Shown piece by piece: positions 1 to 64,000 of a stretch of DNA of 64,000 bases (position 1 is the first letter of the stretch; each line of letters starts with the position of its first letter). The position numbers were made by a program, and so were the translations under genes. The stretch is taken from NCBI GenBank assembly GCA_001189095.1, contig LFCK01000001.1, positions 84,485 to 148,484 on the forward strand. Direction: 5' to 3'. Source of the DNA: Parcubacteria bacterium C7867-001 (lineage in GTDB: Bacteria > Patescibacteriota > Minisyncoccia > Phycocordibacterales > Phycocordibacteraceae). The notes beneath the pieces were generated by a model. That model saw only the letters and a list, made by a program, of their open reading frames with translations. It ran no database searches and had not been told where the DNA came from.

Positions 1-1187
1 AAGCGGAGCGTCACGGCACCCGTATCGAAGACGCTCGTGCCGCCGCCGGTGCGGTCGGTCACTGAGACGTTATCGAGCGTGAGCGTGCCATTTCGATTAA
101 TGAGATGAAAGACGCGCACGCTCTGCGTGCCTGCGGGCACGGAGAAATTAGCGCTGGTGGTGGCCCAGGATGCCGTTGCCGGTGCGACGAGCAGATCCTG
201 ATATGCAAAGGTGCCGTCGGCGCGTTTCAGCTCAAGCGTGAGATACGTTGGGATAGTCGCTGTGTATTCGTCTGTATAGGTGTAATTGCCAGAAGGTAAG
301 GAGAGCGGAGTGAAGGCCCATTTCGCATCACCCGAGGTCCAGCCGTTTATCGTAATTTGTGCAGCGCGGTCTCCATTTGAGCCTGTCACTGGATAAGAAA
401 AGGTAGTGGTACTGGTTCCCCATCTGCCCTTCGTCCATGAGTCGGGTACTGCGCTGCCCGTTTCAAATCCTGAGTTTGCGACGTAGTTATCTCCGCCGCT
501 TGAATTCACCTCAGTAAGAGAATAGGTGTCAGTCGTAAGGGTGCCGTTGCTTTTAATGAGGTGGAAAATGGTGGCGGAGACCGCGCCGGTAGGCGCGGTG
601 AACTGGCCGGACGCAGTAGAGAAGCTGGAGTTTGCCGGAAGCGTCAGAAAATCTTTATACGCATACGTCCCATCCTGCATTTTAAATTCTGCGGTCACGA
701 TGCTCTGCGTACTTGCCTGATACTGGTCGGAAAACTGATAGGTCGTACCGCCTGAGACGGGCACATGCTCAAAGAACCATTTCGCATCCCCGTTCGTGTA
801 GTTTGATAGCTGTACGCGAATGCCATTTCCCGAGGAGCCCGGAGCTGGGTAGGTGAGTGTGCGTGTATTCGTGCCATATCCGCCTTTTCGCCAAGACGCT
901 GGAGCGTCCCCGCTCCCTGCGGTTTCAAGATCCGGATTCGGAATAAGGTTCGGGGGCGTGACCGCCGCGCTTGGCGCGGCGGTACGCGCCGCAGGCTGCG
1001 CCTGCGGCGCCATGAGGTCCTGCAAGAGCTCACTATTTGGTACGCGCAGACGTCCCGGTCCATGCTCGGGCGTCGACGAAGATTCGCTTTTCCCAAGAAG
1101 TTTGGTTAGTACCGGCGCCGCGAACGCCTGCGGACTCCCCGCGAAGAGCAGGCTCGCGGCCACTGTGAGTGCTATGAAAAGTCGCAT
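1..1187 (-). CDS. Secreted protein with tandem CBM4/9-like beta-sandwich repeats; partial, C-terminus runs off the left window edge. Start could be ATG at 1205 or 1187.
   Basis: Manual reverse-complement translation from 1187/1205 down to position 1 gives ~395 aa with no stop. N-terminus MRLFIALTVAASLLFAGSPQAFA is signal-peptide-like. Three ~120-aa repeats share GFE(T)G...W..G...GDAKW...F..P....Q..VF/IFHLI..NGTLT..D..S.TE/D. The ORF track shows only spurious antisense ORFs here. Confidence 0.55.
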   Translation of the reverse strand, partial: MRLFIALTVAASLLFAGSPQAFAAPVLTKLLGKSESSSTPEHGPGRLRVPNSELLQDLMAPQAQPAARTAAPSAAVTPPNLIPNPDLETAGSGDAPASWRKGGYGTNTRTLTYPAPGSSGNGIRVQLSNYTNGDAKWFFEHVPVSGGTTYQFSDQYQASTQSIVTAEFKMQDGTYAYKDFLTLPANSSFSTASGQFTAPTGAVSATIFHLIKSNGTLTTDTYSLTEVNSSGGDNYVANSGFETGSAVPDSWTKGRWGTSTTTFSYPVTGSNGDRAAQITINGWTSGDAKWAFTPLSLPSGNYTYTDEYTATIPTYLTLELKRADGTFAYQDLLVAPATASWATTSANFSVPAGTQSVRVFHLINRNGTLTLDNVSVTDRTGGGTSVFDTGAVTLR

Positions 1188-1288
1188 TAGTCCAGTGTCC
1201 CTCATGAACGCTTAACTAAGCATGAAGAAACGCTGTCACTAGCCAAACCGCTTGTCAACTTCCGCAAGCAGCTCGGAACGTACCGGTT

Positions 1289-1822
1289 TTGACGGGCTAT
1301 ACTTTTAATATGAATAACTCGCAAAAGACGGTCGCGATCGGTGCCGCAAGCGGAGTCGTACTGATGGCACTTTCAGTGTGGGGCCTCTCATCCCTCATTC
1401 AGCCGATAGCGGGAATGGAGGAACCGCTTGCGCGGATTATGTTCGCTCTCGGTCTCAATGTTGTCGCAGCGCTCCCGCTTTTTGTCATGATCGCGACCGT
1501 CGGTAATAGTCGCTTCCTGAGCGATGCCATCGATCCCTTGAAGCACAAAGAAAGTAAGGAAATGGAAGTTGATGGGCATGTCGTCGACAACACGCTCCAG
1601 CAAAATTTTGTCTTTTTCGTCGGCACGCTCGCGCTCGCCTCAGTTATTCCGCCTGCGTGCACAAAGGTGCTTATAGCCGTCACCATCGTCTTCGTGGTCG
1701 CTCGGCTCGCGTTCTGGCTCGGCTATCGCATAAACCCGCTCTACCGCGCGCCCGGTATGTCTGCGACCGCCTACATGAACCTTGGCATCCTCCTCACGAC
1801 GCTCTACCTTTTCCTTTTCTAA
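1289..1822 (+). CDS. MAPEG-family membrane protein
   Basis: Four hydrophobic segments; C-terminal motif APGMSATAYMNLGILL resembles the MAPEG (YecN-like) RSGMSATW region. Confidence 0.55.
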   Translation: MTGYTFNMNNSQKTVAIGAASGVVLMALSVWGLSSLIQPIAGMEEPLARIMFALGLNVVAALPLFVMIATVGNSRFLSDAIDPLKHKESKEMEVDGHVVDNTLQQNFVFFVGTLALASVIPPACTKVLIAVTIVFVVARLAFWLGYRINPLYRAPGMSATAYMNLGILLTTLYLFLF

Positions 1823-1824
1823 TC

Positions 1825-2118
1825 ATGGCTGAATACCGTGTTACGTCGAAGGTCGTGCAGTATCCCGGAATGGGCGGCTGGTATTTCGTAGGAGTCGACA
1901 AGAAAACGTCTGCGAAGATAAAGGCGAGCCAGAAAGGGAAGCCAAGGGTCGGCTGGGGTTCGATACGCGTGACCGCGACCATTGGAAAGACGAGCTGGAA
2001 GTCCTCGATTTTCCCCGATGCGAAGTCCGGCACCTACCTCCTTCCGCTTAAGGCAGAAATCCGAAAGAAGGAATCTATCGGCGTTCGGGATACCGTTCGC
2101 CTCGCCCTCGTCTTCTAG
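1825..2118 (+). CDS. DUF1905 domain protein
   Basis: MAEYRVTSKVVQYPGMGGWYFVGVD...LLPLKAEIRKKESIGVRDTVRLAL matches the DUF1905 pattern. ATG lies 2 nt after the upstream stop. The ORF track's longer start at 1657 is in a junk-like leader. Confidence 0.6.
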   Translation: MAEYRVTSKVVQYPGMGGWYFVGVDKKTSAKIKASQKGKPRVGWGSIRVTATIGKTSWKSSIFPDAKSGTYLLPLKAEIRKKESIGVRDTVRLALVF

Positions 2119-2137
2119 CCTGTTCTATACTGTAGGT

Positions 2138-2914
2138 ATGAGTATATTCGAGCGATTCAGTGGCAAGAAATCCAATACGTCAGAGCTCAGTGGCGGCAAA
2201 AAGAAAATGCTTAAGGAGGCTGAAAAAAGCCGCCGCAGCTTCGAACCATTTTTTATCTCTCCTAGCTCAGAGAAAGGGAAGGAAAACGCACTGTGGCGCG
2301 AGTTTGCGCGGGAAGTCGCAGCGCCTACCTCAAAATCGCTCGAGGAGTATGCGCAGAATCCCGCAACTTTTCCGAAGGAGCGGTATGCCCTGCGCGGATT
2401 AATTTCTGCAGACAAGCAGTCACACGATCCAAACGGTACCTACTCTTCACGTGGCTCCTACTCGCTTGAACCTGACTCCGATAATCGTCTCTTTATCGAT
2501 GCGCCGTTTGCGTACTCTCTTCAGTACCTGAGAGATGATGGCGCATGGGAAACGATCACGGTTGCATCTTTTGTACCGGATCTTGAAAAGAAAGTAATTC
2601 TCATCGACCAACTTCAAGGAGGGGACACTCAGCGTGGGCGCGTAACAAATGAGGCGCGCCGAGCACGCATGAAATTCAAGGAACAGCCTGAGCAGATATT
2701 GTTCGATGCTGTTGAAGATCTCGGTCAACGTACTAGCATGCGCGGCATCGGTTTACGCAAAAGCGAAACGATAAAATGGATGACTGTGCAGAACGCGCGC
2801 AAGGAGGGAAAAGTGACTGTCTACGATAAAGTCAGCGACGCGAACGACATGCGCGGGTTTGCTTCGAAAGAATACGACCTCATACCGATATCTCCCAAGC
2901 AGGAAGCAAAGTAA
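2138..2914 (+). CDS. Hypothetical protein
   Basis: ORF with internal start MSIFERFSGKK at 2138; the track's ORF from 1982 has a low-complexity N-terminus. No recognisable motif. Confidence 0.4.
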   Translation: MSIFERFSGKKSNTSELSGGKKKMLKEAEKSRRSFEPFFISPSSEKGKENALWREFAREVAAPTSKSLEEYAQNPATFPKERYALRGLISADKQSHDPNGTYSSRGSYSLEPDSDNRLFIDAPFAYSLQYLRDDGAWETITVASFVPDLEKKVILIDQLQGGDTQRGRVTNEARRARMKFKEQPEQILFDAVEDLGQRTSMRGIGLRKSETIKWMTVQNARKEGKVTVYDKVSDANDMRGFASKEYDLIPISPKQEAK

Positions 2915-2991
2915 TTTCAAAGCCAGTATTTGACAAATTTATACAGATAATTTATAATTAAAGCGTCCACTCAACAAAAGGGAGAACGGAC

Positions 2992-3369
2992 ATGTTCAAT
3001 ACGAAAGTTGCGCTGGCCGCTGCTGCGGCATTTGCTTTGTGCTTCGGTGTCGCCTCGCTTGCGCCGGCCCATGCGGCGTCCCCCGCGGACGTCCGCAAGG
3101 TCGCGCACATGGTCGAGAACCACGGGTCGTGCGTGAAGCCCGGCTCGACGAGCGACAGCGTGCTGGTCACGATTGACCAGCGCACGTATGCGATCACGTA
3201 CGTGAAGAAGTTCAACGTGATTTCGATATACAGCGCCGGCCTCACTTCGGTGAACGCGCCGATGGACAAAGGTCTGACCGGCATCGCCGACACGGACCAA
3301 GCTGCGTACGACGCGATGATCAAGACGCTCGTGACGAAGCAGCCCGCCTGCGCGGCGCCGAGCGCCTAA
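2992..3369 (+). CDS. Small secreted protein, hypothetical
   Basis: Signal peptide MFNTKVALAAAAAFALCFGVASLAPAHAAS; AGGAG-like GGGAGAA RBS upstream; terminator follows. Confidence 0.55.
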   Translation: MFNTKVALAAAAAFALCFGVASLAPAHAASPADVRKVAHMVENHGSCVKPGSTSDSVLVTIDQRTYAITYVKKFNVISIYSAGLTSVNAPMDKGLTGIADTDQAAYDAMIKTLVTKQPACAAPSA

Positions 3370-3390
3370 CACGCGACAGCTCGAAAGAGC

Positions 3391-3430
3391 AAAAAAGCGG
3401 GCCGACCCAGAGGGTCGGCCCGTATTTTTA
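3391..3430. terminator. Bidirectional intrinsic terminator
   Basis: A-run, then CGGGCCGACCC-AGAG-GGTCGGCCCG hairpin, then TATTTTTA; lies between convergent genes. Confidence 0.6.
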
Positions 3431-3440
3431 TACATAGAAT

Positions 3441-4079
3441 TTACACCTTCGCCCTCGTTTGCATGAGAGTCGCGGCGAACTTTCGTTCGGCGATCGTGAG
3501 ATAACCGAATTGCGAATGAAACGAGTCGCCAAACGCTTCTGCTAAGCGATTGTGAAGGCGGCCCGAAAGCAGGTGCTGAAGGTTCGGTGGGAGGCCGAGC
3601 GTTTTTTCGTACTCGTACTCCGTCGCGAAGAGGTTGCGGTAGCCGTTGTACATCGCCGTGAGATCCACGCACTCTTCAGTGGTCTTCAGAGGGTGGTGCA
3701 GCGAATTCAAGACAACATGCGAGCACTCGTGCGAAATCGCCATAGCGACCAAGCCGAAGGGCGCAGTCTCGAGGAAGTTCTTTCTGATAAACATAGAGAG
3801 TTCCATCGAGTTGAATCCAGCGGTGCCGTACATCGGCATCGGATTCGGCATGTTGATCCACGCGAGGCCGGTCGGCTTTCCGCCGGAATTCACGTAGCCA
3901 ATGCGCAGTCTCGGTCCTTGCAGCTTCATGCTGTCGCGGATGAGACCGATCATTTCGGTGTACCGCTTTTTCTTGAAGAGTTCTTCCATCTCGCGGGTGT
4001 CGACCGGTGGTTTCGGTTCCTTGAAGGTACCGCCCAACTGCTTCACCCACATCCGGATTTCATGCTGACGCATGTCCAC
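3441..4079 (-). CDS. Putative HExxH zinc metallopeptidase, hypothetical
   Basis: 212 aa with an HECSH (HExxH) motif in AISHECSHVVLNSLHH; no signal peptide seen. Confidence 0.4.
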   Translation of the reverse strand: MDMRQHEIRMWVKQLGGTFKEPKPPVDTREMEELFKKKRYTEMIGLIRDSMKLQGPRLRIGYVNSGGKPTGLAWINMPNPMPMYGTAGFNSMELSMFIRKNFLETAPFGLVAMAISHECSHVVLNSLHHPLKTTEECVDLTAMYNGYRNLFATEYEYEKTLGLPPNLQHLLSGRLHNRLAEAFGDSFHSQFGYLTIAERKFAATLMQTRAKV

Positions 4080-4130
4080 CTCCTTGTTTACTCTGGTATG
4101 AAAATAGCACTCGTAGGCGGATAGTCAAGA

Positions 4131-4158
4131 AAATGGCCGGCGCGAAGCGCCGGCCAAA
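4131..4158. terminator. Intrinsic terminator (GGCCGGCGC-GAAG-GCGCCGGCC)
   Basis: Perfect 9-bp GC stem with tetraloop, preceded by AAAA on the + strand (U-run for the minus-strand gene 4161..4598). Confidence 0.55.
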
Positions 4159-4160
4159 TA

Positions 4161-4598
4161 TCACGAGACCCAGAAGAACTGGAAGAGATTCTCAGGCTCT
4201 TCTTTGCCAATCGGCAGTCTCCGTTCCTCGTCTGTCATGTCGGTGGGAAGGTCTTTGGCTTGCGCCAAGAGAATCCGCTTCATGAGCAGAATTTCGTTTC
4301 GAGAAAAGGACTCCTCGTAAAAGTTGTCCAAATACTCGCTGATGAATTCCTGCGACTGGATGGCTGCAGGCAGGACTCCGCGGCCGTCTTCGGACAGACC
4401 GATGATGTGCACGTGCGGGCCGAAAGTGCTGCAGGGTAGCAGTTCTTTCCGGTGTCCCGGTAGGTGCTTGTAGGGGCAGTCTTTCGAAAGTCCGATCATC
4501 AGCGAATCATCGACGTTCTCCTGTTCGGCAGCGGTTTCCGCCGCGGAGGAGATGTAGAGGAGCAACGGAAGCCCCTCGAGTTCTGGTATTCCGGCCAT
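4161..4598 (-). CDS. Hypothetical protein
   Basis: 145-aa ORF with its own terminator; no recognisable domain. Confidence 0.4.
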   Translation of the reverse strand: MAGIPELEGLPLLLYISSAAETAAEQENVDDSLMIGLSKDCPYKHLPGHRKELLPCSTFGPHVHIIGLSEDGRGVLPAAIQSQEFISEYLDNFYEESFSRNEILLMKRILLAQAKDLPTDMTDEERRLPIGKEEPENLFQFFWVS

Positions 4599-4658
4599 AG
4601 GATTCCTTTCCTTGCTAAGCCGTTTCTAGGGGGACACTACCATGTGGGGTGAGAAAGG

Positions 4659-4700
4659 GAAACGGCCGGCGCAAAGCGCCGGCCGTTGGTTGTATTTAGA
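4659..4700. terminator. Intrinsic terminator (ACGGCCGGCGC-AAAG-GCGCCGGCCGT)
   Basis: Same stem as the 4135 hairpin, followed by TTGGTTGTATTT. Confidence 0.5.
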
Positions 4701-5157
4701 ACGCGTACTGCTCTTTCACGATCTTGCGCGCGTTGCGCTGCGCAAGACAGGAAAGCATCAGATTGCATCCTTTCACTGCGGGGTAAACCGTAAATTCCGA
4801 TTTGAACACCCCCTCGTTCCTGTAGCCGGTAACCAAGCATTCCAAGGTGAACGAGTCGAGCCGAAAGTCTCGAAACTGCTCCTCGAGGCTCGTGAGGATG
4901 CCGTTTGCCACATTCGAGCTGTTCAGGCCATCAGGCAGCTTTGCTCTGACCACTGCGCCCCAGCCGTCGCCCCAGCTGACTTTAGCCCACCATACAGTGA
5001 TGGCAGGAAAGAAATCGTCCACGAGTACCTCAACGAGTTCTTCGTGTGAGGCACGACAGACATGAATAGGACTTATCGGAGTCCAGATGTTGGAGACCTG
5101 CCAGAGCCACGGATACTCCCTGAGGAGCTTCGTTGTGTTGCTTTGTTTCTTGAACAT
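4696..5157 (-). CDS. Hypothetical protein
   Basis: 153-aa ORF; no motif recognised. Confidence 0.4.
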   Translation of the reverse strand: MFKKQSNTTKLLREYPWLWQVSNIWTPISPIHVCRASHEELVEVLVDDFFPAITVWWAKVSWGDGWGAVVRAKLPDGLNSSNVANGILTSLEEQFRDFRLDSFTLECLVTGYRNEGVFKSEFTVYPAVKGCNLMLSCLAQRNARKIVKEQYAF

Positions 5158-5285
5158 TTCTTACCTTCCTAGGACATCCGTCCTTTTCAGCCCTCCGGGC
5201 TTCGTAAGGCAGGCCGAGATTGGCCCGTCTAAGGCTCATATAATCCCCACCAGAGGTTCATGTCAACGCAGGTATACTTTCCCTT

Positions 5286-5774
5286 ATGTCTATTCCAAAA
5301 GTAGGGCGCGTAGCGCCCGCATTCAAACTCCTCGATCAGGATGGTCGTCCGCAAGAGCTGAAGAAATTCCTCGGCTCGTGGGTTCTCCTTTATTTCTATC
5401 CAAAAGACGATACGCCAGGATGCACCATCGAGGCGTGCACCATCCGTGATCAGTTCAAAGATTTTAAAAAGATAAAAGCGAGCGTGATCGGCGTTTCGAC
5501 CGACAGCGTTGAGAGTCACCGCAAATTTGCGGACGCGTACGAGCTCCCGTTCACCCTCATTGCAGATACGGAAAAGAAACTCGTGAATAAATACGGCGTT
5601 TGGGGCGAGAAGAATATGATGGGTCGGAAATATATGGGCACGAAGCGCACCTCCTTCCTCATCGACCCGAAAGGGAAGATTGCAAAGGTGTACGAAAGCG
5701 TGAAGCCTCCTGTGCACGCAGCGCAGGTACTTGCTGACCTTAAAGAACTCACCAGTAAGTCAAAAAAGAAATAA
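5286..5774 (+). CDS. bcp: Thiol peroxidase Bcp (peroxiredoxin, thioredoxin-dependent)
   Basis: FYPKDDTPGCTIEAC is the peroxiredoxin active-site motif; length and overall pattern fit Bcp/PrxQ. Confidence 0.85.
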   Translation: MSIPKVGRVAPAFKLLDQDGRPQELKKFLGSWVLLYFYPKDDTPGCTIEACTIRDQFKDFKKIKASVIGVSTDSVESHRKFADAYELPFTLIADTEKKLVNKYGVWGEKNMMGRKYMGTKRTSFLIDPKGKIAKVYESVKPPVHAAQVLADLKELTSKSKKK

Positions 5775-5823
5775 AAAAAGCGCCGCCCCGACAGGGACGG
5801 CGCTCTGAATTTCGGCCGAAGGC

Positions 5824-6384
5824 CTACTCGTTGTTTTTGTTCTTGTTCACGAGCATCATCTCCGGGAGGAGACGCTGGATCGTGTTCGTGTTCTTGCCGT
5901 TGATGTAGATATCGCGCCAGGCGATCCCGATCAGCATCGCGCCGAGCAGCATGAGCCAGATATCGATCGGCTGCTGCTTGGCGATCAGCCAAAGGACCGT
6001 TCCGCCCACCGCGGCGATCGGTGCCCAAGAAATGGTCGAGTCGACGATCGGATTTTCATCCATGCCGACGCGCAGTTTCTCGAACAGTTCAGCGACCACA
6101 AGCGACTGCGCCCACTCGAAGCCTTCCCGAATGATCAGGACGACCGTCATGAACGTAATCGCTTCAGGCACCGTTTGCGGGCGCCAGTCGATGACCAGAG
6201 CGAAGAACACGTACAGCGCCGCAAGCACGAGCGCGGAGCCGCTCCGGCAGAGGAAAGGAAGGACCTTTTTAAGCGAGAAATCGCTCAGGGCCTTCCGGAC
6301 TCCGTGCCAGAACTTCCCGCGCGGCTTAGCCGGCGGAGCTGCAGTTTGAGAAGCGGCCACAGCCGCACCCGGATCGTCAGCCAT
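5824..6384 (-). CDS. Membrane protein, hypothetical
   Basis: Start MADDPG at 6384 preceded by AAAAGGAGGT SD; 3-4 TM helices; Lys/Asn-rich C-terminal tail. Confidence 0.5.
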   Translation of the reverse strand: MADDPGAAVAASQTAAPPAKPRGKFWHGVRKALSDFSLKKVLPFLCRSGSALVLAALYVFFALVIDWRPQTVPEAITFMTVVLIIREGFEWAQSLVVAELFEKLRVGMDENPIVDSTISWAPIAAVGGTVLWLIAKQQPIDIWLMLLGAMLIGIAWRDIYINGKNTNTIQRLLPEMMLVNKNKNNE

Positions 6385-6454
6385 TGCTGACCTCCTTTTC
6401 AACCCTCCCACCAAAGCGGGGAGTTCTACCATTATACTATAAGTGGCCTATAAA

Positions 6455-6492
6455 GTCAAACGGGCTGGCGCAAGGCGCCAGCCCGTTATTTC
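6455..6492. terminator. Bidirectional intrinsic terminator
   Basis: AACGGGCTGGCGC-AAGG-GCGCCAGCCCGTT followed by ATTTC. Confidence 0.55.
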
Positions 6493-7006
6493 AGGCTCCC
6501 TCAGGGACCGTCTGCTCGACGACCTTTGGCCGAGGAGGTTTGGGTGTGCAGGAGATGAAATAGGCGAAGAAGATCATGCCGATACTTCCGATCAGGTCGA
6601 AATATCCGCTAAGCGTCCCGCGCCCAATCTCATGTGGAATAAAAAAGGACGAAAGGACGAGAACGAGGTAGCGAATCACTCGCGTAAGCACCAGCTCGCG
6701 GAGCGGGTTCGCCGAGACAGCTGACGCCGATTGAAGATTTTGATCGGCCTTCTCGAGCTTGTTGATGTTGTCTAAAAAGATCCAACCAATGAGCAGGAGG
6801 AAGGCGACTTCCGAGAGCAAAACGAGCATTGTCTTGTGCAGAGAGTACTGAAGGATAGCCCCAGCCGTGTGGCTGAGAATGACCATCCAGCACCCAATTT
6901 TTGCGAGCCAGAAACAGGACTTGTTTGTCCACGTCCAGAACCAGTCGGCGAATCGTTGGAATATCGAGTCGATAATCCAGTTGTCGATGAGAACGAAAAT
7001 GTTCAT
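6491..7006 (-). CDS. Membrane protein, hypothetical
   Basis: Multiple TM segments; GGAGA RBS 9 nt upstream of the ATG. Confidence 0.5.
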   Translation of the reverse strand: MNIFVLIDNWIIDSIFQRFADWFWTWTNKSCFWLAKIGCWMVILSHTAGAILQYSLHKTMLVLLSEVAFLLLIGWIFLDNINKLEKADQNLQSASAVSANPLRELVLTRVIRYLVLVLSSFFIPHEIGRGTLSGYFDLIGSIGMIFFAYFISCTPKPPRPKVVEQTVPEGA

Positions 7007-7103
7007 CTGCTGTCTCCAAAGAGTTCTGCCGAAACACTACACTTTTTGCACCTATTGTCAAAAAAACGGGACCGGACGAAAGTCCGGCCCCGTGGGCGGC
7101 GCG

Positions 7104-7391
7104 CTAGCGCCGACGTCTCTTCTTCCTGTCCTTGAACGACTGCCCGCTCTGAGTGCTTTTAGGCGCTTCAGGAGCCAGCTGCACGGCGGCAGGAATCTTC
7201 GGAATCTCCGGCGCCTTTGGCGCCGGTTTCGCCTCCGAAACCTTCACCGCGGGCATCGCATCGATCGGAAGACCGAGGCGCGCAAGGCGTGCCACAGCCC
7301 CAATGACCGAACCGTCGTCGACCATCAGCACTGCAGAGCTGTCCGGATCCAGAAAGGATTTGGTGGATCTAAGCATTCGCTTTTCTCCCAA
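7104..7391 (-). CDS. Hypothetical protein; start may be at 7376
   Basis: 95 aa with a Pro/Ala/Lys-rich linker and basic tail; terminator-like hairpin at 7066-7096. Confidence 0.35.
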   Translation of the reverse strand: MGEKRMLRSTKSFLDPDSSAVLMVDDGSVIGAVARLARLGLPIDAMPAVKVSEAKPAPKAPEIPKIPAAVQLAPEAPKSTQSGQSFKDRKKRRRR

Positions 7392-7475
7392 AAAGAAACA
7401 AGGATGGCGGCTAAGCCATCACCGCAACAATATAAAATAAAGTAAATAGGGAGTCAAGCGTGTTACCCTTAGGAT

Positions 7476-7715
7476 ATGACCTATTTCGTCTACATCCTCG
7501 AATGCGCGGACGGCACGCTCTACACGGGCTCAACCACGGACCTTGAGCGCCGTCTCGAAGAGCACAACTCATCCGACAAAGGCGCCCGCTACACCCGTAC
7601 TCGCCGCCCTGTGAAGTTTAAATATTCCGAATCCTTCGGCTCTCAGAGCGACGCGCAGCGTCGCGAGTATCAGATAAAACAGCTCACCCGTCCCCAAAAA
7701 CTCGCCCTATTTTGA
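7476..7715 (+). CDS. GIY-YIG nuclease domain protein
   Basis: YFVYILECADGTLYTGSTTDLERRLEEH is the GIY-YIG motif with R and E. Confidence 0.8.
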   Translation: MTYFVYILECADGTLYTGSTTDLERRLEEHNSSDKGARYTRTRRPVKFKYSESFGSQSDAQRREYQIKQLTRPQKLALF

Positions 7716-8111
7716 AGCGCGAATAATTATTACAAGGCTGATAGCAAGATAAACGCCAGCAATCCATTGAGCCGCTATTCCCAGTGAAGGGGTCAAAAAG
7801 TCCATTGATTGATTGGTTGGATAGAAGATGAATATAAGTGCGGCAATCGGGACATACCACTTTGCAAACTTTTTCCACGCCGGTATCGCCTTAGGTACTG
7901 CAAGGAGAAGGGCAAATACAATAGCGAGTGCCCCAAATCCGTAGAATGCCGGAACCCCAATTCGGTCATAAAAATTCAAACAAGCAGGATCTCTTTTCAG
8001 CCCTTCATATATACAAATTCCATACTGGATAGTATGAGTAAAAAGATACCCAATCCCTGCACCGATGAGGGAACCTGTAAGGGCAAACGGAAGATACTTC
8101 TTTAGATTCAT
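7707..8111 (-). CDS. Membrane protein, hypothetical
   Basis: 134 aa with four hydrophobic helices. Confidence 0.45.
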   Translation of the reverse strand: MNLKKYLPFALTGSLIGAGIGYLFTHTIQYGICIYEGLKRDPACLNFYDRIGVPAFYGFGALAIVFALLLAVPKAIPAWKKFAKWYVPIAALIFIFYPTNQSMDFLTPSLGIAAQWIAGVYLAISLVIIIRASK

Positions 8112-8119
8112 CTGTTTTA

Positions 8120-11017
8120 TTATATCGCCCCCTGAAGCTGGTCGAGAAGGTTAAGCAGGTTCTGGGTTTCAGCTTCAACAAGGGCTCCTTTTGCTGACTT
8201 TGCCCTGACTGCTTTTGCCATGGTATCGATAGATTTGCCTATTCCGGCAACGCTCTCCAGCTTTCCAAGCTTTGCCAGAAGAGACGATTTTAGAGATAGG
8301 CTAATATTTGCAGAATTTATTTGGCCCTTTAATTCTAGAATAAGCGCGGGATCGAAGGGGACGATTGAGCTTTGGGCCAGTAGCTCATCAAGAAGAGCGA
8401 TGAGTGTGTTTGCTGTAGACGCGTCGATTCTTCCTTTCTCAGCCTTCTTTTCAAGTTGCATCTTAATTTTCGATAAGGAGTTAGTCTGTTTCTGTTTTTG
8501 CTTTGCGATTTTCGTTTCTACGTTAGCAATCTTATTTTGCAGCTGTGTCTTTACCTTCGCAGAAGCGTTTAAGTTTTGGACGGCGTTCTTGAGATTGCTC
8601 AAGACGTGTTCGATTGAGAGGTTCGAGCCATCGGATGGGATATACGTATCTACTTGACCGTCCCCGTTCTGATCAACTTCAAGCTCTGTGTTTACGAGTG
8701 TGGTTCCGTCAATCGAGAAAGTTGCAGAAACGGATGGCGTCACAGGCATGTCCGTAAAGCCGGAAAAGGGGTGAATTTCATCGTTCACAAAAGTTGCTGT
8801 CTCAATACTTGCCTGTCCAGTGTCAGTGCCTTTGAATTTAAGCGTGTAGTTCACACCTTTAGGAAGGAAAAGATATTGGTTTTCGCCCGAAACGAGGAAA
8901 TTGCTTCCCGGAATGTTCTTAGAAATGAAAAGAATTTCCGACGTCAAATCTTGATTTTGATCGATACCTGTAAAATTTCCCTCAGAATCGTAAGCGCCGA
9001 TTAATATTGGTGAACGAGTAATGATAAGTAACTGTTCATCTATTTCAGAGACGTCTGGACGCTGGTCGAGAATATAAGTTGTAGTTGTTACTGACTCGCG
9101 CTTTAAAACAGAGCCTATAACTTCTTGGACGGGACCCGTGTTTAACAGATCTTTATGATCAAAATCGTGCCCCGCTTGATTCCCATTAAAAAGAGAGAGG
9201 TCGAAGAAGTACTTTTCCCCAGTAGAAGAAAGGGCGCTTGGATATACAACGGTCTGGTCGCCCTCAACGGTTGGCACTATTTTATAGCTTCGTATCGGCG
9301 TCGGAATTCCAAAAACGTGGGCATTCCAGTACGTTATCGCTTTTGTTGTAGTCAACCCCCACCCAGCGACCTGTACAACGCGTATATGCGAGGGAATTGA
9401 ATAGGAGTCCAGACCTTCATGGAGTTGGGTGCTCCTTGCGAGTAGAACTGGATCAAGCACCTCTGGAGTGCCGAGATCAGTGGGCTGTGGTGGTGTGCGG
9501 GTTACACCGGTCCCTGTGAGAAACTCGGTAAATTCATCGTAGGCATCAATAGAAACCCAAAGATCACGCCATGCTTGCGTATAGGATGCATTTTCGTCAA
9601 ACGAAATAGGAGGCGACTGTACCGAATCAAAGTACATCTTGCTGGGCAAGAGATCATAAGTGCTCTGCATATTCTGTGCAACAGAACGCGTTGCTGGAGA
9701 GCGTACAAAGAACTCGAGCGCGAGCGGTTGTTCTCCATGGAGCAATGAGGGTATTGCTTGCGGCGTTCCGAGCTGGGGTGTTCCAATCATGACGAACGAA
9801 CCGATCAAGCCGTCTTTCCCTTCTCCCTGCAGTTTCTTGATTAGTGTTTTGCCTAGCAGGCCTCCCATCGAGTGAGCAACAATGGTCACTTTGCCGGTTT
9901 TGGAATTTGCCGCTAGTGCCTCGAAGGTTGCTACAGGATCAACTATTCCGTTCTGAGTCTTTATTCCATCAGAGAGAATTCTCTCAGGAGAGAAACGCCA
10001 GTCATACGCAAGAGGTTTCCATTCGCGTATCACGCTGGTCGTGGCGAGGTCGTCCATAAAGGAAGCGAATCCACCGTAGAGATTAGCTCCGTAGAAATCA
10101 CTTAAAGCACCCGCGACCGTAATGTCGTTTACGCTGTTTCCGTTCTCATCAAGTGCGAGACGACTAACGTCATGGCTCCAAATGCTCGGCGGCCAAAGAG
10201 AATCGTTTCCTTCTTTTAAGGCACTACCCTCAATACCCGGAAGGAAAAGAACATTGTCGTTGCAGTTTTCCGTACAAACGGGAATTGGTGGCGCATCGGT
10301 TGAAAGGCGGAGATACACCGCACCGGTATTTACGTTCGGAGCATCCTGAATGCCGTCATTGCCGAACGGATACTGCGATACGCTCGCTCCCACCATCGAA
10401 AGTCCCGGATAGTAATACGTTTCGCCATGCAGATCTGTTTCGCTCACAATGCCGTTGCCATTAATTTCAAAGACATAGTGCTGTCCGGCAGCAAGAACGG
10501 TGCCGGAGGGGAACGAAAATGAGGCGATGCAGGGAGCTGAGAACGGACTTGCGGCTGAGCCGTCACCATTACAGAAATCCCCATTTTGAGCTTCAAACAA
10601 CGTTGAGGCGGGAATCGGTGCTGACGCGGCAACCAACTCACCCGTAACCCATGACTCATCAGCCGCATATATTTTCACCGCAACGGTGCCGGCAGTAAGC
10701 GGGTGCGCAGAAATATTTGGGAACCCTCCGACGGTCAGATATACCTCGAAAGTATCGAAAGTGTAGGAATGATCCGCGTCATACCAGTGGTCGAAATCCT
10801 TGGCGACATCCATCCAGATACCACCCGGCGTCGTGCTCGAGATTTCTGAGTAGAGCAAACCACCACCAACAAAAGCGCCGTTTGGGGAGCCCCAAACGGC
10901 GTGCGGAAATTCATAGACGACCGTGCTCGACGCAGTGTCAGCGAAAACAGGAAAGGGAAGCGCGCCAAGCGCAAGGAGTAAAAGCCCTATGTGGCCCGCG
11001 ACCTGGAAACGCGGCAT
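8120..11017 (-). CDS. Secreted alpha/beta-hydrolase lipase/esterase (965 aa) with C-terminal coiled-coil
   Basis: Signal peptide MPRFQVAGHIGLLLLALGALPFPVFA; GxSxG nucleophile elbow VTIVAHSMGGLLGKTL (PGAP1/LCAT-like lipase signature); last ~250 aa are an AT-richer heptad-like coiled coil (LQNKIANVETKIAKQKQKQ...). Confidence 0.65.
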   Translation of the reverse strand: MPRFQVAGHIGLLLLALGALPFPVFADTASSTVVYEFPHAVWGSPNGAFVGGGLLYSEISSTTPGGIWMDVAKDFDHWYDADHSYTFDTFEVYLTVGGFPNISAHPLTAGTVAVKIYAADESWVTGELVAASAPIPASTLFEAQNGDFCNGDGSAASPFSAPCIASFSFPSGTVLAAGQHYVFEINGNGIVSETDLHGETYYYPGLSMVGASVSQYPFGNDGIQDAPNVNTGAVYLRLSTDAPPIPVCTENCNDNVLFLPGIEGSALKEGNDSLWPPSIWSHDVSRLALDENGNSVNDITVAGALSDFYGANLYGGFASFMDDLATTSVIREWKPLAYDWRFSPERILSDGIKTQNGIVDPVATFEALAANSKTGKVTIVAHSMGGLLGKTLIKKLQGEGKDGLIGSFVMIGTPQLGTPQAIPSLLHGEQPLALEFFVRSPATRSVAQNMQSTYDLLPSKMYFDSVQSPPISFDENASYTQAWRDLWVSIDAYDEFTEFLTGTGVTRTPPQPTDLGTPEVLDPVLLARSTQLHEGLDSYSIPSHIRVVQVAGWGLTTTKAITYWNAHVFGIPTPIRSYKIVPTVEGDQTVVYPSALSSTGEKYFFDLSLFNGNQAGHDFDHKDLLNTGPVQEVIGSVLKRESVTTTTYILDQRPDVSEIDEQLLIITRSPILIGAYDSEGNFTGIDQNQDLTSEILFISKNIPGSNFLVSGENQYLFLPKGVNYTLKFKGTDTGQASIETATFVNDEIHPFSGFTDMPVTPSVSATFSIDGTTLVNTELEVDQNGDGQVDTYIPSDGSNLSIEHVLSNLKNAVQNLNASAKVKTQLQNKIANVETKIAKQKQKQTNSLSKIKMQLEKKAEKGRIDASTANTLIALLDELLAQSSIVPFDPALILELKGQINSANISLSLKSSLLAKLGKLESVAGIGKSIDTMAKAVRAKSAKGALVEAETQNLLNLLDQLQGAI

Positions 11018-11073
11018 GCCGCCACCCTACCAAATCCGTCACCCATTTACCAGCCCCCATCCTCTCTAGAGGA

Positions 11074-11111
11074 GGTAACTATAACTCTGGATATCCAGAG
11101 TTATAGTTACC
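11074..11111. repeat. Perfect 38-bp palindrome GGTAACTATAACTCTGGATATCCAGAGTTATAGTTACC; candidate operator or RNA hairpin
   Basis: Read directly from the sequence. It overlaps the stop codon of the PaaX-like gene and lies ~57 bp upstream of the lipase start codon. Confidence 0.9.
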
Positions 11112-11686
11112 TAGGTTTTTCTAATTTTGGCAAAGAGAAGTGGGCGCGAAGGGCGGCTTCATTTTCAATATGATCAACAATCATATACAAAAGATTCTTT
11201 CCTATCCGTAACTCAGCTTTCAAGAGCGTCACAAGATCTTCGGCATTGTGTGGAGAAATCCAGACACTATTTTGCAATCGTACAAAGCCGAACGCAGTAA
11301 GCAGTTCTTTTATACGTTGTCGGAGAACTGGGGCTCGGCCCTGAATATCATAAATAACCAGACGCCATTTCTGATCCCACTTTTTTCTTCTCCCATCCCT
11401 ACCACACGAAGCAAGGAAAAACTTACCTTTGTCTGTAATGCGTATGCGGGATGTGCCGCTCTCCCTCTGAATTTCGAGGTATCCAAGTCGAGCAAGTCGG
11501 TCAATGCTTTTTCGAATCTGAAGCCTTCTCTGAACCACGTGTTTTATCTGGCCTAACGCAACGAGAACGTTGGGAGCGACTATTGCGACAGAAATTAATC
11601 CAGATGTCGCTACAGTAGCCAATATGGCTTTATTGATTTTGGTTCGTCGGATGGACTTGTGGTTCGCTGCTTCTAGTTTACCCATG
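11107..11686 (-). CDS. PaaX-like transcriptional regulator (wHTH plus PaaX C-terminal-like domain)
   Basis: WDQKWRLVIYDIQGRAPVLRQRIKELLTAFGFVRLQNSVWISPHN fits the PaaX C-domain. Start MGKLEAANHK at 11686, taken instead of the track's 11739, because that upstream extension is encoded by the palindrome itself. Confidence 0.55.
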
Positions 11687-11688
11687 AA

Positions 11689-11724
11689 GTAATTATAACT
11701 CTGGATATCCAGAGTTATAATTAC
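11689..11724. repeat. Perfect 36-bp palindrome GTAATTATAACTCTGGATATCCAGAGTTATAATTAC; second copy
   Basis: Read directly from the sequence. Sits 2 nt upstream of the PaaX-like start codon. Core TATAACTCTGGATATCCAGAGTTATA is identical to copy 1, and the outer-arm difference (AGTTAC vs AATTAC) is compensated so each copy stays a perfect palindrome. Confidence 0.9.
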
Positions 11725-11735
11725 TTGTGTATATA

Positions 11736-11778
11736 GCATTAACGCATTAACGCGTTGAGGCTTTGAGGCACTGAGGCA
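11736..11778. repeat. Short tandem direct repeats (GCATTAAC x2; TGAGGC x3)
   Basis: GCATTAACGCATTAACG and TTGAGGCTTTGAGGCACTGAGGC, just upstream of the PaaX-like gene. Confidence 0.6.
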
Positions 11779-11835
11779 TTAAGACATGGACGTATACGTA
11801 TATATGTGTACGGCTTGCATAAAAGTTTTGAAAAA

Positions 11836-11872
11836 GAGAAAGTCCGGCGCAGAGCGCCGGACTTGTTTTGTT
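11836..11872. terminator. Intrinsic terminator (GTCCGGCGC-AGAG-GCGCCGGAC then TTGTTTTGTT)
   Basis: Hairpin plus T-run 22 nt after the stop of the small membrane ORF. Confidence 0.6.
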
Positions 11873-11884
11873 GAATGCGAGAGA

Positions 11885-12079
11885 TCAGTGCTCAGCGCGA
11901 CGTTCGCTCTGCAGAATGGTCGAGACGAGGCACATGCCGCCGATGAGGGCGCACAGCAGCCCGCCGAACTGTGAGGTGCTGCTCGCTTCGAACGAGAGCC
12001 ACGTGGGCAGAAGCGCTGCGCAGCCGCCTGAGGCAATCGCGAGAAGCGAAAGGAACGCGCGGACGAATGAAGGGCGCAT
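11885..12079 (-). CDS. Small two-TM membrane protein, hypothetical
   Basis: 64 aa, hydrophobic, followed by a terminator. The overlapping 131-aa ORF in another frame looks like a GC-frame artefact. Confidence 0.4.
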   Translation of the reverse strand: MRPSFVRAFLSLLAIASGGCAALLPTWLSFEASSTSQFGGLLCALIGGMCLVSTILQSERRAEH

Positions 12080-12246
12080 GACCGCGACAAAAATGCCGTA
12101 ATCACAGCTACCCCAAACAGAGCCTGTTCGATGAGTACGAGCTCAAGGGTATTCGACATTGGACTCCTCCACAAAGGTGCAGGAAAACGGCCTGCACTCC
12201 AGCCTTCGTTTATACGCCCCCTTCAAAAAAAAGGCAATACGGTACA

Positions 12247-13089
12247 ATGAGGCCCATGAAGCGGGCGACCAAAAAAAAGACGAAGAAACTGCCGATCGAC
12301 TATTGGAGCCATTCCTCCCTTATGGCGTTCTTGCGTAACCCGCTCACGTGGCACAAGCGGTACGTTGAGAAGATATACGATCTTCCGCGCACGCCAGCCT
12401 CGGTGATTGGCAGTGCGGGGCACTATGCGCTCGAGCTCTTCTATAACGGTGCACTCAAGGAAGAGGCTATTAAGGAAGGACTTGATTACATCCGTCGAAT
12501 CTCAGACTTCGAACTTAACTTCGGGGTGGCGAAATCAAAGAAGGAGAAGCGCGCGAAGCGCGCCTCCATGGAACGCGATTATGTCCAAGCGATCAACTTT
12601 TATCTCGCGCGGCCGCCGCGTCACAAAGTGATTGGGGTCGAAGTGAAATCGATGGCGAGCGTTCCCGGTCTTCCGCTTCCGGTGAAGGCAATCTCCGACC
12701 TTGTCGTTGAATCAAAGGGGAATCCGGGGATGGTCGATATCGTCGACCATAAGTTCGTTGATTCTTTTAGTAAGGGAAGTGATAAGCCTGCGTTCGCACT
12801 CCAAGCGCTTTTCAATTACTACACCGTGACCGAGCTGTATGGGAAGCCAGTCTGTCGCTTCATCGTGTATGAATGCAAGAAGCGTAAAAATGCTGACGGA
12901 CGGCCGCAGCTACGTAAATACGTGCTTGTCTATTCGGAAATAGAAGACATGTTCCTGTTCTTCCATCGACTTCTTCAAGATGCAACGGACGAGCTTGCAC
13001 GCGAACGTGCGTATCTTCCGAATCCTTCAGATATGTTTGAGGGCGATCACTCAGTCGATCTCTATCGACTCGGACTTGTGAATCAGTGA
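12247..13089 (+). CDS. PD-(D/E)xK superfamily nuclease (RecB/Cas4-like fold, no Cys cluster)
   Basis: WSHSSL...GSAGHYALE N-terminal motif and D...VDIVDHK core (D / D-x-K). Confidence 0.45.
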   Translation: MRPMKRATKKKTKKLPIDYWSHSSLMAFLRNPLTWHKRYVEKIYDLPRTPASVIGSAGHYALELFYNGALKEEAIKEGLDYIRRISDFELNFGVAKSKKEKRAKRASMERDYVQAINFYLARPPRHKVIGVEVKSMASVPGLPLPVKAISDLVVESKGNPGMVDIVDHKFVDSFSKGSDKPAFALQALFNYYTVTELYGKPVCRFIVYECKKRKNADGRPQLRKYVLVYSEIEDMFLFFHRLLQDATDELARERAYLPNPSDMFEGDHSVDLYRLGLVNQ

Positions 13090-13781
13090 GCTGCTTCTGC
13101 GAGCGATTTCTCGATGATTTTCTTCATTGAGGTGTAGTTCACCGCACCTGAGATGGTGACTGGATTCTTTCCTTTCACAAGGAGGATGGTGTAGGGGGCG
13201 CCACTCGCGCCGGCCTCAAGACCGTTCGTGTAGTCCGCAATGACACGCTTGCCGACGCTTTCGTCTGCAAGACAGGTGTCGAAGAGTTTTGCGTCGATGC
13301 CAAGACCCGGAAGGAGTTTGCCATAGTCAGCTGGATCGAATTCTTGATCGGCAGGGGCGGTTGAGTGCATGGCATTCAAGAAGCTCCAAAACGCGTTCTC
13401 GCCTTTAATGCGGGAGGCGCATTCAGCTGCAGCAGCATTCTTCGCTGCGTTCGGGTGTTCTTCAACGACAGGGAAATGGCGGTACACCCATGCGATCTTT
13501 CCATCGTTGCCATATTCAGTCATGAGCTGCGCGAGCGTTGCCTCAAATTGTTTGCAGTACTCGCAGTCGGTATCCGAGTATTCGATGAGCATGACGGGCG
13601 CTGAAGGATTCCCAACGATGTGGTCGTTTGCGGGGTCAACAGGACGAACGGCTGAAGGGGAACCGAGTTGTGCATTGGAAGGATCCGAGGTGCGCACGAC
13701 GTACACAGCTATAGAAATAACGATACCGGCGAGGAGGATAGCGCCCGGAATGAGAATGGAACTGCGAATTTCAGGGTTCAT
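13083..13781 (-). CDS. DsbA-family thiol-disulfide oxidoreductase, membrane-anchored
   Basis: N-terminal TM helix; C-x-x-C active site in YSDTDCEYCKQF; thioredoxin-fold pattern. Confidence 0.8.
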   Translation of the reverse strand: MNPEIRSSILIPGAILLAGIVISIAVYVVRTSDPSNAQLGSPSAVRPVDPANDHIVGNPSAPVMLIEYSDTDCEYCKQFEATLAQLMTEYGNDGKIAWVYRHFPVVEEHPNAAKNAAAAECASRIKGENAFWSFLNAMHSTAPADQEFDPADYGKLLPGLGIDAKLFDTCLADESVGKRVIADYTNGLEAGASGAPYTILLVKGKNPVTISGAVNYTSMKKIIEKSLAEAAH

Positions 13782-13857
13782 GAAAAAAGTATAGCATCGG
13801 CGCTCGCGCTGAATATGCAGTGTGGGTAAAAGAGAAAGGTCCCGTGCATCACGGGAC

Positions 13858-14226
13858 CTAACGTTTCCGATTCGATCGGGGGATATTGGCGAGCGCGCGG
13901 CGCTCGTACTCGGGGCCGGTTCTCCCGGCTTGTGCTACGCGTACGGAATATTTACCGCCGTAGAATTCGTAGATGATATCAGCGATATCAGCATAGAGTT
14001 CGTCTGGCAGATAGCTTTTCACAATAACGCGTATCTTGTGTTGATTGTCTGTCGAAGGGTCACCTGGCCCGATTTGACTGCTTTCAACAACAGAGCAGAA
14101 TTCCTCCCTGCTCACAAAGCGCCCGTGGTACTGGGCGTCCAAGTACTCGCTGACCTTTCGGCACAAACGAGCTTTTCCCTCCTGATCGTATATATCCGAT
14201 AGGAAGTGTATTCGAATCATCGACAC
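13858..14226 (-). CDS. Hypothetical protein
   Basis: 122-aa ORF; hairpin at 13838-13858 immediately downstream. Confidence 0.4.
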   Translation of the reverse strand: MSMIRIHFLSDIYDQEGKARLCRKVSEYLDAQYHGRFVSREEFCSVVESSQIGPGDPSTDNQHKIRVIVKSYLPDELYADIADIIYEFYGGKYSVRVAQAGRTGPEYERRALANIPRSNRKR

Positions 14227-14288
14227 CTCCCTTTCCGGATTTATTGTCTGCCGGCAGAATACGACGAATCCTTCTATTTGTAAATAGG

Positions 14289-14867
14289 CTAGAGACCGAG
14301 GGTGTGGGTGAGGGAGGAGCCTTCGCCGCCAGTCTCCCAGTTGCGTGTGTCGAGCTTCAGTTCCTTCACTTCCCGCAAATCCTTGTATTTTATGTGTCCG
14401 TTCGCGAGCGCGTAGTCATAGAGATCGCGGGTGAGACGGACATCTTCAATGCAGTATTTCTTCACCTTGTCATAGAGGCCCTCTTCCCACCATTTTTGCG
14501 CTTCAAGCCCGTCGCCCGTCTTTCCGCGCTTCAAGGTCGCTTCACCAAGCGCTTGGAGGCGAATGCGTCGACCGAGTGCTTTATAAACTTCCGCAAGAAG
14601 GTCGAGTGATTTTATTTTCGTGAGGTCGCCCGGATAGTAGCGATTCAAGATAGGGATGTCGAAGGTGTCGGAATTAAAGCCGATGAGCATGTCTGCACGC
14701 TCGAAAATCGGCCAGAGCTTCGGAAGCTCTTCCTGCGTATATGCGGTGTACTCGCCGGTCTCCGTGTCATGAACGCCGACGACGGTGAGTTCTTGTGTCG
14801 CGATATCGACCTTCCCGCGAGAAAAGGAATCACTACGCGTCTCGATATCGAACGTAATAGCCCGCAT
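14289..14867 (-). CDS. DEDD-family 3'-5' exonuclease
   Basis: Exo motifs FDIET, GFNSDTFDIPIL and YCIEDVRLTRDLY; 2 nt downstream of hisS, so likely the same operon. Confidence 0.7.
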   Translation of the reverse strand: MRAITFDIETRSDSFSRGKVDIATQELTVVGVHDTETGEYTAYTQEELPKLWPIFERADMLIGFNSDTFDIPILNRYYPGDLTKIKSLDLLAEVYKALGRRIRLQALGEATLKRGKTGDGLEAQKWWEEGLYDKVKKYCIEDVRLTRDLYDYALANGHIKYKDLREVKELKLDTRNWETGGEGSSLTHTLGL

Positions 14868-14868
14868 A

Positions 14869-16122
14869 TTACTTCGCTAGGTGAGCTGCAACGCCGCTTA
14901 TAGGAAGAGTAGTTTCTTCGCCGCTCTCGAGCTCTTTGAGGCGAACTTCGCCAGAGGACTGTTCGTCTTTACCGTAGGCAATGAAGTACGTGTTGCCGCG
15001 CTTGTCTGCTTCGCGGATCTGGTCGCCAAGGGATTTGCCGCCGACGTGCACAATAACGGAAACACCTCCATCGCGCAGGGTGTCGGCGAGTGTTTGCGCA
15101 GGAGCGATATCTTCTTCGCTTGGTGTACCTATATATATGGTTGCCGCGCTTTTTGCTACAGGTGCGATACCGTGAGTCGTGAGGAAGTCCATGAGGGTTA
15201 CGTCGCCCATGCCAAAGCCGATAGCAGGAATCGCGTCGCCACCGAACATTCCAACGAGGTTGTCGTAGCGACCGCCGCCGAAGAGTGAGCGGGAATTCTC
15301 CGGATTGGTGTCGAAGACTTCAAACACGAGGCCGGTGTAGTAATCAAATCCGCGGACGATTTCTGGATCGAAAACGACGTTTGTCATGCTGCGTGCGTTG
15401 AATGCCTCGATGAGTGAGAGGAGCGCGTCCTTTTCTTTTGCGATCTCTGCGTCGTCTGCTGACTCGATGAGTGAGAGCGGGTCGGGGCGTCCTTCAAGTG
15501 CAGCTTCGAATTCTTCTTTCGGCATCTTCGCCTTGCGATCAAGAAGACGGCGATATGAATCCTTTTCTTCGCTGCTTCTAAAACCGGCTGCGTTGCATGC
15601 TGCATCGAGAAGTGAGCGGGAACTTATGCGGATGGAGAAATCCTTATCCTGCGCGCCGAAGGCGCGCAGGAGTTTCGAAGCGATGACGATGATTTCACCA
15701 TCCGCCTTCGCGTCCTTCATGCCGAGCAGGTCGACATTGAGCTGGTAGTGCTCGCGCAAGCGTCCGCGCTGCGGGCGCTCATAACGGAAAACGTTTGGAA
15801 TCGAGAACCAGCGGACAGGGAAGGCGAGTTCGCGGCGCTTTGCTGCCACCATGCGCGCCAAGGTCGGCGTCATCTCCGGACGAAGTGTGACTTTGCGATC
15901 ACCGCGGTCGGTAAAGGTGTAGGTCTGCTCGTTCACGATTTCCTCCGAGGTCTTGCTTTCGTAGAGCGAAGCCGGCTCGAGCGGTGAGGCGTTGTATTCC
16001 TCGTAGCCGTAGGACTTCAGAACGCGGCGCAGGGTCTCGAAGGCGGACGAAAGCGCCGCCCAGTCCTCAGGGTAGAAATCACGCACTCCTTTATATGGTT
16101 CGGTTGAAAGCTCGCCCTTCAT
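14869..16122 (-). CDS. hisS: Histidine--tRNA ligase
   Basis: TLRPEMT, GGGRYDNLVGMFGG...PAIGFGMG and C-terminal anticodon-binding domain; 417 aa. Confidence 0.9.
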   Translation of the reverse strand: MKGELSTEPYKGVRDFYPEDWAALSSAFETLRRVLKSYGYEEYNASPLEPASLYESKTSEEIVNEQTYTFTDRGDRKVTLRPEMTPTLARMVAAKRRELAFPVRWFSIPNVFRYERPQRGRLREHYQLNVDLLGMKDAKADGEIIVIASKLLRAFGAQDKDFSIRISSRSLLDAACNAAGFRSSEEKDSYRRLLDRKAKMPKEEFEAALEGRPDPLSLIESADDAEIAKEKDALLSLIEAFNARSMTNVVFDPEIVRGFDYYTGLVFEVFDTNPENSRSLFGGGRYDNLVGMFGGDAIPAIGFGMGDVTLMDFLTTHGIAPVAKSAATIYIGTPSEEDIAPAQTLADTLRDGGVSVIVHVGGKSLGDQIREADKRGNTYFIAYGKDEQSSGEVRLKELESGEETTLPISGVAAHLAK

Positions 16123-16159
16123 AGGAAAGAGTGTAGCAGATAGGGGGCCGGTATGAAAA

Positions 16160-16220
16160 ATAAAACGGGCGGGACCAAAGGTCCCGCCCGCATGGACGCC
16201 CGTGGCGTCCGTTTTTACTT
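16160..16220. terminator. Tandem terminator hairpins
   Basis: CGGGCGGGACC-AAAG-GTCCCGCCCG and GGACGCCCGTGGCGTCC followed by GTTTTTAC. Confidence 0.55.
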
Positions 16221-17978
16221 CGTGAGTTCAAGCTCGAGGTCGTCGAACTTCTTCACTCGCGGGAGCAGTTTTCCCGCACCCGGCTCATACTCGAGCCGGA
16301 CGCGGTCCTTCGCTTCCGCATACTTCACTTCGGGCGAGAGCGCCGACAGGATTGAATACTCCTGACTCGCTTTCCCGACTGTGAGCAGCATCCAGCGGCT
16401 CTTGCCGTCTGGATTTTCCGCGATGCGCACGATGACGCCTTCCGCGGTAGCTGTCGTGACCGTTTTCTGCTCGAACGCAGCGCCCGGCTTTTCTTGCAGC
16501 GCATCTTGGTAGAGGCGCAGCGCATCATCGATCGACTCGGACGCAGCAACGATTTGGTAATCGCGCACACTCGCAAAGGCATACATCCGCGGGATGCTGT
16601 CGTTGCCCGAGAGGGTCATGAAGTAGGTCGGGACGCCACCCATGTTGTAGAGGATGGCTTCTCCCGCCCCATACCGAGCTTTTTTGACTTCCGGATAATT
16701 CTCCACGGAACTCCGTGAAGCATCCTCGATCGCGCCGGGGATTTTATACCGCCGGACTTCCTTGGTCTTCGTATCGATGAGGATGAACCCCGTCGTCGAT
16801 TGATCGTTGCCGACCGAGGTGATGCCGGTGTACCAGTACGTGCGGCCATTAACTCCCTCCACGAGGTGGAGGAAATCGGTCGACGTCTGATACATACCGA
16901 ACTTGCTCGTCCAGCTGTTCATCCAGCCGCCGACGAATCGGCCCTGGTTGTCGAACTGTTCGATTGCCATTCCTTCCGGAACGACGCGGTCAACCCATGC
17001 TGGCACGTTTTTCATGTTGTACCAGTTGGTCGCACCGGTCGAGGGGTCAACGACCACCACGCCCGTTGCGTCGTCACCGCTGAAGCCGACGCGTTTCTGG
17101 TAGGTCGTCACGACCCACCATGGCTTGCCGGCGTCATCGAGCTCGAAGGTCGGTTCGGTAAGACCGAACCCTGCGTATCCGTGCCCCCGAAGGTGCCGGA
17201 TGAGGTAGTCGTTCCAGTGCGCGCCTTCCGCCATATAGCGAAGGTCGACCGGATTGCCGTTTACCGCGGTCACCAAGAGCTTGCGCTCCGGATCACTTGC
17301 CGACACGAGCACGTAGCCGTGCGTCGCATGGTTCGTGAACCAACGGAAGAATCCGCTGTGGACGAGCGGCGCCACCCAGACGAGCTCGTGCTCGAAGCAG
17401 ACTTTCTGCGGCGCCAAAGCGCCGAGCGTCGTCGCTTCGAAGCATCCGTTCATCTGCGAGATGTGCATCCGGCCGAGGTCCACTTGGGAACCAAGGCCTT
17501 GCTGCTCACCGAGCAATTTGTCGGCGATGCGAACGGCATACACGCCGTTCACGACACGCAATTTCTTCGTGTCGATCGGCGCCACGTCCTTGTCGAACGT
17601 CTGTGCTTCTTTCACAGGACCCATGAGGTCACGGTAGCCCTCCCAGCGGAAGAGCGGATCCGTGGTCATGAAGCCGACGATCCAGAAGCCAATGATGACG
17701 CTGACGAGGGCGCCGAAGCCAGTGATGTTTGGAGCTTCGTAGTCCGAACGAATGCACCCGAAGGCGCAGCCGATGGCGAACGCGAAGAAGCAGAGGTACC
17801 AGCACATGCTGAACCAACCGTTCACTGCCGGCACGAAGCTCCAACCGGCGAGGCCGATCAGGAGCCCAGCGACGACCGCCGAAGCGATATAGGCGCTTCG
17901 GTATTTCGAGAACGAGACCAAGCAGCCGAGCACGGCCAAGGCCGCACCGAGGGCTGCGTATATGAGGAATATTTCCAA
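16215..17978 (-). CDS. Membrane-anchored protein with large extracytoplasmic domain, hypothetical; TTG start
   Basis: Four N-terminal TM helices then ~450 aa with no recognised domain. TTG start with GGGGG RBS and a consensus promoter upstream. Confidence 0.55.
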   Translation of the reverse strand: MEIFLIYAALGAALAVLGCLVSFSKYRSAYIASAVVAGLLIGLAGWSFVPAVNGWFSMCWYLCFFAFAIGCAFGCIRSDYEAPNITGFGALVSVIIGFWIVGFMTTDPLFRWEGYRDLMGPVKEAQTFDKDVAPIDTKKLRVVNGVYAVRIADKLLGEQQGLGSQVDLGRMHISQMNGCFEATTLGALAPQKVCFEHELVWVAPLVHSGFFRWFTNHATHGYVLVSASDPERKLLVTAVNGNPVDLRYMAEGAHWNDYLIRHLRGHGYAGFGLTEPTFELDDAGKPWWVVTTYQKRVGFSGDDATGVVVVDPSTGATNWYNMKNVPAWVDRVVPEGMAIEQFDNQGRFVGGWMNSWTSKFGMYQTSTDFLHLVEGVNGRTYWYTGITSVGNDQSTTGFILIDTKTKEVRRYKIPGAIEDASRSSVENYPEVKKARYGAGEAILYNMGGVPTYFMTLSGNDSIPRMYAFASVRDYQIVAASESIDDALRLYQDALQEKPGAAFEQKTVTTATAEGVIVRIAENPDGKSRWMLLTVGKASQEYSILSALSPEVKYAEAKDRVRLEYEPGAGKLLPRVKKFDDLELELTK

Positions 17979-18020
17979 GGGAAACCCCCTAACTCAAAAG
18001 GACGAAAGTGTCCTAATGTG

Positions 18021-18049
18021 ATTATACTATAATATAGTTAAAAGGTCAA
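18021..18049 (-). promoter_or_regulatory. Sigma70-like promoter TTGACC-17-TATAAT for the 16215..17978 gene
   Basis: Minus-strand reading TTGACCttttaactatattatagTATAAT; spacer is exactly 17 nt. Confidence 0.5.
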
Positions 18050-18604
18050 TTAGTGCGGATGAGCCTTATTGTACTCGGCGATTTCGCGCATGATGGTGTC
18101 GCGGATGTGGGTGGGGCGCTCAAGTCCGGTCATGACGAACTTCTCTTCGGCGCCAGCACTCTGCACCTCAACGGTGCCGAAGCCGAAAATGGTATGGAAG
18201 AAACCGGTGATGTTGGTGGTCACGTCCTGCACACGCGCGAGCGGAACACTCGAGACTTCGCGGCGGAAGTAGCCGGTCTGCTCAATATCAACGATACGAG
18301 TCGAGGTGATGACCCATTGATTCAGGAAGAAGCGCGTGAATGCGCTGAAGAATTTAAACCATGTGAAGAGCCACCACGTGCCAAGGATGAAGCGCACCCA
18401 TTTATTGTCGAGAGCGAGGTATTTGGTGAAATCGTAAGTTGCGCCAAAGGTGCCGCCCGCGATGTAATCGAGAAGAAGAATCGGCAGCCATGCGATGAAG
18501 GCGTAGGCGATGGCATACCCAATGAGAATGAGCCAATGCTTCCTCACCACAAGGATGACTTTCTCGCCCGGTTCAAGCTCAAATTCTGGAGTGGGATTAA
18601 ACAT
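18050..18604 (-). CDS. Membrane protein with bacterial PH (bPH_2/YdbS-like) domain
   Basis: EPGEKVILVVRKHWLILIGYAIAYAFIAWLPILLL pattern followed by a cytoplasmic beta-rich part. Confidence 0.5.
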   Translation of the reverse strand: MFNPTPEFELEPGEKVILVVRKHWLILIGYAIAYAFIAWLPILLLDYIAGGTFGATYDFTKYLALDNKWVRFILGTWWLFTWFKFFSAFTRFFLNQWVITSTRIVDIEQTGYFRREVSSVPLARVQDVTTNITGFFHTIFGFGTVEVQSAGAEEKFVMTGLERPTHIRDTIMREIAEYNKAHPH

Positions 18605-18607
18605 AGG

Positions 18608-18871
18608 TTAGTGGAGACCGCTCGTTATGAAAAAAAGGAGGTTCACGGTCACAAAAAGGTGCGCCACTATCGCCGGAAGCGCAATCCATGAGTGCCGACC
18701 GAAACGGAACCAGTGATACACCGCGATGAGCGTATACACGGCCCACCAGATGAAAATGATGGCTAAGATGACGGCGATGACGTCCGCGCCGTTAATGATG
18801 TTGTTCGACCATGGCGAAGGAGGAACGACGAACGACGGAACAACGACGTTCGAGGTGGATGATGCGTCCAT
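18608..18871 (-). CDS. Small membrane protein, hypothetical
   Basis: 87 aa, two TM helices; 3-nt gap to the PH-domain gene. Confidence 0.4.
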   Translation of the reverse strand: MDASSTSNVVVPSFVVPPSPWSNNIINGADVIAVILAIIFIWWAVYTLIAVYHWFRFGRHSWIALPAIVAHLFVTVNLLFFITSGLH

Positions 18872-19611
18872 TACGGATAGTATCCCACGACCAGTCGTGG
18901 GCGACCATATGGGTCATTGTGCAGTTCGGCTCGCTCTGCGCCGCCTGCGAGGAGAAGTTCTTGCGCTCGTTCGATGTTGTCGATATCGCACTCTATCCAG
19001 ATGCTTCCGAGCGGCGCGAGGTATTCACGTGCTTCCGCTACGACGCGTTCGATAATGGCGAGGCCATCGGGCCCCGCAAAGAGTGCTTCAGGTGGCTCAA
19101 ACTCGGTGACTTCCTCGCCGAGCTCGCGTGTATCAGGAATATACGGCGGGTTCGTCGCGATGATATCGAACTGCTCTCCGGCAAATGCTTCGAAAAGATC
19201 TCCCGCGCGTATGCTTGCGCGGGACGCATCGAGCTGGTTTTCAACAAGATTCTTTTCGACGAGTGCTGCGTGCTCAGGGATGAGTTCACCAAAAGAGACG
19301 CGCGCGTTCGGGCAGTACTTAAGAACGGACAGACCGATGGCGCCCGAGCCGGCGCAGAGGTCGAGAACGCGGAGCGGCTCGTTACCGATTCGCTCGATGA
19401 GCGCTTCCGTCCACCACTCGGTTTCTGGTCGTGGAATAAGCGGGCGCGAGTCGAGATTTATTTTGAGTTCGAGAAAGGGAAGCCAGCCGATGACGTAGGC
19501 AAGCGGCTCGCCTGCGGCGAGTCGCGCAACGTCGTCCGCAATATCCGCGTTTTGATCGCCGTCATATTTATCTTGAATAAGCGCCTGAATATCCTCCTGA
19601 GCGACCTCCAT
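18871..19611 (-). CDS. prmC: Release-factor glutamine N5-methyltransferase PrmC/HemK
   Basis: IIATNPPYIP (NPPY) motif and SAM-binding LDLCAGSGAIG. Confidence 0.85.
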   Translation of the reverse strand: MEVAQEDIQALIQDKYDGDQNADIADDVARLAAGEPLAYVIGWLPFLELKINLDSRPLIPRPETEWWTEALIERIGNEPLRVLDLCAGSGAIGLSVLKYCPNARVSFGELIPEHAALVEKNLVENQLDASRASIRAGDLFEAFAGEQFDIIATNPPYIPDTRELGEEVTEFEPPEALFAGPDGLAIIERVVAEAREYLAPLGSIWIECDIDNIERAQELLLAGGAERAELHNDPYGRPRLVVGYYP

Positions 19612-19613
19612 AT

Positions 19614-20093
19614 ATGGGCTATACTACAACGTATATGAAAGGAATGTTCTGGAATATCTTTTTCCTCGTGTTCTTCGCCGTGCTCGTGCTCTTCGGCTAC
19701 GGCTGGCTGTATGACAATGCACGGACACCGGACTGGATCTCGCTGGGCGATTTCTTCCTCATCGTACTCGCCATTTTCCGCCTCGTGCGCCTTGTTTCGT
19801 ATGACCTCATCCTCCACTTCTTCCGCGATTGGCTCGCAAAGGCTCCTGCAGATTCTTTTCTCGGAACGCTCTCGGCGTTGGTGCATTGTCCGTGGTGCAC
19901 CGGCCTTTGGTTCTCTGGCTTCGTTCTCTTCTTCTACTACGCAACGCCGTTTGCGTGGCCGATCATCCTCATGCTCGCACTCGCGGCCCTCGCTTCAATC
20001 CTTCAAATTCTCGCGAATCTGATTGGCTGGACTGCGGAATCAAAAAAACGTTCGGTTGTTGGGCAACAAAACTCAACCTCTACCTGCGGATAA
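19614..20093 (+). CDS. DUF1360 membrane protein; start may be at 19635
   Basis: FRLVRLVSYDLI and HCPWCTGLWFS motifs typical of DUF1360. Confidence 0.6.
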   Translation: MGYTTTYMKGMFWNIFFLVFFAVLVLFGYGWLYDNARTPDWISLGDFFLIVLAIFRLVRLVSYDLILHFFRDWLAKAPADSFLGTLSALVHCPWCTGLWFSGFVLFFYYATPFAWPIILMLALAALASILQILANLIGWTAESKKRSVVGQQNSTSTCG

Positions 20094-20145
20094 AAGAAAA
20101 ACTCCCGTCGAAACGGGAGTTTTTCTTTCGGGGAACTAGAGGGGT

Positions 20146-20496
20146 TTAATAACCGCCTCCGTAACCACCGCGGTCGTTGCCGCCGCCGTAGCCACCACGT
20201 CCGCCGCCGAAACCACCTCCGCCTTCGCGGCGAGGAGGACGGTCACCTTGCGGGCGAGCCTGAGAAACCGAGAGCGTGCGCCCATCGAATTCTTTGCCGT
20301 CCCAGCGGTCGATAGCTGCCTGTCCGGCTGCTTCATCCGCCATTTCGACGAAACCGAATCCGCGTGAGCGGCCGGTCATACGATCCATGATAATACTGAC
20401 GGACGCTACCTGACCTGCTTCTTCAAAAGCGGTGCGGAGCTGATCGTCTGTCGTGCTGTACGGAATACCGCCGACGTAGAGCTTGCTTGTTGCCAT
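20146..20496 (-). CDS. Glycine-rich RNA-binding protein (RRM)
   Basis: RNP-2 LYVGGI and RNP-1 RGFGFVEM; C-terminal GGYGGG repeats. Confidence 0.85.
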   Translation of the reverse strand: MATSKLYVGGIPYSTTDDQLRTAFEEAGQVASVSIIMDRMTGRSRGFGFVEMADEAAGQAAIDRWDGKEFDGRTLSVSQARPQGDRPPRREGGGGFGGGRGGYGGGNDRGGYGGGY

Positions 20497-20658
20497 GTGG
20501 CTAGATTGAATTTTCGAATAACCTCGCCGAACTCATATGCTGTGGAGCGGCGTTTGGCCGCGCAAAAGCTCCGGATACTGCGAGTTAACCCCATTATGCT
20601 ACAGAGTTCATAAAATCGCAAGTTTTCAAGCGTGGCCTGTGGATTACGAATTCATGAC

Positions 20659-20687
20659 TTGACATAAGTATATATTCATGATAATAT
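20659..20687 (+). promoter_or_regulatory. Sigma70-like promoter TTGACA-17-TAATAT
   Basis: Near-consensus -35 and -10 with 17-nt spacer, ~30 nt upstream of the ORF starting at 20719. Confidence 0.5.
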
Positions 20688-20718
20688 ATAGTTTGGTCAA
20701 GGAACAGAAAGGAAACTC

Positions 20719-20919
20719 ATGTTCTTACGTGCTTGTGGGTCCATGCTCGCGACGTTCGCCCTGGTCACTGTTGTGGCCTCGGGAATCATCGTGGGAGGCA
20801 ACCACCTCGTAATCGCCACCTCGCCCTTCGACTACCAGCTCCCGCTCGTGGATGCATTCAAGATCGCCGGAGTCATTGGCTTCATCGCGGCTTGGTTCAC
20901 CCCGACGCAGATTCGGTAA
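20719..20919 (+). CDS. Small hydrophobic protein (66 aa), hypothetical
   Basis: Has its own near-consensus promoter, an AGGAAAC RBS, and a terminator at 20938-20980. Confidence 0.45.
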   Translation: MFLRACGSMLATFALVTVVASGIIVGGNHLVIATSPFDYQLPLVDAFKIAGVIGFIAAWFTPTQIR

Positions 20920-20937
20920 GTCCGACGTGCGCAGGAA

Positions 20938-20980
20938 AAGAGCGCCCGCTACTACAGCGGGCGCTCAATCGTTTTCTTTT
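20938..20980. terminator. Bidirectional intrinsic terminator
   Basis: GAGCGCCCGCT-ACTAC-AGCGGGCGCTC then AATCGTTTTCTTTT; convergent with the purN 3' end. Confidence 0.6.
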
Positions 20981-21614
20981 ATATCGCCATCTCTCCTGTG
21001 AGAGACACTTCGTTTTCACCGTCCCATCTGATGTGACCTTGCACCACAAGGTTCGTGATGCGCGGTTGCCAGAAGTGCTCGGCGTCTTTTACGCGTTTAC
21101 CGAGCGTTTCCGGTGTGTCGTCGGGATCGATGCGAACTGCATGTTCGAAGAACACTGGTCCGCGGTCGTATTCCGGTGTAACGAAGTGCATCGTCACCGC
21201 GCTTACGCTCACGCGTCCTTCTCGGAAGGCTACAAGCACTGCTTCGTGCACGTATTGGCCGTAGAGACCTTTGCCGCCAAACGCAGGAAGCGGCGCCGGA
21301 TGGATGTTGAACGTCGTTCGTGGATTGAGCCCGCGAACGGGTTTCAGCCATCCTGAGAGCGCCACAAAATCCGGTTTGTATTCTTCGACGAGTTTCCAAT
21401 ATCCTTCAGCACTCCACGACATATCGTAGAAGTGCGAAAAGGGAACGTGGAGTCGTTCCGCGCGTTCGCGGACGCCGCCGTTTGCGTGGTTCGAAACGAC
21501 GCCGACGATGTCGGCTTTGAGCGCGCCCTTTGCTGCGTGCTCAACGAGATTCTCGAACCCCGAGCCGCCGCCCGTAAGCGAGCCTGATGCGAACACCAAA
21601 AGCCGTGGTTTCAT
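20979..21614 (-). CDS. purN: Phosphoribosylglycinamide formyltransferase
   Basis: NIHPAPLPAFGG and HFVTPEYDRGPV motifs. Start MKPRLLVFASG at 21614; the track's longer 365-aa ORF would overlap cydA. Confidence 0.8.
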   Translation of the reverse strand: MKPRLLVFASGSLTGGGSGFENLVEHAAKGALKADIVGVVSNHANGGVRERAERLHVPFSHFYDMSWSAEGYWKLVEEYKPDFVALSGWLKPVRGLNPRTTFNIHPAPLPAFGGKGLYGQYVHEAVLVAFREGRVSVSAVTMHFVTPEYDRGPVFFEHAVRIDPDDTPETLGKRVKDAEHFWQPRITNLVVQGHIRWDGENEVSLTGEMAI

Positions 21615-21685
21615 TTCTAAAGTTCCTTTCCATGGAAGAGGATGGATTCCCATTCGGCGATTGTCAAACTGATACCCCATCCATG

Positions 21686-23060
21686 CGATAGAATGAAGGG
21701 AATGGACGTGCTCACGCTCTCCCGCATCCAGTTCGCCGATACGGCGATTTTCCATATTATCTGGCCGCTTCTTTCCATCGGCCTCGCGTTCTACCTCGTG
21801 CTGATGGAGGGCATGTGGCTCCGCACGAAGGATGCAAAGTTCTATCACCAAGCGCGTTTCTGGACGAAAATCTTTGTGCTCACGTTTGCGATAGGCGTCT
21901 CGAGTGGTTTTCCTCTTTCCTTCCAGTTCGGTACCAACTGGGCGGAATTCAGCAAGGCGGCTGGCAGTTTCTTCGGCAATATCCTTGGATTCGAAACGAC
22001 GATTGCCTTTACACTCGAAACCGCATCGCTCGGCATTTTCCTCTTCGGCTGGAAGCGCGTTCCGAAAATCATCCACTTCCTTTCCGGTGTCGGCGTGTTC
22101 GTCGGCGCTTCGCTCTCGGGCTTCTGGATCGTCGTTGCTAATTCATGGATGCAGGTGCCGCGCGGCATTCACATGGAGGACGGGAAAATCATCGTCGACA
22201 ATTATATGGAGGCTATCTTCAATCCATCGTCCCTCGTTTCCTACGGGCATATGTGGCTTGCCTGCATCGAGACGACCCTCTTCTTTATGGCCGGTCTCTG
22301 TGCGCTTGCGCTTCTCAACAAAGCGAAGGAGAGCGCGTTTTTTCTCACCGCATTTAAATACGTGCTCGGGCTCATGCTCATCGTGACCCCGCTTCAAATT
22401 GGCTTTGGACACCTCATTGGTTTGGTTGTTGCTGAACATCAGCCAGCCAAGCTTGCAGCAAGCGAGCTGCACTGGGACGTGAACAAGCCGGGGGATGGGG
22501 CTGCATGGAACATCATTGCGTGGCCGAATGAGGAAGGAACAGGGAACGCGTTTGAGCTCGGCATTCCCGCAGGCCTCTCGCTTATCGTGACGGATTCGCT
22601 CACGGGCACCGTGCAAGGACTCAATGAGTTCCCGAAAGATGAGCGTCCGAATGCTATCGAAAGCACGATAACCTTCTACGCATTCCGTGTAATGGTTGCT
22701 ATCGGCGTCATTTTGCTTCTCCTTTCATTCCTTGGTGCGTGGTACTGGTGGAAGAAACGTCTCACGGTCGAAGGCGTACAGAAAGATCGTTTGTTCTGGT
22801 GGCTCTTCGTGGGGGCGTTGCCGCTCGGATTCATCGCAACCGAGGCGGGCTGGGTCGTGCGCGAAGTCGGCCGGCAGCCATGGGTCATGTATCACCTCCT
22901 TAAAACCTCAGACGCTGTCTCTGCGCATCTGGAGTCTTCAGTCATAAGTCTCTTCATCATTGGGCTCACAACCATTTTCGCCATCATGTTTATTTTGTTC
23001 GTCTTCTTCACGTATCGCATCGTTCGTGCGGGCCCTGATCTTTCCGCGCCTGTACCATGA
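21686..23060 (+). CDS. cydA: Cytochrome bd ubiquinol oxidase subunit I
   Basis: N-terminus MDVLTLSRIQFADTAIFHIIWP and Q-loop region GWKRVP...WMQVP fit CydA. Start could alternatively be 21677 or 21642. Confidence 0.8.
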
Positions 23061-24055
23061 CCGAATCTATCCTTCCAATCATCTGGTACTTCATCATCTG
23101 CGGCGAACTCGGTCTCTACATCCTGCTTGATGGCGCAAATCTCGGCATCGGCATCCTTTCTCTTTTTCCGCAGAAGGAAGAGGAGCGGGGAATCATGATG
23201 CGACTCTTGGGTCCGATTTGGAATGCGAATGAAACGTGGCTGCTGGTGGCAGCCGGCTCGCTCTTCGGCGCATTCCCTCTTGTATATGCAGTCGGCCTCA
23301 ATGCTCTCTACATACCGGCTGGTGTCATTCTCATCGGTCTTGCACTCCGCGCTGTGTCGTTTGAGTTCCATGCCTACGCGAACAATAAACGCTTCTGGAG
23401 CGGCATGTTCGGTGTTGCGAGCGCCATTCTCGTTGCGGGGCAAGGACTTGCGCTCGGAGGCTTACTGAGCGGCGTGAAAGTGGTTGATGGGAAGTTTGCA
23501 GGAAGCTTGTTCGACTTTGCGACGCCCGTTACGTTCCTCATAACCATCGGCATTTTCTTTAGTTACCTCGTACTGGGCTACGCCTACCTCATTCGGAATT
23601 CCTCGTATCAAAATTCAAATGAGACCTTTCCGCGCATTCTGATTGCGGCGGGAGGAACATTCATTGCACTGCTCGGCGCCACATTCCTCCTCCCAGAAAC
23701 GAACTACGTGTTTTTCGATCGTTGGACCATGTCGCCGACGATGTACTACCTCTTTGCGCTCGCGGGTGTTATTGGGTTTGTATCGGTTACGCTTGCGTAC
23801 TACGTCATCAAGAAAATACATCTCGAGCGCGTGTACTACTTGTGTCTCGGTATTTTCGTTTTAGGCGCACTTGGGATGCTTATCGGCACCTATCCGTATC
23901 TCCTCCCCGGTTCGATAACCATTTTCGAAGCGGCGTCTCCAGACTCGACGCTCTCCTTCATGCTCTGGGGTATCGGCCCGATTCTCCCCATCATCCTCCT
24001 CTACAACTTCTATCTCCATAAGATTTTTGCGAGAAAAACAGAGGGTGGGTACTAG
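23057..24055 (+). CDS. cydB: Cytochrome bd oxidase subunit II
   Basis: Overlapping start ATGA; polytopic 332-aa protein with CydB-like N-terminus IIWYFIICGELGLYILLDG. Confidence 0.7.
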   Translation: MTESILPIIWYFIICGELGLYILLDGANLGIGILSLFPQKEEERGIMMRLLGPIWNANETWLLVAAGSLFGAFPLVYAVGLNALYIPAGVILIGLALRAVSFEFHAYANNKRFWSGMFGVASAILVAGQGLALGGLLSGVKVVDGKFAGSLFDFATPVTFLITIGIFFSYLVLGYAYLIRNSSYQNSNETFPRILIAAGGTFIALLGATFLLPETNYVFFDRWTMSPTMYYLFALAGVIGFVSVTLAYYVIKKIHLERVYYLCLGIFVLGALGMLIGTYPYLLPGSITIFEAASPDSTLSFMLWGIGPILPIILLYNFYLHKIFARKTEGGY

Positions 24056-24071
24056 CGCGGCTCGGGGTTAA

Positions 24072-24100
24072 TTGACTAATGGCATAAAGTATGATATATT
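24072..24100 (+). promoter_or_regulatory. Sigma70-like promoter TTGACT-17-TATATT inside a GGGGTTAA...TTAACCCC inverted repeat
   Basis: Read directly from the sequence; precedes the membrane-protein ORF. Confidence 0.45.
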
Positions 24101-24143
24101 AAGGTTAACCCCATGTGGGGCAAACCAAGGAAAGGGTCCTTAC

Positions 24144-24743
24144 GTGCAACAACCTAATCCTGCAAAATGGACGCTTGGTCCGATTGATCTCTCGTTCTTC
24201 CAGAACGTCAGTCAGTCGTTCATGCGATTCCATGACCGGCACATCTTTGTGCGTGCCGTGTCGCAACTCGTCGTCGTTCTTTCAATCATCGCTGGCGGCC
24301 TCGCGGCCTGCTACGGCCTCATCGCCATGATGTTTGGCGTTGCCAACCTCGTCATGAAGATGCTGTCTATCGGCGACGCAACGTCGCCGTACTGGGCGTA
24401 CGCCCTCTTCGGCATTGGCGGTCTCGCGTTCGCATACGCGTGCTGCGCGTTCGTCGTCTTCGTCGGGCAGGCTGTTACGCAACGGACGCTCCAAGTGCTG
24501 ATTTCGGGGTTCTGCATCCCGGGCGGCTTACTCTTGGCGTATGCCGGATTCGGGATGGCGCAGGTCCTCGACCTGCTTCACCTGAACTTCTGGCATATGT
24601 TCGGCTACGTCGACGCTGTGGGCGTCTTCTTCGGCTGGGCGCTCGGGCTGGGCGGTTTATGCATGGTAGTTTTGGGGGCACTCGTTGCCTTCATGTCGCC
24701 AGCTGAATTCGTCGAGTATCGCGCTCGCCAAGCGACGGTCTAA
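24144..24743 (+). CDS. Membrane protein, hypothetical; start uncertain (GTG at 24144 after AAGGAAAGG, or 24072)
   Basis: Five hydrophobic helices; downstream of cydAB with its own promoter. Confidence 0.4.
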   Translation: MQQPNPAKWTLGPIDLSFFQNVSQSFMRFHDRHIFVRAVSQLVVVLSIIAGGLAACYGLIAMMFGVANLVMKMLSIGDATSPYWAYALFGIGGLAFAYACCAFVVFVGQAVTQRTLQVLISGFCIPGGLLLAYAGFGMAQVLDLLHLNFWHMFGYVDAVGVFFGWALGLGGLCMVVLGALVAFMSPAEFVEYRARQATV

Positions 24744-24801
24744 CCATACGGTCGCACGGACCTTTAACTCGTGCACAGGGTCACCGCAAGGTGGCCCTGA
24801 A

Positions 24802-27210
24802 TTATTTCATGCTGGTGATCATGTCCCGCTCGATATCCGCGAAGGTACCACCAATTTTCTTGCCCGGATTGAAGATACTGAGTGGATCAAAAATGGTTTT
24901 GGTCTCGCGGAAGAGCTCCATCATCTTGGGGCCATATTGCTGTTCGAGATACGGTGTGCGAATGATGCCGTCGTTATGCTCGCCGGTCGTTGTACCGCCA
25001 TATTTGAGGACGAGGTCATACACTTTTGGTGCGAGCTCAAGAATGATTTTTCGTTGCTCGGGCTTCGTTACGTCCATGAGCGGAATGATATGGAAATTGC
25101 CGTTGCCGATGTGTCCAGCGGTCGTTTCAATGAGGTCGTATTTCCCGAGAAGTTCGTAGAGTTCCGGCAGGAATTTTGGATAGGTGTCGATAGGTACAAC
25201 GAAGTCGTCGATGAACGGCGAGGCGTAAAGGCCGGAAAGGTTTTTGCGTAGGAGCGCGAAACTTTCGCGTCGTACAATCCAGTATTTTTCTGCTGCCTGT
25301 TCGTTTTTTGCGATACGGGTCGGGAGCTTCATATCCTCAAGCTCCATCTGCGCGTCTTTTGCGCGACGGAATGCTGCGTCGGCGGAATCGTCCGAAAATT
25401 CCGCCATAAGGACGAGCTTCGGCACACCACCGCGCAGGACGAGCGAGACTTCAGGAAGGAAAGAAAGTCCGAGACGCACCGCTCGAGCAAGGCCCATCTG
25501 GGAAAGCATTTGCGGAAGGAAACGGATCGCGAGATTAAAGGTGTGATCGTCGTAGGACTCAAACGACTCAGGATTGTGCTTTATGACGCGATGCACTATT
25601 TCCGGAAGATGCGCGATATCTGAAAGGAAAACGATGAGCATCGCGCGGTGTTCCTTTGGCTTTACCAACGAGAGGGTCATCGAGGTTGTGAGTGCGAGCG
25701 TACCCTGCGCACCACAAATGAGCTTTGCGAGATTCATCGTGCCATTTTGGAAATCCATAACGTCCCAGAGCGCGTAGCCGGCGGAATTCTTCGAGATGTG
25801 TGGCTCGGCTGTTTGGATAACGCCGCGATTCTCGATGAGAAGCTTCGTCATTCTTCGGTAAATTTCGCCTTCCAGATTATCCTGTTTCTTTTTTTCTAGG
25901 AGTTCGTCGGGGCCAAGCTCTTTGAAGGTGGCTTGTGAGCCATCGGAAAGAACGACATCGACCGCTTCGATGTAGCGGCGGGTTTTTCCATATTCGAGCG
26001 TGCGCTCTCCTCCTGAGTCGTTGTTCACAATGCCGCCCATGCCCGCGATGGAGCGCGAAGCGGGGTAGGAAGGAAGAATAGCGTGATGCTTAAGCGTTTC
26101 CTTTTCGAAGTCGCGGTAGTAGGCCCCCGGCTCGGTTGTTGCTTCCTTTTCGGAGACAGGTCCGATGCGGTTCATATATTTGGTGAATACGGCGACGACG
26201 GAATTCGTGAGAGGACCTCCCGACATGTCGGTGCCTGCTGCGCGAGCGGTGACAGACACTTGTTCTCCGTGCTGCTTTGCTTCGCCGACGACACGAACAA
26301 GGGTGGACACGTCGTCTGCGTCTTTCGGGTACGCCACAAGGGAAGGTGTGCGGGTGAAGAGACTGGTGTCGCGGGAATATTTCTTGCGCTCTACAGCGTC
26401 GACTGAAAGGTCTCCTTTGAAGGATTCACGCAGCGTTTCCATGAGCGAGGTTTCGCTCCCTTCAGATCCGAGAATCTCGTCGATAGCACTCGCTGTTTCA
26501 AGAGGGCCGCTTACCTGTCGTGTTTTTATTCCAGTCTCTTTAACTACCTCGTCATTACCTCCCGCGAAAAGTGCGTCGCCCACGTAGAGCATTTCTGAAA
26601 CGGGCGTGCTAATCATTTGGGAAAACTTCCGAATGCCGTATGCCTTAGAAATGCCTTCTTTGGTGATGTCGATTGAGGTCGCGGCATTCATGCGGATGAA
26701 GTAGTGCGGCAGTCGCTTCACGAGTTCGTCAAAAAGCGGTTGGCGCTTTTTCCGATCAGGATCCCAGGCTTTCTTTTCAGCGGGAGGAGCTTCTTGTCCA
26801 AGTGCGGAGAAGGTGACTTCAGCGCCGCGGTCTTCGATGCGCTCGCCCCATGTTCGCTCGGGCGGGTTGGAAAATCCGGTTTTTGCCATAGCATCGTCGA
26901 GCGCGCGGAGTACTTCGCGACGCTCCGCGTCCGAGAAAGAATTGTCGTAGATGAGCGACCATCCGCCGTTCGTGAATTGGTAGCAATAACCAGCGGATAC
27001 GGGGAACAGAGAGAGATTTTTGAAATTCGCATTCTTCGGGAATGCTGGCAGAAGCTGGCGTTCGAACTGGTGCCATGCGCCGCCGCTCATGACGGCGACT
27101 GGATGCGTTGTGAGGAGTTTTGCGAGCACGGCACCCATCGCTGGCGTTACGGCTGACTTGCTTTCTGAAAGCGTTCCGTCGAGATCAAAGATAATCGCCT
27201 TGGTGCTCAT
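24802..27210 (-). CDS. Fusion protein: N-terminal HAD-IIB phosphatase/mutase-like domain plus C-terminal FAD-linked oxidase (FAD_binding_4 + FAD-oxidase_C)
   Basis: FDLDGTL HAD motif I at the N-terminus. Residues ~270-802 carry a PCMH-type FAD-binding domain (DADDVSTLVRVVGEAKQHGEQVSVTARAAGTDMSGG) and C-terminal GGTTTGEHNDGIIRTPY. Confidence 0.65.
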   Translation of the reverse strand: MSTKAIIFDLDGTLSESKSAVTPAMGAVLAKLLTTHPVAVMSGGAWHQFERQLLPAFPKNANFKNLSLFPVSAGYCYQFTNGGWSLIYDNSFSDAERREVLRALDDAMAKTGFSNPPERTWGERIEDRGAEVTFSALGQEAPPAEKKAWDPDRKKRQPLFDELVKRLPHYFIRMNAATSIDITKEGISKAYGIRKFSQMISTPVSEMLYVGDALFAGGNDEVVKETGIKTRQVSGPLETASAIDEILGSEGSETSLMETLRESFKGDLSVDAVERKKYSRDTSLFTRTPSLVAYPKDADDVSTLVRVVGEAKQHGEQVSVTARAAGTDMSGGPLTNSVVAVFTKYMNRIGPVSEKEATTEPGAYYRDFEKETLKHHAILPSYPASRSIAGMGGIVNNDSGGERTLEYGKTRRYIEAVDVVLSDGSQATFKELGPDELLEKKKQDNLEGEIYRRMTKLLIENRGVIQTAEPHISKNSAGYALWDVMDFQNGTMNLAKLICGAQGTLALTTSMTLSLVKPKEHRAMLIVFLSDIAHLPEIVHRVIKHNPESFESYDDHTFNLAIRFLPQMLSQMGLARAVRLGLSFLPEVSLVLRGGVPKLVLMAEFSDDSADAAFRRAKDAQMELEDMKLPTRIAKNEQAAEKYWIVRRESFALLRKNLSGLYASPFIDDFVVPIDTYPKFLPELYELLGKYDLIETTAGHIGNGNFHIIPLMDVTKPEQRKIILELAPKVYDLVLKYGGTTTGEHNDGIIRTPYLEQQYGPKMMELFRETKTIFDPLSIFNPGKKIGGTFADIERDMITSMK

Positions 27211-29135
27211 ATGTTTGGAAGAAGTTTCTTCATAAGCGCGCTTTTTGAAACCGTTGCTACTGCAAGCGCAGAATCTCCGCCGCCGTAATACACGAAGAGT
27301 GTATCTTCACGCAGGATGGAACCGCAGGAGAAGACCACGTTTGGGATTTCACCGATACGCTCCCAATCCAGTAGTGGCTCGAGTATAGGAACCGCGCTGC
27401 GTGCGAGTACCGAGACCCCGTCGGCTCCAAGGAGTGCCGCTCCAAGACGGTAGGCGTGATCGTGCCCAACGCCATGGTAGATGAAGAGCCAGCCCTCAGG
27501 AACTTTTATAGGTGGCCCGGCAGCGCCTATCTTTATTCCGTCCCACATTCCCGGACGCGGACCCATGACCTCGATACAACGGTTCGCGACGCGTTCAAAC
27601 TCAGTTGATTCAAACTGGTCGGCGCAGATGGTCGGGTCGAGTCGGTGGAGGAGCATCACTTTTCCATTCACGAGCTCGGGAAAAAGAGCGAGATCTTTGT
27701 CCGCAACGTCTTCCGGCGTCACCAGTTTTGGCGTCGCCCACTCCGTGAATTTCTTTGCGCGGAATGCGTCGACGGAAATAGAGCTTATCGTGCCGCGCGG
27801 CGGATGCACGCCGTCGTACGACGTATAGCAAAGGTAGATGGTGTCGCCGATGCGTGTGAGACGCGGATCTTCGCAGCCTGAATTGCCGTGCGCGTCACCA
27901 AGTTTTTGTTCGAATGGTTCGCGTGGGAGATATACGGGCGCGTCGAGTTTCTCATCGATATGCAGTCCGTCTTTGAGTCGTGCATAGCCAAGCACCGAAG
28001 TGTTTTCGAGACCCATGGCTCGATAGAGAAGATGTATCGAACCATCAAGATCGATTGCGGCAGCGTTCATCACATTCTTTGACTCCCATGAGTGTTCAGG
28101 ATTCGGTTCGAGAATGGGATTGTGCTGCACGCGGGTAAGGAACATCGAGCGCTTGGTTTCGCTCATCGTGTCGTAGAGGTCGGCAAACGAAAGTGCTGCC
28201 GTTGCGCACGAAGTGTCGGCGGCTCCGTAGTAAATCTCAAGGCGGTCGCCATTGAGGAGCGCGCCCGAGGGGAAGACGACGTTCGCAACGAGTCCGTAGC
28301 GTTCGTAAAACTCTTCTGGGACCATGAAGGGATAGGCGGTCTTTGCGAGCACTTTGCGCGGATCAGAAGCGTCGAGGATGAGTGCTTCTACCCCGAAAAT
28401 GCGTGCGTGCTCGTCGTAATAATTCTGTATGTGCGAATAGACGAGCAACCATCCATGCTCGGTCTTGATGGGTGTTGCTGCGACCTCCATGTGTTCGCTA
28501 TCGGCGCGACGAACGTCTGGAAGGGCGTGTTCGCCCAGATTCTGGTGCCACGCTTCCCAGTATGTTGGATTGAAAAAATCAGAAACTTCTTTTGCGCGCG
28601 CAATGCCGATGGTCGGGCGCGGATGCTCGGGGGTAAAGTCAGTATGTGCGGTAAGGAGAAGACAGACTTCACCGTCGACGCGCTCAGGGAAGAGTGTCAT
28701 CGCTTTTGCGTTAAAGGGCGTGATGAGGTGCTTTTCGGTGAGGGCGTCCGGCGTGGTGCCCATCGCGACTGCGCATTTAATGTTGTCTGGGCCAAACGGG
28801 TAGCCGCCAAGTGCGGTATAGAAGACGTACCACTTTCCTTCAAAAAAAGTTGCGCGTGGATCCTCGCAGCCATACGCGTCCCACGATTCAGACGGCGCGA
28901 TGACGCGTGTACGCTCGCTGGTAAGTCCGCCATTTGCAAAGAGTGCGTGGCCGATAGTTGAGAAGCTGCGATCCGGCGTCCGCAGTTTGTCCGGTTCCGC
29001 TCCAGCGCGATAGAAGATATGCGTATCGCCGTTCGTTCGAACGGCCGAAGGATTATATGCAGCGACATTTTCCCAGCCGTGCTCGCGCATCGGCGTAATG
29101 AGGGGGTTCTTGCTTGAGCGTTGTATGGCAAGCAT
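27207..29135 (-). CDS. Tandem glycoside hydrolase family 130 (GH130) protein, mannoside phosphorylase-like
   Basis: Two GH130/DUF377-like units, each with NP(L/I)(I/L)(T/E)P...W...NP.A...G...YRA...G.A...DG.H...P...GCEDPR. Confidence 0.65.
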   Translation of the reverse strand: MLAIQRSSKNPLITPMREHGWENVAAYNPSAVRTNGDTHIFYRAGAEPDKLRTPDRSFSTIGHALFANGGLTSERTRVIAPSESWDAYGCEDPRATFFEGKWYVFYTALGGYPFGPDNIKCAVAMGTTPDALTEKHLITPFNAKAMTLFPERVDGEVCLLLTAHTDFTPEHPRPTIGIARAKEVSDFFNPTYWEAWHQNLGEHALPDVRRADSEHMEVAATPIKTEHGWLLVYSHIQNYYDEHARIFGVEALILDASDPRKVLAKTAYPFMVPEEFYERYGLVANVVFPSGALLNGDRLEIYYGAADTSCATAALSFADLYDTMSETKRSMFLTRVQHNPILEPNPEHSWESKNVMNAAAIDLDGSIHLLYRAMGLENTSVLGYARLKDGLHIDEKLDAPVYLPREPFEQKLGDAHGNSGCEDPRLTRIGDTIYLCYTSYDGVHPPRGTISSISVDAFRAKKFTEWATPKLVTPEDVADKDLALFPELVNGKVMLLHRLDPTICADQFESTEFERVANRCIEVMGPRPGMWDGIKIGAAGPPIKVPEGWLFIYHGVGHDHAYRLGAALLGADGVSVLARSAVPILEPLLDWERIGEIPNVVFSCGSILREDTLFVYYGGGDSALAVATVSKSALMKKLLPNI

Positions 29136-29137
29136 AG

Positions 29138-30301
29138 CTAGGTGAAAGCGAGTGCGGGAGCGACGGGATGAATCGGCTTCGGTGCCTTGAGACGCTTGAG
29201 AAAACCTCCGAGTTCAATTTTTGCGGAGCAAACCACTGTATCTGCAGCGCCATAGTACACACGCAAAAATCCATCTTGTATCAGCGCACCGCATGCGTAC
29301 ACAATGCCTGATTTCGCGCCTTCGTTTTCGTAGTGCGCGTCGGGCACCAGTGCCGGAACTGAGGAGCGCGCGATGACTTTGCGTGGGTCTGCAAGATCGA
29401 GGAGTGCTGCGCCAAGCTTGTATCGATGTGATTCGTGGTCGGTCGCGTGATAGAGCACGAGCCATCCTTCGGGGGTCCGTATCGGCGGCGGTCCTGCACT
29501 ACGCATGCGCTTGTGCCACGATATCGGGTTGTCGGGCAGTGCGTTTGGATCGGGACTCTCTGTCTTCAGCTGGCTTGGCGTAAACGAGGCGATATCTTCA
29601 ACGTAATCGACGCGAACCGATGAAGGGTCTCCCGTGTGAAGATTGTGGAGTACGGCAAAATTCCCCTGTATCTTTCCGGGAAAGAGCACCCAGTTCTTGT
29701 GCCGCTCTCCCTGAGGCGATAGAAATACGGGTTTCGTCCAGCGCCACCGTTTGTGGGTGAGATCGTCAAGGGAGATGGAGGTAATCGCAACGCGCATCGA
29801 ATCCCAGCCATTGAACAAATTGTAGGTAAGGTACATGCGATCATCGATGACGACCGCGCGCGGGTCTTCAACACCGCTCCAACTTCCTCCTGAGCCGTAG
29901 AGTCCTGGATCGTACTTCGCATTTTTCGGATCGTATGGCTGAACGTTTTGGTGCGCGAACACCGGATAGGGAAGTCGTTCATCAAAATGCACCCCATCCT
30001 TACTCGATGCATACCCAATGCGCGAAACGCCGTCGGCGCCTATCGCTCGATAAAAAAGATGCACCTTACCATCCGCTTCAACGACGCCGGGATTCATAAC
30101 GGCGTTCTGCTCCCAGTCATACGTGGTTGCCTTAAGAATTGGATTAGCCTCTTCGCGGGAGAGCCCAAGCGAGCGGGTAAACGCAATGAGACGCTCGTGG
30201 AATTCTATCCACCGGGCAAGTTTCCAGAACGCGTAAAGCATCAATCCGGTCGTACCGAGCGCGAAGAGGAGTGCGGCGAGAAGCGCAAGAAGCTCCAGCA
30301 T
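29138..30301 (-). CDS. Membrane-anchored GH130-family protein
   Basis: N-terminal TM helix, then NPILKATTYDWEQNAVMNPGVVEADGKVHLFYRAIG...GVEDPR. Confidence 0.65.
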   Translation of the reverse strand: MLELLALLAALLFALGTTGLMLYAFWKLARWIEFHERLIAFTRSLGLSREEANPILKATTYDWEQNAVMNPGVVEADGKVHLFYRAIGADGVSRIGYASSKDGVHFDERLPYPVFAHQNVQPYDPKNAKYDPGLYGSGGSWSGVEDPRAVVIDDRMYLTYNLFNGWDSMRVAITSISLDDLTHKRWRWTKPVFLSPQGERHKNWVLFPGKIQGNFAVLHNLHTGDPSSVRVDYVEDIASFTPSQLKTESPDPNALPDNPISWHKRMRSAGPPPIRTPEGWLVLYHATDHESHRYKLGAALLDLADPRKVIARSSVPALVPDAHYENEGAKSGIVYACGALIQDGFLRVYYGAADTVVCSAKIELGGFLKRLKAPKPIHPVAPALAFT

Positions 30302-30304
30302 AGA

Positions 30305-30658
30305 TTAGGTGCGTCCGAAATCGTCTTCCATGCGCTCGATATCGTTTTCGTCGTATTCACCAAAAGAAATTTCAAGAACTGAAATTCCTTCATCGCTACC
30401 GGACAGACGATGTAGTGTTCCTGCAGGAATTTCTATGACATCTCCCTTTGAAACCGCGCGCTCCTCAGTTCCTACGGTCGCCGTGCCGCTTCCCTCTATG
30501 ACGCGCCAGTATTCGGAGCGCTTGCTGTGCTTTTGCAGGGAAAAGCGCTTATTTGGCAGGACGTGAAGTATTTTTACGGTCGTCGCTTCATTGCTCGTGA
30601 AGCGCTCGGGGGTGCCCCAAGGCCTTGATTCGTCGGAATAGTAGGAAAGCAGGGACAT
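30305..30658 (-). CDS. Cupin-domain protein, mannose-6-phosphate isomerase (type II, ManC C-terminal) like
   Basis: RPWG...VKILHVLPNKRFSLQKHSKRSEYWRVIEGSG...IPAGTLHRL...EISFGEYDENDIERMEDDFGR matches the PMI cupin motif. Confidence 0.65.
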   Translation of the reverse strand: MSLLSYYSDESRPWGTPERFTSNEATTVKILHVLPNKRFSLQKHSKRSEYWRVIEGSGTATVGTEERAVSKGDVIEIPAGTLHRLSGSDEGISVLEISFGEYDENDIERMEDDFGRT

Positions 30659-30706
30659 GGCAGTCTCTTTTCCTTAAGTATAGCGTGCGTACGTGCCGCT
30701 TATGTA

Positions 30707-30735
30707 CCTATATATGGTGCATAACGCGTATACAA
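30707..30735 (-). promoter_or_regulatory. Candidate promoter TTGTAT-16-ATATAG for the cupin/GH130/HAD-FAD operon
   Basis: Read on the minus strand; the 5' UTR has an AAGGAAAAG RBS. Confidence 0.3.
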
Positions 30736-30768
30736 AAAGGCGCGCCCTAGGGGCGCGCCTTTGCTTTA
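30733..30768. terminator. Intrinsic terminator
   Basis: AGGCGCGCCC-TAG(G)-GGGCGCGCCT then TTGCTTT; serves the minus-strand gene 30766..31200. Confidence 0.55.
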
Positions 30769-31200
30769 CGAATCGACTTGAAACGACTTCGACTCCCAAT
30801 CAAAGAACATGGGAAGCGAGGCCAGGAACAAGCTGGCGTAGAACCATGTGATAGGTCCTGTTAAAGGACGCATGTTCACGTAGCCGGGCTCCAAGAGTCC
30901 GAGCGAGACGAACAGTTCGTGGCCGAATGTGGTCGCGAATCCGACGAGCATGAGCCCGAGGATAAGCACGATCATGTCGACGAAGAAAATAATGAACGCC
31001 GAGAGCGGGCGACCTTTAAAGAGGTGGTGCCCAATCTGGATGAGGCCGCCAACGCCGGCAGCGAACATCAGAACTGCGACGATTTCGTATTCATTGAAAT
31101 CGCCAATCACCGGAACGTAGATGAGCCAGTGGGCGAAGAGTGACGCGAGTACGCCCGCGACGCATATCGCCATCATCAGCTGGCGGAACAATCGGTACAT
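30766..31200 (-). CDS. Membrane protein, hypothetical
   Basis: Four TM helices; 144 aa. Confidence 0.45.
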   Translation of the reverse strand: MYRLFRQLMMAICVAGVLASLFAHWLIYVPVIGDFNEYEIVAVLMFAAGVGGLIQIGHHLFKGRPLSAFIIFFVDMIVLILGLMLVGFATTFGHELFVSLGLLEPGYVNMRPLTGPITWFYASLFLASLPMFFDWESKSFQVDS

Positions 31201-31301
31201 AGGGAACCTCCTGTCGTTGTTCTAAAATTATATTTACATATAAAATAAAGAGTGTCAATTTTCGTGCCTCACGACCAGTGCGGTATACTGCTCAATAACG
31301 C

Positions 31302-32255
31302 ATGGCCGAATCTGAAAAGAAAGCGCCCGCACTCCATGTCGCGGGCCTCAAAAAGACGTATCAAAAGAAGGGGTCGCCCGTAACCGAAGCGCTTAAAGGC
31401 GTTGATCTTACGATTGAGAGTGGCGAGTTTTTTGCGCTCCTCGGACCTAATGGTGCTGGTAAGACGTCGCTCATCGGCATCCTCGCCGGTCTTGTTGCAA
31501 AAAGTGCAGGGACGGTCGAGGTGAACGGAATTTCTATAGACACGGATCCTGACACCGCAAAGAGCTTTATCGGACTTGTGCCGCAGGAATTTAATTTCAG
31601 TATCTTCGAAAAGGTAGAGGATATCGTCATGGATCAGGCCGGTTACTACGGCATCTCTCGTGCAGAAGCGCGTCCGGTATGCGACCAGCTCCTCAAGGAT
31701 CTCGGGCTCTGGGAAAAGCGTCAGGCAAAGGCCCAATCGCTTTCGGGTGGCATGAAGCGTCGCCTGCTCATTGCCCGCGCGCTCATTCATAAGCCATCCA
31801 TCCTCCTTCTTGATGAACCGACGGCCGGCGTCGATGTTGAACTGCGTCGCGGCATGTGGGAATTCCTCCAGAAGCTTTCAGGCTCGGGAGTGACCATCAT
31901 TCTTACCACGCACTATCTCGAAGAGGCGGAACAGCTTGCGAAGCGCGTGGCGATCATCACGAAAGGTCAGATCATCGAACAGGGAACGGTGAAGGAACTC
32001 CTCTCGAAGCTCAATTACGTAACCCTTATTCTCGATACGAAGGAGCCGGTGAAGGACGCCGCGCTCCATCTCCTTGAAGATATGGGAGTGAAGCGTATTG
32101 ATGAAATGACGCTCGAATTCAACCTCTCGCCGGGGCAGACGGTCAACGATGCGATCCGTCGCTTTGCGTCGACCGGTATCGACATCATGAATGTCCGTAA
32201 CGCAGGCTCGCGACTCGAAGAGATTTTCATGAACGTTATCGAGAAACACAAATAA
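31302..32255 (+). CDS. ABC transporter ATP-binding protein (ABC-2/DrrA-like)
   Basis: Walker A GPNGAGKT, signature LSGGMKRRL, Walker B ILLLDEP. Confidence 0.9.
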   Translation: MAESEKKAPALHVAGLKKTYQKKGSPVTEALKGVDLTIESGEFFALLGPNGAGKTSLIGILAGLVAKSAGTVEVNGISIDTDPDTAKSFIGLVPQEFNFSIFEKVEDIVMDQAGYYGISRAEARPVCDQLLKDLGLWEKRQAKAQSLSGGMKRRLLIARALIHKPSILLLDEPTAGVDVELRRGMWEFLQKLSGSGVTIILTTHYLEEAEQLAKRVAIITKGQIIEQGTVKELLSKLNYVTLILDTKEPVKDAALHLLEDMGVKRIDEMTLEFNLSPGQTVNDAIRRFASTGIDIMNVRNAGSRLEEIFMNVIEKHK

Positions 32256-32259
32256 TCCT

Positions 32260-33030
32260 ATGCACTCTCCCGCACTCATCGGCTACTACACCATGGTTAG
32301 GAAGGACGTCTTCCGGATTTTCCGTATCTGGACGCAAACGCTGCTTCCGCCGGTCATCACGAACGTCCTCTACTTCACGATTTTCGGAACGTTCATCGGC
32401 AGCCAGCTGCAGGAAATCAACGGCCACTCCTACATGCAGTTCATCGTGCCCGGCCTCGTCATGATGACCATCATTACGAGCGCGTACATGAACACCGTTT
32501 CGACCTTCTACTTCGCAAAATTCATCAAGAACATCGAGGAACTGCTCGTTTCTCCGATGCCGAGCTGGGTTATTGTCGCTGGATTCGTGACGGGTGGTGT
32601 CGTGCGTTCGTTCCTTGTGGGAACGCTCGTCATCCTCACCTCACTTTTCTTCACGCACATAGTAGTTGCGAATGTCCTTATCATTTTCGCTGCGGCGTTC
32701 CTCACCTCGTTCCTTTTCTCGCTTGCTGGTCTCGTGAATGGCTTCTTCGCCAACTCGTTCGACGCGATTTCCATCATCCCGACCTTCGTGCTGACCCCGC
32801 TTACCTATCTCGGCGGCGTCTTCTACTCGATTGAGGCACTCCCGCCTTTCTTCAAGACCCTTTCGCTCCTGAATCCGATCCTCTACATGGTGAACGCCTT
32901 CCGCTACGGCTTCCTCGGATTCTCCGACGTGCCCATTGACGTCTGCTTCTATGTGCTCGGCGGCCTTACGGTGCTTTTCTTCGGTATCACGCTCGCGCTC
33001 TTCATCAAGGGAACTGGGTTCAAGAATTAA
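32260..33030 (+). CDS. ABC-2 type transporter permease
   Basis: Six TM helices immediately after the ATPase gene. Confidence 0.8.
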   Translation: MHSPALIGYYTMVRKDVFRIFRIWTQTLLPPVITNVLYFTIFGTFIGSQLQEINGHSYMQFIVPGLVMMTIITSAYMNTVSTFYFAKFIKNIEELLVSPMPSWVIVAGFVTGGVVRSFLVGTLVILTSLFFTHIVVANVLIIFAAAFLTSFLFSLAGLVNGFFANSFDAISIIPTFVLTPLTYLGGVFYSIEALPPFFKTLSLLNPILYMVNAFRYGFLGFSDVPIDVCFYVLGGLTVLFFGITLALFIKGTGFKN

Positions 33031-33039
33031 GGGCGCTCG

Positions 33040-33198
33040 GGAATTAAAAACCAAGCGAAGAGTCGCTCTCGACGCTGAAAAGGACGGGGCTCGTTACGAA
33101 AAATCGAAGAACTCGCTATGCTCAAACAGCTTCAATTTTTCTACTCGCCAACCGTCCTTTTCAGCGTCTCCACTCCAAGGCTTGGTTTTTAATTCCCT
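33040..33198. repeat. Bipartite long-range inverted repeat (outer 18-bp arms GGGAATTAAAAACCAAGC / GCTTGGTTTTTAATTCCC; inner 17-bp arms GACGCTGAAAAGGACGG / CCGTCCTTTTCAGCGTC)
   Basis: Both arm pairs are perfect reverse complements. Layout is a 14-nt bulge, the inner stem, a ~64-nt loop, then an 11-nt bulge. It sits in the convergent spacer after the ABC permease stop. Confidence 0.85.
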
Positions 33199-33217
33199 CG
33201 CTGATTGAGGGATAAGG

Positions 33218-33252
33218 AAACGGCCGCCCTTTGGGCGGCCGTTGTTGTTTTT
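33218..33252. terminator. Bidirectional intrinsic terminator
   Basis: AAACGGCCGCCC-TTTG-GGCGGCCGTTGTTGTTTTT. Confidence 0.6.
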
Positions 33253-33655
33253 ATGCGGCGACTTTCGCGTCTCTGCTGTTTGCGTACGCCGTGAGCATCT
33301 GTCCGCTCTCGATGAGCATTGCTGCATGTACGCGTGCGCAGGGCCACGTCGACGCGAGCAGCTCCTTGTAGAAATGCTCGAACGATCCGCCCCTTACCGA
33401 CACGGAGAAGGTGCCAGCCCCCGCAGGACCGTATATTTCGACGGTCGCATCCACTCGAGGTGCTTCTTGTTTGAAACGAAACACTCGGACTTGAATGTTG
33501 CGAACAGAAATGATCTGGGTGTTGCCGATCTCCTTGAGATAGGCAAGACATCCTTCGTAGACCTGCCGTGCATGGTCCGGATGGAGCGGTTCGTCCCTTC
33601 CGTGGGGCGCCAGATGTAGGCTGGAATCGATTGATATGTTCGGCCCAAGACTCAT
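33251..33655 (-). CDS. Hypothetical protein
   Basis: 134-aa ORF; no recognised motif. Confidence 0.4.
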   Translation of the reverse strand: MSLGPNISIDSSLHLAPHGRDEPLHPDHARQVYEGCLAYLKEIGNTQIISVRNIQVRVFRFKQEAPRVDATVEIYGPAGAGTFSVSVRGGSFEHFYKELLASTWPCARVHAAMLIESGQMLTAYANSRDAKVAA

Positions 33656-33746
33656 GAGAACCTCCTTGTTCTATGGCGCACTCTAGGCTGCGGCGTCCAC
33701 GGAGTCAAATCGTTTCCGGTGCAGCTTTCGTATATACTGATCCGAT

Positions 33747-34601
33747 ATGTTGAACTGGTTTGACGCGCTTTTCCTCGGAGGTCTTCAAGGTCTCACGGAA
33801 CTCTTCCCGATTTCTTCGCTTGGCCACTCGGTTCTTCTTCCATCGCTGCTCGGTCTTTCGGTCGACCAGCACGATGAGTCCTTCATCATCCTTCTGGTCG
33901 CTACGCATCTTGCGACGGCGATTGTGCTCGTCGGTTTCTTTTGGAAAGAGTACTGGAGCATGTTTCTGGGCTTCATCCGCTCAGTGAAGATGCGTCGCAT
34001 TCCGGAAGGTGACCGCTATGCGAAAATTGCGTGGCTTCTTATCGTCGCAACGGTTCCTGCAGGCTTCCTCGGCCTCCTTTTTCAGCATGACCTGAAAGAA
34101 TTCTTTGCGAGCCCAGTAGCGGTCGCACTTTTCCTTTTTGGTAACGGTATTTTGCTCTACGGCGCCGAACTTTTGCGCAAACGACACACCGATAAGGCTG
34201 AATATGGCGACGCTGATCAAGAAATTGCTCGTCTCTCCTTCCTCAAAGCCCTCGGTATCGGCTTTATGCAGGCTCTCGCGCTCTTTCCCGGCTTCTCGCG
34301 CACAGGAGCTTCGCTTGCCGGCGGCTTGCTTTCGGGTTTGACTCATTCGGCAGCGACCCGCTTCGCCTTTTTCCTCGCAACGCCGATTATTTTTGCGGCC
34401 GCCGCGCTTAAACTGCCGCAGCTTATCACCGAAGACGGGTATCCCGTTGAGGAAATTCTCGCCGCGTCCGTCATCTCTGGCTTCACTGCATATATCGCCG
34501 TTAAATTTCTTACGAAATATTTCAAAACAAATACACTCATTCCGTTTTCTATTTACTGCATTTTCGCCGGCCTTCTTTCGTTTATTGTGCTCTCCCTTTA
34601 G
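33747..34601 (+). CDS. uppP: Undecaprenyl-diphosphatase
   Basis: LTELFPISSLGHS and FSRTGASL motifs; eight TM helices. Confidence 0.85.
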   Translation: MLNWFDALFLGGLQGLTELFPISSLGHSVLLPSLLGLSVDQHDESFIILLVATHLATAIVLVGFFWKEYWSMFLGFIRSVKMRRIPEGDRYAKIAWLLIVATVPAGFLGLLFQHDLKEFFASPVAVALFLFGNGILLYGAELLRKRHTDKAEYGDADQEIARLSFLKALGIGFMQALALFPGFSRTGASLAGGLLSGLTHSAATRFAFFLATPIIFAAAALKLPQLITEDGYPVEEILAASVISGFTAYIAVKFLTKYFKTNTLIPFSIYCIFAGLLSFIVLSL

Positions 34602-34935
34602 CCGAATTTTCGTTTTTCGATCTGGCGTAACGCTTGCCTTTCACCCCTCGGATGTCGTTATTTTTTGGCGTCCGTAGAGCCTGTAGATACGCCCTCTTCT
34701 TGTCCACACCTTAGTTTGAGAAAGGCGGGTTTATCATTACCTTGTTCCCCCAGCTTTAGGCAGACAGGGAGGTGGCGACAGTCGACGATTGCGGATCCTA
34801 CGCGGCATCCGAAAAACCAAGCGACGATTGATTTGAGCGACTCCTTTCTCTGCTCGCTACGCGCGAGAGAGGTTCTTTTAGCGACTCCTTTTTTCGCGCG
34901 CAGCGGCTGACTTATAAGCCGTTATTTTTTTCAGT

Positions 34936-37899
34936 ATGAAGCAAGTCAAGAAGCGCAATGGTTCCGTCGTCGATTTCGAAGTAGTGAAGATTACCGATGC
35001 AATGCGTAAGGCGTTCAACGCCATGAGTACGCCAGTGTCCGAAGAACGTTTGTCGGACATGACACGCAATATTTTGATACATATCGAGGAACGGTTCGTT
35101 GACACCGTTCCTTCGGTGGAGCACGTGCAGGACATCGTGGAGTTGACCATCATGCAGGAAGGCTTCCACGCAGTCGCGAAGCACTACATCGTTTATCGCT
35201 ACGAGCACGCGAAGATCCGCGAAGCGAAAAAGGAGGAAGAAGTCGCAAAAATCGAGGAAGAAGGCCTCATGATCACCACGCGTGGGGGGAACAAGGTGCG
35301 CTTTGACGAGAGTCGCGTGAAAGAGACTCTGCTCCGCTTCTTGAAGGGCTATGAGGATGTGATCGACGTGAATCTGGTCATGAATCAGCTCCGTTACGAG
35401 CTCTACGAAGGCATCACGACGGACGAAATCCATCGCGGTCTCACGATGGTGGTGCGCTCGATGATCGAGCGCGATCCGGCATACTCGAAAGTTGCTGCTC
35501 GTCTCTTGCTTCACAAGATGTATGGCGATGTGTTTGGCTCCTTTGACTCAGCGAACATTAAGCAGGAGCATGTCGGTGTCTTCGAGCGCAACATCAAGGA
35601 TATGGTGGCGCGCGAGCTCCTCGACACGCGCATGCTCGAGTTCAATCTCGCCAAGCTTGCAAGCATGATGGAGCCAGATCGTGACCACCACTTCGAGTAC
35701 ATGGGCCTTGAAATCATGAGTACTCGCTACTGCCTCGAGGACCCAGAGACCAAGAAGGTGCTTGAGACTCCGCAGATGCTCTGGATGCGCATCGCCATGG
35801 GTACGGCGCTTAACGAGAAGCCGGAAGATCGCGAACGCGTTGCACTCGACTTCTATGATGTGCTCAGCAATTTCTATTACACGCCGGGCGGACGCACGCT
35901 CTTCCAAGCGGGCGCAAAGAAAGCGCAGCTTTCTAACTGCTTCCTCAACACGGTGCCGGACTCGCTTGATTCGATCTTCAAGGCAATTTCCGACAACGCG
36001 CAATACCTCAAGTGGTCAGGCGGTACCGGAACGGACTGGACTCCACTACGCGCTACAGGTGCCTTCATCAAGGGCACTGGTGTGCCGAGCCAGGGCATCG
36101 TGCCGTTCCTCAAGATTGCGAACGATGTGAACCTCGCCATAAACCGCTCAGGTAAGCGCCGTGGCGCCGGCTGCGTGTACCTTGAGACGTGGCACATGGA
36201 CATCGAGGACTTCCTCGAACTCCGTAAGAACACGGGCGACGAGCGCCGTCGCACGCACGACATCAATACCGCGAACTGGATTCCGGACCTCTTCATGAAG
36301 CGCGTTCGCGACAATAAGGAGTGGACGCTCTTCTCGCCAGACGAAGTGCCCGATCTCCATGAAATTTATGGTCGCGCATTCGAAGAGAAATACGTGCAGT
36401 ACGAAAAAATGGCAGAAGAGGGCAAGATTAAGCTCTACAAGAAAATTCCAGCAATTGACCTCTGGAAGAAAATGCTCGCGATGCTTTTCGAAACCGGTCA
36501 CCCGTGGATCACGTGGAAGGATCCTTCGAACGTTCGTTCGCCGCAGGATCACGCAGGCGTCGTGCACAACTCAAACCTCTGCACAGAAATCACCCTCAAC
36601 ACGAACGCAGAAGAGACTGCCGTCTGCACCATCGGTTCGCTTAACTTCGCGAAGTTCGTAGTGAATGGAAAGTTCGATGAGCAGCTCGTTGCCCGCGTGA
36701 CCCGCTCAGCTATTCGCATGCTCGACAACATCATCGACCTCAACTACTACCCAACGGAAGATGCGCGTCGCGGCAACATGCGCCATCGCCCAGTCGGTCT
36801 CGGCGTACGCGGTTATCATGATGCGCTCTACACCCTCGGCATCGACTTCGACTCGCAGGAGGCGGTCGCCTTCGCGAACGAAAGCATGGAAGTCATGGCG
36901 TACTACGCTATTCTCGCGTCGTCCGAGCTCGCAAAGGAGCGCGGTACGTATGAGACGTATAAGGGAAGTAAGTGGGACCGCGGCATCATGCCGCAGGACA
37001 CCATTGCGCTTCTTGCTGCTGAGCGCGGCGAAGAAATCCGCGTACACCTTGGCGGCAAGCTCGACTGGGCTCCGGTAAGGAATCACGTGAAGGAATACGG
37101 CATGCGCAACTCCAACACGATGGCTATCGCGCCAACCGCCTCGACTGCAAACCTCGTGGGCTGCATCCCGTGCGTTGAGCCTATCTACAAGAACATCTAC
37201 GTGAAATCGAACAAGGAAGGTGAGTTCATCGTCGTGAACAAATACCTCATCGAAGACCTCAAGAAGCTGGGTCTCTGGACGGAAGACATGCTCAACAAAA
37301 TTAAGCATGCCGACGGTTCGGTGCAGAGCATTGCGGAGATTCCGGAACACATTCGCCGTAAGTACAAGGAAGTCTTCGAAATTGACTCGCGCTGGCTCAT
37401 CGAAGCAGCTGCAGAACGCGGCAAGTGGATCGACCAGTCACAGTCTTTGAACATCTTCTTCAACGGCACGAGCGGGAAGGAGCTCTCTGACATCTACTTC
37501 TTCGCATGGCAGAAGGGTCTCAAGACGACCTATTACCTACGTACGCTCGGAGCCTCGCAGGTGGAGAAGGCAACGGTTTCGACAGCGGAATACGGTTCGA
37601 GCCACACTCGCGGTCAGGAGAGCTCGGTCATCGCGATGGCAGCAATCGCTGAGATAAAGGAATCCATCGCCCAGCCAGACGCGGTAGCAATTCCAGCAAT
37701 GGCCATGGCTACTTCTCCGGTCACCATGTCACCAAATCCGACTCCCGTAGTCTCAGCACCCGTTACGGCCTCGGCGTCGCCCATGATGATGGCTTCAGGT
37801 GCTCCGGTGCCGTCCATGACGACCGCTGAGCTCGCTGCAAAGCTTGCACGCGTGGCGGCAGGAGAAGAGGCAGGTATCTGCGAAAGCTGCGAAGCCTAA
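34936..37899 (+). CDS. nrdA: Ribonucleoside-diphosphate reductase alpha subunit (class I) with N-terminal ATP-cone and ~100-aa Ala/Pro/Met-rich C-terminal extension ending CESCEA
   Basis: ATP-cone VKKRNGSVVDFEVVKI; catalytic NLCTEI; C-terminal redox Cys pair. Confidence 0.9.
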   Translation: MKQVKKRNGSVVDFEVVKITDAMRKAFNAMSTPVSEERLSDMTRNILIHIEERFVDTVPSVEHVQDIVELTIMQEGFHAVAKHYIVYRYEHAKIREAKKEEEVAKIEEEGLMITTRGGNKVRFDESRVKETLLRFLKGYEDVIDVNLVMNQLRYELYEGITTDEIHRGLTMVVRSMIERDPAYSKVAARLLLHKMYGDVFGSFDSANIKQEHVGVFERNIKDMVARELLDTRMLEFNLAKLASMMEPDRDHHFEYMGLEIMSTRYCLEDPETKKVLETPQMLWMRIAMGTALNEKPEDRERVALDFYDVLSNFYYTPGGRTLFQAGAKKAQLSNCFLNTVPDSLDSIFKAISDNAQYLKWSGGTGTDWTPLRATGAFIKGTGVPSQGIVPFLKIANDVNLAINRSGKRRGAGCVYLETWHMDIEDFLELRKNTGDERRRTHDINTANWIPDLFMKRVRDNKEWTLFSPDEVPDLHEIYGRAFEEKYVQYEKMAEEGKIKLYKKIPAIDLWKKMLAMLFETGHPWITWKDPSNVRSPQDHAGVVHNSNLCTEITLNTNAEETAVCTIGSLNFAKFVVNGKFDEQLVARVTRSAIRMLDNIIDLNYYPTEDARRGNMRHRPVGLGVRGYHDALYTLGIDFDSQEAVAFANESMEVMAYYAILASSELAKERGTYETYKGSKWDRGIMPQDTIALLAAERGEEIRVHLGGKLDWAPVRNHVKEYGMRNSNTMAIAPTASTANLVGCIPCVEPIYKNIYVKSNKEGEFIVVNKYLIEDLKKLGLWTEDMLNKIKHADGSVQSIAEIPEHIRRKYKEVFEIDSRWLIEAAAERGKWIDQSQSLNIFFNGTSGKELSDIYFFAWQKGLKTTYYLRTLGASQVEKATVSTAEYGSSHTRGQESSVIAMAAIAEIKESIAQPDAVAIPAMAMATSPVTMSPNPTPVVSAPVTASASPMMMASGAPVPSMTTAELAAKLARVAAGEEAGICESCEA

Positions 37900-37911
37900 T
37901 TCGCTAAAAAG

Positions 37912-37945
37912 TAAAAAGGCCTCACGCTTGTGAGGCCTTTTTACT
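37912..37945. terminator. Intrinsic terminator after nrdA
   Basis: AAAAAGGCCTCAC-GCTT-GTGAGGCCTTTTTAC. Confidence 0.65.
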
Positions 37946-37994
37946 TCGCTTGAAGTTGTGTAGTAGGGGAAAGTTATACACAGGTTATGCACAA

Positions 37995-38024
37995 TTGTGT
38001 GGTATATACACAACTTTGTATACT
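37995..38024 (+). promoter_or_regulatory. Candidate lexA promoter TTGTGT-18-TATACT, probably leaderless, overlapped by palindromes (CACAATTGTG, GTATATAC) and a TATACACA direct repeat
   Basis: The -10 element ends 6 nt before the ATG at 38031. Palindromes and repeats lie in 37975-38024. Confidence 0.3.
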
Positions 38025-38030
38025 TTTCAC

Positions 38031-38720
38031 ATGATAGGGAATCAACTTCTGACACCGGCACAGAGTGAGACTCTTTTATACATAAAGCAGTATGTGAAAA
38101 AGAATGCGCAGCCACCAACCATGACGGAGTTGCGTACGGGATTGAAACTTCGCTCGTTGCGCAGTGTGATGCAGCGCATCGAGGCTCTTGAAAGGAAAGC
38201 GTTTCTCAAGCGCAACAAATTTCAGCACCGAAGCATCATGCTTCTTGAAAATGCGGACTACCTTTCTGACTCAGGATTCATCGAGGTACCCGTCATCGCG
38301 AGTGCTGGTTGCGACGCCATGGATGTGTATGCGCAGGACGAATTCGGTGAATTCATCACGATTGATAAGAAGCTCGTCGGCGACAAGAGCAATATTGCCG
38401 CGATTCGTGCGGTCGGTGACAGCATGGAGGACGCAGGTATCAGAAGCGGGGATTATGTAGTGGTCGAAGTAACCGAAAGCGTTACAGGTGGCGATCGGGT
38501 GGTCGCAATCGTCGGGAATATGGCCGTCATTAAGCGCTACAGCAATCAAGACGGAATCGTGGTGCTCCATCCAGAAAACAAGGATGCAGGCTATAACCCA
38601 ATCGTCGTTCGACAGGAGGATTCAAGGATTTTTGGGAAGGTGCTTTCCATTATTCCCGGCCGCGAGTGGGTGGATGATATTAAAATCGAGTACTATGACG
38701 GCTTCGCACCCACACGCTAA
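38031..38720 (+). CDS. lexA: LexA repressor (wHTH plus S24 peptidase)
   Basis: AVGDSMEDAGIRSGDYVVVE (catalytic Ser) and VIKRY (Lys). Start MIGNQLLTPAQ; the track's longer start at 37950 lies in the promoter region. Confidence 0.8.
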   Translation: MIGNQLLTPAQSETLLYIKQYVKKNAQPPTMTELRTGLKLRSLRSVMQRIEALERKAFLKRNKFQHRSIMLLENADYLSDSGFIEVPVIASAGCDAMDVYAQDEFGEFITIDKKLVGDKSNIAAIRAVGDSMEDAGIRSGDYVVVEVTESVTGGDRVVAIVGNMAVIKRYSNQDGIVVLHPENKDAGYNPIVVRQEDSRIFGKVLSIIPGREWVDDIKIEYYDGFAPTR

Positions 38721-38732
38721 CGTTCGTTAAGA

Positions 38733-38765
38733 AAAAGGCCGGCGCTTTGCGCCGGCCTTTTGGGA
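38733..38765. terminator. Bidirectional intrinsic terminator (GGCCGGCGC-TTTG-GCGCCGGCC)
   Basis: Same stem as the terminators at 4135 and 4661, in inverted orientation, flanked by A-run and T-run. Confidence 0.65.
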
Positions 38766-38767
38766 AC

Positions 38768-39127
38768 CTAGTAGGTCCAATGCTTGCCGTAGTTTTTGTC
38801 GCGTTCCCGCAGTTCGTTCGTAAGCCCATTGAAGAGCTCGAATCTGCGTTGCGGGCCGGTGACGCGCGTGCCGGAAAGGCAGACGGCGCCGGAAACGCGA
38901 TGCTTTTTCTTCGGCGCATCGGCGTCTTGGTCCTTGTCGCGAGAATGGTCGCCATAGAAGCTTTTGGGCTCCCCGACCGAACTTGTCTGTCCGAAGACTT
39001 CGCACGTTTGTCCATCGGGCGAAGCCCAAATGGGGAATTCGACGGTCTTTGCGGAGGCTTGTGCACTTGCGCACACAAGGCCAGCTGCGCATATCGCGAG
39101 CATTCCCGCGAGTCGTTTCAGATGCAT
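38768..39127 (-). CDS. Small secreted protein, hypothetical
   Basis: Signal peptide MHLKRLAGMLAICAAGLVCASAQASA. Confidence 0.5.
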   Translation of the reverse strand: MHLKRLAGMLAICAAGLVCASAQASAKTVEFPIWASPDGQTCEVFGQTSSVGEPKSFYGDHSRDKDQDADAPKKKHRVSGAVCLSGTRVTGPQRRFELFNGLTNELRERDKNYGKHWTY

Positions 39128-39320
39128 GATTTACTCCTGTACTGAAGACTTTTTGCACCATACTAGGAAAATAGGTCTCAGTCAATTAGAGGCTCTCAGA
39201 GCGAGCAAATAAGCCATCGTTTGGTGGGAAATGGATGATTATGACACGGAAAGTTATGCACTTGCTTCATGGGGACGCAGCCGTGAAAATGTAAGTCCAT
39301 TAGCACTAACAGGAGAGTAT

Positions 39321-40355
39321 ATGCCGATTACCAAAGGGGCCTCATTCGTGGATATCAATAAGCGTCGCATCATCAACGGCGCGGACGCAGACGTGATGCA
39401 GCTCTATCCGATGCGTCACAAATTTGCATGGGACGCGTATCTCGCAAGTAACGCGAACCACTGGCTTCCGACCGAAATCTCGATGCAGCGCGACATCGAG
39501 CAGTGGAAGAGTCCGACGGCACTTACCGACGATGAGCACAAAGCGTTTGAGACCGTGCTCGGCTTCTTCACGACCGCAGACTCCATTGCGGCGAACAATG
39601 TGGTACTCGCGTTCTATCGGCATATCACGAGTCCTGAAGTTCGCATGTATCTCCTTCGTCAGGGATACGAAGAGGCAATTCACACGCACGCCTACCAGTA
39701 CATCGTCGAGTCGCTCGGCATGGACGAAAGCCGCATCTTCAACATGTATCGCGAAGTCGAGGCGATCTACAACAAGGACAGTATGATTCTTTCCTTGAAC
39801 GAAGGCGTCTTCGACCCGAATTTCAAGACGGGCACCTTTGAGAACGATCAGAAGTTCCTCGAGAACATGATTGTCTTCTCGCTCATCATGGAAGGTATCT
39901 TCTTCTACTCCTCGTTCGCCGTCATGTTCGGCTTCCAGCGCCAGAACAAGCTCACGGGTTCGGCAGAGCAAATCCAGTACATCATGCGCGACGAGTCCAT
40001 GCATCTCAACATGGGCATCAACATGATCAACGCCATTAAGGAAGAGCAGCCAGAACTCTGGACGCCGGCCTTCCAGCAGCATGTGATTGATCTCGTGAAG
40101 CGTGCCGTGGTGCTTGAGTACACCTTTGCGCAGACGGTCTTCCCGAAGGGCATCTTCGGTATGAACGCCGACGGCTTCAAGCAGTACATCGAGTACATCG
40201 CGGACCGCCGCCTCGAACGCGTCGGGCTTCCTCCGCAGTACAATGTCGAAAATCCGTTCACATGGATGAGTGAAGCAGTGGACCTCAATAAAGAAAAGAA
40301 CTTCTTCGAGACCCGCGTTACGGAATACAAGACGGGCGGTACGCTTAATTGGTAG
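39321..40355 (+). CDS. nrdB: Ribonucleoside-diphosphate reductase beta subunit
   Basis: Di-iron ligand helices EAIHTHAYQY and ESMHLN...; AGGAGAG RBS before the ATG at 39321. Confidence 0.85.
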   Translation: MPITKGASFVDINKRRIINGADADVMQLYPMRHKFAWDAYLASNANHWLPTEISMQRDIEQWKSPTALTDDEHKAFETVLGFFTTADSIAANNVVLAFYRHITSPEVRMYLLRQGYEEAIHTHAYQYIVESLGMDESRIFNMYREVEAIYNKDSMILSLNEGVFDPNFKTGTFENDQKFLENMIVFSLIMEGIFFYSSFAVMFGFQRQNKLTGSAEQIQYIMRDESMHLNMGINMINAIKEEQPELWTPAFQQHVIDLVKRAVVLEYTFAQTVFPKGIFGMNADGFKQYIEYIADRRLERVGLPPQYNVENPFTWMSEAVDLNKEKNFFETRVTEYKTGGTLNW

Positions 40356-40423
40356 CAATCCGTTAAAACGAGGATTGAAGATTAGAAAAAAGGAAAGCGC
40401 CGACCAAAGGTTGGCGCATTTTC

Positions 40424-40633
40424 TTAATCTTTGTTGCCATAGAACGCTTCGTCGGAACGTGCTGCAGCTTCATAGCGAGCCTTAGCGACGTCTGGATCGA
40501 CAGGGAAGCAGTACTTTACGGCGCCCATGAATACGAGACCGAGAAGGCACCAAGGGTTGTGAAAGAGGTAGAGGGCGTAGCCGACAGTTCCCGCAACACC
40601 CAAGGCCACCGTAGTGGCAGGAAGGTACTTCAT
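40424..40633 (-). CDS. Small membrane protein, hypothetical
   Basis: Start MKYLPATT; two TM helices. Confidence 0.35.
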   Translation of the reverse strand: MKYLPATTVALGVAGTVGYALYLFHNPWCLLGLVFMGAVKYCFPVDPDVAKARYEAAARSDEAFYGNKD

Positions 40634-40738
40634 GTGAGCGTTCCTTTCGTTGGATTCGCTCGCCTGCACAGTAGCATGTGAATAGTAGTGTTTCAATAAA
40701 ACAAAAAACCGGCTCCCCGAAGGGGAGCCGGTTTGGCG

Positions 40739-41479
40739 TTAGGCGTCCGCTTTCGCGAGTTCCGCCTCACTGTTTGCCGCTTCGCTTGTGCGGAGTGCGT
40801 GAAGAGCTTCTTCGAGCTTTGCTTTTCGCTCGCTCGAACCAAGCATGTCTTTTGCGTGTTTCGGGCAATACGCGAGCAGGGACTTTCCGAAGGACAGATG
40901 ACTTGTTTGCGTTTTTTTCTCCTTGCCCACAAGTTCGTTAATCGAGTCTGCGTTACAGAAGAAGTCCTTTGCCGGATTCTTCGGGTTCGGATACATGAAT
41001 GGACACTTACCATCGATGTGATCGATACCTTCCTTCGAAGTGTCGTCACCCGGCGAAAGGACGATCGGCGCTGGTTCGGATCGAACCAGCGGTTTTTTTA
41101 CCTCCGCGGGAGGTACTTTTTTCGGGTTCGTGAAGTCGAACCGAGTTTGCGCCTTTGGCGGTGGCTTGTCTGGTTTCTTCGGCTTTTTCGGTTTACCGTA
41201 GCTCGGATTATTCTTCCGAATCTCGATATTGTTCTGAATGATTCGTTCCTGCGCCGGCGAGCACACCTTCTGAATGATTCCGCGGTTCCAGAGTCCGGAG
41301 ACGGCCGAATTGGTCATTGGTATGCCACGCCTGGTCATTTCCTTCCCGACCTTGCTGAAGGCCATGCTGGGAATCAGCAACAAGTCACGTATGTCTTCCA
41401 GATTTTTTTGAGAGTATTCATTCGGGGCAGACATTGCAATCCCTTTCAGAGAACACCGCACGAGGCGGTCCTGCGGCAA
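40739..41479 (-). CDS. GcrA-like regulator (N-terminal HTH, conserved C-terminal Cys motif)
   Basis: N-terminus ...GIPMTNSAVSGLWNRGII resembles the GcrA HTH. C-terminus GKCPFMYPNPKNPAKDFFCNADS resembles the GcrA C.WP.GDP...F.FCG signature. Central Lys/Pro-rich linker. Confidence 0.45.
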   Translation of the reverse strand: MPQDRLVRCSLKGIAMSAPNEYSQKNLEDIRDLLLIPSMAFSKVGKEMTRRGIPMTNSAVSGLWNRGIIQKVCSPAQERIIQNNIEIRKNNPSYGKPKKPKKPDKPPPKAQTRFDFTNPKKVPPAEVKKPLVRSEPAPIVLSPGDDTSKEGIDHIDGKCPFMYPNPKNPAKDFFCNADSINELVGKEKKTQTSHLSFGKSLLAYCPKHAKDMLGSSERKAKLEEALHALRTSEAANSEAELAKADA

Positions 41480-41516
41480 TCCTAGCGCAGGCGATACGGG
41501 CTGTCTATAAACGGGC

Positions 41517-41551
41517 GGGGAGGTCGTGGCAGGCTATGCCACGACCTCCCC
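41517..41551. terminator. Strong hairpin (14-bp perfect stem GGGGAGGTCGTGGC/GCCACGACCTCCCC); probable terminator of the HK/RR operon
   Basis: Lies ~130 bp downstream of the histidine kinase stop; weak U-tract on the minus strand. Confidence 0.4.
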
Positions 41552-41679
41552 GAATCAAAAGCTTAATTCCTGCAGATGCGTTTTCCGCCCTCTCGACGGG
41601 TCCCCGCGCGTCCGTGTTACGACTTTTGTACTCATGCCGCCCAAGCTTACGCTCGGGTCCGTGAAGGTCGGATGAACTA

Positions 41680-42867
41680 CTAGGACGGGAGGGTGCCGCT
41701 ATAGTCCATCCGTATTTCAGGGCGCTCCGGCTCGAGCTTGGTGCGGGTTTCCTCCGTATCGACCGAGCGTCCGCAGGGAAGCGAAATGCTTACGGTCGTC
41801 CCGTCGTTCTTTGCGCTCTTTATCACGATATGGCCGTGGTGGAGTTTTACGAGCTCGCTCACGATGGCGAGTCCGAGCCCGCTGCCGCCGCTCTTCCTCG
41901 CGCGAGACTGGTCCGCACGGTAGAACGGTTCGAAGATGTGGGCAAGGTCTTTTTCCGCGATGCCGATGCCTTTGTCCTCGATGGATAGCATGATGTGTCC
42001 ACGATAATCGGGTTCGATGGTAACGCGGATGATGCTGCCGTTTGCGCTGTAGGTGGCGGCGTTGCGGATGACGTTCATGACTATTTGCTCGAGTGCCGTT
42101 GCATTGCCCCAGACTTCTTTGTAGCCGTTTGCCTGCACCGAGACCGTGAGGTTCTTGCGGTCGATCAAATGCGTTAGGTGGCGCAACATTCGGTCGACGA
42201 CGTGGCCGAGGTCGACATTGGTGAACGGGATCTTCTCAGGCCGCACCAGCACATTGAGCGAGAGCAAGTTGTTGATGATGTCCGAAATGCGGTCCAGCTC
42301 TTCGAGGTTGTCGTTGTGCATTTCGCGGGCAGCTTTCGTTACGTCCGCGTCGAGAAGGCGTACCTCGGTGTTCGTTTTGATTATTGAAAGCGGAGTACGG
42401 AGCTCGTGGGCAATGTTCCCGATGAACTGTTTCTGCGCTTCAAGCGCATTTTTCGTCGGTGCGAGCGCGAGCCGCGTCATGAGATAGCCGAAGATTGCCG
42501 TGATAGCGGCGATACCCGCTGAGATAAGCACGAGTCCGCGAGTCTTCAGGTCTTCGACGTTCGCCGCGATGAGCACGCTCGAGCTTGTGCTCTGCGGATC
42601 GGGGTTCGGTGAAACAAGGTTGTTGGCGATGCCGGTAATGATTTCCGAGGAGACGTTCGCGTAGAGGATGTCGAAGCCTTCGCCGACGAGCGCGAGAATG
42701 ATGATGGTATAGAGGATCTGGAGCAGAACGACGTTCAGCTCCGTCCGAAAGAAAGGATCGTATCGGTATTTACGTACGAAGCCGATACCCGATGCCCCGA
42801 ACTGTTTCGAGTATCCCCGGAGCGCCTGCGTCAGCGAGTTTTCGTCTGAGGTTTTTGACATGGACAT
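41680..42867 (-). CDS. Sensor histidine kinase (HisKA + HATPase_c); start uncertain, as the ORF overlaps the response regulator by ~98 nt
   Basis: H-box IGNIAHELRTPLS, N-box and G-boxes; two TM helices. Confidence 0.8.
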   Translation of the reverse strand: MSMSKTSDENSLTQALRGYSKQFGASGIGFVRKYRYDPFFRTELNVVLLQILYTIIILALVGEGFDILYANVSSEIITGIANNLVSPNPDPQSTSSSVLIAANVEDLKTRGLVLISAGIAAITAIFGYLMTRLALAPTKNALEAQKQFIGNIAHELRTPLSIIKTNTEVRLLDADVTKAAREMHNDNLEELDRISDIINNLLSLNVLVRPEKIPFTNVDLGHVVDRMLRHLTHLIDRKNLTVSVQANGYKEVWGNATALEQIVMNVIRNAATYSANGSIIRVTIEPDYRGHIMLSIEDKGIGIAEKDLAHIFEPFYRADQSRARKSGGSGLGLAIVSELVKLHHGHIVIKSAKNDGTTVSISLPCGRSVDTEETRTKLEPERPEIRMDYSGTLPS

Positions 42868-43444
42868 CTATGACATTACTGAATGATTCATAATTGAAAT
42901 CCCACAAGTGCGTGAGCAGGTCCTCGCGGTTGATGACCTCGTTCGGATGCCGCATGAAGTGCTCAAGCAGCATGAACTCTTTAAGGGTCAGCGAGATTTC
43001 CGTGCCACCCTTGGTTACTTCGTGGGTGGTCGGATTAAGCTCCATGTCGTCCACGGTCAGTATATCAACGAGTACGCCTGTTGGGCGGCGCAGAAGCGCT
43101 TGGATACGGGCGACAAGTTCGTCGAAGGAGAACGGCTTCACCATATAGTCGTCGGCGCCGCTGCGTAGCAACCTCACCTTGTTTTCGGTTTCGTTGCGCG
43201 CGGTCAGTACGAGCACGGGGGTCATGATGCCGCGCTTTCGCATCTCCTCGCATATTTCGAATCCGGAAAGCGTAGGGAGCATAAGATCGAGCAAGATGAG
43301 ATCGTAATCCTTCCGATGGACCGACACACGCGTAAGGGCTTTTTCGCCGTCATCGATCGTGTCGACGGCGTACCCGTGCTTCTCGAGGCCCTTTTTTATG
43401 CCCTCAGCGAGCTTCTGTTCGTCTTCGACAACAAGTAGTCTCAT
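42770..43444 (-). CDS. OmpR-family response regulator
   Basis: REC domain (DLILLDLMLP) plus winged-helix trans_reg_C. Confidence 0.85.
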   Translation of the reverse strand: MRLLVVEDEQKLAEGIKKGLEKHGYAVDTIDDGEKALTRVSVHRKDYDLILLDLMLPTLSGFEICEEMRKRGIMTPVLVLTARNETENKVRLLRSGADDYMVKPFSFDELVARIQALLRRPTGVLVDILTVDDMELNPTTHEVTKGGTEISLTLKEFMLLEHFMRHPNEVINREDLLTHLWDFNYESFSNVIDVHVKNLRRKLADAGAPGILETVRGIGYRLRT

Positions 43445-43639
43445 GTCAGGGTGTTTAGGTTCATAAGGTGCAGGAATGGCGTATTTCCTGCACGATTCAG
43501 TAAATCATGTCCTCGGTGAAGCCTTCATGAAGGTATATATGAAGACGTTCGGCAGAGCTTCGTCTTGCAGGCCACAAACCGCAACGGCCGTCCTCACGAA
43601 GGATGGCCGCTGCGGTACGAGTGTCCTGTGCACTATAGA

Positions 43640-43819
43640 CTACTCCTCTGTTGGATAAGAGGTCGTCACACGGTCTTCCATGGGGTCGAATTCGTCCACC
43701 ATGTCCCCCTCCGTTCCGTCTGACTCCTTCTTCTCGTCGTCCTTGTCCTCCTTAGGTGCCTCACGGGGTTCGTCGTCGAGAAGCTCGTCTTCCGGCGCGC
43801 GGCGTGTGCGTTTATTCAT
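43640..43819 (-). CDS. Small acidic protein (59 aa), hypothetical
   Basis: Unlisted ORF MNKRTRRAPEDELLDDEPREAPKEDKDDEKKESDGTEGDMVDEFDPMEDRVTTSYPTEE; sits at the 3' end of the pilus operon. Confidence 0.25.
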   Translation of the reverse strand: MNKRTRRAPEDELLDDEPREAPKEDKDDEKKESDGTEGDMVDEFDPMEDRVTTSYPTEE

Positions 43820-43931
43820 AGACGTGCGCGGTTAGTGGTAATGAGAATAGGAAACCATCTAGCGCGCGAAGTTTTGGTGAAGGAAAAGTAAAACGGCCCG
43901 CGAAGCGGGCCGTTTTACGAAGGATACGCGT

Positions 43932-44381
43932 TTAGCGAGTGACCGAAATGATTGCTGTTGCTGGGGGAAGCTGAGTGTCTGGAGCTGCTACCGTAACGCG
44001 GCCGTTGCTTTCAAGCAAGACGGTGTATTGCGTATCAGCTGCCGAGCCGGTTGTTGGGTCGGTCGGGATAGCTGTTACGTACGTTGGTGTAAGGCAGGAG
44101 AGATTGATGTTCGAGCCGCCGGTACCAATGTTGGTTGCAGACGACGGAAGAGTGACCAAGCCGCAAGTGAAGACACCCTTGTTGTCCGCCATGTTCTGGC
44201 CGATAGCATTAAGGATGGTGTTTACATGCGAAGTACGGGTCGTGTTGTTTGCCTGAGCGAACTGACGAGCCGGATTAATCGCCACGATGACGATCGTCGC
44301 GAGAATCGCGATAATACCGATAACGACGAGGATCTCGATGAGCGTGAAGCCGCGTGTTCCGGTTGAAGCGGAAGTTGACAT
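43932..44381 (-). CDS. Type IV pilin-like protein (prepilin)
   Basis: MSTSASTGTRG/FTLIEILVVIGIIAILA class III signal peptide and hydrophobic helix. Confidence 0.8.
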   Translation of the reverse strand: MSTSASTGTRGFTLIEILVVIGIIAILATIVIVAINPARQFAQANNTTRTSHVNTILNAIGQNMADNKGVFTCGLVTLPSSATNIGTGGSNINLSCLTPTYVTAIPTDPTTGSAADTQYTVLLESNGRVTVAAPDTQLPPATAIISVTR

Positions 44382-44485
44382 ATTAAGTAAGTATTTTGAA
44401 GTGGGAACGATTGCTAAGGTATCCTTCCAGGGATAGGTTGCCGGTATTGTGGACTTTTTCTCCGAAGAGTCAAGGTCGTCGTGGA

Positions 44486-47133
44486 CTACGGGACTTCGGT
44501 CCACGAACCAATCGAGATTGAAGGAGGAGGGGGCGGAGGAGGCGGCGCAGGAGGGGTGGCTGGTGTGCTCCACTCGTCGTTATCGCTTGAGCTGTAGGAA
44601 GCGCCGTTACTTGCATCGCCATCGGTGTGGCAGCCGGCGTCTTCGGCGTCGATGAGGCCATCGCCATCGTCATCAACCGTGTTTGCGCAGGCTGCTGCAG
44701 CGGCTGGGCAGATTTGTGTACCAATTGATTGGAAGATACCGCTCATAGCGCTTGAAGCTGGTGCGATGAAGAGGTTGGTGTGGGTCACGCTACCTCCTCC
44801 TGAGCTGCCGTTTGAGCCGCTCTGGGAATAGGTGAAGGTGACGGGTGTCGGTGTCGAGACGACACGGAAGGTTCCGTTGTAAGCGGCGTTCGTGACGCCA
44901 CTTATGACGATACGCTCATTCACTACGACGCGATGCGGAATGCTGGTCGTTACCGTCACGGTATTGCTTGCACGCGAGATTGAGGTGATGGATATTGCAG
45001 GGAGCGTACTCGGGCTCGAAAGCGATTGCAGGAAGTTTTGGCCGCTCGCATCGCCGAAGTGGATGCTGAAGATGTTGACGCCGTTCGCTCGTGCGTTTGT
45101 TGCAGCGGTTGAGGCAAAGGTCGAAGGGTCGGTCGGGACTGTGTAGGAAACGCGGGCGTTCACGTTGTCGAGTGCGCAGGTCGGTCCTGACGTAAGTTCG
45201 TGCACGCGGACGCGGAAGTTCGCATCGGTAAAGTCGGACGGAGTGAAAGTACGCCCGCTCCATGGGTTGTCGAAGGTGGTCGAAGCCATCGAGGTCGAAA
45301 GTGTAGCGGTTTGTTCGCTCGTCCAGCTGCTGCCGCCATTCCACGAAACTGCAGTACCGAGCTGGCAGGAGCCGCTTTGCTGATACGTCACGCGGACGCG
45401 GATATGATCGAGGCTTACCGTGCTTCCGCTGCAGTTTCCTCCCGAAGCATCATCGAAGGAAACCTTCGCGACGAAGTTAGTATTCGTGAATTCGCTCGCG
45501 GACCATGTGTGTCCCCACGTGTCGCTTGCGGAACCGAGGGTATAGGTCGTATCGGATCCTGAGAGGTTAGTGGTCTTAGTGCTGGTGTTACTCGAGCCGT
45601 TATTCCACGAGAGGCGGGTTTGGAGCTGGCAACCGTTTGTATCGGATGATTTCGCACGCGCTTCGACCTCGATGCCGAGAATGGTCGCACCGCTTGGAAT
45701 GGTCGGTAGATTGAAGGACCCGTAGCCCTGTTCGTCGTTTTCGTTCGTTTCGGTTGCGTAGCTACCATTTTGGAACGTGAACGCATTCGTTGCGTTCGAC
45801 CAGTTGTTTGGTGATTTTGTCGCAGACGGGAGAAGGAATCCGGTGTTCGCTACGATTGCAGGCGAGGAAGAGGCACGCGTTTGCACTTCGACGTTTGTGA
45901 TAGTCGCGTTCGATGGAATGCTACCGAAGCCGAAGGTAAAGTATTGGTGCGTATGAGCTCCGCTATCGCTGACGACTCCTGCGCCATAGGCGCCGGCAGG
46001 ATTCGTCCACGCGTTCCCTGAGCTTCCTGCTGCGTTTGCCGACGGAGCTCGCCAACCGCTGTTGAGTGGACTCGAGCCTGACGGTTCGTTCGGGAGACCG
46101 TCCGACACAAAGATGAGCACCTTGCTCTTCGCGCTGTCATGGCGCGCGCTCGCGAGTTCCGTATCAGCGACGTTAACTGCGGCACCAAGATTACTTCCCA
46201 CGCTGCTGTTGCTACCGGTTATAGAGGTGAGGGTTGAAGAAAGGGTGCTGTAGAAGTTCGAAAGCTGCCCATTCGTCGGGATGGAGGCGGGGCTACCGTC
46301 AAGACCGCCGAAGCTTCCGACTGCAATCTTCGGGAGTGCAGCGACACCTGCGTAGAGATTGATGAGGGCGTTACCAGCTGAGCGTTCATTATTAAGATCC
46401 GTGCCTGACATACTGCCGGTTCGGTCGAAGACCATTGCGGTATCCGCGCAGGAGGGTGCGGGCGGCGGCGCGGTAACGGTGACTGTTGCGCTGCAGGTGT
46501 TTGAACCGCCGGCATTAGTGGCGGTCATAGTAAAGGTTACGGTGCCGGGGCTTACGCCCGGATTAAAGGTGTAGGAACCGCTCGAAAGCGGAGAAATTGA
46601 GCCCACGCCATGGTCGATGCTTGCGCTCGTTGCGCCGCCGGAAGTGCTCCAGAGGAGGGTGAGGTTCTGGCCAAAAGGTAGGGAGGTTGGGGAAGCGATG
46701 AGTGCGCAGTTTGGTGGTGGGGTAACGGCTGCCACTGCAGGGTCCTGGGCAGTCGCAGAGACGGAAAGCGTGCTCCATGCGCCGCGGAATCCAGCCTTGG
46801 TTGTGATGGTGTAGGTTCGTTTGCCGTTTACTGCCATTGGGGTCACGGTCGGGCCCAGAATGGCGCAGGACGTCGCTGAGCCGTATGCGGTGCCGAGCGT
46901 AACGGTCTCGCCGCCTACGGGTGCCACGTAGTTGTAATCGACGCCTATTTTCGAGAGCGCAGAATGCACGCACGCTTCTGCAAGCCCGAGCGAGATGCGT
47001 TTGTACTCGCTGTTGAGCACATCGAAGCGCGAGAAGAAGGTGGTGTTCGCAAGCGTAGTCGCAAGACCGAGCAGAATCGTCGAAATGACGACAGCTGAGA
47101 TGAGTGCGATAAATCCTCGGGGTTTAGTAGTCA
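44486..47133 (-). CDS. Giant pilin-like protein (882 aa) with vWA/MIDAS domain, reiterated ~100-aa module and C-terminal Ca-binding-like plus polyproline tail
   Basis: N-terminus MTTKPRG/FIALISAVVISTILL; MIDAS motif DRTGSMSG...LIFVSDGLPN; repeated IPSGATILGIEVEARAKSS...W...VTY module; DDDGDGLIDAEDAGC; PPAPPPPPPPP. Confidence 0.65.
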
Positions 47134-47135
47134 TA

Positions 47136-47633
47136 TTATTTTCGTAGATAGACGGTGGTGGTCGCCTGACGCATGACAAGCGAACCGGTTGGCGTGCGTG
47201 CGGAAAGCGTTACCGATGCCTCGACCGACTCAGGTGTGATGCCGTCTCCTGATCCTTCCGTATGCGTGACGGTGAAGGCCGTCACAAAAACGTTCGTATT
47301 GTTAAGCACAGCAGGCGATCCGCCACCCTTCGAGAGGGTAAGGTTCGTGCCGTTCTGGGCGACGACGACGGGATTTCCGATGCTCGTATCCCACTTGGCG
47401 ACCGTGAGCGCGCTGCCGGTCGTACCGACGCCGGGTGCCGTTACTGCCTGCGCGCCCGAAAGGGCCCAGTTCACTTTCGCGATGAGGAAATCAGTTTCTT
47501 CTTGCAGCATGACGCGCGTGCCACCGCGTTCCGCCGCCTCAAAAAGGTTGTATGCACCAACAACCGCTCCTCCAATAAGGATGGTGAAGAGTGCGATATA
47601 GACGAGCGTTTCAAGAAGAGTGAAGCCTTTCAT
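47136..47633 (-). CDS. Pseudopilin / type IV pilin-like protein
   Basis: MKG/FTLLETLVYIALFTILIG prepilin motif. Confidence 0.8.
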   Translation of the reverse strand: MKGFTLLETLVYIALFTILIGGAVVGAYNLFEAAERGGTRVMLQEETDFLIAKVNWALSGAQAVTAPGVGTTGSALTVAKWDTSIGNPVVVAQNGTNLTLSKGGGSPAVLNNTNVFVTAFTVTHTEGSGDGITPESVEASVTLSARTPTGSLVMRQATTTVYLRK

Positions 47634-47634
47634 A

Positions 47635-49623
47635 CTATGGTGCGGTGATGATGGAAATCGAACCCTTGTTCGCATTCCCGCCTGTGGTAGGAACAGAAGC
47701 AGCAAAGAGATAGTTATCCTCGCAATCAAGTGCGGTACCAGCGGCAGATGATGGAAGGGTGACAGCGGCACCTGGATTCATTGACCCGTTTGCCGCGATG
47801 CTTGCAATCTGCACTTTTCCACTTGCGCCCGTTGTGTTGCCGGTGAGAAGAAACGCGAGGGATCCACGAATAATCGTGTCGTACACACCGATGGTGTTCC
47901 CGCTCGTGCCGATGTCATAGCTGCTTGTAAGTGTTGGGGTGGCGTTCGTTACGTCGAGTGTGAGTGACTCGGCGGCGTTGTTGAGACTGTAATAGCGACC
48001 GAGATAGAGCGTATTGCCGACCGTGTAGAGACTTTTTCCTTGGCCGCCCGTTGAACCTGCTGCGTCATACACACCACGAAGCGTGGGGTGGGCAAGATCC
48101 TCAAGATCAAGAGCGATGAGTTCGCGATTCGTGTCGTCGGTTGCAAGATAGGCACGTGCGCTGCGCACGTAGATTGCGTTTATGCCCGCGCCAACCTCGT
48201 AGGTGCCAAGAGGAGTTGCAGGAATAGAGAGCGGGTTATGGACGTCGATGACGTAAAATTCCGGTCCAGAAGGATTATTTGCGAGTCCAAGGAAGACATA
48301 GCCATCTTTATAGAAAATAGAGCGCGCGACCACGCTTCCGCTCGGAACGCTCCACGTGCTCGTTGCAAGCGGGATGGTCGGCGTGACGTCTATGGCTTGG
48401 AGCTGTTTTGTCGTCGAGTTGGTCGCGACGAAAGCGAAATTGCCTGAGTTCGTCGTGGTCGCCACCGCGACCGCGTTAATGCCGGCATTTACGGAGTTGT
48501 TTGCAAGGCCTCCTCGCAGAGTTGGCACGCTGTGGTTGCTGACATTCAGCACATAGAATTGGTTGATGTAGGTCACCGTAATTTTCACATTGTCGACCGA
48601 TGCCGTGCGGCTTCCAAAACCCGACCCTGAGGTAGCCGAAAGCACGACGCCGAAGGCTGAATTGTTTATGTCACTCGCGGAGAGATAGTTTTCGCCCCAC
48701 AGATCACTCGTGTTGCCGTAGTTTGCGGTTCCGTCCGAAGTGGGCCAGCTGCTGCTCGTATTTGCTCGGTTTGCGCTGCTCAAGCTTCCGTCTGGCTTCA
48801 CGAGACGAACAACCGAATCGCGCACGGTATTCGTGCTACTCGAGCCCTTGCGTTCAATGTCCACCTGCACGCCGAGAATGGTAGCTCCCTGCGGTATCGA
48901 AAAGCCGAAGTTGGTCGCTTTAAGATAGCGAGTGGTTTGGCTCGATGAGAGAGAAGCGGTTGTGTAGTTGTTGTCGCTTGAAAGCGCGTTGCTTGGATTG
49001 TTCCATGATACGGTGCCGCCCGCGCTGTCGGACACACTGGTTCCTGTGTTGCGCGCTGCTGGTGTGACAGATGGCGTATTCACTGCAACATAGAGACGTT
49101 GCTGGTGTGCATCGACGTCGGTGATCGGATACAGTCCCGAACTGTCGCCGAGGATGTCGGCACCAAGAAGCGCTTTGGTCGGGTTCACAACGAACGGGAA
49201 TGACCAGTTGCCGGTGACGATGGAATCGCAGGTATCGCCGCCGATGATGTTTGAGAAGTTACTCACCACGGTCTGAAGCTCGACTTTCTGGCCGCGTCCG
49301 TACATGCCGCCCCACGCGACCAGTGCGGTCACGTGCTTGGTATAAAAATTCACCGAATCTACCGTGATGGTTTTCGTGTAGAGTGTGCCACCGATGGTTT
49401 CCGTGCTGGTGGTCGCAAGCACGAGACGAAAGTCTTTGCGCGAGAGCGCTTGTTCGTTTTCGATCATCTTGCCGGCGACGCCGAGCGCTTCCGCATTCAT
49501 CTCGGTGTCGACCGCGCCCGATTGGATGCCGGGGAAGAGCATGAGCACTGCCGAAAGTGAGAGGATGAGCACGGTCATCGCAATGAGCATTTCGAGCGTT
49601 GAGAATCCGCGGAGGTTTTTCAT
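47635..49623 (-). CDS. Giant pilin-like protein (662 aa) with one copy of the repeat module and a C-terminal LVIVD-like beta-propeller region
   Basis: MKNLRG/FSTLEMLIAMTVLIL; module SIPQGATILGVQVDIERKGSS...VDNVKITVTY; repeated G..Y/L...A/L..D patterns in the last ~300 aa. Confidence 0.65.
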   Translation of the reverse strand: MKNLRGFSTLEMLIAMTVLILSLSAVLMLFPGIQSGAVDTEMNAEALGVAGKMIENEQALSRKDFRLVLATTSTETIGGTLYTKTITVDSVNFYTKHVTALVAWGGMYGRGQKVELQTVVSNFSNIIGGDTCDSIVTGNWSFPFVVNPTKALLGADILGDSSGLYPITDVDAHQQRLYVAVNTPSVTPAARNTGTSVSDSAGGTVSWNNPSNALSSDNNYTTASLSSSQTTRYLKATNFGFSIPQGATILGVQVDIERKGSSSTNTVRDSVVRLVKPDGSLSSANRANTSSSWPTSDGTANYGNTSDLWGENYLSASDINNSAFGVVLSATSGSGFGSRTASVDNVKITVTYINQFYVLNVSNHSVPTLRGGLANNSVNAGINAVAVATTTNSGNFAFVATNSTTKQLQAIDVTPTIPLATSTWSVPSGSVVARSIFYKDGYVFLGLANNPSGPEFYVIDVHNPLSIPATPLGTYEVGAGINAIYVRSARAYLATDDTNRELIALDLEDLAHPTLRGVYDAAGSTGGQGKSLYTVGNTLYLGRYYSLNNAAESLTLDVTNATPTLTSSYDIGTSGNTIGVYDTIIRGSLAFLLTGNTTGASGKVQIASIAANGSMNPGAAVTLPSSAAGTALDCEDNYLFAASVPTTGGNANKGSISIITAP

Positions 49624-49624
49624 A

Positions 49625-50128
49625 TTAGTTGGTCCACCAGATGCGGCCTTCCGACTCGACCGTAATCACTGAGGTGTGTCCGCCTTGATCGATGACGGTA
49701 AGCGTCGTCGCTCCTGCTGGATTTGGAACCGTATTCCCCGAAAGTTCGAAGAACGTCATGCTTGAGAATCCGCTCACCGAAGCGGCTGCGTTTTTTGCCT
49801 CGATGATTTCATCGACGGCAGTGTCGCGTGTGGCGTAGGTCGCGCCCTGATAGATTACGTACTTGCCGGTGAGGCCGAAATAGACGCCGTGCGGCTTTCC
49901 GTCGGTGCAACCGGTGCCGAAGCACATATTGTTGATGGCTTGGCTGCGTGCTTTCTGGAGTGTGCTCACGATAATGTCGCGTTCGTTGCGAAAGGTGAAT
50001 CCGCGGAAATCATCGAAATTAACAAACAGGCCGAATGCGCCCACGATCGTGACGAGGCCAAGTACGACGATTATTTCGAGCAGGGAGAACCCGCGCGGAC
50101 TATGGATGGAGATTCTGGGTGATTCCAT
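49625..50128 (-). CDS. Pseudopilin / type IV pilin-like protein
   Basis: MESPRISIHSPRG/FSLLEIIVVLGLV. Confidence 0.75.
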   Translation of the reverse strand: MESPRISIHSPRGFSLLEIIVVLGLVTIVGAFGLFVNFDDFRGFTFRNERDIIVSTLQKARSQAINNMCFGTGCTDGKPHGVYFGLTGKYVIYQGATYATRDTAVDEIIEAKNAAASVSGFSSMTFFELSGNTVPNPAGATTLTVIDQGGHTSVITVESEGRIWWTN

Positions 50129-51236
50129 AAATTGGAGTGATGATGGCGACCGCAATGAAGCCAACGACAAGGCCCATCATCACCATGAGTGCTGGCTCGA
50201 TGAGGCTCGAGAGATTCTTCGAGAATTCCTCGACTTCGGACTCGTACAGCTCCGAAAGATAGATGAGTGTGTTGGAGAGACTGCCCGAACGTTCACCGAC
50301 TGAAATCATCTGGGAGAGCACCGGCGGGAAGAGGAATGAGTTCAAGAAGAACGATTTGGAGAGCTGTTCGCCGCGTATGATGGCTTCGCCTGCTTTACGG
50401 TATTCCGCCTTATACACCAGGTTTTGCGTCGTGTCCGCAGTAAGTGGAAGTGCTTCAGCAAGCGTCATACCGCTTTTTATAAGGAGGCCGAGGGTACGCG
50501 TTGCGTTTGCAAGGTTGTAGGAACGAAGCATTTCGCCGAAGAGCGGCATACCGAGCATCCAACCGTCGAGCAGGTAGCGGAAGCGCTGGCTCTTGCTGCG
50601 CACCACGATGATAGTGATGAGTATCGCGATGAGCGCGAGCATCGTCCAAAGACCCCACGCCTGGAGGAAGGTCGAAACCGCAATCACAATTTTTGTTGTG
50701 AGCGGGAGTTCCATATGGAGCGACGCGAAGATCGGCATGATCTTCGGGAAGAGGTAGAGCATGAGGAAGCCCGTGATGCCGATGGTCGCAAGCGTAATAA
50801 CGATTGGATAGACGAGCGCGCCGATTATTTTCTGTTTGAGCGAATGGCGCTTCTTCAGTTCGTCGGCAAGATAGTTGAGGTTTTCCGAAAGGGTTCCTGA
50901 GGACTCACCTATGCGAACAATATTCACCGCATAGTCGCCGAACACCGAATCGAACTTGCTGAAGCTGCGCGCGAGCGAGGAACCGTTCGAGATGTCCGCG
51001 ATAACGCTCGTGAGCACACGCGCGTGGCGACGCGAGAGTGTTTGCTCGGCAATCATGGAAAGACTCTCAAGGAGTGGAACACCGGCACTTGCGAGGAAGG
51101 AGAGGCGCTTCATGAGGAACATCTGTTCCTTTACGGAAAGGCGTGGTGTGGTCTGTCGCTCGTACGTTGCATACCACGTTCCCATGCGCGTCTGCGCATT
51201 CTGGGTGAAGCGAGAAATGTGGCGCATGCTATTCAT
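50100..51236 (-). CDS. pilC: Type IV pilus / T2SS platform protein PilC/GspF
   Basis: Two T2SSF repeats, three TM helices; start ATGAATAG overlaps the pilB stop. Confidence 0.8.
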   Translation of the reverse strand: MNSMRHISRFTQNAQTRMGTWYATYERQTTPRLSVKEQMFLMKRLSFLASAGVPLLESLSMIAEQTLSRRHARVLTSVIADISNGSSLARSFSKFDSVFGDYAVNIVRIGESSGTLSENLNYLADELKKRHSLKQKIIGALVYPIVITLATIGITGFLMLYLFPKIMPIFASLHMELPLTTKIVIAVSTFLQAWGLWTMLALIAILITIIVVRSKSQRFRYLLDGWMLGMPLFGEMLRSYNLANATRTLGLLIKSGMTLAEALPLTADTTQNLVYKAEYRKAGEAIIRGEQLSKSFFLNSFLFPPVLSQMISVGERSGSLSNTLIYLSELYESEVEEFSKNLSSLIEPALMVMMGLVVGFIAVAIITPIYGITQNLHP

Positions 51237-52485
51237 GGACAACGCGAAGGACTTCTTCGATGGTCGTATCGCCGGCGCGGACCTTTTCCATACCGTCCTC
51301 AAGCATGGTGGTCATACCTTCTTTGATAGCGGTCTGGCGTATCGCTTCAGCAGAAGCTTTGGTAAGAATGAGCTCGCGCAGCGCCGGGGTTGCCACGAGC
51401 ACTTCGTTAATGGAAAGACGTCCGCGATAACCAGATTCATTGCAGTTCGCGCACCCTTTGCCGCGATAGATGGTTTCGCCTTTCGCAAAGGGTTTTTCGA
51501 CCGAGAGCTGTGAAAGACGCGCAAACTCTGCGTCGGTAAGCGTGTGCTTTTCCTTGCACATGTCACAGATCTTGCGCACGAGACGTTGGCCAATGGCGAT
51601 ATTCATCGTTGACGCGACGAGATACGGATCAATGCCCATGTCGGAAAGGCGTGGAAGGGTCGTTGTTGCGTCGTTGGTGTGAAGCGTTGAGAAGAGTAGG
51701 TGGCCAGTGAGTGCAGCGTTCACCGCGATGGTGGCTGTTTCGCCGTCACGGATTTCGCCAACCATGATGATGTCTGGATCCTGACGGAGAATGGAGCGGA
51801 GTCCGGTCGCAAACGTAAGGCCGCTGCGGGTATTCACCTGAATCTGCTCGATCGAATCGACGGAATATTCGATCGGGTCTTCAATGGTAACAATGGCGAC
51901 CTCCGGCGCACTCAGCATCTTGATGAGCGTATAGAGCGTGGTGGTTTTTCCTGAGCCAGTAGGGCCCGTCGAAAGAATCATGCCGCTCGTCTTGTGGATG
52001 GCCGTTTCGATCTTCTTACAGTCGCTTTCACTAAAACCAAGCATGGCAAGGGAATAGTTTTCGCTGTGATCTGCGAGGATACGGAGCACACAGTTTTCGC
52101 CGTGGTAGGTCGGCGCGATAGAGACACGTATGTCGATAAAGCGTCCGTCGGAGAGTGCTTGGCGGAAGCGTCCGTCTTGTGGCGTGTGGTGTTCGTCGGT
52201 GCGCAGCTGAGAGACAACCTTGATGCGGGAAATGACCTCCTGATGGATGCTTTTCGGGAACGACTCGATGTCCTGTAAGACGCCGTCGACGCGGAAGCGG
52301 ATACGGACGGATTCGCGGGCCGGATCGATATGGATATCGGACGCATTCATCAGATGCGCTCGTTCGAGGAGCGTTTCGAGGACGCGGATGATGGAGATAT
52401 CGTTACCCTTCGCAAGCTCGCTGGCGAGGCTTGCTTTGAGTTCGGAACCTACCACCCCACCTGGAACTGGGGACGGTGATTGCAT
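51229..52485 (-). CDS. pilB: Type IV pilus assembly ATPase PilB/GspE
   Basis: Walker A GPTGSGKTTT, Asp box, His box, and tetracysteine CDMCKEKH...CANC. Start chosen at MQSPSPV; the track's longer N-terminus looks spurious. Confidence 0.85.
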   Translation of the reverse strand: MQSPSPVPGGVVGSELKASLASELAKGNDISIIRVLETLLERAHLMNASDIHIDPARESVRIRFRVDGVLQDIESFPKSIHQEVISRIKVVSQLRTDEHHTPQDGRFRQALSDGRFIDIRVSIAPTYHGENCVLRILADHSENYSLAMLGFSESDCKKIETAIHKTSGMILSTGPTGSGKTTTLYTLIKMLSAPEVAIVTIEDPIEYSVDSIEQIQVNTRSGLTFATGLRSILRQDPDIIMVGEIRDGETATIAVNAALTGHLLFSTLHTNDATTTLPRLSDMGIDPYLVASTMNIAIGQRLVRKICDMCKEKHTLTDAEFARLSQLSVEKPFAKGETIYRGKGCANCNESGYRGRLSINEVLVATPALRELILTKASAEAIRQTAIKEGMTTMLEDGMEKVRAGDTTIEEVLRVVHE

Positions 52486-52591
52486 ATAAGGACGCTCGTA
52501 GTATACGAATCGGCGGACTTTTGTCGAGTGATTTGACAAAGCGTCAATATGTCCGTGATTTCCCAATGTATGAGCTGCTAAACTATGAACC

Positions 52592-53800
52592 ATGAATGAA
52601 TCGACGGCGCGTCCGTACTGCGTAGAGTGCGGCGGTGAGGCGGTGATGCATCGCCTCACCTATATATCGGTATTCATGGATGGGATACTCATGCCGCGCG
52701 TGAAGCCGAATGGTTTTACGCGTTGGTTCGCCTCGCTGGTGCAAAGCATCGAGTGCCGCGTCACGCCGTTCCTCCTCAAAGGATTCGTACTTCTTGGACT
52801 CGCCCGTAAAGTGGACGTGCCGGACGAAAAGACCGTACTGCTCGCAAAGATGCTCTGGGAAGACGCGACGCGACGCTCGATTCCGATGTGGGAATTCCGC
52901 CTCTTTAATCTCGCGCGCAACGTATATGTCGCTGAGTTGCCGGATGGCCGCTCGATTGCGTTCGAGGGAATTCCGGTGACGAAAGCGGACCTCAAGCGCG
53001 CTCCGTGGATGGATGATAAGGCGGAACTCAAGAAGCGATTCCGTGCGCTCGGACTTCCTATCGCTGCCGGCGGTGACGCGCTTACGACTGACGGCGCCCT
53101 GAAGCTTTTCCGGTCGCTCAGCGCACCGGTCATTGTGAAGCCTTTTACTGGTTCAGCTTCGCGCCATACGACGCTCCATATTCGGAACGACCTCGAGCTT
53201 CTGCGTGCGTTTGATATTGCGACGCAGCTCGCGCCTCGCGCAGTAATAGAAGAAGAGCTTGTGGGGCCGGTGTATCGCGCGACCGTAGTCGACGGCAAGC
53301 TTGCTGCTACTCTGCGTCGGGACCAGCCGCACGTTATTGGCGACGGGCATCGCACCGTGAAGTCGCTTGTCGCAAAAGCCAATGAGCACCCTGCTCGTTC
53401 GGGTCCGTACTTCCATCCGATGCAGATCGACAAGGCGGCGGAACGGGAACTCGCCTATCAAGGCCTTACGCCCGATTCCATTCTAAAGAAAGGTCAGCGG
53501 GCGACGCTCCATCAAAAGATAAACTGGGGTCTCGGCGGAACGACGGCGGATGTGACCGACGAAGTGCATCCTGAGACGAAAGAGCTTTTCGAGGAGGTTG
53601 CGCGCGTCACGAGTGCACCGGTTGTGGGCATTGATTTCATCATCGGCGACATAACGCGCTCTTATAAGGAACAGGAACGCTGCGGCATCATCGAGTGCAA
53701 TTCCATGCCGTTTTTTGATAATCACCACTTGCCATTTGAGGGGCAGCCGCGGAATGTCGCGGGCGCTATTTGGGACATGATTCTCGCTGAAGGGCGGTAA
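52592..53800 (+). CDS. ATP-grasp ligase, cyanophycin synthetase N-domain-like (stand-alone, no Mur-ligase domain)
   Basis: VIVKPFTGSASRHTTLHI, ViGDGhrTv, INWGLGGTTADVTDEVHPE and VVGIDFIIGDI closely follow the CphA ATP-grasp pattern. Confidence 0.5.
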   Translation: MNESTARPYCVECGGEAVMHRLTYISVFMDGILMPRVKPNGFTRWFASLVQSIECRVTPFLLKGFVLLGLARKVDVPDEKTVLLAKMLWEDATRRSIPMWEFRLFNLARNVYVAELPDGRSIAFEGIPVTKADLKRAPWMDDKAELKKRFRALGLPIAAGGDALTTDGALKLFRSLSAPVIVKPFTGSASRHTTLHIRNDLELLRAFDIATQLAPRAVIEEELVGPVYRATVVDGKLAATLRRDQPHVIGDGHRTVKSLVAKANEHPARSGPYFHPMQIDKAAERELAYQGLTPDSILKKGQRATLHQKINWGLGGTTADVTDEVHPETKELFEEVARVTSAPVVGIDFIIGDITRSYKEQERCGIIECNSMPFFDNHHLPFEGQPRNVAGAIWDMILAEGR

Positions 53801-53885
53801 GCAGCTTATTTTTGACGGGGTACTCCATAAGGAGTACTTTGAGTGCAGAACCACGTGTTCTTTTTTCAACCAGAAGGTGACACCA

Positions 53886-55208
53886 ATGTGCGGAATTTTC
53901 GCGGTATTCGATATGCCGAAAGCAGCGGAATTGACGGTGATGGGTCTTCATGGACTCCAGCATCGTGCGCAAGACTTCGCCGGCATCGTCTCAACCGACG
54001 GCGTCAATTTCTATCGAGAGCGCGGTGCGGGTGTTACTCGCAACGTGTTTTCGGACCCAGCGGTTCTCGATCGGCTTCACGGCCATACGGCAGTGGGGCA
54101 CATCCGGTATTCGACACGCGACGATAAAGACGATCATCGGCGCGACAACACGCAACCCGTGATTGGCATTTATGCCGATGCACCTATCGCCATAGCTCAT
54201 AACGGAAACCTCACGAATATTCCGGAGCTCGAAGGGAAATTCCCCGAGGTGAAATGTGCGACGTCTATGGATACCGAATGGATCCTGCAGCTTTTGCGCG
54301 TTTTTGCGACGGGAGACTTGTGCAAGGACCTGGCGAGTGTCTTCCCGCACCTGCGTGGAAGTTATTCGCTCGTCATTCTCTACAAAGATCGGCTCATTGC
54401 GGTTCGGGACCCTTCGGGGAACCGCCCGCTCTGGATTGGTCGCATCAACGGCGGATACGTCGTTGCCTCGGAAACGTGTGCGTTCGCGAATGTGGACGCA
54501 CTAACGCTTCAAAGAGTGAAACCGGGGAGTATGGTTTCCATCGGATCGGAAGGTCTCGAGGAAATCTTGTTCTCCGAACCAAGACTCCGGCACTGCTGCT
54601 TCGAGGACATTTACTTCTCGAATCCGGCAAGCAAAGGTGTCATGGAATTCCGGAAGCGGCTCGGCGCAGCGCTCGAAGCGTCTGCTCCAGCGTCTGCTGA
54701 CGTGGTCGTACCCATTCCCGACAGTGCGAATTTCATAGCCGAAGGCTATGCGAAGAGCGGTCGGTCAGGCACCTATTCGCAGCTCATCCTGCGAAATCAC
54801 TATGTGGGCCGAACGTTTACGGCTGCGACACAGGCTCGGCGCGATGAAGAAGTCGCGCGGAAGTTTTTGTTCGCGGGTGATGAGATCAGAGGCAAGCGCC
54901 TCGTGCTTATCGACGATTCTATCGTTCGTGGCACGACGCTTCCGAAAATCGTCTCGAAGCTTCGCATGTTCGGAGCACTTGAGGTCCATGTGCGTATCGG
55001 CAGTCCGCCGATAACGCATGCCTGCTGGTACGGTATGGATTTCCCTGATGAAGGGAAGCTCATAGCAACGCATCACAACCCGAACACGCTTGCGTCGTTC
55101 GTCGGCGCTGACTCGCTCGAGTATCTTCCGCTCGCGGAGCTTAAGAAGCTCTACGAGGAGCCGGAGCATCGTTGCTTTGCCTGCATGGACGGACAGTACT
55201 GGTCATAA
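53886..55208 (+). CDS. purF: Amidophosphoribosyltransferase
   Basis: N-terminal MCGIF Ntn-hydrolase Cys plus PRTase domain VLIDDSIVRGTT. GAAGGTGA RBS before the ATG at 53886. Confidence 0.85.
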   Translation: MCGIFAVFDMPKAAELTVMGLHGLQHRAQDFAGIVSTDGVNFYRERGAGVTRNVFSDPAVLDRLHGHTAVGHIRYSTRDDKDDHRRDNTQPVIGIYADAPIAIAHNGNLTNIPELEGKFPEVKCATSMDTEWILQLLRVFATGDLCKDLASVFPHLRGSYSLVILYKDRLIAVRDPSGNRPLWIGRINGGYVVASETCAFANVDALTLQRVKPGSMVSIGSEGLEEILFSEPRLRHCCFEDIYFSNPASKGVMEFRKRLGAALEASAPASADVVVPIPDSANFIAEGYAKSGRSGTYSQLILRNHYVGRTFTAATQARRDEEVARKFLFAGDEIRGKRLVLIDDSIVRGTTLPKIVSKLRMFGALEVHVRIGSPPITHACWYGMDFPDEGKLIATHHNPNTLASFVGADSLEYLPLAELKKLYEEPEHRCFACMDGQYWS

Positions 55209-55212
55209 CATC

Positions 55213-55287
55213 AAACAGCCCGCGCTTTGCGCGGGCTGTTTTCTATAGAAAAACCGCCGAGCCAAGGGCTCGGCGGTTATGTTTTCA
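55213..55287. terminator. Two tandem terminator hairpins between convergent genes
   Basis: CAGCCCGCGC-TTTG-CGCGGGCTGTTTTC and ACCGCCGAGCC-AAGG-GCTCGGCGGTTATGTTTTC. Confidence 0.6.
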
Positions 55288-57051
55288 TTCAGGCCGCTTT
55301 GCGGTCGTCTCGACTCGAGTGCGGAACTCTGCAAGGAGTTCCTTGATCTCAAACAAGATGCCGCTGCGTGCTTCTTCATGGTCGCCCCGCTCTTCTGCAC
55401 GCTTGACGCGACCAGCTTCATCGAAGGCGTAGCTCATGAGTTCGTTAAGTCCCTGAAGGAATAGAGGTTCGTCCTCTACGCCAATTTGTTGGTACGTTTC
55501 TGCCGTCCATCGCCAGTCGATATCAAGAATTTGCTCGAGCTGATGTTGAACACAGAGTTCAGTCACGCGCTCGATAAACTCAAGGCCGAGCTTCTGCCAA
55601 TAGCCATCAGATGATTGCGCATGAACGAGAAGCGAAGCTGCGAGGTTTACGTTGCGGATGTCCTGCTCGCTGGTGCATGCAAGAACATCAGAGCGTGACT
55701 TGAACTGAAACGGGAGATTACTGCATACCCGCGTCTGTTCCCACCACTCGAAGTTTGCGTCGAGAACTCCGCCGCCCGGAATAATGGGCCGCTGAGTGCC
55801 AAGCTGGTTGGTCTGGAAGGCGCTAAGCTCGTAACGACGCAGCACATCCGAGCCAAGATACGAAACTATTCCGAGGATCGCGGCGTTCTTGGCCGATACC
55901 ACTCCTGGAGTACACACTTGGATTTGGATGGCAGGGTTATGGAAGATGGAAAGACCGTTATGTCGTTCGATCATCCGTACGAGCTCGACTGCCGCTGTCG
56001 CATTTCCGACCGGTGGGAGTACTGCGCAGTATTCTGCCGAATCGATTTTGAACCCGCCTAGCTTGGGGCCGTTGAGGTTCTCATCGGTCAGGCTGTGTAA
56101 TTTAAGGCCGACCGACAAGAGTCCGTCGTGAGTCTCAAGGAAGAGATGCGACTGCAGTCTCGAATGACAACGAGTCGACAGTGATTCTTCGTCAAACTCA
56201 CACCGAATCACGGAAGCCTTCTTTATGCGAGCTTTCGATTCTAGTCGGATGCTGTGGAAGATCGGCCACACATTCTTTTTCATCACTGAGGTCAGACGGA
56301 AGGAGAACGAAGTAAGCGGCCGGACCCCTTTTTCTGGCACCACGTATTCTAGGTCGCCGATATCGGCGTAGAGCAAATATTCGTCAACCAGTTCCTCGAT
56401 TGCCGGAATACTTCCCGTTATCCGTTGGAGAAGTTCTTCCACCGGAGCTCGGGAGTAGAGCCGCTGCAGTTTCTCAAGCATGCTTCGCCTGAGAGCTTCA
56501 TCGACCGCCTTCTCAAAAGAAGGGAAATCGAACGCGACGCTTTCGACGAGAGAGATCGAAACCGAACCCTCGGTTTTGTGCGTTCGCAGCCCGTGGAATT
56601 CTCCTCCGTGCCGCTCAATAAGTTCGGTATATTTCGCAACAAGGTCGGTCTTGTACACTGCGCTGCTGGTCACCTCACGCAGCTTCTTCTTCCGGTGCCG
56701 CCCCGTATTCGAGAACGACGACTGAGAAAGCAGCTTGAGGTACTCGCAGAACGCGCTCCAGACAGTCTCGTCTTTGAGGAATTCCTCGAAGATTTGAGGT
56801 GTCGGATGAGAGAAAAACGCGAGTCCTATCGGATCTGCATTTTGGACTCGACCGAACAACTGTAGGCGCTCGTTCGCGCGCTCCCAGAGCCGCGCGCGTT
56901 CTTTTTCGGTGCAGCAAAGCAGAAACTCCCTGAACTCAGAGAACTGAGCATCAAGATTTCCGAACTTCGCCCGTCGGTACTCGTGCGAGTATTCAGAGAA
57001 CAGTCTTCCGCGAGGAAGCCGTAGCAAGGCTTCTTCGAGCAGGTCTTCCAT
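55285..57051 (-). CDS. Large hypothetical protein (588 aa)
   Basis: Long ORF with no recognisable motif; cytoplasmic-looking. Confidence 0.45.
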   Translation of the reverse strand: MEDLLEEALLRLPRGRLFSEYSHEYRRAKFGNLDAQFSEFREFLLCCTEKERARLWERANERLQLFGRVQNADPIGLAFFSHPTPQIFEEFLKDETVWSAFCEYLKLLSQSSFSNTGRHRKKKLREVTSSAVYKTDLVAKYTELIERHGGEFHGLRTHKTEGSVSISLVESVAFDFPSFEKAVDEALRRSMLEKLQRLYSRAPVEELLQRITGSIPAIEELVDEYLLYADIGDLEYVVPEKGVRPLTSFSFRLTSVMKKNVWPIFHSIRLESKARIKKASVIRCEFDEESLSTRCHSRLQSHLFLETHDGLLSVGLKLHSLTDENLNGPKLGGFKIDSAEYCAVLPPVGNATAAVELVRMIERHNGLSIFHNPAIQIQVCTPGVVSAKNAAILGIVSYLGSDVLRRYELSAFQTNQLGTQRPIIPGGGVLDANFEWWEQTRVCSNLPFQFKSRSDVLACTSEQDIRNVNLAASLLVHAQSSDGYWQKLGLEFIERVTELCVQHQLEQILDIDWRWTAETYQQIGVEDEPLFLQGLNELMSYAFDEAGRVKRAEERGDHEEARSGILFEIKELLAEFRTRVETTAKRPE

Positions 57052-57093
57052 GACACTCTCCTTTTCAAGTTACATCTGGGCGAATATATAACA

Positions 57094-57134
57094 CAAAACG
57101 CCGCGACGAGCGAAGCTCGTCGCGGCGTTTTGCA
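57094..57134. terminator. Intrinsic terminator of trxB
   Basis: AAAACGCCGCGACGAGC-GAAG-CTCGTCGCGGCGTTTTGC. Confidence 0.65.
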
Positions 57135-57141
57135 TGAGTCG

Positions 57142-58065
57142 CTAGCGCGTCTTCAAATGCATGTAGATATCTTCGAGTGCTTTCACGCCATCGCCCGCAG
57201 CGATGTTGTTCTGGTGGTAGAGCTCGTCGGTGCAGTCGCCTGCGGCCCAGACGCCTTCCATACTGGTGCGTTGGCTCCTTGGATCGGTCTTCACGCGCTT
57301 TACCTCATCGAGTTCGACAAGGTCCTTGGCGAAGTCGGTATTCGGCATGACACCGATTTCGACGAAGACGCCGGTGACCGGAAGTTCCGTCTTCTCTCCT
57401 GTTTTACAATTTTCGACGACGAGTCCTGAAACGAATTTGTCGCCTTTCACTTCGACGGGCGTCGAATCAAGGAGCGCTTTCATATTCGGGTGCGAGAGCA
57501 CATTCTTTACGGTAATAGGATCCGCCTTGAAATCTGAATACTTATGAATGAGCGTAACTGAAGGGCAGTAGGCGAGAAGTTGTGCAGCAGTCTCAAAGCC
57601 CGCATTACCGCCACCGATAACGGCGACATTCTGTCCGGCGAACAATGGCCCGTCGCAGGAGGCGCAATAGACAACGCCTTTATTTTCGAATGCCTCAGCA
57701 CCAGTAACGGTGAGTTTGCGGCGCGCAGCACCTGAAGCGATGAGCACCGTCTTTCCGGAGAAAGACTTACCGCCGTCGGTTGTTGCGGAAAAGAGATCAC
57801 CCTTTTTCTCGAGAGCTGTAACGCGCTCGCCCTCAGCGACCTCCACGACGTCTCCTTTATATGCTTCAAGATGCGCTTTGAGTGCATGGGCAAGGTCAAC
57901 ACCCGCAATCTTTACCGTACCGATCCAGTTCTCGATGCCGAGCGAGTCGGTCGATTGGCCGCCGAAGGTTTCGGTAATAAGCACCGTTTTTAATTGTTTG
58001 CGGGCGGCATAGACGCCCGCGGCGACGCCTGCTGGGCCGCCGCCGATGATGATGAGATCGTACAT
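57142..58065 (-). CDS. trxB: Thioredoxin-disulfide reductase
   Basis: IIIGGGPAG FAD motif and redox CASCDG. Confidence 0.9.
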   Translation of the reverse strand: MYDLIIIGGGPAGVAAGVYAARKQLKTVLITETFGGQSTDSLGIENWIGTVKIAGVDLAHALKAHLEAYKGDVVEVAEGERVTALEKKGDLFSATTDGGKSFSGKTVLIASGAARRKLTVTGAEAFENKGVVYCASCDGPLFAGQNVAVIGGGNAGFETAAQLLAYCPSVTLIHKYSDFKADPITVKNVLSHPNMKALLDSTPVEVKGDKFVSGLVVENCKTGEKTELPVTGVFVEIGVMPNTDFAKDLVELDEVKRVKTDPRSQRTSMEGVWAAGDCTDELYHQNNIAAGDGVKALEDIYMHLKTR

Positions 58066-58160
58066 GAGGCAGAGTATAGCAGAGTGTCAAAGATCACGAT
58101 TGGTGATAATCTGCGACCGGATTACCGAGAGATACCTTCTCGGAACTAAGGAGAAAAAGG

Positions 58161-58727
58161 ATGTTTTTACTCTTTCCGAAGATGAAGATCTCGCCTGCGA
58201 GCGACTTGAATCATCCGCTGTTCTACGTCGCCGGGCCCATCAGGGGCGGCGGCAGTTGGCAGGAACGGGCGTACGAGCTTTTCGCGAAAGAAGAGCCGGA
58301 TTGCATCGTGGCCACGCCGTGCCGCTACGCACTGGATCACTCGGTGCGTGTCTGGACCCACCCCCACGCGGTTCCTGACGCGTTCGAGCGCCAGACGGAC
58401 TGGGAAGATGAATACATGAACGAAGCCGTCTACGGAGCCAGGGGCTGCCTCATGTTCTGGCTTCCGGTCGAAAGCGTTACCGACCCGCGTCCGAGGGAGG
58501 ATGGTCCGTATGCGCAGGACAGCTACGGCGAGCTCGGCTATTGGCGCGCGCTTATCGAAGGTTCTTTCGATCCCTCGCAGCTCGCCATCGTCATCGGCGC
58601 AGAGCCTGGCTTCCACGGCCTGCGCAAACTGCAGCGCGACCTCGATCGCGCGGTCGACGGAACGTTCGTTATCCATCCGACGCTGGAAGCGACAGTGAAA
58701 GCCGCTGTCGACAAAGCTCGGATGTAG
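58161..58727 (+). CDS. Nucleoside 2-deoxyribosyltransferase-like (Rossmann-like) protein; assignment tentative
   Basis: PLFYVAGPIRGGGSWQERAYELF resembles the NDT-family YLAGP motif. Confidence 0.3.
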   Translation: MFLLFPKMKISPASDLNHPLFYVAGPIRGGGSWQERAYELFAKEEPDCIVATPCRYALDHSVRVWTHPHAVPDAFERQTDWEDEYMNEAVYGARGCLMFWLPVESVTDPRPREDGPYAQDSYGELGYWRALIEGSFDPSQLAIVIGAEPGFHGLRKLQRDLDRAVDGTFVIHPTLEATVKAAVDKARM

Positions 58728-58740
58728 GGCTACTACAAAG

Positions 58741-58780
58741 AAAACCGCCCGCGCGTAGCGCGGGCGGTTATTCCTTTTCT
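58741..58780. terminator. Bidirectional intrinsic terminator
   Basis: AAAACCGCCCGCGC-GTAG-CGCGGGCGGTTATTCCTTTTCT. Confidence 0.6.
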
Positions 58781-58782
58781 CG

Positions 58783-60042
58783 TTATTTCTTGTGGCGGCG
58801 CAAGAAGCTCGGGATTGCGCCCCATGCCTCGTCCTCTTCTTCAGCGGGTGGGACTATTGGCTTAACTTCAGCGCGCTGCATTGGCTGTGCAGTGACGATA
58901 GGTTCCTCCTTTTCCTTTTTGGGAGCTGGGACTTCCTCCATCGGAGCCTCATCGCGGACTTCAAGCGGCTTGCCTGCCGGCTTCATGAAATCGTTGTAAA
59001 TCTTTCCGCGGGTTTCCTGCTGCGCCTCTTTTGGCATAGAGAAGAGCGAGCGCTCGAACGCGTTAGAGCTTGCGCTCTCAGCGCCCTCAGGGAAGCCAGT
59101 CGCGATGACGATGATGCGGATTTGGCCCTTCTTGAGCTTCTCGTCGCGCATGATACCGAAGATGACCTTCGCGCTCTTGTCGACGGACTCGCTGATGACC
59201 TTTGCTGCTTCCTGCACTTCGAGGATGCCGAGGTCTTCGTTGCCAGCGACCACGAAGAGGATACCCTTGGCGCCATTGATCGAAACATCGAGGAGTGGGG
59301 AATTGACCGCGAGCGCTGCAGCTTCTTGTGCGCGGCGATCGCCCTCAGCGACGCCGATGCCCATGAGGGCTGGTCCTGCGCCTTCCATGATGGCCTTGAT
59401 GTCGTTGAAGTCGGTGTTGATTTCGCCCGGGGTCGTGATGATGTCGGAGACACCCTCCACAGCCTGACGGAGGATTTCATCGCAAAGAGCAAAGGCGTTC
59501 TTTGCAGAGGTGTTCGCCTCGACGATGGAGAGGAGCTTGTCGTTCGGGATGACGATGAAGGCGTCTACCTCCTTCTTAAGGGCGGCAAGGCCGCGCTCGG
59601 CTATTTCCTTGCGCTGAGCACCCTCGAACGCGAATGGTTTCGTGACGACCGCGACCGTGAGTGCGCCCAATTCCTTCGACATCTTCGCAACGACGGCTGC
59701 AGAGCCGGTTCCGGTTCCGCCACCCATACCGCAGGTGATGAAGACCATATCGGAACCTTGGAGCGATTCCTGAATTTCCTGACGAGTTTCTTCAGCGGCA
59801 CGCTGACCAACTTCCGGATTCATGCCGGCACCGAGGCCGCGCGTGAGATTCTTGCCGATGTGGATCTTTCGTTTCGCAAGGCTGCGATGCAAATCCTGCG
59901 CATCGGTGTTAATGGCGACGAACTCGACGCCTTTCACCTTGGAATTGATCATGTGATTGATCGCATTCCCTCCGGAACCGCCGACGCCGACAACGCGGAT
60001 GCGTGCGAACGTTTCGATCTCGGGCATTATTTTTTTAGACAT
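58783..60042 (-). CDS. ftsZ: Cell division protein FtsZ
   Basis: GVGGSGGNA, tubulin signature GGGTGTG, and C-terminal conserved peptide IPSFLRR; start [10 protein letters not shown] (alternative MPEIE). Confidence 0.9.
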
Positions 60043-60150
60043 ATAAATTTGTGTGCCGCTGGTAAGTGACCCTAATGATATACGTGTCGTCAAGGAGTGC
60101 AAATATTGACCGGCCACTAGAACGCGTGTCTTCGTTTTTGTGTCCTAATT

Positions 60151-60186
60151 AAAAAGAAGGCCGCCGCGGAGGACCGCGGCGGCAAT
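60151..60186. terminator. Intrinsic terminator
   Basis: AAAAAGAAG then GCCGCCGCGG-AGGA-CCGCGGCGGC. Confidence 0.5.
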
Positions 60187-60206
60187 TCTATCGTTACGAC
60201 TTACTT

Positions 60207-60485
60207 TTACTCGCCTCTGTCTAAGGGAACATATCCTAATCCATACACGAATTCTGGAATCCTCGGAGGAATTCCAGCCGCCCGCTGCAAGCGCAGCAGA
60301 CGGGATTCGAGCACGAATACATCGCTCCGTTCGATCTCGCACTCATCCTGAAGATATTGCCGGGCTTTCAGGCCGGTACGATCTTCAAGGATTTCAGCGA
60401 GCACAAACAAACGATACTTAGAAACAGCGAGCTCTTGAGCGGTCTCTTCGATCTCACTCAAAAGACTCTTTGTAACTCTGGCCAT
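60207..60485 (-). CDS. Hypothetical protein between ftsA and ftsZ
   Basis: 92-aa ORF, helical/acidic; no motif recognised. Confidence 0.4.
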   Translation of the reverse strand: MARVTKSLLSEIEETAQELAVSKYRLFVLAEILEDRTGLKARQYLQDECEIERSDVFVLESRLLRLQRAAGIPPRIPEFVYGLGYVPLDRGE

Positions 60486-60606
60486 GTCAGCCTCCGTTGC
60501 GAGTCAGGATGACTCGCTTCTGAGTCTGATAGGTCTATGGATCGGAGCAGTTGGTGTGCATCGCGACCTCCTTCTAATATTTCTATATTCTATAAATAGC
60601 CTTGTG

Positions 60607-61773
60607 TCAAGGCATGAACTGCTTGAGGAATTTGCCGAAGGAGCCAGTAATTTTAAAGAAGGTGTGGCGACGAGGAGTTTCAGTGTCGCCAGTGAGGCCC
60701 CAGAGCGCGAGGCCGTAGGCTACCGACCATGTTGCGTCGCGAATCTTCGCGTCTGGCGCGAGCTTCATGTCGGCAATCTTTGCTGGAAGGGAAAGCGAGC
60801 CTTTTGCGATATCGCTCACCGAGCCCTGTCCTGAGCCGCCACCTGAAAGAATGATGCCAGCAGGGAGCGCGCGATGTCGTCCGAGAGAGCGTAGATGCTT
60901 GTCGATGAGATCGAACATGCTTTTGAAACGAGAAGAAACGATTTCATCGACGCGCTTCTTCGAGTACATCTGCCCGCCAAGGCGCCCGAGCTTGATGCGC
61001 TCTGCGTCTTCAAGCGAGACTTTGAATCCGAGCGCGAGGTCGTCGGTGATATGAGTCGAGCCGGTCGCGAAGACCTTCACGGATACTGGCATGCCTTCGT
61101 CATAGACCACGATGGAAACGGTTTCAGCGCCGATGTTCGCAAGCACGCAACCTTTCATCTTCTGGTCTTTGGAAAGCGTGACGTAGGAACCTGCAAGCGG
61201 GGAAGCCATGCAGTCGACGACTTCAATATCGGCCGATTCGACCACGTTCGTGAGCGTGTCTGCGTGTTGCGCAAGGCAGGTAACGAAAAGGAAATCGCCG
61301 GTGAGGCGGGTACCCTTCATTCCGACGGGATCACCAAGGGCTTTCGCTCCGTCGATGGTCCACGCGAGCGGGATCTCGTGAAGGATCTTCCTATTAAGGA
61401 AGCTGGGAGAAGCGGCGAGTCGAGCGGCATCGCGCACCTTATCTATATCAAGGTCAGTGATTTCCTGATCGGCGCGCGAGATGATAGTCTCGCCGGTCGC
61501 GCGCGCCTCTTCTATTGAAATGCCGCCGATGGCGACGAAGCCATTGCGAATGGGAACTTGTGCGGTCGCTTCTGCCTGCTTCTTCGCAAGCCTTAGGCTT
61601 TCAGCTGCGTCCTCTGTATCGACGATGTAGCCGTGGCGTACCCCGAGGGTGTCAGCGAGGCCGGTTCCTATTATGCGCAGCGCGGGGCCGTTTGGTCCTT
61701 TGAGTTCCTCGACCACGACGATTTTCGTCTGATGAGTTCCGATATCTATGCCGGTCGCTATTCTGCGTGTCAT
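60607..61773 (-). CDS. ftsA: Cell division protein FtsA
   Basis: Actin-like ATPase motifs GIDIGT and LSGGGS; start MTRRIATGIDIGT. Confidence 0.85.
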   Translation of the reverse strand: MTRRIATGIDIGTHQTKIVVVEELKGPNGPALRIIGTGLADTLGVRHGYIVDTEDAAESLRLAKKQAEATAQVPIRNGFVAIGGISIEEARATGETIISRADQEITDLDIDKVRDAARLAASPSFLNRKILHEIPLAWTIDGAKALGDPVGMKGTRLTGDFLFVTCLAQHADTLTNVVESADIEVVDCMASPLAGSYVTLSKDQKMKGCVLANIGAETVSIVVYDEGMPVSVKVFATGSTHITDDLALGFKVSLEDAERIKLGRLGGQMYSKKRVDEIVSSRFKSMFDLIDKHLRSLGRHRALPAGIILSGGGSGQGSVSDIAKGSLSLPAKIADMKLAPDAKIRDATWSVAYGLALWGLTGDTETPRRHTFFKITGSFGKFLKQFMP

Positions 61774-62161
61774 GGGTAGGAAAAGGTACGCGAACAAAGC
61801 GGACAAAGGCTGCCCGTTCGAGTCTTTCCATTGTAGCCCCGTGAGGGTGCCCCTTCAAATGGATAAGCGCGTGGATAAACAAGAATGCGACGAATTGCGG
61901 ATAGGTCATTCCATACTCAGGCGCTTGTTCTTTTGCGACGGCAAGACAGATCAAAACCTCCGCAGAGTTCTTTCCAATGTCATAGGCGAGTACATTCGGC
62001 GTGTAGGATTTCTTTCGAAGCTGCATATTCACCTTTTGCGCCTCTCGTTCCGTAACGAACACTAGCGAAAGTTCGTGTTTTGGAAGGAGGCCTTTTGCTA
62101 TGGACGCGAACGGCGCGCCAGGGATGGCGCGCCGTGTCGTGTTTTTAATGTCGAGTGACAT
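61652..62161 (-). CDS. ybeY: Endoribonuclease YbeY with unusual basic C-terminal tail overlapping the ftsA start by ~120 nt
   Basis: Zinc motif IHALIHLKGHPHG (H..H...H) present. Confidence 0.6.
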   Translation of the reverse strand: MSLDIKNTTRRAIPGAPFASIAKGLLPKHELSLVFVTEREAQKVNMQLRKKSYTPNVLAYDIGKNSAEVLICLAVAKEQAPEYGMTYPQFVAFLFIHALIHLKGHPHGATMERLERAAFVRFVRVPFPTHDTQNSDRHRYRNSSDENRRGRGTQRTKRPRAAHNRNRPR

Positions 62162-62169
62162 TCGAGAGA

Positions 62170-62427
62170 TTAACGCTTCTTCCCGCGAGCTGCAGCAGGA
62201 TCAATCTTACCCAACTTCACATCCTCGTTGTATTTCATCTTGCGAGCTCCCTTGATGAGGGCGCGCATGTGGTCGACGTTCTTCGACTTCTGGCGCTCGT
62301 AGTAGCGCTTCTTACGCATCATGCGCACGAGATTAAGCCCCTGCGCGCGGCGGGAAAAGCGACGGATAAGCGAGGCAGAACTCTCGTTCTTACCGCGACG
62401 TACCTCAACGCGTGTTGCGTTTACCAT
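62170..62427 (-). CDS. rpsU: 30S ribosomal protein S21
   Basis: ASLIRRFSRRAQ...RKKRYYERQKS matches the S21 consensus (RRFKR...R..F.EKP). Confidence 0.75.
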   Translation of the reverse strand: MVNATRVEVRRGKNESSASLIRRFSRRAQGLNLVRMMRKKRYYERQKSKNVDHMRALIKGARKMKYNEDVKLGKIDPAAARGKKR

Positions 62428-62473
62428 AGTAGGAAGAATTTAGCACAGGGGGCGGGGTACTGTCTAGGTATGG

Positions 62474-62506
62474 AAAAAGGGCGCGGAGCAAAGCTCCGCG
62501 CCCGTA
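62474..62506. terminator. Intrinsic terminator
   Basis: GGGCGCGGAGC-AAAG-CTCCGCGCCC. Confidence 0.5.
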
Positions 62507-62532
62507 TCTCGTCGCTCTCATGTTCTGGGCTG

Positions 62533-62820
62533 CTAGTGCAGCAGGCCCGAAACAAACTCCGGGAAGAACATGACAGCTCCCGCGCTAAGCGCGCCAAGGC
62601 AAGACAGCACGGCTAAGGCCCAGAAAACCGGGGTTAGCGACTTCTTGCTCTCCACGAAGTCGGCCAGCAGCGCCGAGCCGGAGCAGAGGAGGAATGACCA
62701 ATACTTGATGTATTGGAGCTCCGTGTGGCCTTTGGTAGCGATCGAAATCGCTGCGAGGATTAGAACGATCCAGAGAAGAGCTGCTGAGATCGTGTACTTA
62801 TTTTTAACTGTTTCTGACAT
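62533..62820 (-). CDS. Small membrane protein, hypothetical
   Basis: 95 aa, three TM helices. Confidence 0.4.
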   Translation of the reverse strand: MSETVKNKYTISAALLWIVLILAAISIATKGHTELQYIKYWSFLLCSGSALLADFVESKKSLTPVFWALAVLSCLGALSAGAVMFFPEFVSGLLH

Positions 62821-62874
62821 GGTGTCACCTCTGAATGTATTTTATCCATATTTATCATATATGTCAATAGATAC

Positions 62875-62908
62875 AGGAAAACGCCGCCCCTCTGGGGCGG
62901 CGTTAGTT
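62875..62908. terminator. Intrinsic terminator
   Basis: AACGCCGCCCC-TCTG-GGGCGGCGTTAGTT. Confidence 0.5.
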
Positions 62909-63443
62909 AGCTTGCGCGAGCGACGCGCTCGAGCTTCGTGCGCTTGGTGATGCCGAGGAATGCCATAGGAACCCCCAGCTGGCTGATCAGCGTTTCCGGC
63001 GGAGTCCATTGCATGGACAGGCGGTATTGCCGAGGGCCGTTAGGCGCAGCGTACGGCATGAAGGGCGCTCCCTTGAAGGAGAGGAGCGTCCCCGGCGCCG
63101 CGATACGCAGCGGCCACGCAGGGAAGCCGAACGCCTTCCGAAAAGCGAGCAGTTCATACAGGTTCGCCGGCTCGATTTTGTAGCGAGTATGGGCGAACGC
63201 CCAATGCACATCGGCGATCTTGGGTGGCGAATGAAACTGCAGCAAGCGGAATTTGCATTCGTGAACGCCGATATGCGGCGTTTCGAACAGCCGCCAATTT
63301 TCGCTATAGGCGAGCTCAATTTTCGGGTCGAGCAGGCTCACAGAAGCGTTTGGGAATTCACGTCGAATTTGGAACATAACAGGTTCGCCGTAGTTAACGG
63401 TCAGAACCCGCCTTTTCTTCAGCAGGAATTTGGAACTATGCAT
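62907..63443 (-). CDS. Hypothetical protein
   Basis: 178-aa ORF; no recognised motif. Confidence 0.4.
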   Translation of the reverse strand: MHSSKFLLKKRRVLTVNYGEPVMFQIRREFPNASVSLLDPKIELAYSENWRLFETPHIGVHECKFRLLQFHSPPKIADVHWAFAHTRYKIEPANLYELLAFRKAFGFPAWPLRIAAPGTLLSFKGAPFMPYAAPNGPRQYRLSMQWTPPETLISQLGVPMAFLGITKRTKLERVARAS

Positions 63444-63485
63444 TTGTTCCTCCTTTTCTTCTATTTTTCTAACACAAAAACTCTT

Positions 63486-64000
63486 TTACGCAACTTCTTT
63501 CAAGTGATCGATGAGTGAATCAAACGGAATGAATGTTTCGGTGTGGGAAGAACGCTCGCGGAGAATGACGGAGCGTTCGAGCGCTTCTTTGCGGCCCATG
63601 ATGATGAGATACGGCGGGTTCGCGACTTCCGCGAGACGCATCTGCTCAGTGAGGGACTCAATGCCGATCGATTGCATCATCGGAATGCGCGCATGGCGCA
63701 GGGAATCGGCCATCTTGATGCTTTCGCGCTTGGCTTCGTCGCCAATGTGCACAAAGGCAAACCGTGGCGTCTTGTGCTCCTTCATCGGAGGAATTACCGA
63801 GCGGCTTTCGGTGGTAATACGGATAACCGCGCCTATAGATGGAATCGCGGACTTAAAGAAAGGACGCGTTAGTTCGCTGTAGCGCGAGCCCCATGCGCGC
63901 ATATCGTCGCTGCCATGGACCTCGAAGCAGGTTTCCGTCCATGACGATCCGCGTGAGAATATTTCCGGCGCAAGCTCGTATGGCGTTTCGGTTTCCTCGA
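63486..64000 (-). CDS. Class II aminoacyl-tRNA synthetase C-terminal fragment (HisRS-like motif 3 plus anticodon-binding domain); partial, N-terminus beyond the window
   Basis: Manual extension above the track's M at 63902 continues with no stop to 64000. WGSRYSELTRPFFKSAIPSIGAVIRI resembles the HisRS GGRYD.L...P.VGF motif-3 region. C-terminus PYLIIMGRKEALERSVILRERSS resembles an anticodon-binding domain. Confidence 0.4.
   Translation of the reverse strand, partial: EETETPYELAPEIFSRGSSWTETCFEVHGSDDMRAWGSRYSELTRPFFKSAIPSIGAVIRITTESRSVIPPMKEHKTPRFAFVHIGDEAKRESIKMADSLRHARIPMMQSIGIESLTEQMRLAEVANPPYLIIMGRKEALERSVILRERSSHTETFIPFDSLIDHLKEVA

Follow-up and report, generated by a model that had tools for sequence, protein, structure and literature searches.

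A PaaX-like regulator gene bracketed by two perfect 40-bp palindromes in a Patescibacteria genome: a candidate self-regulating module beside an LCAT-family lipase

Introduction

PaaX of E. coli and Pseudomonas (8A39) is a 316-residue protein composed of an N-terminal winged helix, a Cas2-like central domain and a C-terminal helical domain, which responds to phenylacetyl-CoA and occurs with the paa genes. The operator of E. coli PaaX, TGATTC-N27-GAATCA, is a widely spaced inverted repeat with a total length of 39 bp, and the protein hinders RNA polymerase and so represses the promoter of its own gene (PMC9493321). Cas2 proteins have the ferredoxin-like fold together with an N-terminal signature, of which E. 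coli PaaX has lost the YDI and Q.SVW motifs. In the LacI (O1/O2), GalR (OE/OI) and DeoR systems an auxiliary operator lies hundreds of bp beyond the promoter operator, and in REPtrons, which combine a RAYT/Y1 transposase with REP palindromes, a small, vertically inherited gene lies between like palindromes.

Here we analysed a 64-kb stretch of DNA (the window) from a Patescibacteria MAG, GCA_002396685.1, which has a further deposit under the name Parcubacteria bacterium C7867-001. A sequence-only reading of the window had proposed that two perfect palindromes bracket a PaaX-like regulator gene beside a giant secreted lipase and had suggested that they form an autoregulated module which also controls the lipase. 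Our data indicate that the regulator gene and its palindromes are most likely a conserved, self-regulating and apparently undescribed module, and they disfavour its interpretation as a mobile element. No description of such a module was found in the literature searched, which covered PaaX- and Cas2-like proteins and Patescibacteria.

Results

The regulator gene is located on the minus strand (11107..11685), with its ATG at 11685-11683 and its TAA stop codon at 11109-11107, and the start is confirmed by an MGK..E N-terminus that is conserved in 30 homologues. The 192-residue product is a two-domain mini-PaaX, in which a probable winged helix is followed by a Cas2-like (PaaX_M) domain and the C-terminal domain of PaaX is lacking. 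In the Pfam search residues 101–175 matched PaaX_M (PF20803) with 58.9 bits against a cutoff of 24 (E 5e-16), so that the earlier label of a PaaX-like regulator is correct. The Pfam Cas2 model (PF09827) scored just below its cutoff (23.0 versus 23.8 bits) and the NCBIfam cas2 model (TIGR01573) just above (24.8 versus 24.5 bits); TIGR02277 matched in part, with residues 56–157 on model positions 36–139 and 45.6 bits against a cutoff of 264.55, and PADLOC assigned Cas2 models only. Neither the PaaX N-domain nor PaaX_C of Pfam matched the regulator, which ends ~15 residues past the Cas2-like domain, and a HUH/Y1 or transposase domain was likewise absent from the Pfam results. The PaaX_M domain is annotated on all 120 homologues listed. 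The regulator is an outlier of its family, with at most 48% identity to any homologue among the matches listed.

A PDB profile search returned E. coli PaaX (8a39) first, covering residues 58–153, and Foldseek with an AF2 model also placed 8a39 on top; Cas2 and VapD structures came next in both searches. When the Cas2-like half was compared with the PDB as a single sequence, there were no matches. The model has a mean pLDDT of 69.5, with a core of ~80–88 and a poorly modelled region at residues 6–54 (<50). A hydrophobic stretch at residues 20–45 was considered as a transmembrane helix and rejected, since it aligns with helices 1 and 2 of the PaaX winged helix, in the part where the model is poor, and since an N-in topology would place the DNA-binding domain outside the cell. 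The regulator keeps the Cas2 signature that has been lost from E. coli PaaX, namely the YDI motif ending β-1 with its invariant Asp113, which was equated with the Cas2 catalytic aspartate by HMM coordinates and motif similarity, Arg122 and the GF.RLQ.SVW motif. In contrast to Cas2, the regulator has this fold fused to a probable DNA-binding winged helix, and its gene lies between palindromes of its own. The genes listed within ±10 kb include no cas1 or other Cas gene, nor do the top families around the homologues, and no CRISPR arrays are present in the 64-kb window; a CRISPR role for the regulator is unsupported. Also unlike PaaX, the regulator has no paa genes near it (±10 kb), and such genes are also absent from the top families that surround 76 and 78 homologues.

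A palindrome search of the window confirmed the two perfect palindromes around the gene and extended each of them to 40 bp, slightly longer than the 36–38 bp that had been claimed. The upstream copy, the candidate operator U (11687..11726, no strand assigned), has its centre between 11706 and 11707, reads AAGTAATTATAACTCTGGAT to the left and ATCCAGAGTTATAATTACTT to the right of this centre with a loop of zero, and ends 1 nt from the regulator ATG. The downstream copy, the candidate operator D (11073..11112, no strand assigned), is 38/40 identical to U and reads AGGTAACTATAACTCTGGAT and ATCCAGAGTTATAGTTACCT on the two sides of its centre, again with zero loop. D includes the final codon of the regulator (AGG) and the TAA stop codon, and its end lies 55 nt from the lipase ATG at 11017, close to the ~57 bp given before. 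The arms of U and D differ at two positions, C/T at position 14 and G/A at position 19 from the centre, and not at one as had been stated; the further claim that a matching change on the other arm keeps each copy perfect holds at both positions. Of 18 pairs in the stems 7 are GC, which makes them AT-rich. A 26-bp core, allowing up to 3 mismatches, was found only at U and D in the 64 kb and 0 times in 100 shuffles, and a box-only scan of the 64-kb window revealed no third site, the next-best match having 10 mismatches, which is the shuffle level. There is no visible target-site duplication around the palindromes in the window sequence. The remaining long inverted repeats of the window are ordinary (bidirectional) terminators of the A-tract/GC-stem/T-tract type.

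Promoter-like elements are contained in both palindromes. The gene-proximal arm of U harbors a -10-like TATAAT (11692..11697, minus strand) with 6 nt between it and the ATG, and because of this arrangement the regulator mRNA is probably leaderless and would start at the ATG or close to it. In D, the arm nearer to the lipase contains a -10-like TATAGT (11078..11083, minus strand), which from its sequence is a candidate promoter element of the lipase operon. It was not called by the consensus promoter scan owing to the lack of a -35 match, and this sigma-70 consensus scan identified no -35/-10 pair at either U or D. The upstream side of the module is closed by a bidirectional intrinsic terminator (11840..11864, no strand assigned), whose 11-bp stem has 8 GC pairs and which carries T-runs on either strand.

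The regulator belongs to a family of 601 clusters at 50% identity (E<=1e-30), often with several copies per genome. Our comparative set consisted of 80 homologous loci from other Patescibacteria, out of more than 535 in species-representative genomes. The palindrome-gene-palindrome layout recurs in these loci, each with a locus-specific sequence, and within 200 bp of a family gene long palindromes with zero loop reach a density of 1.34/kb versus 0.030/kb, a 44-fold enrichment. An upstream dyad (at least 14/20 matches, at most 60 nt before the ATG) is present at 57/78 loci compared to 2.3% of control positions, and its centre is located 17–18 nt before the ATG in 32 loci and 21 nt before it in the window. 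The most frequent hexamers at the upstream centre are CTATAG (25 sites), CGGTCG (12), CGACCG (9) and CGATCG (4); the inner core of the window sites, GGAT/ATCC, differs from the family majority of GCTA/TAGC or CGRYCG.

Alignment of 64 upstream sites on their centres revealed that pairing is high at positions 2–5 (78–98%) and 11–18 (83–98%), is lower in the spacer at positions 6–10 (47–70%) and drops to background past position 20, and the profile of 35 downstream sites is bipartite in the same way. Such a bipartite symmetry points to protein contacts and not to a continuous hairpin. The proposed selection for dyad symmetry is thus supported in its protein-operator form by the profile common to both sets of sites, and its other form, an RNA or DNA hairpin, is unsupported, as the spacer is not kept paired and the mismatches show no G.U excess. 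Across upstream sites the gene-proximal spacer (right-arm positions 6–11) reads T/A/w/w/w/T, and TANNNT occurs 6–8 nt before the ATG in 33/36 loci of the proximal class compared to 27% of other genes; a Shine-Dalgarno-like motif was found in only 2/36 loci of this class.

The second copy is also a family feature. Scored over the box positions, a copy of the locus's own operator is located 0–140 bp past the stop codon in 51/63 analysable loci, compared to 3/189 for foreign operators used as a control, and a strict 24-mer match detects it in 35/63 loci. Stray copies are rare, with only 6 in the ~500 kb covered by the 63 loci. The spacing between the upstream and downstream copies ranges from 594 to 764 bp and shows no helical phasing across loci, which is a weak test at such distances, and the copies are in direct orientation to each other in 19 cases and inverted in 8. 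In 12 loci with differences between the copies, 30 of the differing positions are mirrored on the opposite arm and 15 are not.

The operators diverge together with their proteins. The arms vary between loci and are alike in the upstream and downstream copies of one locus; operator divergence tracks protein divergence (rho -0.32), proteins that are more than 70% identical have operators differing at ~6/36 positions, and within-genome paralogues (39–65% identical) have different outer boxes. When an operator matches at another locus, the match is nearly always to the site before or after a family gene there. L092, the homologue nearest to the window protein (48% identity), has a perfect 36-bp downstream palindrome, which has ACTATAACT in common with the window site at positions 7–15 in the same register. 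That the downstream copy is kept like the upstream one within a locus while operators diverge between loci suggests that it is bound by the same protein. Comparison of protein columns with centre type (CTATAG versus CGRYCG) yielded weak mutual-information signals that are confounded by phylogeny. The family is vertically inherited, as orthologues with at least 65% identity mostly retain their neighbours on both sides at similar divergence.

The gene past the downstream site is convergent in 29 and co-oriented in 19 of 48 loci, and the functions of these neighbours are very diverse and of housekeeping type. Because of the 29 convergent neighbours, the downstream site is not generally a promoter control of the next gene. 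The sequence-only reading had suggested asking whether the motif recurs in related genomes upstream of secreted hydrolase genes; the layout does recur in homologous loci, whatever type of gene follows.

The gene next to D in the window (8120..11017, minus strand) encodes a 965-residue LCAT-family lipase/acyltransferase (PF02450, E 7.6e-13). The lipase part of the earlier description therefore stands on the LCAT family match, and secretion is a prediction from the signal-peptide-like N-terminus. The lipase gene is directly followed by a gene for a hydrophobic 134-residue protein (7707..8111, minus strand), which is a conserved partner, since a gene of 122–147 codons also follows the lipase homologue in L087, L088, L089, L090, L091 and the P0394 contig. 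The gap from the regulator stop to the lipase ATG is 89 nt long, contains no terminator and has 34 nt within D, and transcription of the lipase gene must therefore start in D or read through it.

To place this arrangement we inspected lipase homologues in relatives. In L090 (GCA_964446525.1), the PDDEXK neighbour of which is among the closest to that of the window (71% identity), the gene order is the same as in the window: regulator (42% identity), site, lipase (41%) and small membrane protein (48%). In the closest lipase homologue (L087, 64% identity), the ATG is preceded at a distance of 38 nt by a perfect 40-bp palindrome centred on CTATAG, on a contig that ends 20 nt upstream of the palindrome. 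Family genes also have a lipase homologue within 4 kb in L002, L062 and L063, and the L063 locus contains three box-perfect sites, which bracket its lipase homologue together with the divergent regulator. The regulator is absent from 4/6 of the lipase-homologue contexts examined; in L088 a Y1_Tnp gene flanked by 23-bp palindromes occupies the equivalent place before the lipase homologue. Collectively, the regulator-lipase link in the window genome looks more than incidental, and control of the lipase by the regulator is plausible there. On this part of the earlier proposal the evidence is divided: the 89-nt gap, the L090 gene order, the L087 palindrome and the L063 sites are in its favour, and against it stand the family-wide presence of the downstream site whatever gene follows and the lipase contexts that are devoid of a regulator.

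Discussion

The reading that we favour, and consider reasonably probable from sequence comparison, is that the palindromes are the cognate sites of the encoded mini-PaaX, which would act as a dimeric repressor, with the Cas2-like domain for dimerisation, that regulates its own gene and, through D, also gates the lipase. Each site would be a bipartite dyad of ~36–40 bp with an inner core at positions 2–5 and outer boxes at positions 11–18, the latter carrying the locus-specific sequence. This geometry is the same as that of the 39-bp PaaX operator. The PaaX-like span and the distal-box dyad placed over the -10 box and the start point to U as an autorepression operator: U would overlap the core promoter of the regulator gene, and repressor bound there would shut off its own synthesis. 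Throughout the family the upstream site lies over both the -10 box and the start codon, which supports the proposal of an autoregulated module. Binding of the regulator to D would be expected from the near identity of the copies, and D-bound repressor could gate the lipase either by occluding a promoter inside the palindrome or by stopping transcription that runs on from the regulator gene; looping, a roadblock and promoter occlusion are all conceivable actions at D. In the family as a whole the downstream site may be an auxiliary operator that aids repression through cooperativity or looping, or it may act as a transcriptional roadblock. As in the LacI, GalR and DeoR systems, a promoter operator is accompanied by a distant like copy that is presumably bound by the same protein, but in the present family the two sites lie on either side of the gene for the repressor itself, 594–764 bp apart and without helical phasing. 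Compared to PaaX, the mini-PaaX family is distinguished by multiple copies per genome, a private operator for each, a second operator after the stop codon and a probably leaderless promoter.

An alternative that we judge unlikely, though worth serious weight, is that D serves the regulator only, either as an auxiliary operator in autorepression by cooperativity or looping or as a roadblock at which the regulator transcript ends, with the lipase controlled independently and its adjacency incidental. The presence of a downstream site in 81% of loci regardless of neighbour, the diverse housekeeping genes that follow it, with convergent orientations outnumbering co-oriented ones, and the four of six lipase contexts without a regulator would all be explained in this way. 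It accounts less well for the terminator-free 89-nt gap, where the palindrome fills a promoter-sized space, for the conserved regulator-site-lipase-membrane protein block of L090 or for the palindrome before the L087 lipase, and its looping version has no helical phasing to draw on, although that test is weak at this spacing. It is quite improbable, in our estimate, that the palindromes act as nucleic-acid structures to which the protein is irrelevant, be it as RNA hairpins at mRNA ends with a function in stability, processing or termination or as DNA cruciforms. Such structures would fit the perfection of both copies over 40 bp, the mirrored differences between copies, the strong predicted fold of the RNA (-47.5 kcal/mol, z -5.2) and the T-run that follows the + strand of the downstream copy; yet on the transcribed (minus) strand neither palindrome is followed by a U-tract or T-run, the spacer is 47–70% paired across the family compared to 83–98% in the flanking boxes, and G.U pairs are not in excess among the mismatches (30 GT versus 20 AC). 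In addition, if the mRNA is leaderless, the upstream copy would not be transcribed from its own promoter, and no Rfam family matched the window at the gathering threshold; below the threshold there were only miRNA-hairpin matches at chance level (E 0.1–0.2).

The retained Cas2 features raise the question of an enzymatic role, in which the regulator would be a site-specific nuclease or nickase, with a Cas2-like dimer that acts on the conserved centre and with the palindromes as substrates. In its favour the Cas2 signature residues are kept, unlike in E. coli PaaX, the Cas2 models score at or near their thresholds, and the site centre, C-K-R/Y-M-G, is the most conserved part across loci where the outer boxes vary. 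However, the window's own centre departs from the family consensus, stable vertical inheritance with intact sites argues against frequent cleavage, and a conserved centre is equally expected from contacts made by a conserved part of a repressor; we regard a nuclease as highly improbable, and we know of no activity of PaaX_M domains. Least credible, and in our view exceedingly improbable, is a mobile or REPtron-like element, with the palindromes as its ends or as dispersed REP-like partners that the Cas2-like protein mobilises. The layout does resemble RAYT/REP units, the L088 locus has a true Y1_Tnp gene with 23-bp palindromes before the lipase homologue, the GC content of the cassette and lipase (0.40–0.47) is below 0.54, and synteny with L084 and L085 is broken at the window locus. 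But the sequences behave differently: a dispersed REP/MITE-like repeat was looked for, and there were two copies in 64 kb and the 6 strays in ~500 kb of loci; orthologues of at least 65% identity are mostly syntenic on both sides, within-genome paralogues at 39–65% identity are not recent copies, a viral-contig search found no family members in viral contigs, no target-site duplication or transposase domain is seen, and the downstream copies are of mixed orientation. The earlier conclusion that the palindromes are not IS ends is upheld by the synteny of the orthologues, the lack of dispersal and the viral-contig result. REPtrons also differ from the module in their HUH/Y1 domain and dispersed palindromes, and the module in turn has a bipartite symmetry and an upstream site fixed relative to the -10 box and ATG. 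The nearest relatives, L084 and L085, retain a PDDEXK-DsbA-RNaseH-HisRS block, with rpoC-dnaG-rpoD on the other side, and provide no clean empty site.

The window sites and about a dozen others are perfect across all 40+ bp, spacer included, which exceeds what protein contacts need. The mirrored differences between copies suggest that an extra force keeps the arms identical, and possible sources are template-switch correction, which acts on quasi-palindromes, formation of a cruciform or hairpin, or a Cas2-like activity at the conserved centre. The last of these can be extended into a long shot: the hundreds of solo Cas2/PaaX-like proteins of Patescibacteria might be sequence-specific DNA enzymes, whose variable winged helices read the private outer boxes while a catalytically competent Cas2 dimer, with the invariant Asp of β-1, nicks the conserved centre of the palindromes around its own gene or resolves a cruciform there. 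If true, this would explain the perfectly identical arms and would represent a previously unknown activity and context of the Cas2 fold outside CRISPR.

For the family, the favoured repressor reading suggests self-regulating DNA-binding proteins, each with a private pair of 36–40-bp operators, and would thereby supply apparently orthogonal repressor/operator pairs. Its promoter and operator anatomy, with a -10 box 6–8 nt before the ATG and probably leaderless mRNAs, would be the first concrete one that we found for these largely uncultured bacteria. To our knowledge, Patescibacteria do not synthesise lipids and must take them from their hosts, and a regulator that gates a lipase would therefore offer an entry point to the control of host-lipid scavenging; as PaaX senses an acyl-CoA, one may reasonably guess by analogy that the effector is derived from lipids.

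In public records many family members are named 'CRISPR-associated endonuclease Cas2', and others are unnamed or carry the names 'PaaX' or 'repressor'. The self-regulating reading would correct the habit of Cas2 annotation. Two exact matches to a 22-bp core of the palindrome were found in metagenomes and rejected as related sites: they are terminator-like hairpins in an unrelated organism of low GC content, where a lysine 2,3-aminomutase-like gene follows, and, since the palindrome has only 11 free bases, such matches are attributable to chance.

The regulator-lipase module lies at a synteny break

Comparison of window positions 7700-12250 with the loci of two relatives, L084 and L085, reveals a synteny break. 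The PDDEXK-DsbA-RNaseH-HisRS gene order is retained in the relatives, and rpoC-dnaG-rpoD adjoins PDDEXK at the position where the window carries the regulator-lipase module. The GC content of the module, 0.40-0.47, lies below the 0.54 of the window, and the module is possibly a relocated or acquired block.

Y1_Tnp genes were observed beside lipase homologues at two further loci. At L088:4198-4943, a Y1_Tnp gene (227 aa, IS200/RAYT-like, with an HUH motif) is located directly upstream of a lipase homologue that shows 50% identity to the window lipase, and two copies of the palindrome ATGTCAAGGTGTCACCTTGACAT flank this gene, one on either side. The gene and its flanking palindromes form a REPtron-like unit, which occupies the position held by the regulator cassette in the window. 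At L091:7861-8532, a Y1_Tnp gene lies directly past the end of the lipase operon.

Operator copies and other palindromes

In L063, one of the homologous regulator loci, the locus's own operator occurs a third time, with perfect boxes, at 538-579, ~400 bp past the 3′ end of the lipase homologue (950 aa), so that this gene and the divergent regulator are each flanked separately by the three sites. In the window, short direct repeats lie directly upstream of the upstream operator at 11736-11777. These comprise two copies of GCATTAAC (11736-11751) and three of TGAGGC (11756-11761, 11764-11769 and 11772-11777), ~10-50 nt outside the palindrome's outer boundary, towards the regulator promoter side. 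The upstream palindrome cannot be checked from L001, the public-collection copy of the window's own contig, because ~9900-9974 of that copy, upstream of the regulator gene and including half of the palindrome, is given as N.

The 22-bp palindrome core has exact matches at L082:9960-9996 and L083:3110-3145 in an unrelated low-GC organism. There it forms a terminator-like hairpin with a T-run after it, and the gene downstream encodes a radical-SAM protein resembling lysine 2,3-aminomutase. As the palindrome contains only 11 free bases, we rejected this match as a genuine related site and regard it as a chance match. The window also contains many intergenic palindromes built as A-tract/GC-stem/T-tract (4661-4687, 6459-6487, 20093-20128, 37909-37946, 38733-38761, 40706-40734, 43888-43918, 55213-55241 and 57094-57132). 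These look like bidirectional intrinsic terminators and clearly do not belong with the two palindromes that bracket the regulator gene, which are AT-rich and zero-loop and form a different class.

Translation-start signals

Across the 80 homologous loci (L002-L081), taking every called gene of at least 150 aa with starts from a crude longest-ATG call, an SD-like motif at -18 to -4 precedes only ~12% of the other genes, and 27% carry a TANNNT hexamer 5-8 nt upstream of the ATG. These frequencies hint that leaderless transcripts may be common among these Patescibacteria.

What the first reader, a model, noticed from the sequence alone, without database searches (positions are those of the whole stretch)
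24802..27210. Unusual single-polypeptide fusion of a HAD-IIB sugar-phosphatase/mutase-like domain to an FAD-linked oxidase
The first ~265 aa carry the HAD motif I (IFDLDGTLSES) and IIB-type cap features, as in phosphomannomutase or mannosyl-3-phosphoglycerate-phosphatase-type enzymes. The rest is a complete FAD_binding_4 plus FAD-oxidase_C enzyme (GlcD/D-lactate-dehydrogenase-like). It is the last gene of an operon whose other members make and process mannose phosphates, which suggests a channelled dephosphorylation/oxidation step on a sugar phosphate or sugar acid. I do not recognise this domain combination as a described enzyme.
Basis: partly seen in the sequence, partly recalled or inferred. 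Interest (0 to 1): 0.55.

Follow-up and report, generated by a model that had tools for sequence, protein, structure and literature searches.

The report
Sugar-phosphate mutase fused to lactate-type dehydrogenase
In this tiny groundwater bacterium, two neighbouring genes (a sugar-phosphate mutase ending a mannose-sugar operon and a flavin enzyme that oxidises lactate-like acids) have merged into one real protein, most likely because they lay side by side, not because they pass a substrate between them.

Summary
Window 24802-27210 (-) is one intact 802-aa ORF. Residues 1-250 are a HAD-IIB phosphohexomutase closest to Lactococcus alpha-phosphoglucomutase and eukaryotic-type phosphomannomutases. 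A six-residue linker follows. Residues 257-802 are a complete FAD-dependent D-2-hydroxyacid dehydrogenase of the D-lactate type.

It is not a frameshift. The identical protein is on five contigs, and 47 further full-length homologues exist, all in Paceibacteria (CPR).

The channelling interpretation is not supported:
- In relatives the two parts are usually separate genes. The closest relative has the same operon with a 7-nt gap between them.
- The stand-alone HAD gene sits directly after GH130 mannoside-phosphorylase genes.
- The stand-alone FAD gene usually has its own promoter-like box and often no HAD neighbour. It is often followed by a quinol oxidase (alternative oxidase or cytochrome bd).
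- Conserved residues and evolutionary rate are the same in fused and split HADs.
- The aligned dehydrogenase pocket residues are hydrophobic, which argues against sugar acids or phosphates.

Best reading: stop-codon loss fused the operon's phosphomannomutase to the next gene downstream, and both activities were kept. The architecture is undescribed, but the biology is probably ordinary. Interest is modest. The link between the dehydrogenase and quinol oxidases is the more interesting by-product.

The parts
24802..27210 (-). Whole fusion ORF: 802 aa plus stop, HAD-type phosphohexomutase joined to FAD-dependent D-2-hydroxyacid dehydrogenase
   Evidence: Identical to P0001 from Parcubacteria bacterium C7867-001. 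Recorded on 5 contigs.
26461..27210 (-). HAD-IIB domain of the APGM/PMM type, residues 1-250. Motif I is D9-x-D11-x-T13, motif II is S42, motif III is K189, and motif IV is G211-D212...G217-G218-N219-D220. Cap residues are R128, Q139, K146, W149 and D150.
   Evidence: PDB 4BND at E = 2e-32 over residues 4-250. Foldseek TM 0.89, rmsd 2.4 A. These residues are invariant in fused and stand-alone homologues.
26443..26460 (-). Short linker, residues 251-256 (EGSETS...L). In homologues it ranges from about 5 to about 60 residues and is rich in P, A, S and T.
   Evidence: Alignment A1. pLDDT is below 50 at residues 249-253. In the split relative L081 this position holds a TAA stop and a 7-nt spacer.
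24805..26442 (-). FAD-dependent D-2-hydroxyacid dehydrogenase module, residues 257-802. FAD_binding_4 covers 289-427 and FAD-oxidase_C covers 520-784. The metal and catalytic residues are R647, H700, H707, E744 and H745. The inferred side-chain pocket is F651, I667 and I709.
   Evidence: Residue roles are taken from mouse LDHD (PMC10589216). M257 aligns with the start Met of stand-alone homologues.
27207..29135 (-). Tandem two-domain GH130 protein (642 aa). Its stop overlaps the fusion's start codon as ATGA.
   Evidence: Pfam GH130 with two matched stretches. NCBIfam beta-1,2-mannobiose phosphorylase model scores 401 bits against a cut-off of 450. Overlap read directly from the sequence.
29138..30301 (-). 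GH130 protein (387 aa) with an N-terminal hydrophobic anchor
30305..30658 (-). Cupin of the mannose-6-phosphate isomerase type (117 aa); first gene of the operon
   Evidence: NCBIfam GMP_PMI C-terminal region, E = 8.5e-19. The orthologue in L081 carries PF01050.
30677..30682 (-). TATACT -10-like box 18 nt upstream of the cupin ATG; likely the operon promoter
   Evidence: Read from the sequence. The same box type precedes many genes in relatives and in the window.
30737..30761 (-). GC-rich 10-bp hairpin plus T-run directly after the preceding ORF; terminator-like upstream boundary of the operon
   Evidence: Read from the sequence.
24776..24799 (.). 10-bp stem-loop between the fusion's stop and the convergent gene; terminator-like downstream boundary
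21642..24055 (+). Cytochrome bd quinol oxidase subunits I and II, convergent with the fusion; a possible electron sink for the dehydrogenase module
   Evidence: Pfam. The same adjacency occurs in L020, L023, L033 and L034. It is noted in the genome paper PMC4508563.

Best explanation
The protein is a two-enzyme polypeptide. It arose when the stop codon and short spacer between two neighbouring genes were lost.

The N-terminal part is a HAD-type alpha-phosphohexomutase, meaning a phosphomannomutase and/or phosphoglucomutase that works through an aspartyl-phosphate intermediate. It is the last enzyme of a conserved Paceibacteria operon: cupin mannose-6-P isomerase, then a GH130 gene, then a tandem GH130 gene, then the HAD gene. 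The GH130 phosphorylases release alpha-mannose-1-phosphate from beta-mannosides. The HAD domain converts it to mannose-6-phosphate, and the cupin converts that to fructose-6-phosphate. The route could also run in reverse.

The C-terminal part is the gene that normally lies next downstream. It is a metal- and FAD-dependent D-2-hydroxyacid dehydrogenase with a small hydrophobic substrate pocket. D-lactate is the default guess for its substrate, and glycolate is possible. It probably hands electrons to a quinone and on to a terminal quinol oxidase, which here is the cytochrome bd encoded next door.

The two reactions are not consecutive. The fusion mainly places the dehydrogenase under the mannoside operon's promoter and fixes a 1:1 stoichiometry. 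It does not channel a substrate.

Shown by the data: the domain identities, the conserved catalytic residues, the operon structure, the occurrence of split and fused states in relatives, and the unchanged constraint on the HAD domain. Inferred: the actual substrates, quinone as acceptor, and the absence of channelling.
For: Domain identities:
- HAD part: 4BND alpha-phosphoglucomutase at E = 2e-32 over the full length, and Foldseek TM 0.89.
- FAD part: FAD-dependent D-lactate dehydrogenases 9QIT, 9QGZ and 8JDS at TM 0.82-0.84.
- H700, H707, E744, H745 and R647 align with the Mn and substrate residues H398, H405, E442, H443 and R347 of mouse LDHD. F651, I667 and I709 align with its hydrophobic pocket residues W351, S365 and I407.

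Origin by adjacency:
- The closest relative of the FAD part (79% identity) has the identical operon, but with HAD (250 aa) and FAD (548 aa) as separate genes 7 nt apart.
- Among 80 species-level loci, 6 are fused, 16 have HAD directly upstream as a separate gene, 18 have it 0.8-7 kb upstream, and 31 have none within at least 3 kb.
- Fused states fall in at least 3 places on the FAD tree.

HAD belongs to the mannoside module:
The HAD start overlaps the last GH130 stop by 4 nt, and no FAD gene lies within 6 kb.
- The same arrangement is seen in 13 of the 80 loci.

FAD is an independent unit:
- A TATACT or TATAAT box ends 6-11 nt before its ATG in about 39 of 65 unfused loci, including loci where HAD is adjacent.
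- No such box lies before M257 in the window.

No change of function after fusion:
- The invariant residues are the same in 47 fused and 119 stand-alone HADs.
- HAD identity tracks FAD identity equally in fused and split pairs: mean residual -1.7 against an SD of 6.2.
- The linker varies in length and is low-confidence in the model.

Quinone link:
- An alternative oxidase gene (PF01786) follows the FAD gene on the same strand in 11 loci, in 8 of them 12-23 nt after the FAD stop.
- Cytochrome bd lies next to it in 5 loci including the window, and DoxX in 4.
- A Pyr_redox_2~FAD-oxidase fusion exists elsewhere.
Against: - There are no activity data of any kind.
- HAD and FAD remain adjacent in about 10 loci that have no GH130 gene nearby. 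This could mean a functional tie, not just inherited gene order.
- The fusion has been kept across proteins only 54-67% identical, and seems to have arisen or been lost more than once. That could reflect a selective advantage beyond co-expression.
- PMM-family enzymes can also act as phosphatases (own knowledge: PMM1 is a glucose-1,6-bisphosphatase), so a phosphatase role is not excluded.
- These bacteria lack quinone synthesis (PMC4508563), which leaves the acceptor uncertain.
- The 80 loci were chosen through the FAD part, my gene calling was crude, and the neighbour-joining tree has no support values.
Confidence: 0.6

Rival explanations
1. Pathway-level coupling without a shared intermediate. 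The dehydrogenase module is a true member of the carbohydrate module. For example, it might oxidise the D-lactate (or another small D-2-hydroxyacid) made from the mannoside-derived hexose phosphates and pass the electrons to oxygen. On this reading the fusion is selected because it ties sugar entry to disposal of the end product.
For: In various relatives the FAD gene lies downstream of, and on the same strand as, carbohydrate genes. These include the GH130 module, a GT4/5 + GH57 + GH15 alpha-glucan set, and a PGI/PMI + ROK kinase pair. HAD-FAD adjacency persists without GH130 in about 10 loci. The fusion has been retained over long divergence.
Against: The FAD gene keeps a fixed syntenic position (ABC transporter ... 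FAD, RRM protein, HemK, HisS) whatever lies upstream, and usually has its own promoter-like box. At least 31 loci have no HAD within 3 kb or more.
Confidence: 0.12
2. One reading: a channelled phosphatase-then-oxidase. The HAD domain removes phosphate from a phosphorylated hydroxy-acid or sugar acid and the FAD domain oxidises the product. One concrete version is 2-phosphoglycolate to glycolate to glyoxylate.
For: The two domains are in one chain with a very short linker in this genome. There are faint matches to archaeal HAD-IIB phosphoglycolate phosphatases: NCBIfam PRK01158 at E = 0.0018 over 37 residues and 1WR8 at E = 0.45. F651 occupies the position of F341 in GlcD. HAD > FAD > AOX gene runs occur in L005 and L046, and in L027 with one gene between FAD and AOX.
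Against: The HAD match to the mutase APGM is about 30 orders of magnitude stronger and spans the cap. The cap residues R128, Q139, K146, W149 and D150 are those of APGM and are identical in the GH130-linked stand-alone HADs. The FAD gene occurs without HAD in many genomes. The linker is long and variable in most fused homologues.
Confidence: 0.08
3. Regulatory fusion. One domain has become a sensor. For example, the HAD domain might bind hexose phosphates and gate the dehydrogenase, having lost its own catalysis.
For: None directly. It is only that fusions of this type sometimes evolve in that direction.
Against: All catalytic residues of both domains are invariant in the fused proteins. The HAD domain's evolutionary rate relative to the FAD domain is unchanged by fusion.
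Confidence: 0.04
4. Artefact: a sequencing or assembly frameshift merged two genes in this assembly.
For: The closest relative has two genes only 7 nt apart, so a single error could in principle fuse them.
Against: The identical 802-aa protein is recorded on five contigs of different lengths. There are 47 further full-length fused homologues from different sources. Both domains are in frame across a coding linker that contains no remnant stop.
Confidence: 0.01

Closest known systems
Lactococcus lactis alpha-phosphoglucomutase PgmH/APGM (PDB 4BND), a HAD-IIB enzyme of the eukaryotic phosphomannomutase family
   Same: The alignment runs over the full length (residues 4-250, E = 2e-32, about 30% identity) and the fold matches at TM 0.89. 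All four HAD motifs are shared, as are the cap residues R, Q, K and W-D-P-D.
   Different: APGM is a stand-alone 253-aa enzyme characterised on glucose phosphates. Here the domain is fused to a flavoenzyme and is genetically tied to GH130 mannoside phosphorylases and a mannose-6-P isomerase, so mannose phosphates are the more likely substrates. Activity has not been tested.
FAD- and Mn-dependent D-lactate dehydrogenases: mouse LDHD (8JDE and related entries) and the Porcellio dilatatus enzyme (9QIT, 9QGZ)
   Same: Same two-domain fold (TM 0.82-0.84). The Arg, His, His, Glu, His substrate and metal residues are conserved, and the side-chain pocket positions are hydrophobic.
   Different: Identity is only about 20%. 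The module is roughly 90 residues longer than these structures (546 aa against about 455-470); the extra residues lie in stretches that align only with gaps to them, roughly 427-520 and 535-600. The physiological acceptor is unknown, and there is an N-terminal HAD domain.
E. coli YdiJ, D-2-hydroxyglutarate dehydrogenase (NCBIfam NF049975)
   Same: It is the best curated profile match to the FAD module: residues 256-785 against model positions 18-539, 236 bits.
   Different: The score is far below the equivalog cut-off of 1350. The whole C-terminal Fe-S/CCG half of YdiJ is absent. The pocket positions are hydrophobic, not the polar or basic residues that bind the second carboxylate in D2HGDH.
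Split HAD + FAD gene pair in sister Paceibacteria (locus L081, proteins P0302 and P0047)
   Same: Identical operon order and gene sizes: cupin, GH130 of 384 aa, tandem GH130 of 642 aa, HAD, FAD. The FAD part is 79% identical and the HAD part 58%.
   Different: There are two genes separated by a TAA stop and 7 nt, not one ORF.
Bifunctional HisB of E. coli, a HAD-type histidinol-phosphate phosphatase fused to imidazoleglycerol-phosphate dehydratase (own knowledge, not tested here)
   Same: A HAD domain is fused to an unrelated enzyme that catalyses a non-consecutive step. It is split in many other organisms.
   Different: In HisB both steps belong to one linear pathway. Here the two reactions have no demonstrated common pathway.

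Membership tests
HAD superfamily, subclass IIB, APGM / eukaryotic-type phosphomannomutase group | Motif I DxDxT, holding the nucleophile and the acid/base Asp | tested here: met
   F8-D9-L-D11-G-T13 is invariant in 26 aligned fusions, and in 47 fused and 119 stand-alone homologues.
HAD superfamily, subclass IIB, APGM / eukaryotic-type phosphomannomutase group | Motif II (Ser/Thr), motif III (Lys) and motif IV (GDxxxxGGND) | tested here: met
   S42 (Ser or Thr in homologues), K189, and G211-D212...G217-G218-N219-D220 are all conserved.
HAD superfamily, subclass IIB, APGM / eukaryotic-type phosphomannomutase group | C2B cap between motifs II and III, carrying the residues that hold the second phosphate or sugar | tested here: met
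   The cap aligns without large gaps to 4BND and the fold matches at TM 0.89. R128, Q139, K146, W149 and D150 are the same as in APGM, and R128 and K146 align with R123 and R141 of PMM2.
HAD superfamily, subclass IIB, APGM / eukaryotic-type phosphomannomutase group | Reaches the curated profile thresholds | tested here: inconclusive
   TIGR01484 HAD-SF-IIB scores 52 bits against a cut-off of 41.8, which is met. Pfam PMM (PF03332) was not reported for the window protein at E <= 0.01. It is, however, on record for many fused homologues and, as a weak hit, for the L081 orthologue.
HAD superfamily, subclass IIB, APGM / eukaryotic-type phosphomannomutase group | Hexose-1-P/6-P mutase activity that depends on a hexose-1,6-bisphosphate | not testable with these tools
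   This needs an enzyme assay. The only indirect support is gene context with GH130 and PMI genes.
FAD-linked D-2-hydroxyacid dehydrogenases (VAO/PCMH superfamily; LDHD, GlcD, D2HGDH, YdiJ) | FAD_binding_4 plus FAD-oxidase_C domains | tested here: met
   79 and 149 bits, both well above the cut-offs. Fold TM is 0.82-0.84 to D-lactate dehydrogenases.
FAD-linked D-2-hydroxyacid dehydrogenases (VAO/PCMH superfamily; LDHD, GlcD, D2HGDH, YdiJ) | His/His/Glu metal site, catalytic His and carboxylate-binding Arg | tested here: met
   H700, H707, E744, H745 and R647 align with H398, H405, E442, H443 and R347 of mouse LDHD (roles from PMC10589216). They are invariant in A1.
FAD-linked D-2-hydroxyacid dehydrogenases (VAO/PCMH superfamily; LDHD, GlcD, D2HGDH, YdiJ) | Equivalog of a named enzyme (YdiJ or GlcD) by NCBIfam cut-off | tested here: not met
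   YdiJ scores 236 bits against a cut-off of 1350. GlcD scores 171 against 568 and 111 against 897. The Fe-S/CCG half of YdiJ is absent.
FAD-linked D-2-hydroxyacid dehydrogenases (VAO/PCMH superfamily; LDHD, GlcD, D2HGDH, YdiJ) | Substrate identity (D-lactate, glycolate or another acid) and electron acceptor | not testable with these tools
   There are only inferences: hydrophobic pocket positions F651, I667 and I709, and neighbouring AOX, cytochrome bd and DoxX genes.
GH130 beta-mannoside phosphorylase gene cluster (context of the fusion) | GH130 catalytic domains together with enzymes that process mannose-1-P (PMM, PMI) | tested here: met
   Three GH130 domains in two genes, a PMI-type cupin and the HAD domain lie in one tightly packed transcription unit. 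The equivalog cut-off for beta-1,2-mannobiose phosphorylase is not reached (401 against 450 bits), so linkage specificity is open.

The most novel reading that the evidence does not exclude
The HAD domain might not be a mutase in vivo. It might be a phosphatase for a small phosphorylated D-2-hydroxy acid, for example 2-phosphoglycolate, which I would expect RuBisCO-type enzymes to form in oxic water (an assumption from general knowledge; no RuBisCO gene was checked here). The FAD domain would then oxidise the released acid and pass the electrons to the adjacent quinol oxidase (cytochrome bd here, alternative oxidase in relatives). That would make the fusion a self-contained two-step detoxification and respiration line in a bacterium with almost no other redox metabolism.
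Probability: 0.07. Interest if true: 0.7.

Novelty: new variant of a known kind. Interest (0 to 1): 0.3.

Why it matters
- **Annotation.** Pipelines name the protein after only one of its halves: "oxygen-dependent FAD-containing oxidoreductase", "HAD-IIB hydrolase" or "phosphomannomutase". Metabolic reconstructions of these minimal CPR genomes can therefore lose either the only recognisable phosphohexomutase or the dehydrogenase.
- **Method.** This is a worked example showing that a fusion in a tightly packed genome can arise from mere adjacency. Close relatives have the same two genes 7 nt apart, and the second gene often has its own promoter. A fusion of this kind is therefore weak evidence for a shared pathway.
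- **Biology.** The comparative work suggests two testable ideas about Paceibacteria. One is a conserved beta-mannoside phosphorylase, PMM and PMI module. The other is a widely conserved D-lactate-type flavoenzyme paired with alternative oxidase or cytochrome bd. That pair could be a minimal oxygen-consuming electron route in organisms said to lack respiration and quinone synthesis.

Tried and rejected
- **Frameshift or assembly artefact.** Rejected.
- **Internal promoter or internal start producing a separate FAD protein from the fused gene.** No -10 box lies before M257 in the window, and the Met is not conserved among the fusions.
- **Mannosyl-3-phosphoglycerate phosphatase or Cof-type phosphatase identity for the N-domain.** No such model scored. 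The Cof subfamily model gave 32 bits against a cut-off of 137.
- **D-2-hydroxyglutarate dehydrogenase or YdiJ identity for the C-part.** The score is below the cut-off, the Fe-S half is missing, and the pocket is hydrophobic.
- **Ascorbate-like route (PMI, PMM, then an aldonolactone oxidase).** Considered from memory and rejected. The C-terminal domain is FAD-oxidase_C with the 2-hydroxyacid metal site, not an ALO-type domain, and none of the intermediate enzymes is in the operon.
- **Relaxed or altered selection on the HAD domain after fusion.** Not seen.
- **Predicted interdomain packing.** The model gives pTM 0.63 and a low-confidence linker. No PAE or coordinates are available, so this is uninformative.
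- **Literature searches.** I searched for the source genome, for redox enzymes and GH130 in CPR bacteria, and for APGM specificity. No search queried the HAD+FAD architecture directly. None of the papers found describes the fusion, and the original APGM papers are not in the library.
- **Rest of the window.** Scanning the larger remaining ORFs for lactate or glycolysis genes found none.


Full report
**What is there.** Window 24802-27210 on the minus strand is a single open reading frame of 802 codons with an ATG start. It is 100% identical to a protein of the metagenome-assembled genome "Parcubacteria bacterium C7867-001", where it is named "oxygen-dependent FAD-containing oxidoreductase". 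That genome comes from Hanford aquifer water (PMC4508563). The genome paper does not discuss this gene.

**The two halves.**
- Pfam finds FAD_binding_4 (residues 289-427) and FAD-oxidase_C (520-784), plus a weak Hydrolase_3 match.
- NCBIfam places residues 6-221 in HAD subfamily IIB above its cut-off. It matches residues 256-785 to the N-terminal half of the YdiJ model, far below that model's cut-off.
- Against PDB sequences, residues 4-250 align end to end with the atypical alpha-phosphoglucomutase of Lactococcus lactis (4BND, E = 2e-32). They align more weakly with eukaryotic-type phosphomannomutases.
- The rest matches FAD-dependent D-lactate dehydrogenases, LctD and D-2-hydroxyglutarate dehydrogenase.
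- An AlphaFold model built on 26 homologues has mean pLDDT 82 and pTM 0.63, with low confidence exactly at the junction, residues 249-253.
- Foldseek returns D-lactate dehydrogenases for the C-part (TM 0.82-0.84) and 4BND for the N-part (TM 0.89, rmsd 2.4 A). Among the 50 best matches listed, none spans both parts.

**Catalytic residues.** In 26 fused homologues all four HAD motifs are invariant: D9, D11 and T13; S/T42; K189; and D212 with G218-N219-D220. So are the cap residues R128, S135, Q139, K146, W149 and D150. The cap residues R128, S135, Q139, K146, W149 and D150 are the residues found in APGM, a proven mutase.

In the flavoenzyme part, R647, H700, H707, E744 and H745 align with R347, H398, H405, E442 and H443 of mouse LDHD. 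Those are its carboxylate-binding Arg, Mn ligands and catalytic base (PMC10589216). The positions that align with its side-chain pocket (W351, S365, I407) are F651, I667 and I709. This pocket is therefore small and hydrophobic, of the D-lactate or glycolate kind. It is not the polar and basic pocket that binds a second carboxylate in D2HGDH. The mapping rests on a sequence alignment only.

**Not an artefact, but narrowly distributed.** The identical protein is recorded on five contigs of different lengths. Forty-eight clusters at 90% identity, counting its own, have proteins longer than 780 aa, drawn from NCBI, JGI, ENA and Logan. The listed fused homologues are 54-67% identical, and the 26 aligned in A1 carry both domains. 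In a library of 1.84 billion representatives at 50% identity, only one representative among the 150 best hits shows both domains. The fusion therefore appears confined to one clade of Paceibacteria. The best 120 homologues of the HAD part alone are all stand-alone proteins of about 250 aa. Stand-alone FAD proteins of about 548 aa are abundant and reach 80% identity.

**Operon in the window.** The upstream genes on the same strand are:
- a PMI-type cupin (30305-30658);
- a GH130 protein with an N-terminal hydrophobic anchor (29138-30301);
- a two-domain GH130 protein (27207-29135).

Their best curated match is beta-1,2-mannobiose phosphorylase, just below the cut-off. The genes are separated by 2-3 nt, and the last GH130 stop overlaps the fusion's start as ATGA. 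The unit is preceded by a GC-rich hairpin with a T-run and by a TATACT box 18 nt before the cupin ATG. It is followed by a stem-loop at 24776-24799. Cytochrome bd subunit genes lie convergently downstream.

**Comparative context.** I fetched 80 species-level loci that hold close relatives of the FAD part; all are Patescibacteria MAGs. I analysed them with my own scripts.
- HAD and FAD are in one ORF in 6 loci.
- HAD is a separate gene directly upstream in 16 loci. In three of these it is in the same frame, separated by a stop codon and a short spacer.
- HAD lies 0.8-7 kb upstream on the same strand in 18 loci.
- No HAD lies within at least 3 kb in 31 loci.

When HAD is separated from FAD, it sits directly behind GH130 genes (13 loci). 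GH130 genes occur in 31 loci and the cupin in 18.

Three stand-alone HADs, chosen only for long contigs, all directly follow GH130 reading frames with a 4-nt overlap and have no FAD gene within 6 kb. In two contexts these are a GH130 gene and one intact tandem GH130 gene; in the third (L086) the tandem gene is called as three shorter GH130 ORFs. The FAD gene, in contrast, keeps a fixed syntenic place: ABC transporter, then FAD, then an RRM protein, HemK and HisS. Whatever lies upstream does not change this.

In about 39 of 65 unfused loci, a TATACT or TATAAT box ends 6-11 nt before the FAD start codon. This includes loci where HAD is adjacent. It is a promoter-like arrangement of the leaderless type, and it is also seen before about 11 of 63 ORFs in the window. 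No such box precedes M257 in the window's fusion.

**How the fusion arose.** The closest relative of the window's FAD part (79% identity) has the very same operon, with gene sizes of 119, 384, 642, 250 and 548 aa. Its HAD gene ends in TAA, and the FAD gene starts 7 nt later. More distant relatives are fused. On a neighbour-joining tree of the FAD parts, fused states fall in at least three places among adjacent and unlinked states, and one split genome is nested inside a fused group. The tree has no support values. So fusion or fission has happened more than once, starting from an ancestral adjacency.

Fusion did not change the HAD domain. The invariant residue set is the same in 47 fused and 119 stand-alone proteins. 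Across all pairs of loci, HAD identity is about 16 points lower than FAD identity whether or not the proteins are fused (residual -1.7, SD 6.2). The linker ranges from about 5 to about 60 residues and is rich in Pro, Ala, Ser and Thr.

**What the dehydrogenase probably feeds.** Downstream of the FAD gene, relatives carry an alternative oxidase gene (PF01786, above cut-off) on the same strand in 11 loci. In 8 of these it begins 12-23 nt after the FAD stop. Convergent cytochrome bd genes occur in 5 loci including the window, and DoxX in 4. Two unrelated quinol oxidases at the same position next to the same gene suggest that the flavoenzyme reduces a quinone. A Pyr_redox_2~FAD-oxidase fusion elsewhere points the same way. 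The caveat is that these genomes have no quinone biosynthesis (PMC4508563).

**Most likely mechanism.** The N-domain is the phosphomannomutase/phosphoglucomutase of the mannoside module: GH130 releases alpha-mannose-1-P, the HAD domain makes mannose-6-P, and the cupin makes fructose-6-P, or the reverse. The C-module is a D-lactate-type dehydrogenase that works independently. The fusion is the product of stop-codon loss between tightly packed neighbours. It brings the dehydrogenase under the operon's promoter but does not create a new reaction. I put this at about 0.6.

**Rivals.**
- Pathway-level coupling without a shared intermediate: 0.12.
- A regulatory role for one domain: 0.04.
- An artefact: 0.01.

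The remaining probability is for things I have not thought of.

**Comparison with what is known.** Each half is a member of a known family by every sequence and fold feature I could test. Neither reaches an equivalog cut-off for a named enzyme. The combination is, as far as the searched literature and PDB go, undescribed. I therefore rate it as a new variant (a new architecture) of known kinds, with modest interest.

**Limits of this work.**
- There are no activities.
- The loci were selected through the FAD part.
- Gene calling was a greedy longest-ORF procedure.
- Only three HAD-centred contexts were sampled.
- The pocket assignment is alignment-based.

Noticed in passing
Loci L005, L027, L032, L035, L038, L039, L043, L045, L046, L053, L069 (alternative oxidase); window 21642-24055 and L020, L023, L033, L034 (cytochrome bd); L021, L041, L043, L078 (DoxX): In Paceibacteria the stand-alone FAD dehydrogenase gene is followed by an alternative oxidase gene on the same strand, in 8 loci only 12-23 nt after its stop. 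Elsewhere it lies next to cytochrome bd or DoxX genes. This looks like a minimal dehydrogenase plus quinol oxidase pair in bacteria reported to lack quinone synthesis and respiration.
   Followed up: partly
window 27207-30658 (-); also L081 3792-7993, L084, L085, L086: Many Paceibacteria share a conserved module: PMI-type cupin, membrane-anchored GH130 (384-387 aa), an unusual tandem two-domain GH130 (634-652 aa) and a HAD phosphomannomutase. The best curated match is beta-1,2-mannobiose phosphorylase (401 bits against a cut-off of 450). It hints at beta-mannoside use or storage in CPR bacteria.
   Followed up: partly
window, e.g. before the ORFs starting at 5286 (+), 8111 (-), 13781 (-), 33747 (+), 58065 (-); also before FAD genes in about 39 of 65 related loci: A TATACT or TATAAT box ends 6-11 nt before the start codon. 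This suggests that leaderless transcripts are common in this lineage.
   Followed up: partly
window 30737-30761 (-) and 24776-24799: A perfect 10-bp GC-rich hairpin with a T-run lies just upstream of the operon promoter. A second 10-bp stem-loop lies between the convergent ends of the fusion gene and the ORF at 24072-24743. Both are probable terminators that delimit the operon.
   Followed up: no
proteins P0162, P0237, P0212 (from; domains): The same two domain families are fused differently elsewhere: Pyr_redox_2 joined to the FAD oxidase (950 aa), a histidine-phosphatase/phosphoglycerate-mutase-type domain joined to the HAD mutase (492 aa), and the HAD mutase joined to a Gmad2 Ig-like domain (508 aa).
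   Followed up: no
L004 10700-10830, L005 and L019, same region: In three relatives, including Parcubacteria C7867-004 from the same study, the HAD and FAD genes are in the same reading frame. They are separated only by a stop codon and a 25-50 nt spacer that holds the FAD promoter-like box. This looks like one mutational step away from fusion.
   Followed up: yes
window 24072-24743 (+): A 223-aa multi-pass membrane ORF lies directly after cydB and has no Pfam or NCBIfam match. In the JGI copy of the contig a 199-aa gene is called at this position.
   Followed up: no
window 34936-40355 (+): A LexA-like repressor gene (37950-38720) sits between the genes for the large (34936-37899) and small (39231-40355) subunits of class I ribonucleotide reductase.
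   Followed up: no
window 16215-17978 (-), 47635-49623 (-), 55285-57051 (-), 1982-2914 (+), 8120-11017 (-): Several large ORFs (310-662 aa) have no Pfam match at E <= 1e-5. A 965-aa ORF has only an LCAT-like lipase/acyltransferase segment.
   Followed up: no

Follow-up and report, generated by a model that had tools for sequence, protein, structure and literature searches.

A long interrupted hairpin between an ABC-2 permease stop codon and its terminator in Parcubacteria bacterium C7867-001

The locus and its hairpin

The window analysed here is a 64-kb stretch of DNA, about 8% of the 812-kb genome of Parcubacteria bacterium C7867-001, a Hanford aquifer MAG that consists of five scaffolds and has 53% GC (PMC4508563). 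Its + strand carries an ABC-2 type transporter permease gene at 32260..33030 (Pfam ABC2_membrane, E 3.8e-34), the product of which is 100% identical to KND51752.1, the ABC-2 permease of this organism. The stop codon, TAA at 33028-33030, stands directly before the element described below, as an earlier note on this DNA had recognised in placing the transporter stop at 33030. The canonical intrinsic terminator of the ABC operon occupies 33219..33253 (+) and combines an 11-bp stem containing nine GC pairs with a 3-nt loop and the tail GTTGTTTTTA; the terminator scan delimited the hairpin as 33219-33243 on the + strand, with the tail GTTGTTTTT, which bears out the terminator that the earlier note had seen after the element. 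A convergent ORF of 134 aa (33251..33655, - strand) has no Pfam or NCBIfam match and is an ORFan; among 5.8 billion proteins its sole match was the ORF itself. No promoter-like site adjoining the element was found in the scan. A replication origin or terminus at this site was rejected, as there is no GC-skew switch.

From the stop codon to the terminator the space is taken up by a single long interrupted hairpin of approximately 170 nt (33032..33202, +), delimited from MFE structures and z-scores and closed by four basal pairs (33032-33035 with 33199-33202). It starts 1-2 nt past the permease stop codon and ends 17-21 nt upstream of the intrinsic terminator. The segment 33031-33205 folds at -78.7 kcal/mol on the + strand (z -8.9) and at -89.1 kcal/mol on the - strand (z -10.2), with 0/200 shuffles as stable in either case, and folds computed with DNA parameters are stable as well (-44 and -47.5 kcal/mol). 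This hairpin is the sole high-quality long-range inverted repeat in the 64-kb window, where the chance expectation of an 18-mer arm match, with three mismatches allowed, is 0.03. The hairpin is not an assembly artefact, because a gene with an identical ABC-2 product is called on six contigs (one place among them is listed) and an orthologue of the element occurs in an unrelated sample.

Two perfect arm pairs of 18 nt and 17 nt, which the earlier note had reported with coordinates one base off, build the outer and inner helices. The outer left arm GGGAATTAAAAACCAAGC (33039..33056, +), composed of an A-tract and a short GC stem, is complementary at 18/18 positions to 33180-33197, where the repeat finder placed the outer right arm GCTTGGTTTTTAATTCCC (33180..33197, +) with its short GC stem and U-tract. 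The inner left arm GACGCTGAAAAGGACGG (33071..33087, +) is complementary at 17/17 positions to the inner right arm CCGTCCTTTTCAGCGTC (33152..33168, +), and the inner arms extend to a 39-nt pair at 77% complementarity. At the junction of the two helices, on the 5' side (33057..33070, +), GAGT pairs with ACTC (33172-33175), and CUC from the CTCG at 33068-33071 is unpaired. Further inside, CTCG at 33090..33093 (+) faces CTCG at 33144-33147, forming a 2x2 internal loop (C-G, U.C, C.U, G-C) that is invariant between the window and its orthologue. The 5' side of the apical helix (GAAAAAT C GAAG, 33098..33109, +) pairs with 33130-33141 and supports the 20-nt apical loop AACTCGCTATGCTCAAACAG (33110..33129, +), which holds one CTCG and a non-conserved ATG (33118-33120). 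The open loop of about 64 nt that had been proposed inside the arms is accordingly not open, since 16 further base pairs (3+2+7+4) form there around the apical loop.

The CTCG tetranucleotide recurs throughout the element. On the + strand the ratio of CTCG to CGAG is 6:0, approximately 1.2 CTCG being expected and 0/20000 shuffles reaching six, and the motifs are spaced at 32, 22, 22 and 32 nt. The mirrored pairs at 33036/33197 and 33090/33144 are predicted to form C-G, U.C, C.U, G-C internal loops. The flanking CTCG that the earlier note had listed as a possible, ambiguous repeat is indeed found on both sides of the perfect palindrome, at 33036-33039 and 33197-33200, as part of longer conserved flanks. 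The 5' flank CGCTCG (33034..33039, +) is the same in the window, in the orthologous contig (L128) and in a more diverged locus (L153), and is present in a third (L099); the 3' flank CTCGCT (33197..33202, +) is the same in the first three. In the window element four further CTCG lie inside. Five of its six CTCG are kept in L128, and the bias towards this strand is repeated with CTCG:CGAG ratios of 5:0 in L128 and 4:1 in L153 and with a (C)TCG excess of 20:7 in the type B hairpin family discussed below. As mirrored CTCG pairs recur inside the element, the flanking direct repeat would be one instance of a repeated architectural motif; a target duplication is still conceivable. The position of the element and its CTCG bias suggest that the + strand is probably the sense strand. 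A covariance model of the window element (R2) scored it with 174 bits on the + strand and 49 bits on the - strand, a difference that is uninformative on the functional strand since the model was built from the + strand.

An orthologous element and turnover among relatives

The same element is found at the same position in L128, a related metagenome contig from an unrelated JGI sample, whose permease shows 91% aa and 82% nt identity to that of the window. Over the 138-nt element core, 122 of 138 positions (88%) are identical, with a single 1-nt indel (alignment A4). In comparison, only 65 of 129 4-fold degenerate sites (50%) in the adjacent permease gene are identical, and other intergenic regions at equal divergence are about 60% identical and gap-rich, so the conservation of the element is above neutral. 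Identity between the two permease genes is flat toward the 3' end and amounts to 76-79% in the last third. The high conservation thus begins at the stop codon, because the 3' end of the gene shows no rise in identity; for the same reason a recent recombination tract into the ABC-2 gene was ruled out. At the equivalent place of the terminator L128 has a different hairpin, which is unscored by a simple terminator finder, and its downstream neighbour encodes a membrane protein, unlike the 134-aa ORFan of the window. This difference indicates that the element travels with the 3' end of the permease gene and not with the other neighbour, and a link of the element to the 134-aa ORF was rejected, as this ORF is an ORFan and L128 has another gene there.

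Between the two orthologues the core helices, read on the + strand, show two compensatory pairs (G-C to C-G and A-U to G-C), both located in the inner helix, together with three G.U pairs and one A.C mismatch, counts that are ambiguous on the transcribed strand. Each outer arm is four edits, indels included, away from its L128 counterpart, every edit being mirrored on the opposite arm, and complementarity is 18/18 in the window and 19/19 in L128. Differing columns in alignment A4 occur at the same rate at paired (10/88) and unpaired (6/52) positions, and the arms are the least conserved part of the element. The covariation score of the core was reached by 127/500 shuffles; the low power of the covariation statistics is due to the fact that only three lineages carry the element. 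The covariation check recommended in the earlier note revealed compensatory changes and a structured spacer at the orthologous locus. Since the hairpin is conserved in this way in L128, what the earlier note had named as a refutation, relatives with an unstructured spacer and without covariation, was not encountered. Conserved structure with compensatory changes in homologues, the hallmark of a generic structured cis-regulatory RNA, is present here, in three lineages only. The element has a real structure that is maintained, and either constraint or active homogenisation acts on it in the window/L128 lineage. Across the 56 bp of the three outer helices G.U pairs are absent, an observation that DNA-level maintenance explains no less well than RNA-level selection.

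The distribution of the element among other relatives is patchy. It is absent from 33 GTDB relatives with permeases at most 84% identical. In the closest relatives (L144-L151, permease approximately 90-91% aa identical) there is no element, and the GT2, VTT and BacA genes start 7 nt after the permease. This permease-GT2-VTT-BacA order is probably ancestral because more distant genomes show the same order. The element, the terminator and the ORFan stand in place of GT2-VTT in the window, and no remnants of the GT2/VTT genes were found in the spacer. In three other loci (L153, L154 and L155, at 81% aa identity with the window) the permease stop is immediately followed by a hairpin of some 100 nt. 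The L153 hairpin (z -8.3) shares the flanks CGCTCG...CTCGCT with the window but neither the interior nor the arms, which are perfect over 19 bp and unrelated; of the outer pairs, numbered from the inner end, 9/17 are changed on both sides between the window and L153. This variant is without a U-tract. At L158, the permease of which is 97.7% identical to that of L153, only a short terminator-like hairpin is found. In L099 the left arm alone is significantly similar (score 26 versus 15 +/- 2.1 in shuffles, 0/2000 being as high), and the right arm is missing. The downstream genes differ among the window, L128, L153 and L158. This comparison of hairpins and gene orders marks the site as a breakpoint of gene order at which long hairpins arise, change and vanish. 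Comparing the spacer in relatives, as had been suggested, gave a mixed picture, with the element in L128 and a variant in L153, and its absence from L144-L151 and L158.

Searches for further copies and the type B family

No second copy of the element was detected in the 64-kb window by blastn and pattern search, nor in approximately 0.64-0.7 Mb of related loci by nhmmer and by covariance model R2 (the latter on 644 kb), so that the genome-wide search for other copies of the arms proposed in the earlier note yielded none in the DNA covered. A metagenome scan with a conserved 18-mer returned 10 loci, all chance matches, and did not return the source contig, which makes it a weak negative. Copies were likewise not found in viral contigs, plasmids and phages, and a protein-database search with the ORF running through the element, looking for spurious ORF calls over other copies, gave no candidates. 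A sliding-window MFE scan for further giant hairpins gave no discrimination. Rfam 15 (E<=10) produced best scores of 22 bits against thresholds of 50, on the terminator and not on the hairpin, and nothing relevant on nine related loci and L107. Our literature search found no description of such palindromic repeats or structured RNA motifs in Parcubacteria/CPR. A scan of 50 of the 67 window ORFs detected no transposase, integrase or RAYT/Y1_Tnp domain. An integron attC site was rejected: attC core sites R''/R' read RYYYAAC / GTTRRRY, and neither occurs where the arms end; the neighbouring genes have housekeeping functions, and the ORFs scanned have no integrase domain.

A different hairpin family, referred to as type B, was identified in related Paceibacteria MAGs and is represented by alignment A2 and covariance model R1. 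Type B hairpins are about 120 nt long (115-125 nt), dispersed and covarying, with compensatory changes in 16/26 pairs (RNAalifold). Profile searches yielded 14 full-length copies in 10 genomes and, additionally, a truncated copy after the RNR gene in L131/L133. Their hosts are sites 3' of the stop codons of genes for an ABC ATPase, an ABC-2 permease, the RNR large subunit and an RRM protein, and in L096, L101, L105 and L123 type B occupies the same ABC-2 site as the window element. The orientation relative to the adjacent upstream gene is sense in 12 of the 14 copies and antisense in two (L099 and L123), and in four copies a canonical terminator follows within 10 nt. In L119, L131 and L152 the 3'UTR of the RRM gene contains type B, whereas nine loci, the window among them, have a similar terminator hairpin there but no type B copy; as this 3'UTR is filled in some loci and empty in others, type B has colonised new sites. 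Type B has no Rfam match, was found in none of the viral contigs and is not flanked by CTCG.

Type B and the window element share the niche between stop codon and terminator, including the identical ABC-2 site, an A/U-rich outer stem, pyrimidine internal loops of the UC/UC type, a sense-strand (C)TCG excess and related motifs of the form GCT(T)CGTTACG (GCTCGTTACG in the window element and GCTTCGTTACGG in type B). Unlike the window element, type B has a conserved CGTAC..GTACG apical hairpin and dispersed copies. Homology of the two is unsupported, since R1, run without filters at E<=10, gave no match at 33031-33205, and nhmmer gave none at E 1000.

Comparison with described palindromic elements places the window element close to several of them. 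REP, BIME and REPIN sequences of proteobacteria are non-coding hairpins located after stop codons or between cistrons, and protect the upstream mRNA from 3' exonucleases; REPs are 20-40 nt long, occur in tens to hundreds of copies and are accompanied by a RAYT gene, and REPIN hairpins reach about 100 nt. The window element resembles them as a non-coding hairpin in the gap after a stop codon with a conserved tetranucleotide beside the stem. It differs in being present once in 64 kb, in having no RAYT domain in the ORFs scanned, the window thus holding neither high-copy REP units nor a Y1 gene, and in lacking similarity to sequences in E. coli genomes and hence to ERIC, BIME and other E. coli repeats, a blastn search with the element (word size 11; 5,426 genomes) having given no match. 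ERIC and the Correia/CREE elements of Neisseria are multicopy imperfect palindromes of 100-160 bp with conserved ends in transcribed intergenic DNA; transcripts of Correia elements serve as RNase III substrates and affect mRNA stability, and Correia insertions are marked by a TA duplication. The similarity to this group consists in an intergenic palindrome that is present or absent between relatives, and in the occurrence of type B in either orientation; however, the ends of the window element are its most variable part, its flanks are CTCG and not TA, it belongs to another phylum and it has no sequence match in the E. coli genomes.

The possibility of a MITE-like insertion, raised in the earlier note, is supported only indirectly. 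Like MITEs, the element is small and non-coding, has perfect 18-bp terminal inverted repeats (the arms are 100% complementary), a possible 4-bp direct flank and a location at an indel/rearrangement site, and the hairpin turnover at this site and the CTCG flank in three lineages agree with such an origin. Unlike MITEs, it was found in one copy only in the 64 kb, about 8% of the genome, which is a weak negative; no partner IS or transposase domain was seen in the 50/67 ORFs scanned, the terminal repeats are four edits apart between the two orthologues and are the least conserved part of the element, and the flank is repeated four more times inside. Repeated hairpin terminators, such as the TRIT motif of M. 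tuberculosis and the paired uptake sequences of Neisseria and Haemophilus, provide a further parallel, with a palindrome at a gene end and A-/U-tract arms (AAAAA-CCAAGC...GCTTGG-TTTTT). The element ends in GCUUGG-UUUUUAAUU, but the terminator scan scored only the separate canonical hairpin downstream, at 33219-33243 on the + strand; moreover, the L153 variant has no U-tract and the element is 3-4x the length of a terminator. The element appears to be a further member of the known palindromic intergenic elements rather than a new kind of system.

Interpretation of the element

The reading that we favour, with a probability of roughly 0.45 and therefore tentatively, is that of a lineage-restricted palindromic intergenic 3'UTR element of the REP/ERIC/MITE-like kind, acting as a putative stabilising or processing 3' stem-loop of the transporter mRNA. 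It is preferred because hairpins come and go in close relatives, the site is associated with rearrangement, the outer arms pair purely in Watson-Crick fashion, and type B offers the parallel of a clearly dispersing family. Since the palindrome fills the gap from stop codon to terminator, it would form the transcribed 3'UTR of the transporter message; we infer this transcription, the RNA-level effect and the mode of arrival of the element. Among the three options offered in the earlier note, a structured RNA in the 3'UTR is the best supported, in view of the stop-to-terminator position, the absence of an adjacent promoter-like site in the scan and the compensatory changes in L128. Hairpin DNAs may appear, be remodelled and disappear in a stop-to-terminator gap that is a gene-order breakpoint in this Paceibacteria clade. 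Once present, a hairpin would be retained, its helices changing by mirrored substitutions and indels and its unpaired loops staying constant; these loops are CUCG-rich on the presumed sense strand and include the predicted CUCG/CUCG 2x2 U.C mismatch loops. A very stable 3' stem-loop before the terminator would most likely slow 3'-to-5' exonucleolytic decay, and the hairpin could possibly also be a site for a double-strand-specific nuclease or a binding protein. In this way it would determine how stable the upstream ABC transporter mRNA is. Counting against this reading are the lack of a second copy in the data searched, the lack of a transposase or RAYT domain in the ORFs scanned, and the arms being the least conserved part, the opposite of classical TIRs.

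A dedicated cis-acting structured RNA of the ABC-2 mRNA, with the CUCG loops read by a specific protein or RNA in gene-specific post-transcriptional control, is possible although doubtful. It would account for the constant placement directly after the ABC-2 stop and in sense orientation (in the window, L128 and L153, and partially in L099), for loops conserved like stems and far above the level of synonymous sites, for the six CTCG versus zero CGAG, and for CGCTCG/CTCGCT flanks that persist in three lineages around exchanged helix sequences. The same RNA is, however, missing in most close relatives with the same operon, its interior differs between the window type and the L153 type, it matches no Rfam family, and other relatives have an unrelated dispersed hairpin family at the same site, sometimes in antisense. 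We consider it unlikely that the element is a non-functional DNA palindrome, derived from fold-back or inverted duplication at a rearrangement junction and kept perfect by template-switch (quasipalindrome) correction with no RNA role. The breakpoint at which GT2-VTT was replaced next to an ORFan, the 56 bp of outer helices free of G.U and mismatches, the mirrored indels between the window and L128 and the stable DNA-parameter folds count in its favour. Arm-to-arm correction offers no explanation for unpaired loops that are 88% conserved beside saturated synonymous sites, and the mirrored CTCG/CTCG interrupts the palindrome identically in two species; the same flanks also surround different arms in L153.

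The CTCG motif itself invites an explanation by transposition, in which the hairpin was moved as ssDNA by an HUH/Y1 enzyme of the IS200/IS605 or RAYT type that cuts at CTCG, inserting 3' of one CTCG and ending in another, so that nested layers would represent self-insertions. This scenario, very unlikely in our estimation, draws on the strand-specific CTCG bias, on the CTCG that directly bounds the perfect palindrome in three lineages, on CTCG spacings that resemble successive layers, and on stems that vary while the structure is kept, as if the shape of the hairpin were recognised. In IS608 and REP biology variable stems with a kept structure are expected where the hairpin shape is recognised. 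It is weakened by the absence of a Y1 transposase or RAYT domain from the window ORFs scanned and of another copy from the 64-kb window and the related loci, by the failure to find an empty site with a single CTCG, and by type B copies without CTCG flanks. It is highly improbable that the element is a gene for a small peptide or an independently transcribed small RNA. The ORF noticed in the loop by the earlier note exists, starting with ATG and spanning 24 codons at 33118-33192 (+), yet it encodes 24 and not 25 aa, its peptide lies inside the paired arms, and it was rejected as a gene because L128 has lost the ATG and carries the 1-nt indel, which shifts the frame. An independent sRNA gene, also suggested previously, has no support, the scan having found no promoter-like site near it.

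Returning to the favoured palindromic 3'UTR element, a single-locus hairpin in two or three uncultured lineages is, taken alone, of moderate significance. CPR/Patescibacteria genomes are, nonetheless, extremely compact and their non-coding DNA is almost uncharted, and a 170-nt non-coding hairpin at 88% identity beside saturated synonymous sites implies function or active maintenance. Together with type B, the window element suggests that CPR bacteria carry their own uncatalogued repertoire of palindromic 3'UTR elements, which could matter for mRNA stability, operon stoichiometry, genome rearrangement, and the assembly and annotation of CPR MAGs. A more far-reaching and rather unlikely proposal is that the window element, the L153 variant and type B constitute one undescribed superfamily of 100-170-nt Paceibacteria (CPR) hairpin elements, either spread by a strand-specific ssDNA mechanism or forming a post-transcriptional regulon. 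The traits of such a superfamily would be the stop-to-terminator placement, hypervariable and perfectly paired outer stems, and sense-strand (C)UCG in U.C/C.U mismatch loops. If the post-transcriptional route holds, the RRM protein would be a candidate reader of the regulon, because its own gene carries type B in three genomes.

A dispersed hairpin family in related Paceibacteria

Metagenome-assembled genomes of related Paceibacteria carry a separate family of dispersed hairpins (type B) of 115-125 nt, which shows no statistical homology to the window element. These hairpins start at, or lie next to, stop codons, mostly in sense orientation, and share a conserved core (..CATCTGCnTCGTTGCGGG..CGTAC-loop-GTACG..CCCGCGCCTCGCATCTGA..) with covariation at 16 of 26 pairs. 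Rfam holds no such family. Copies were located in the relatives' loci L096 (4528-4653), L101 (1669-1796), L104 (17223-17344), L105 (3364-3482), L107 (619-746 and 18272-18391) and L108 (8268-8392), and on the minus strand in L119 (277-153), L123 (5518-5395), L131 (3651-3527) and L152 (709-585). L131 also has a partial copy at 13872-13941. The intercistronic gap between an ABC ATPase and its permease is occupied by a sense copy in L105 (2456-2581) and L107 (9859-9983) and by an antisense, minus-strand copy in L099 (2866-2741). The site in the 3'UTR of the RRM gene is filled in some relatives and empty in others. Type B may be of wider general interest than the window element itself.

The spacer behind the ABC-2 permease

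Directly 3' of the ABC-2 stop codon, a hairpin of about 100 nt is present in L153 (5308-5411) and also in L154 and L155. Its flanks, CGCTCG...CTCGCT, are those of the window element, and its perfect 19-bp arms are unrelated to the arms of that element. L158, with a permease 97.7% identical to that of L153, lacks this hairpin. A scan of metagenome contigs with an exact 18-mer from the window element returned neither the JGI contig of the window nor the contig of L128, a relative with an orthologous element; negatives from this collection are weak because both contigs are evidently absent from it.

On the minus strand beside the window element lies an ORF of 134 aa (33251-33655), at the position where relatives carry the GT2 and VTT genes. 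A search of 5.8 billion proteins gave no homologue of this ORF, and no family matches it; it is possibly not a genuine gene.

Other structured sequences of the window

Most terminator-like hairpins of this genome are perfect palindromes, and their arms, of 14-18 nt, include an A-tract and a T-tract. Four of five (20093-20128, 37909-37946, 43888-43918 and 57094-57132) are perfect palindromes, the exception, at 3391-3429, being 89% complementary. The hairpin that follows the ribonucleotide reductase (RNR) gene (37909-37946) gives a weak match to the type B model's outer stem and lacks the interior.

The ATP-cone RNR gene is preceded by a conserved leader (34602-34935), also found upstream of this gene in L097, L098, L102, L131, L152 and L153, with the blocks ..ATCCACA.., ..GGTACAATRAnCCTCC.. 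and ..CGAATTATCA... The relatives scanned gave no Rfam match for it at the gathering threshold. The leader possibly contains NrdR boxes or is structured.

Two near-identical, perfect 40-bp palindromes (AGGTAACTATAACTCTGGAT|ATCCAGAGTTATAGTTACCT; 11073-11112 and 11687-11726) bracket a gene for a 210-aa protein with PaaX/Cas2-like and winged-helix domains. They may serve as operator sites or mark the boundaries of a small mobile module. A PD-(D/E)XK nuclease gene adjoins the bracketed gene, and the stretch is of lower GC content.
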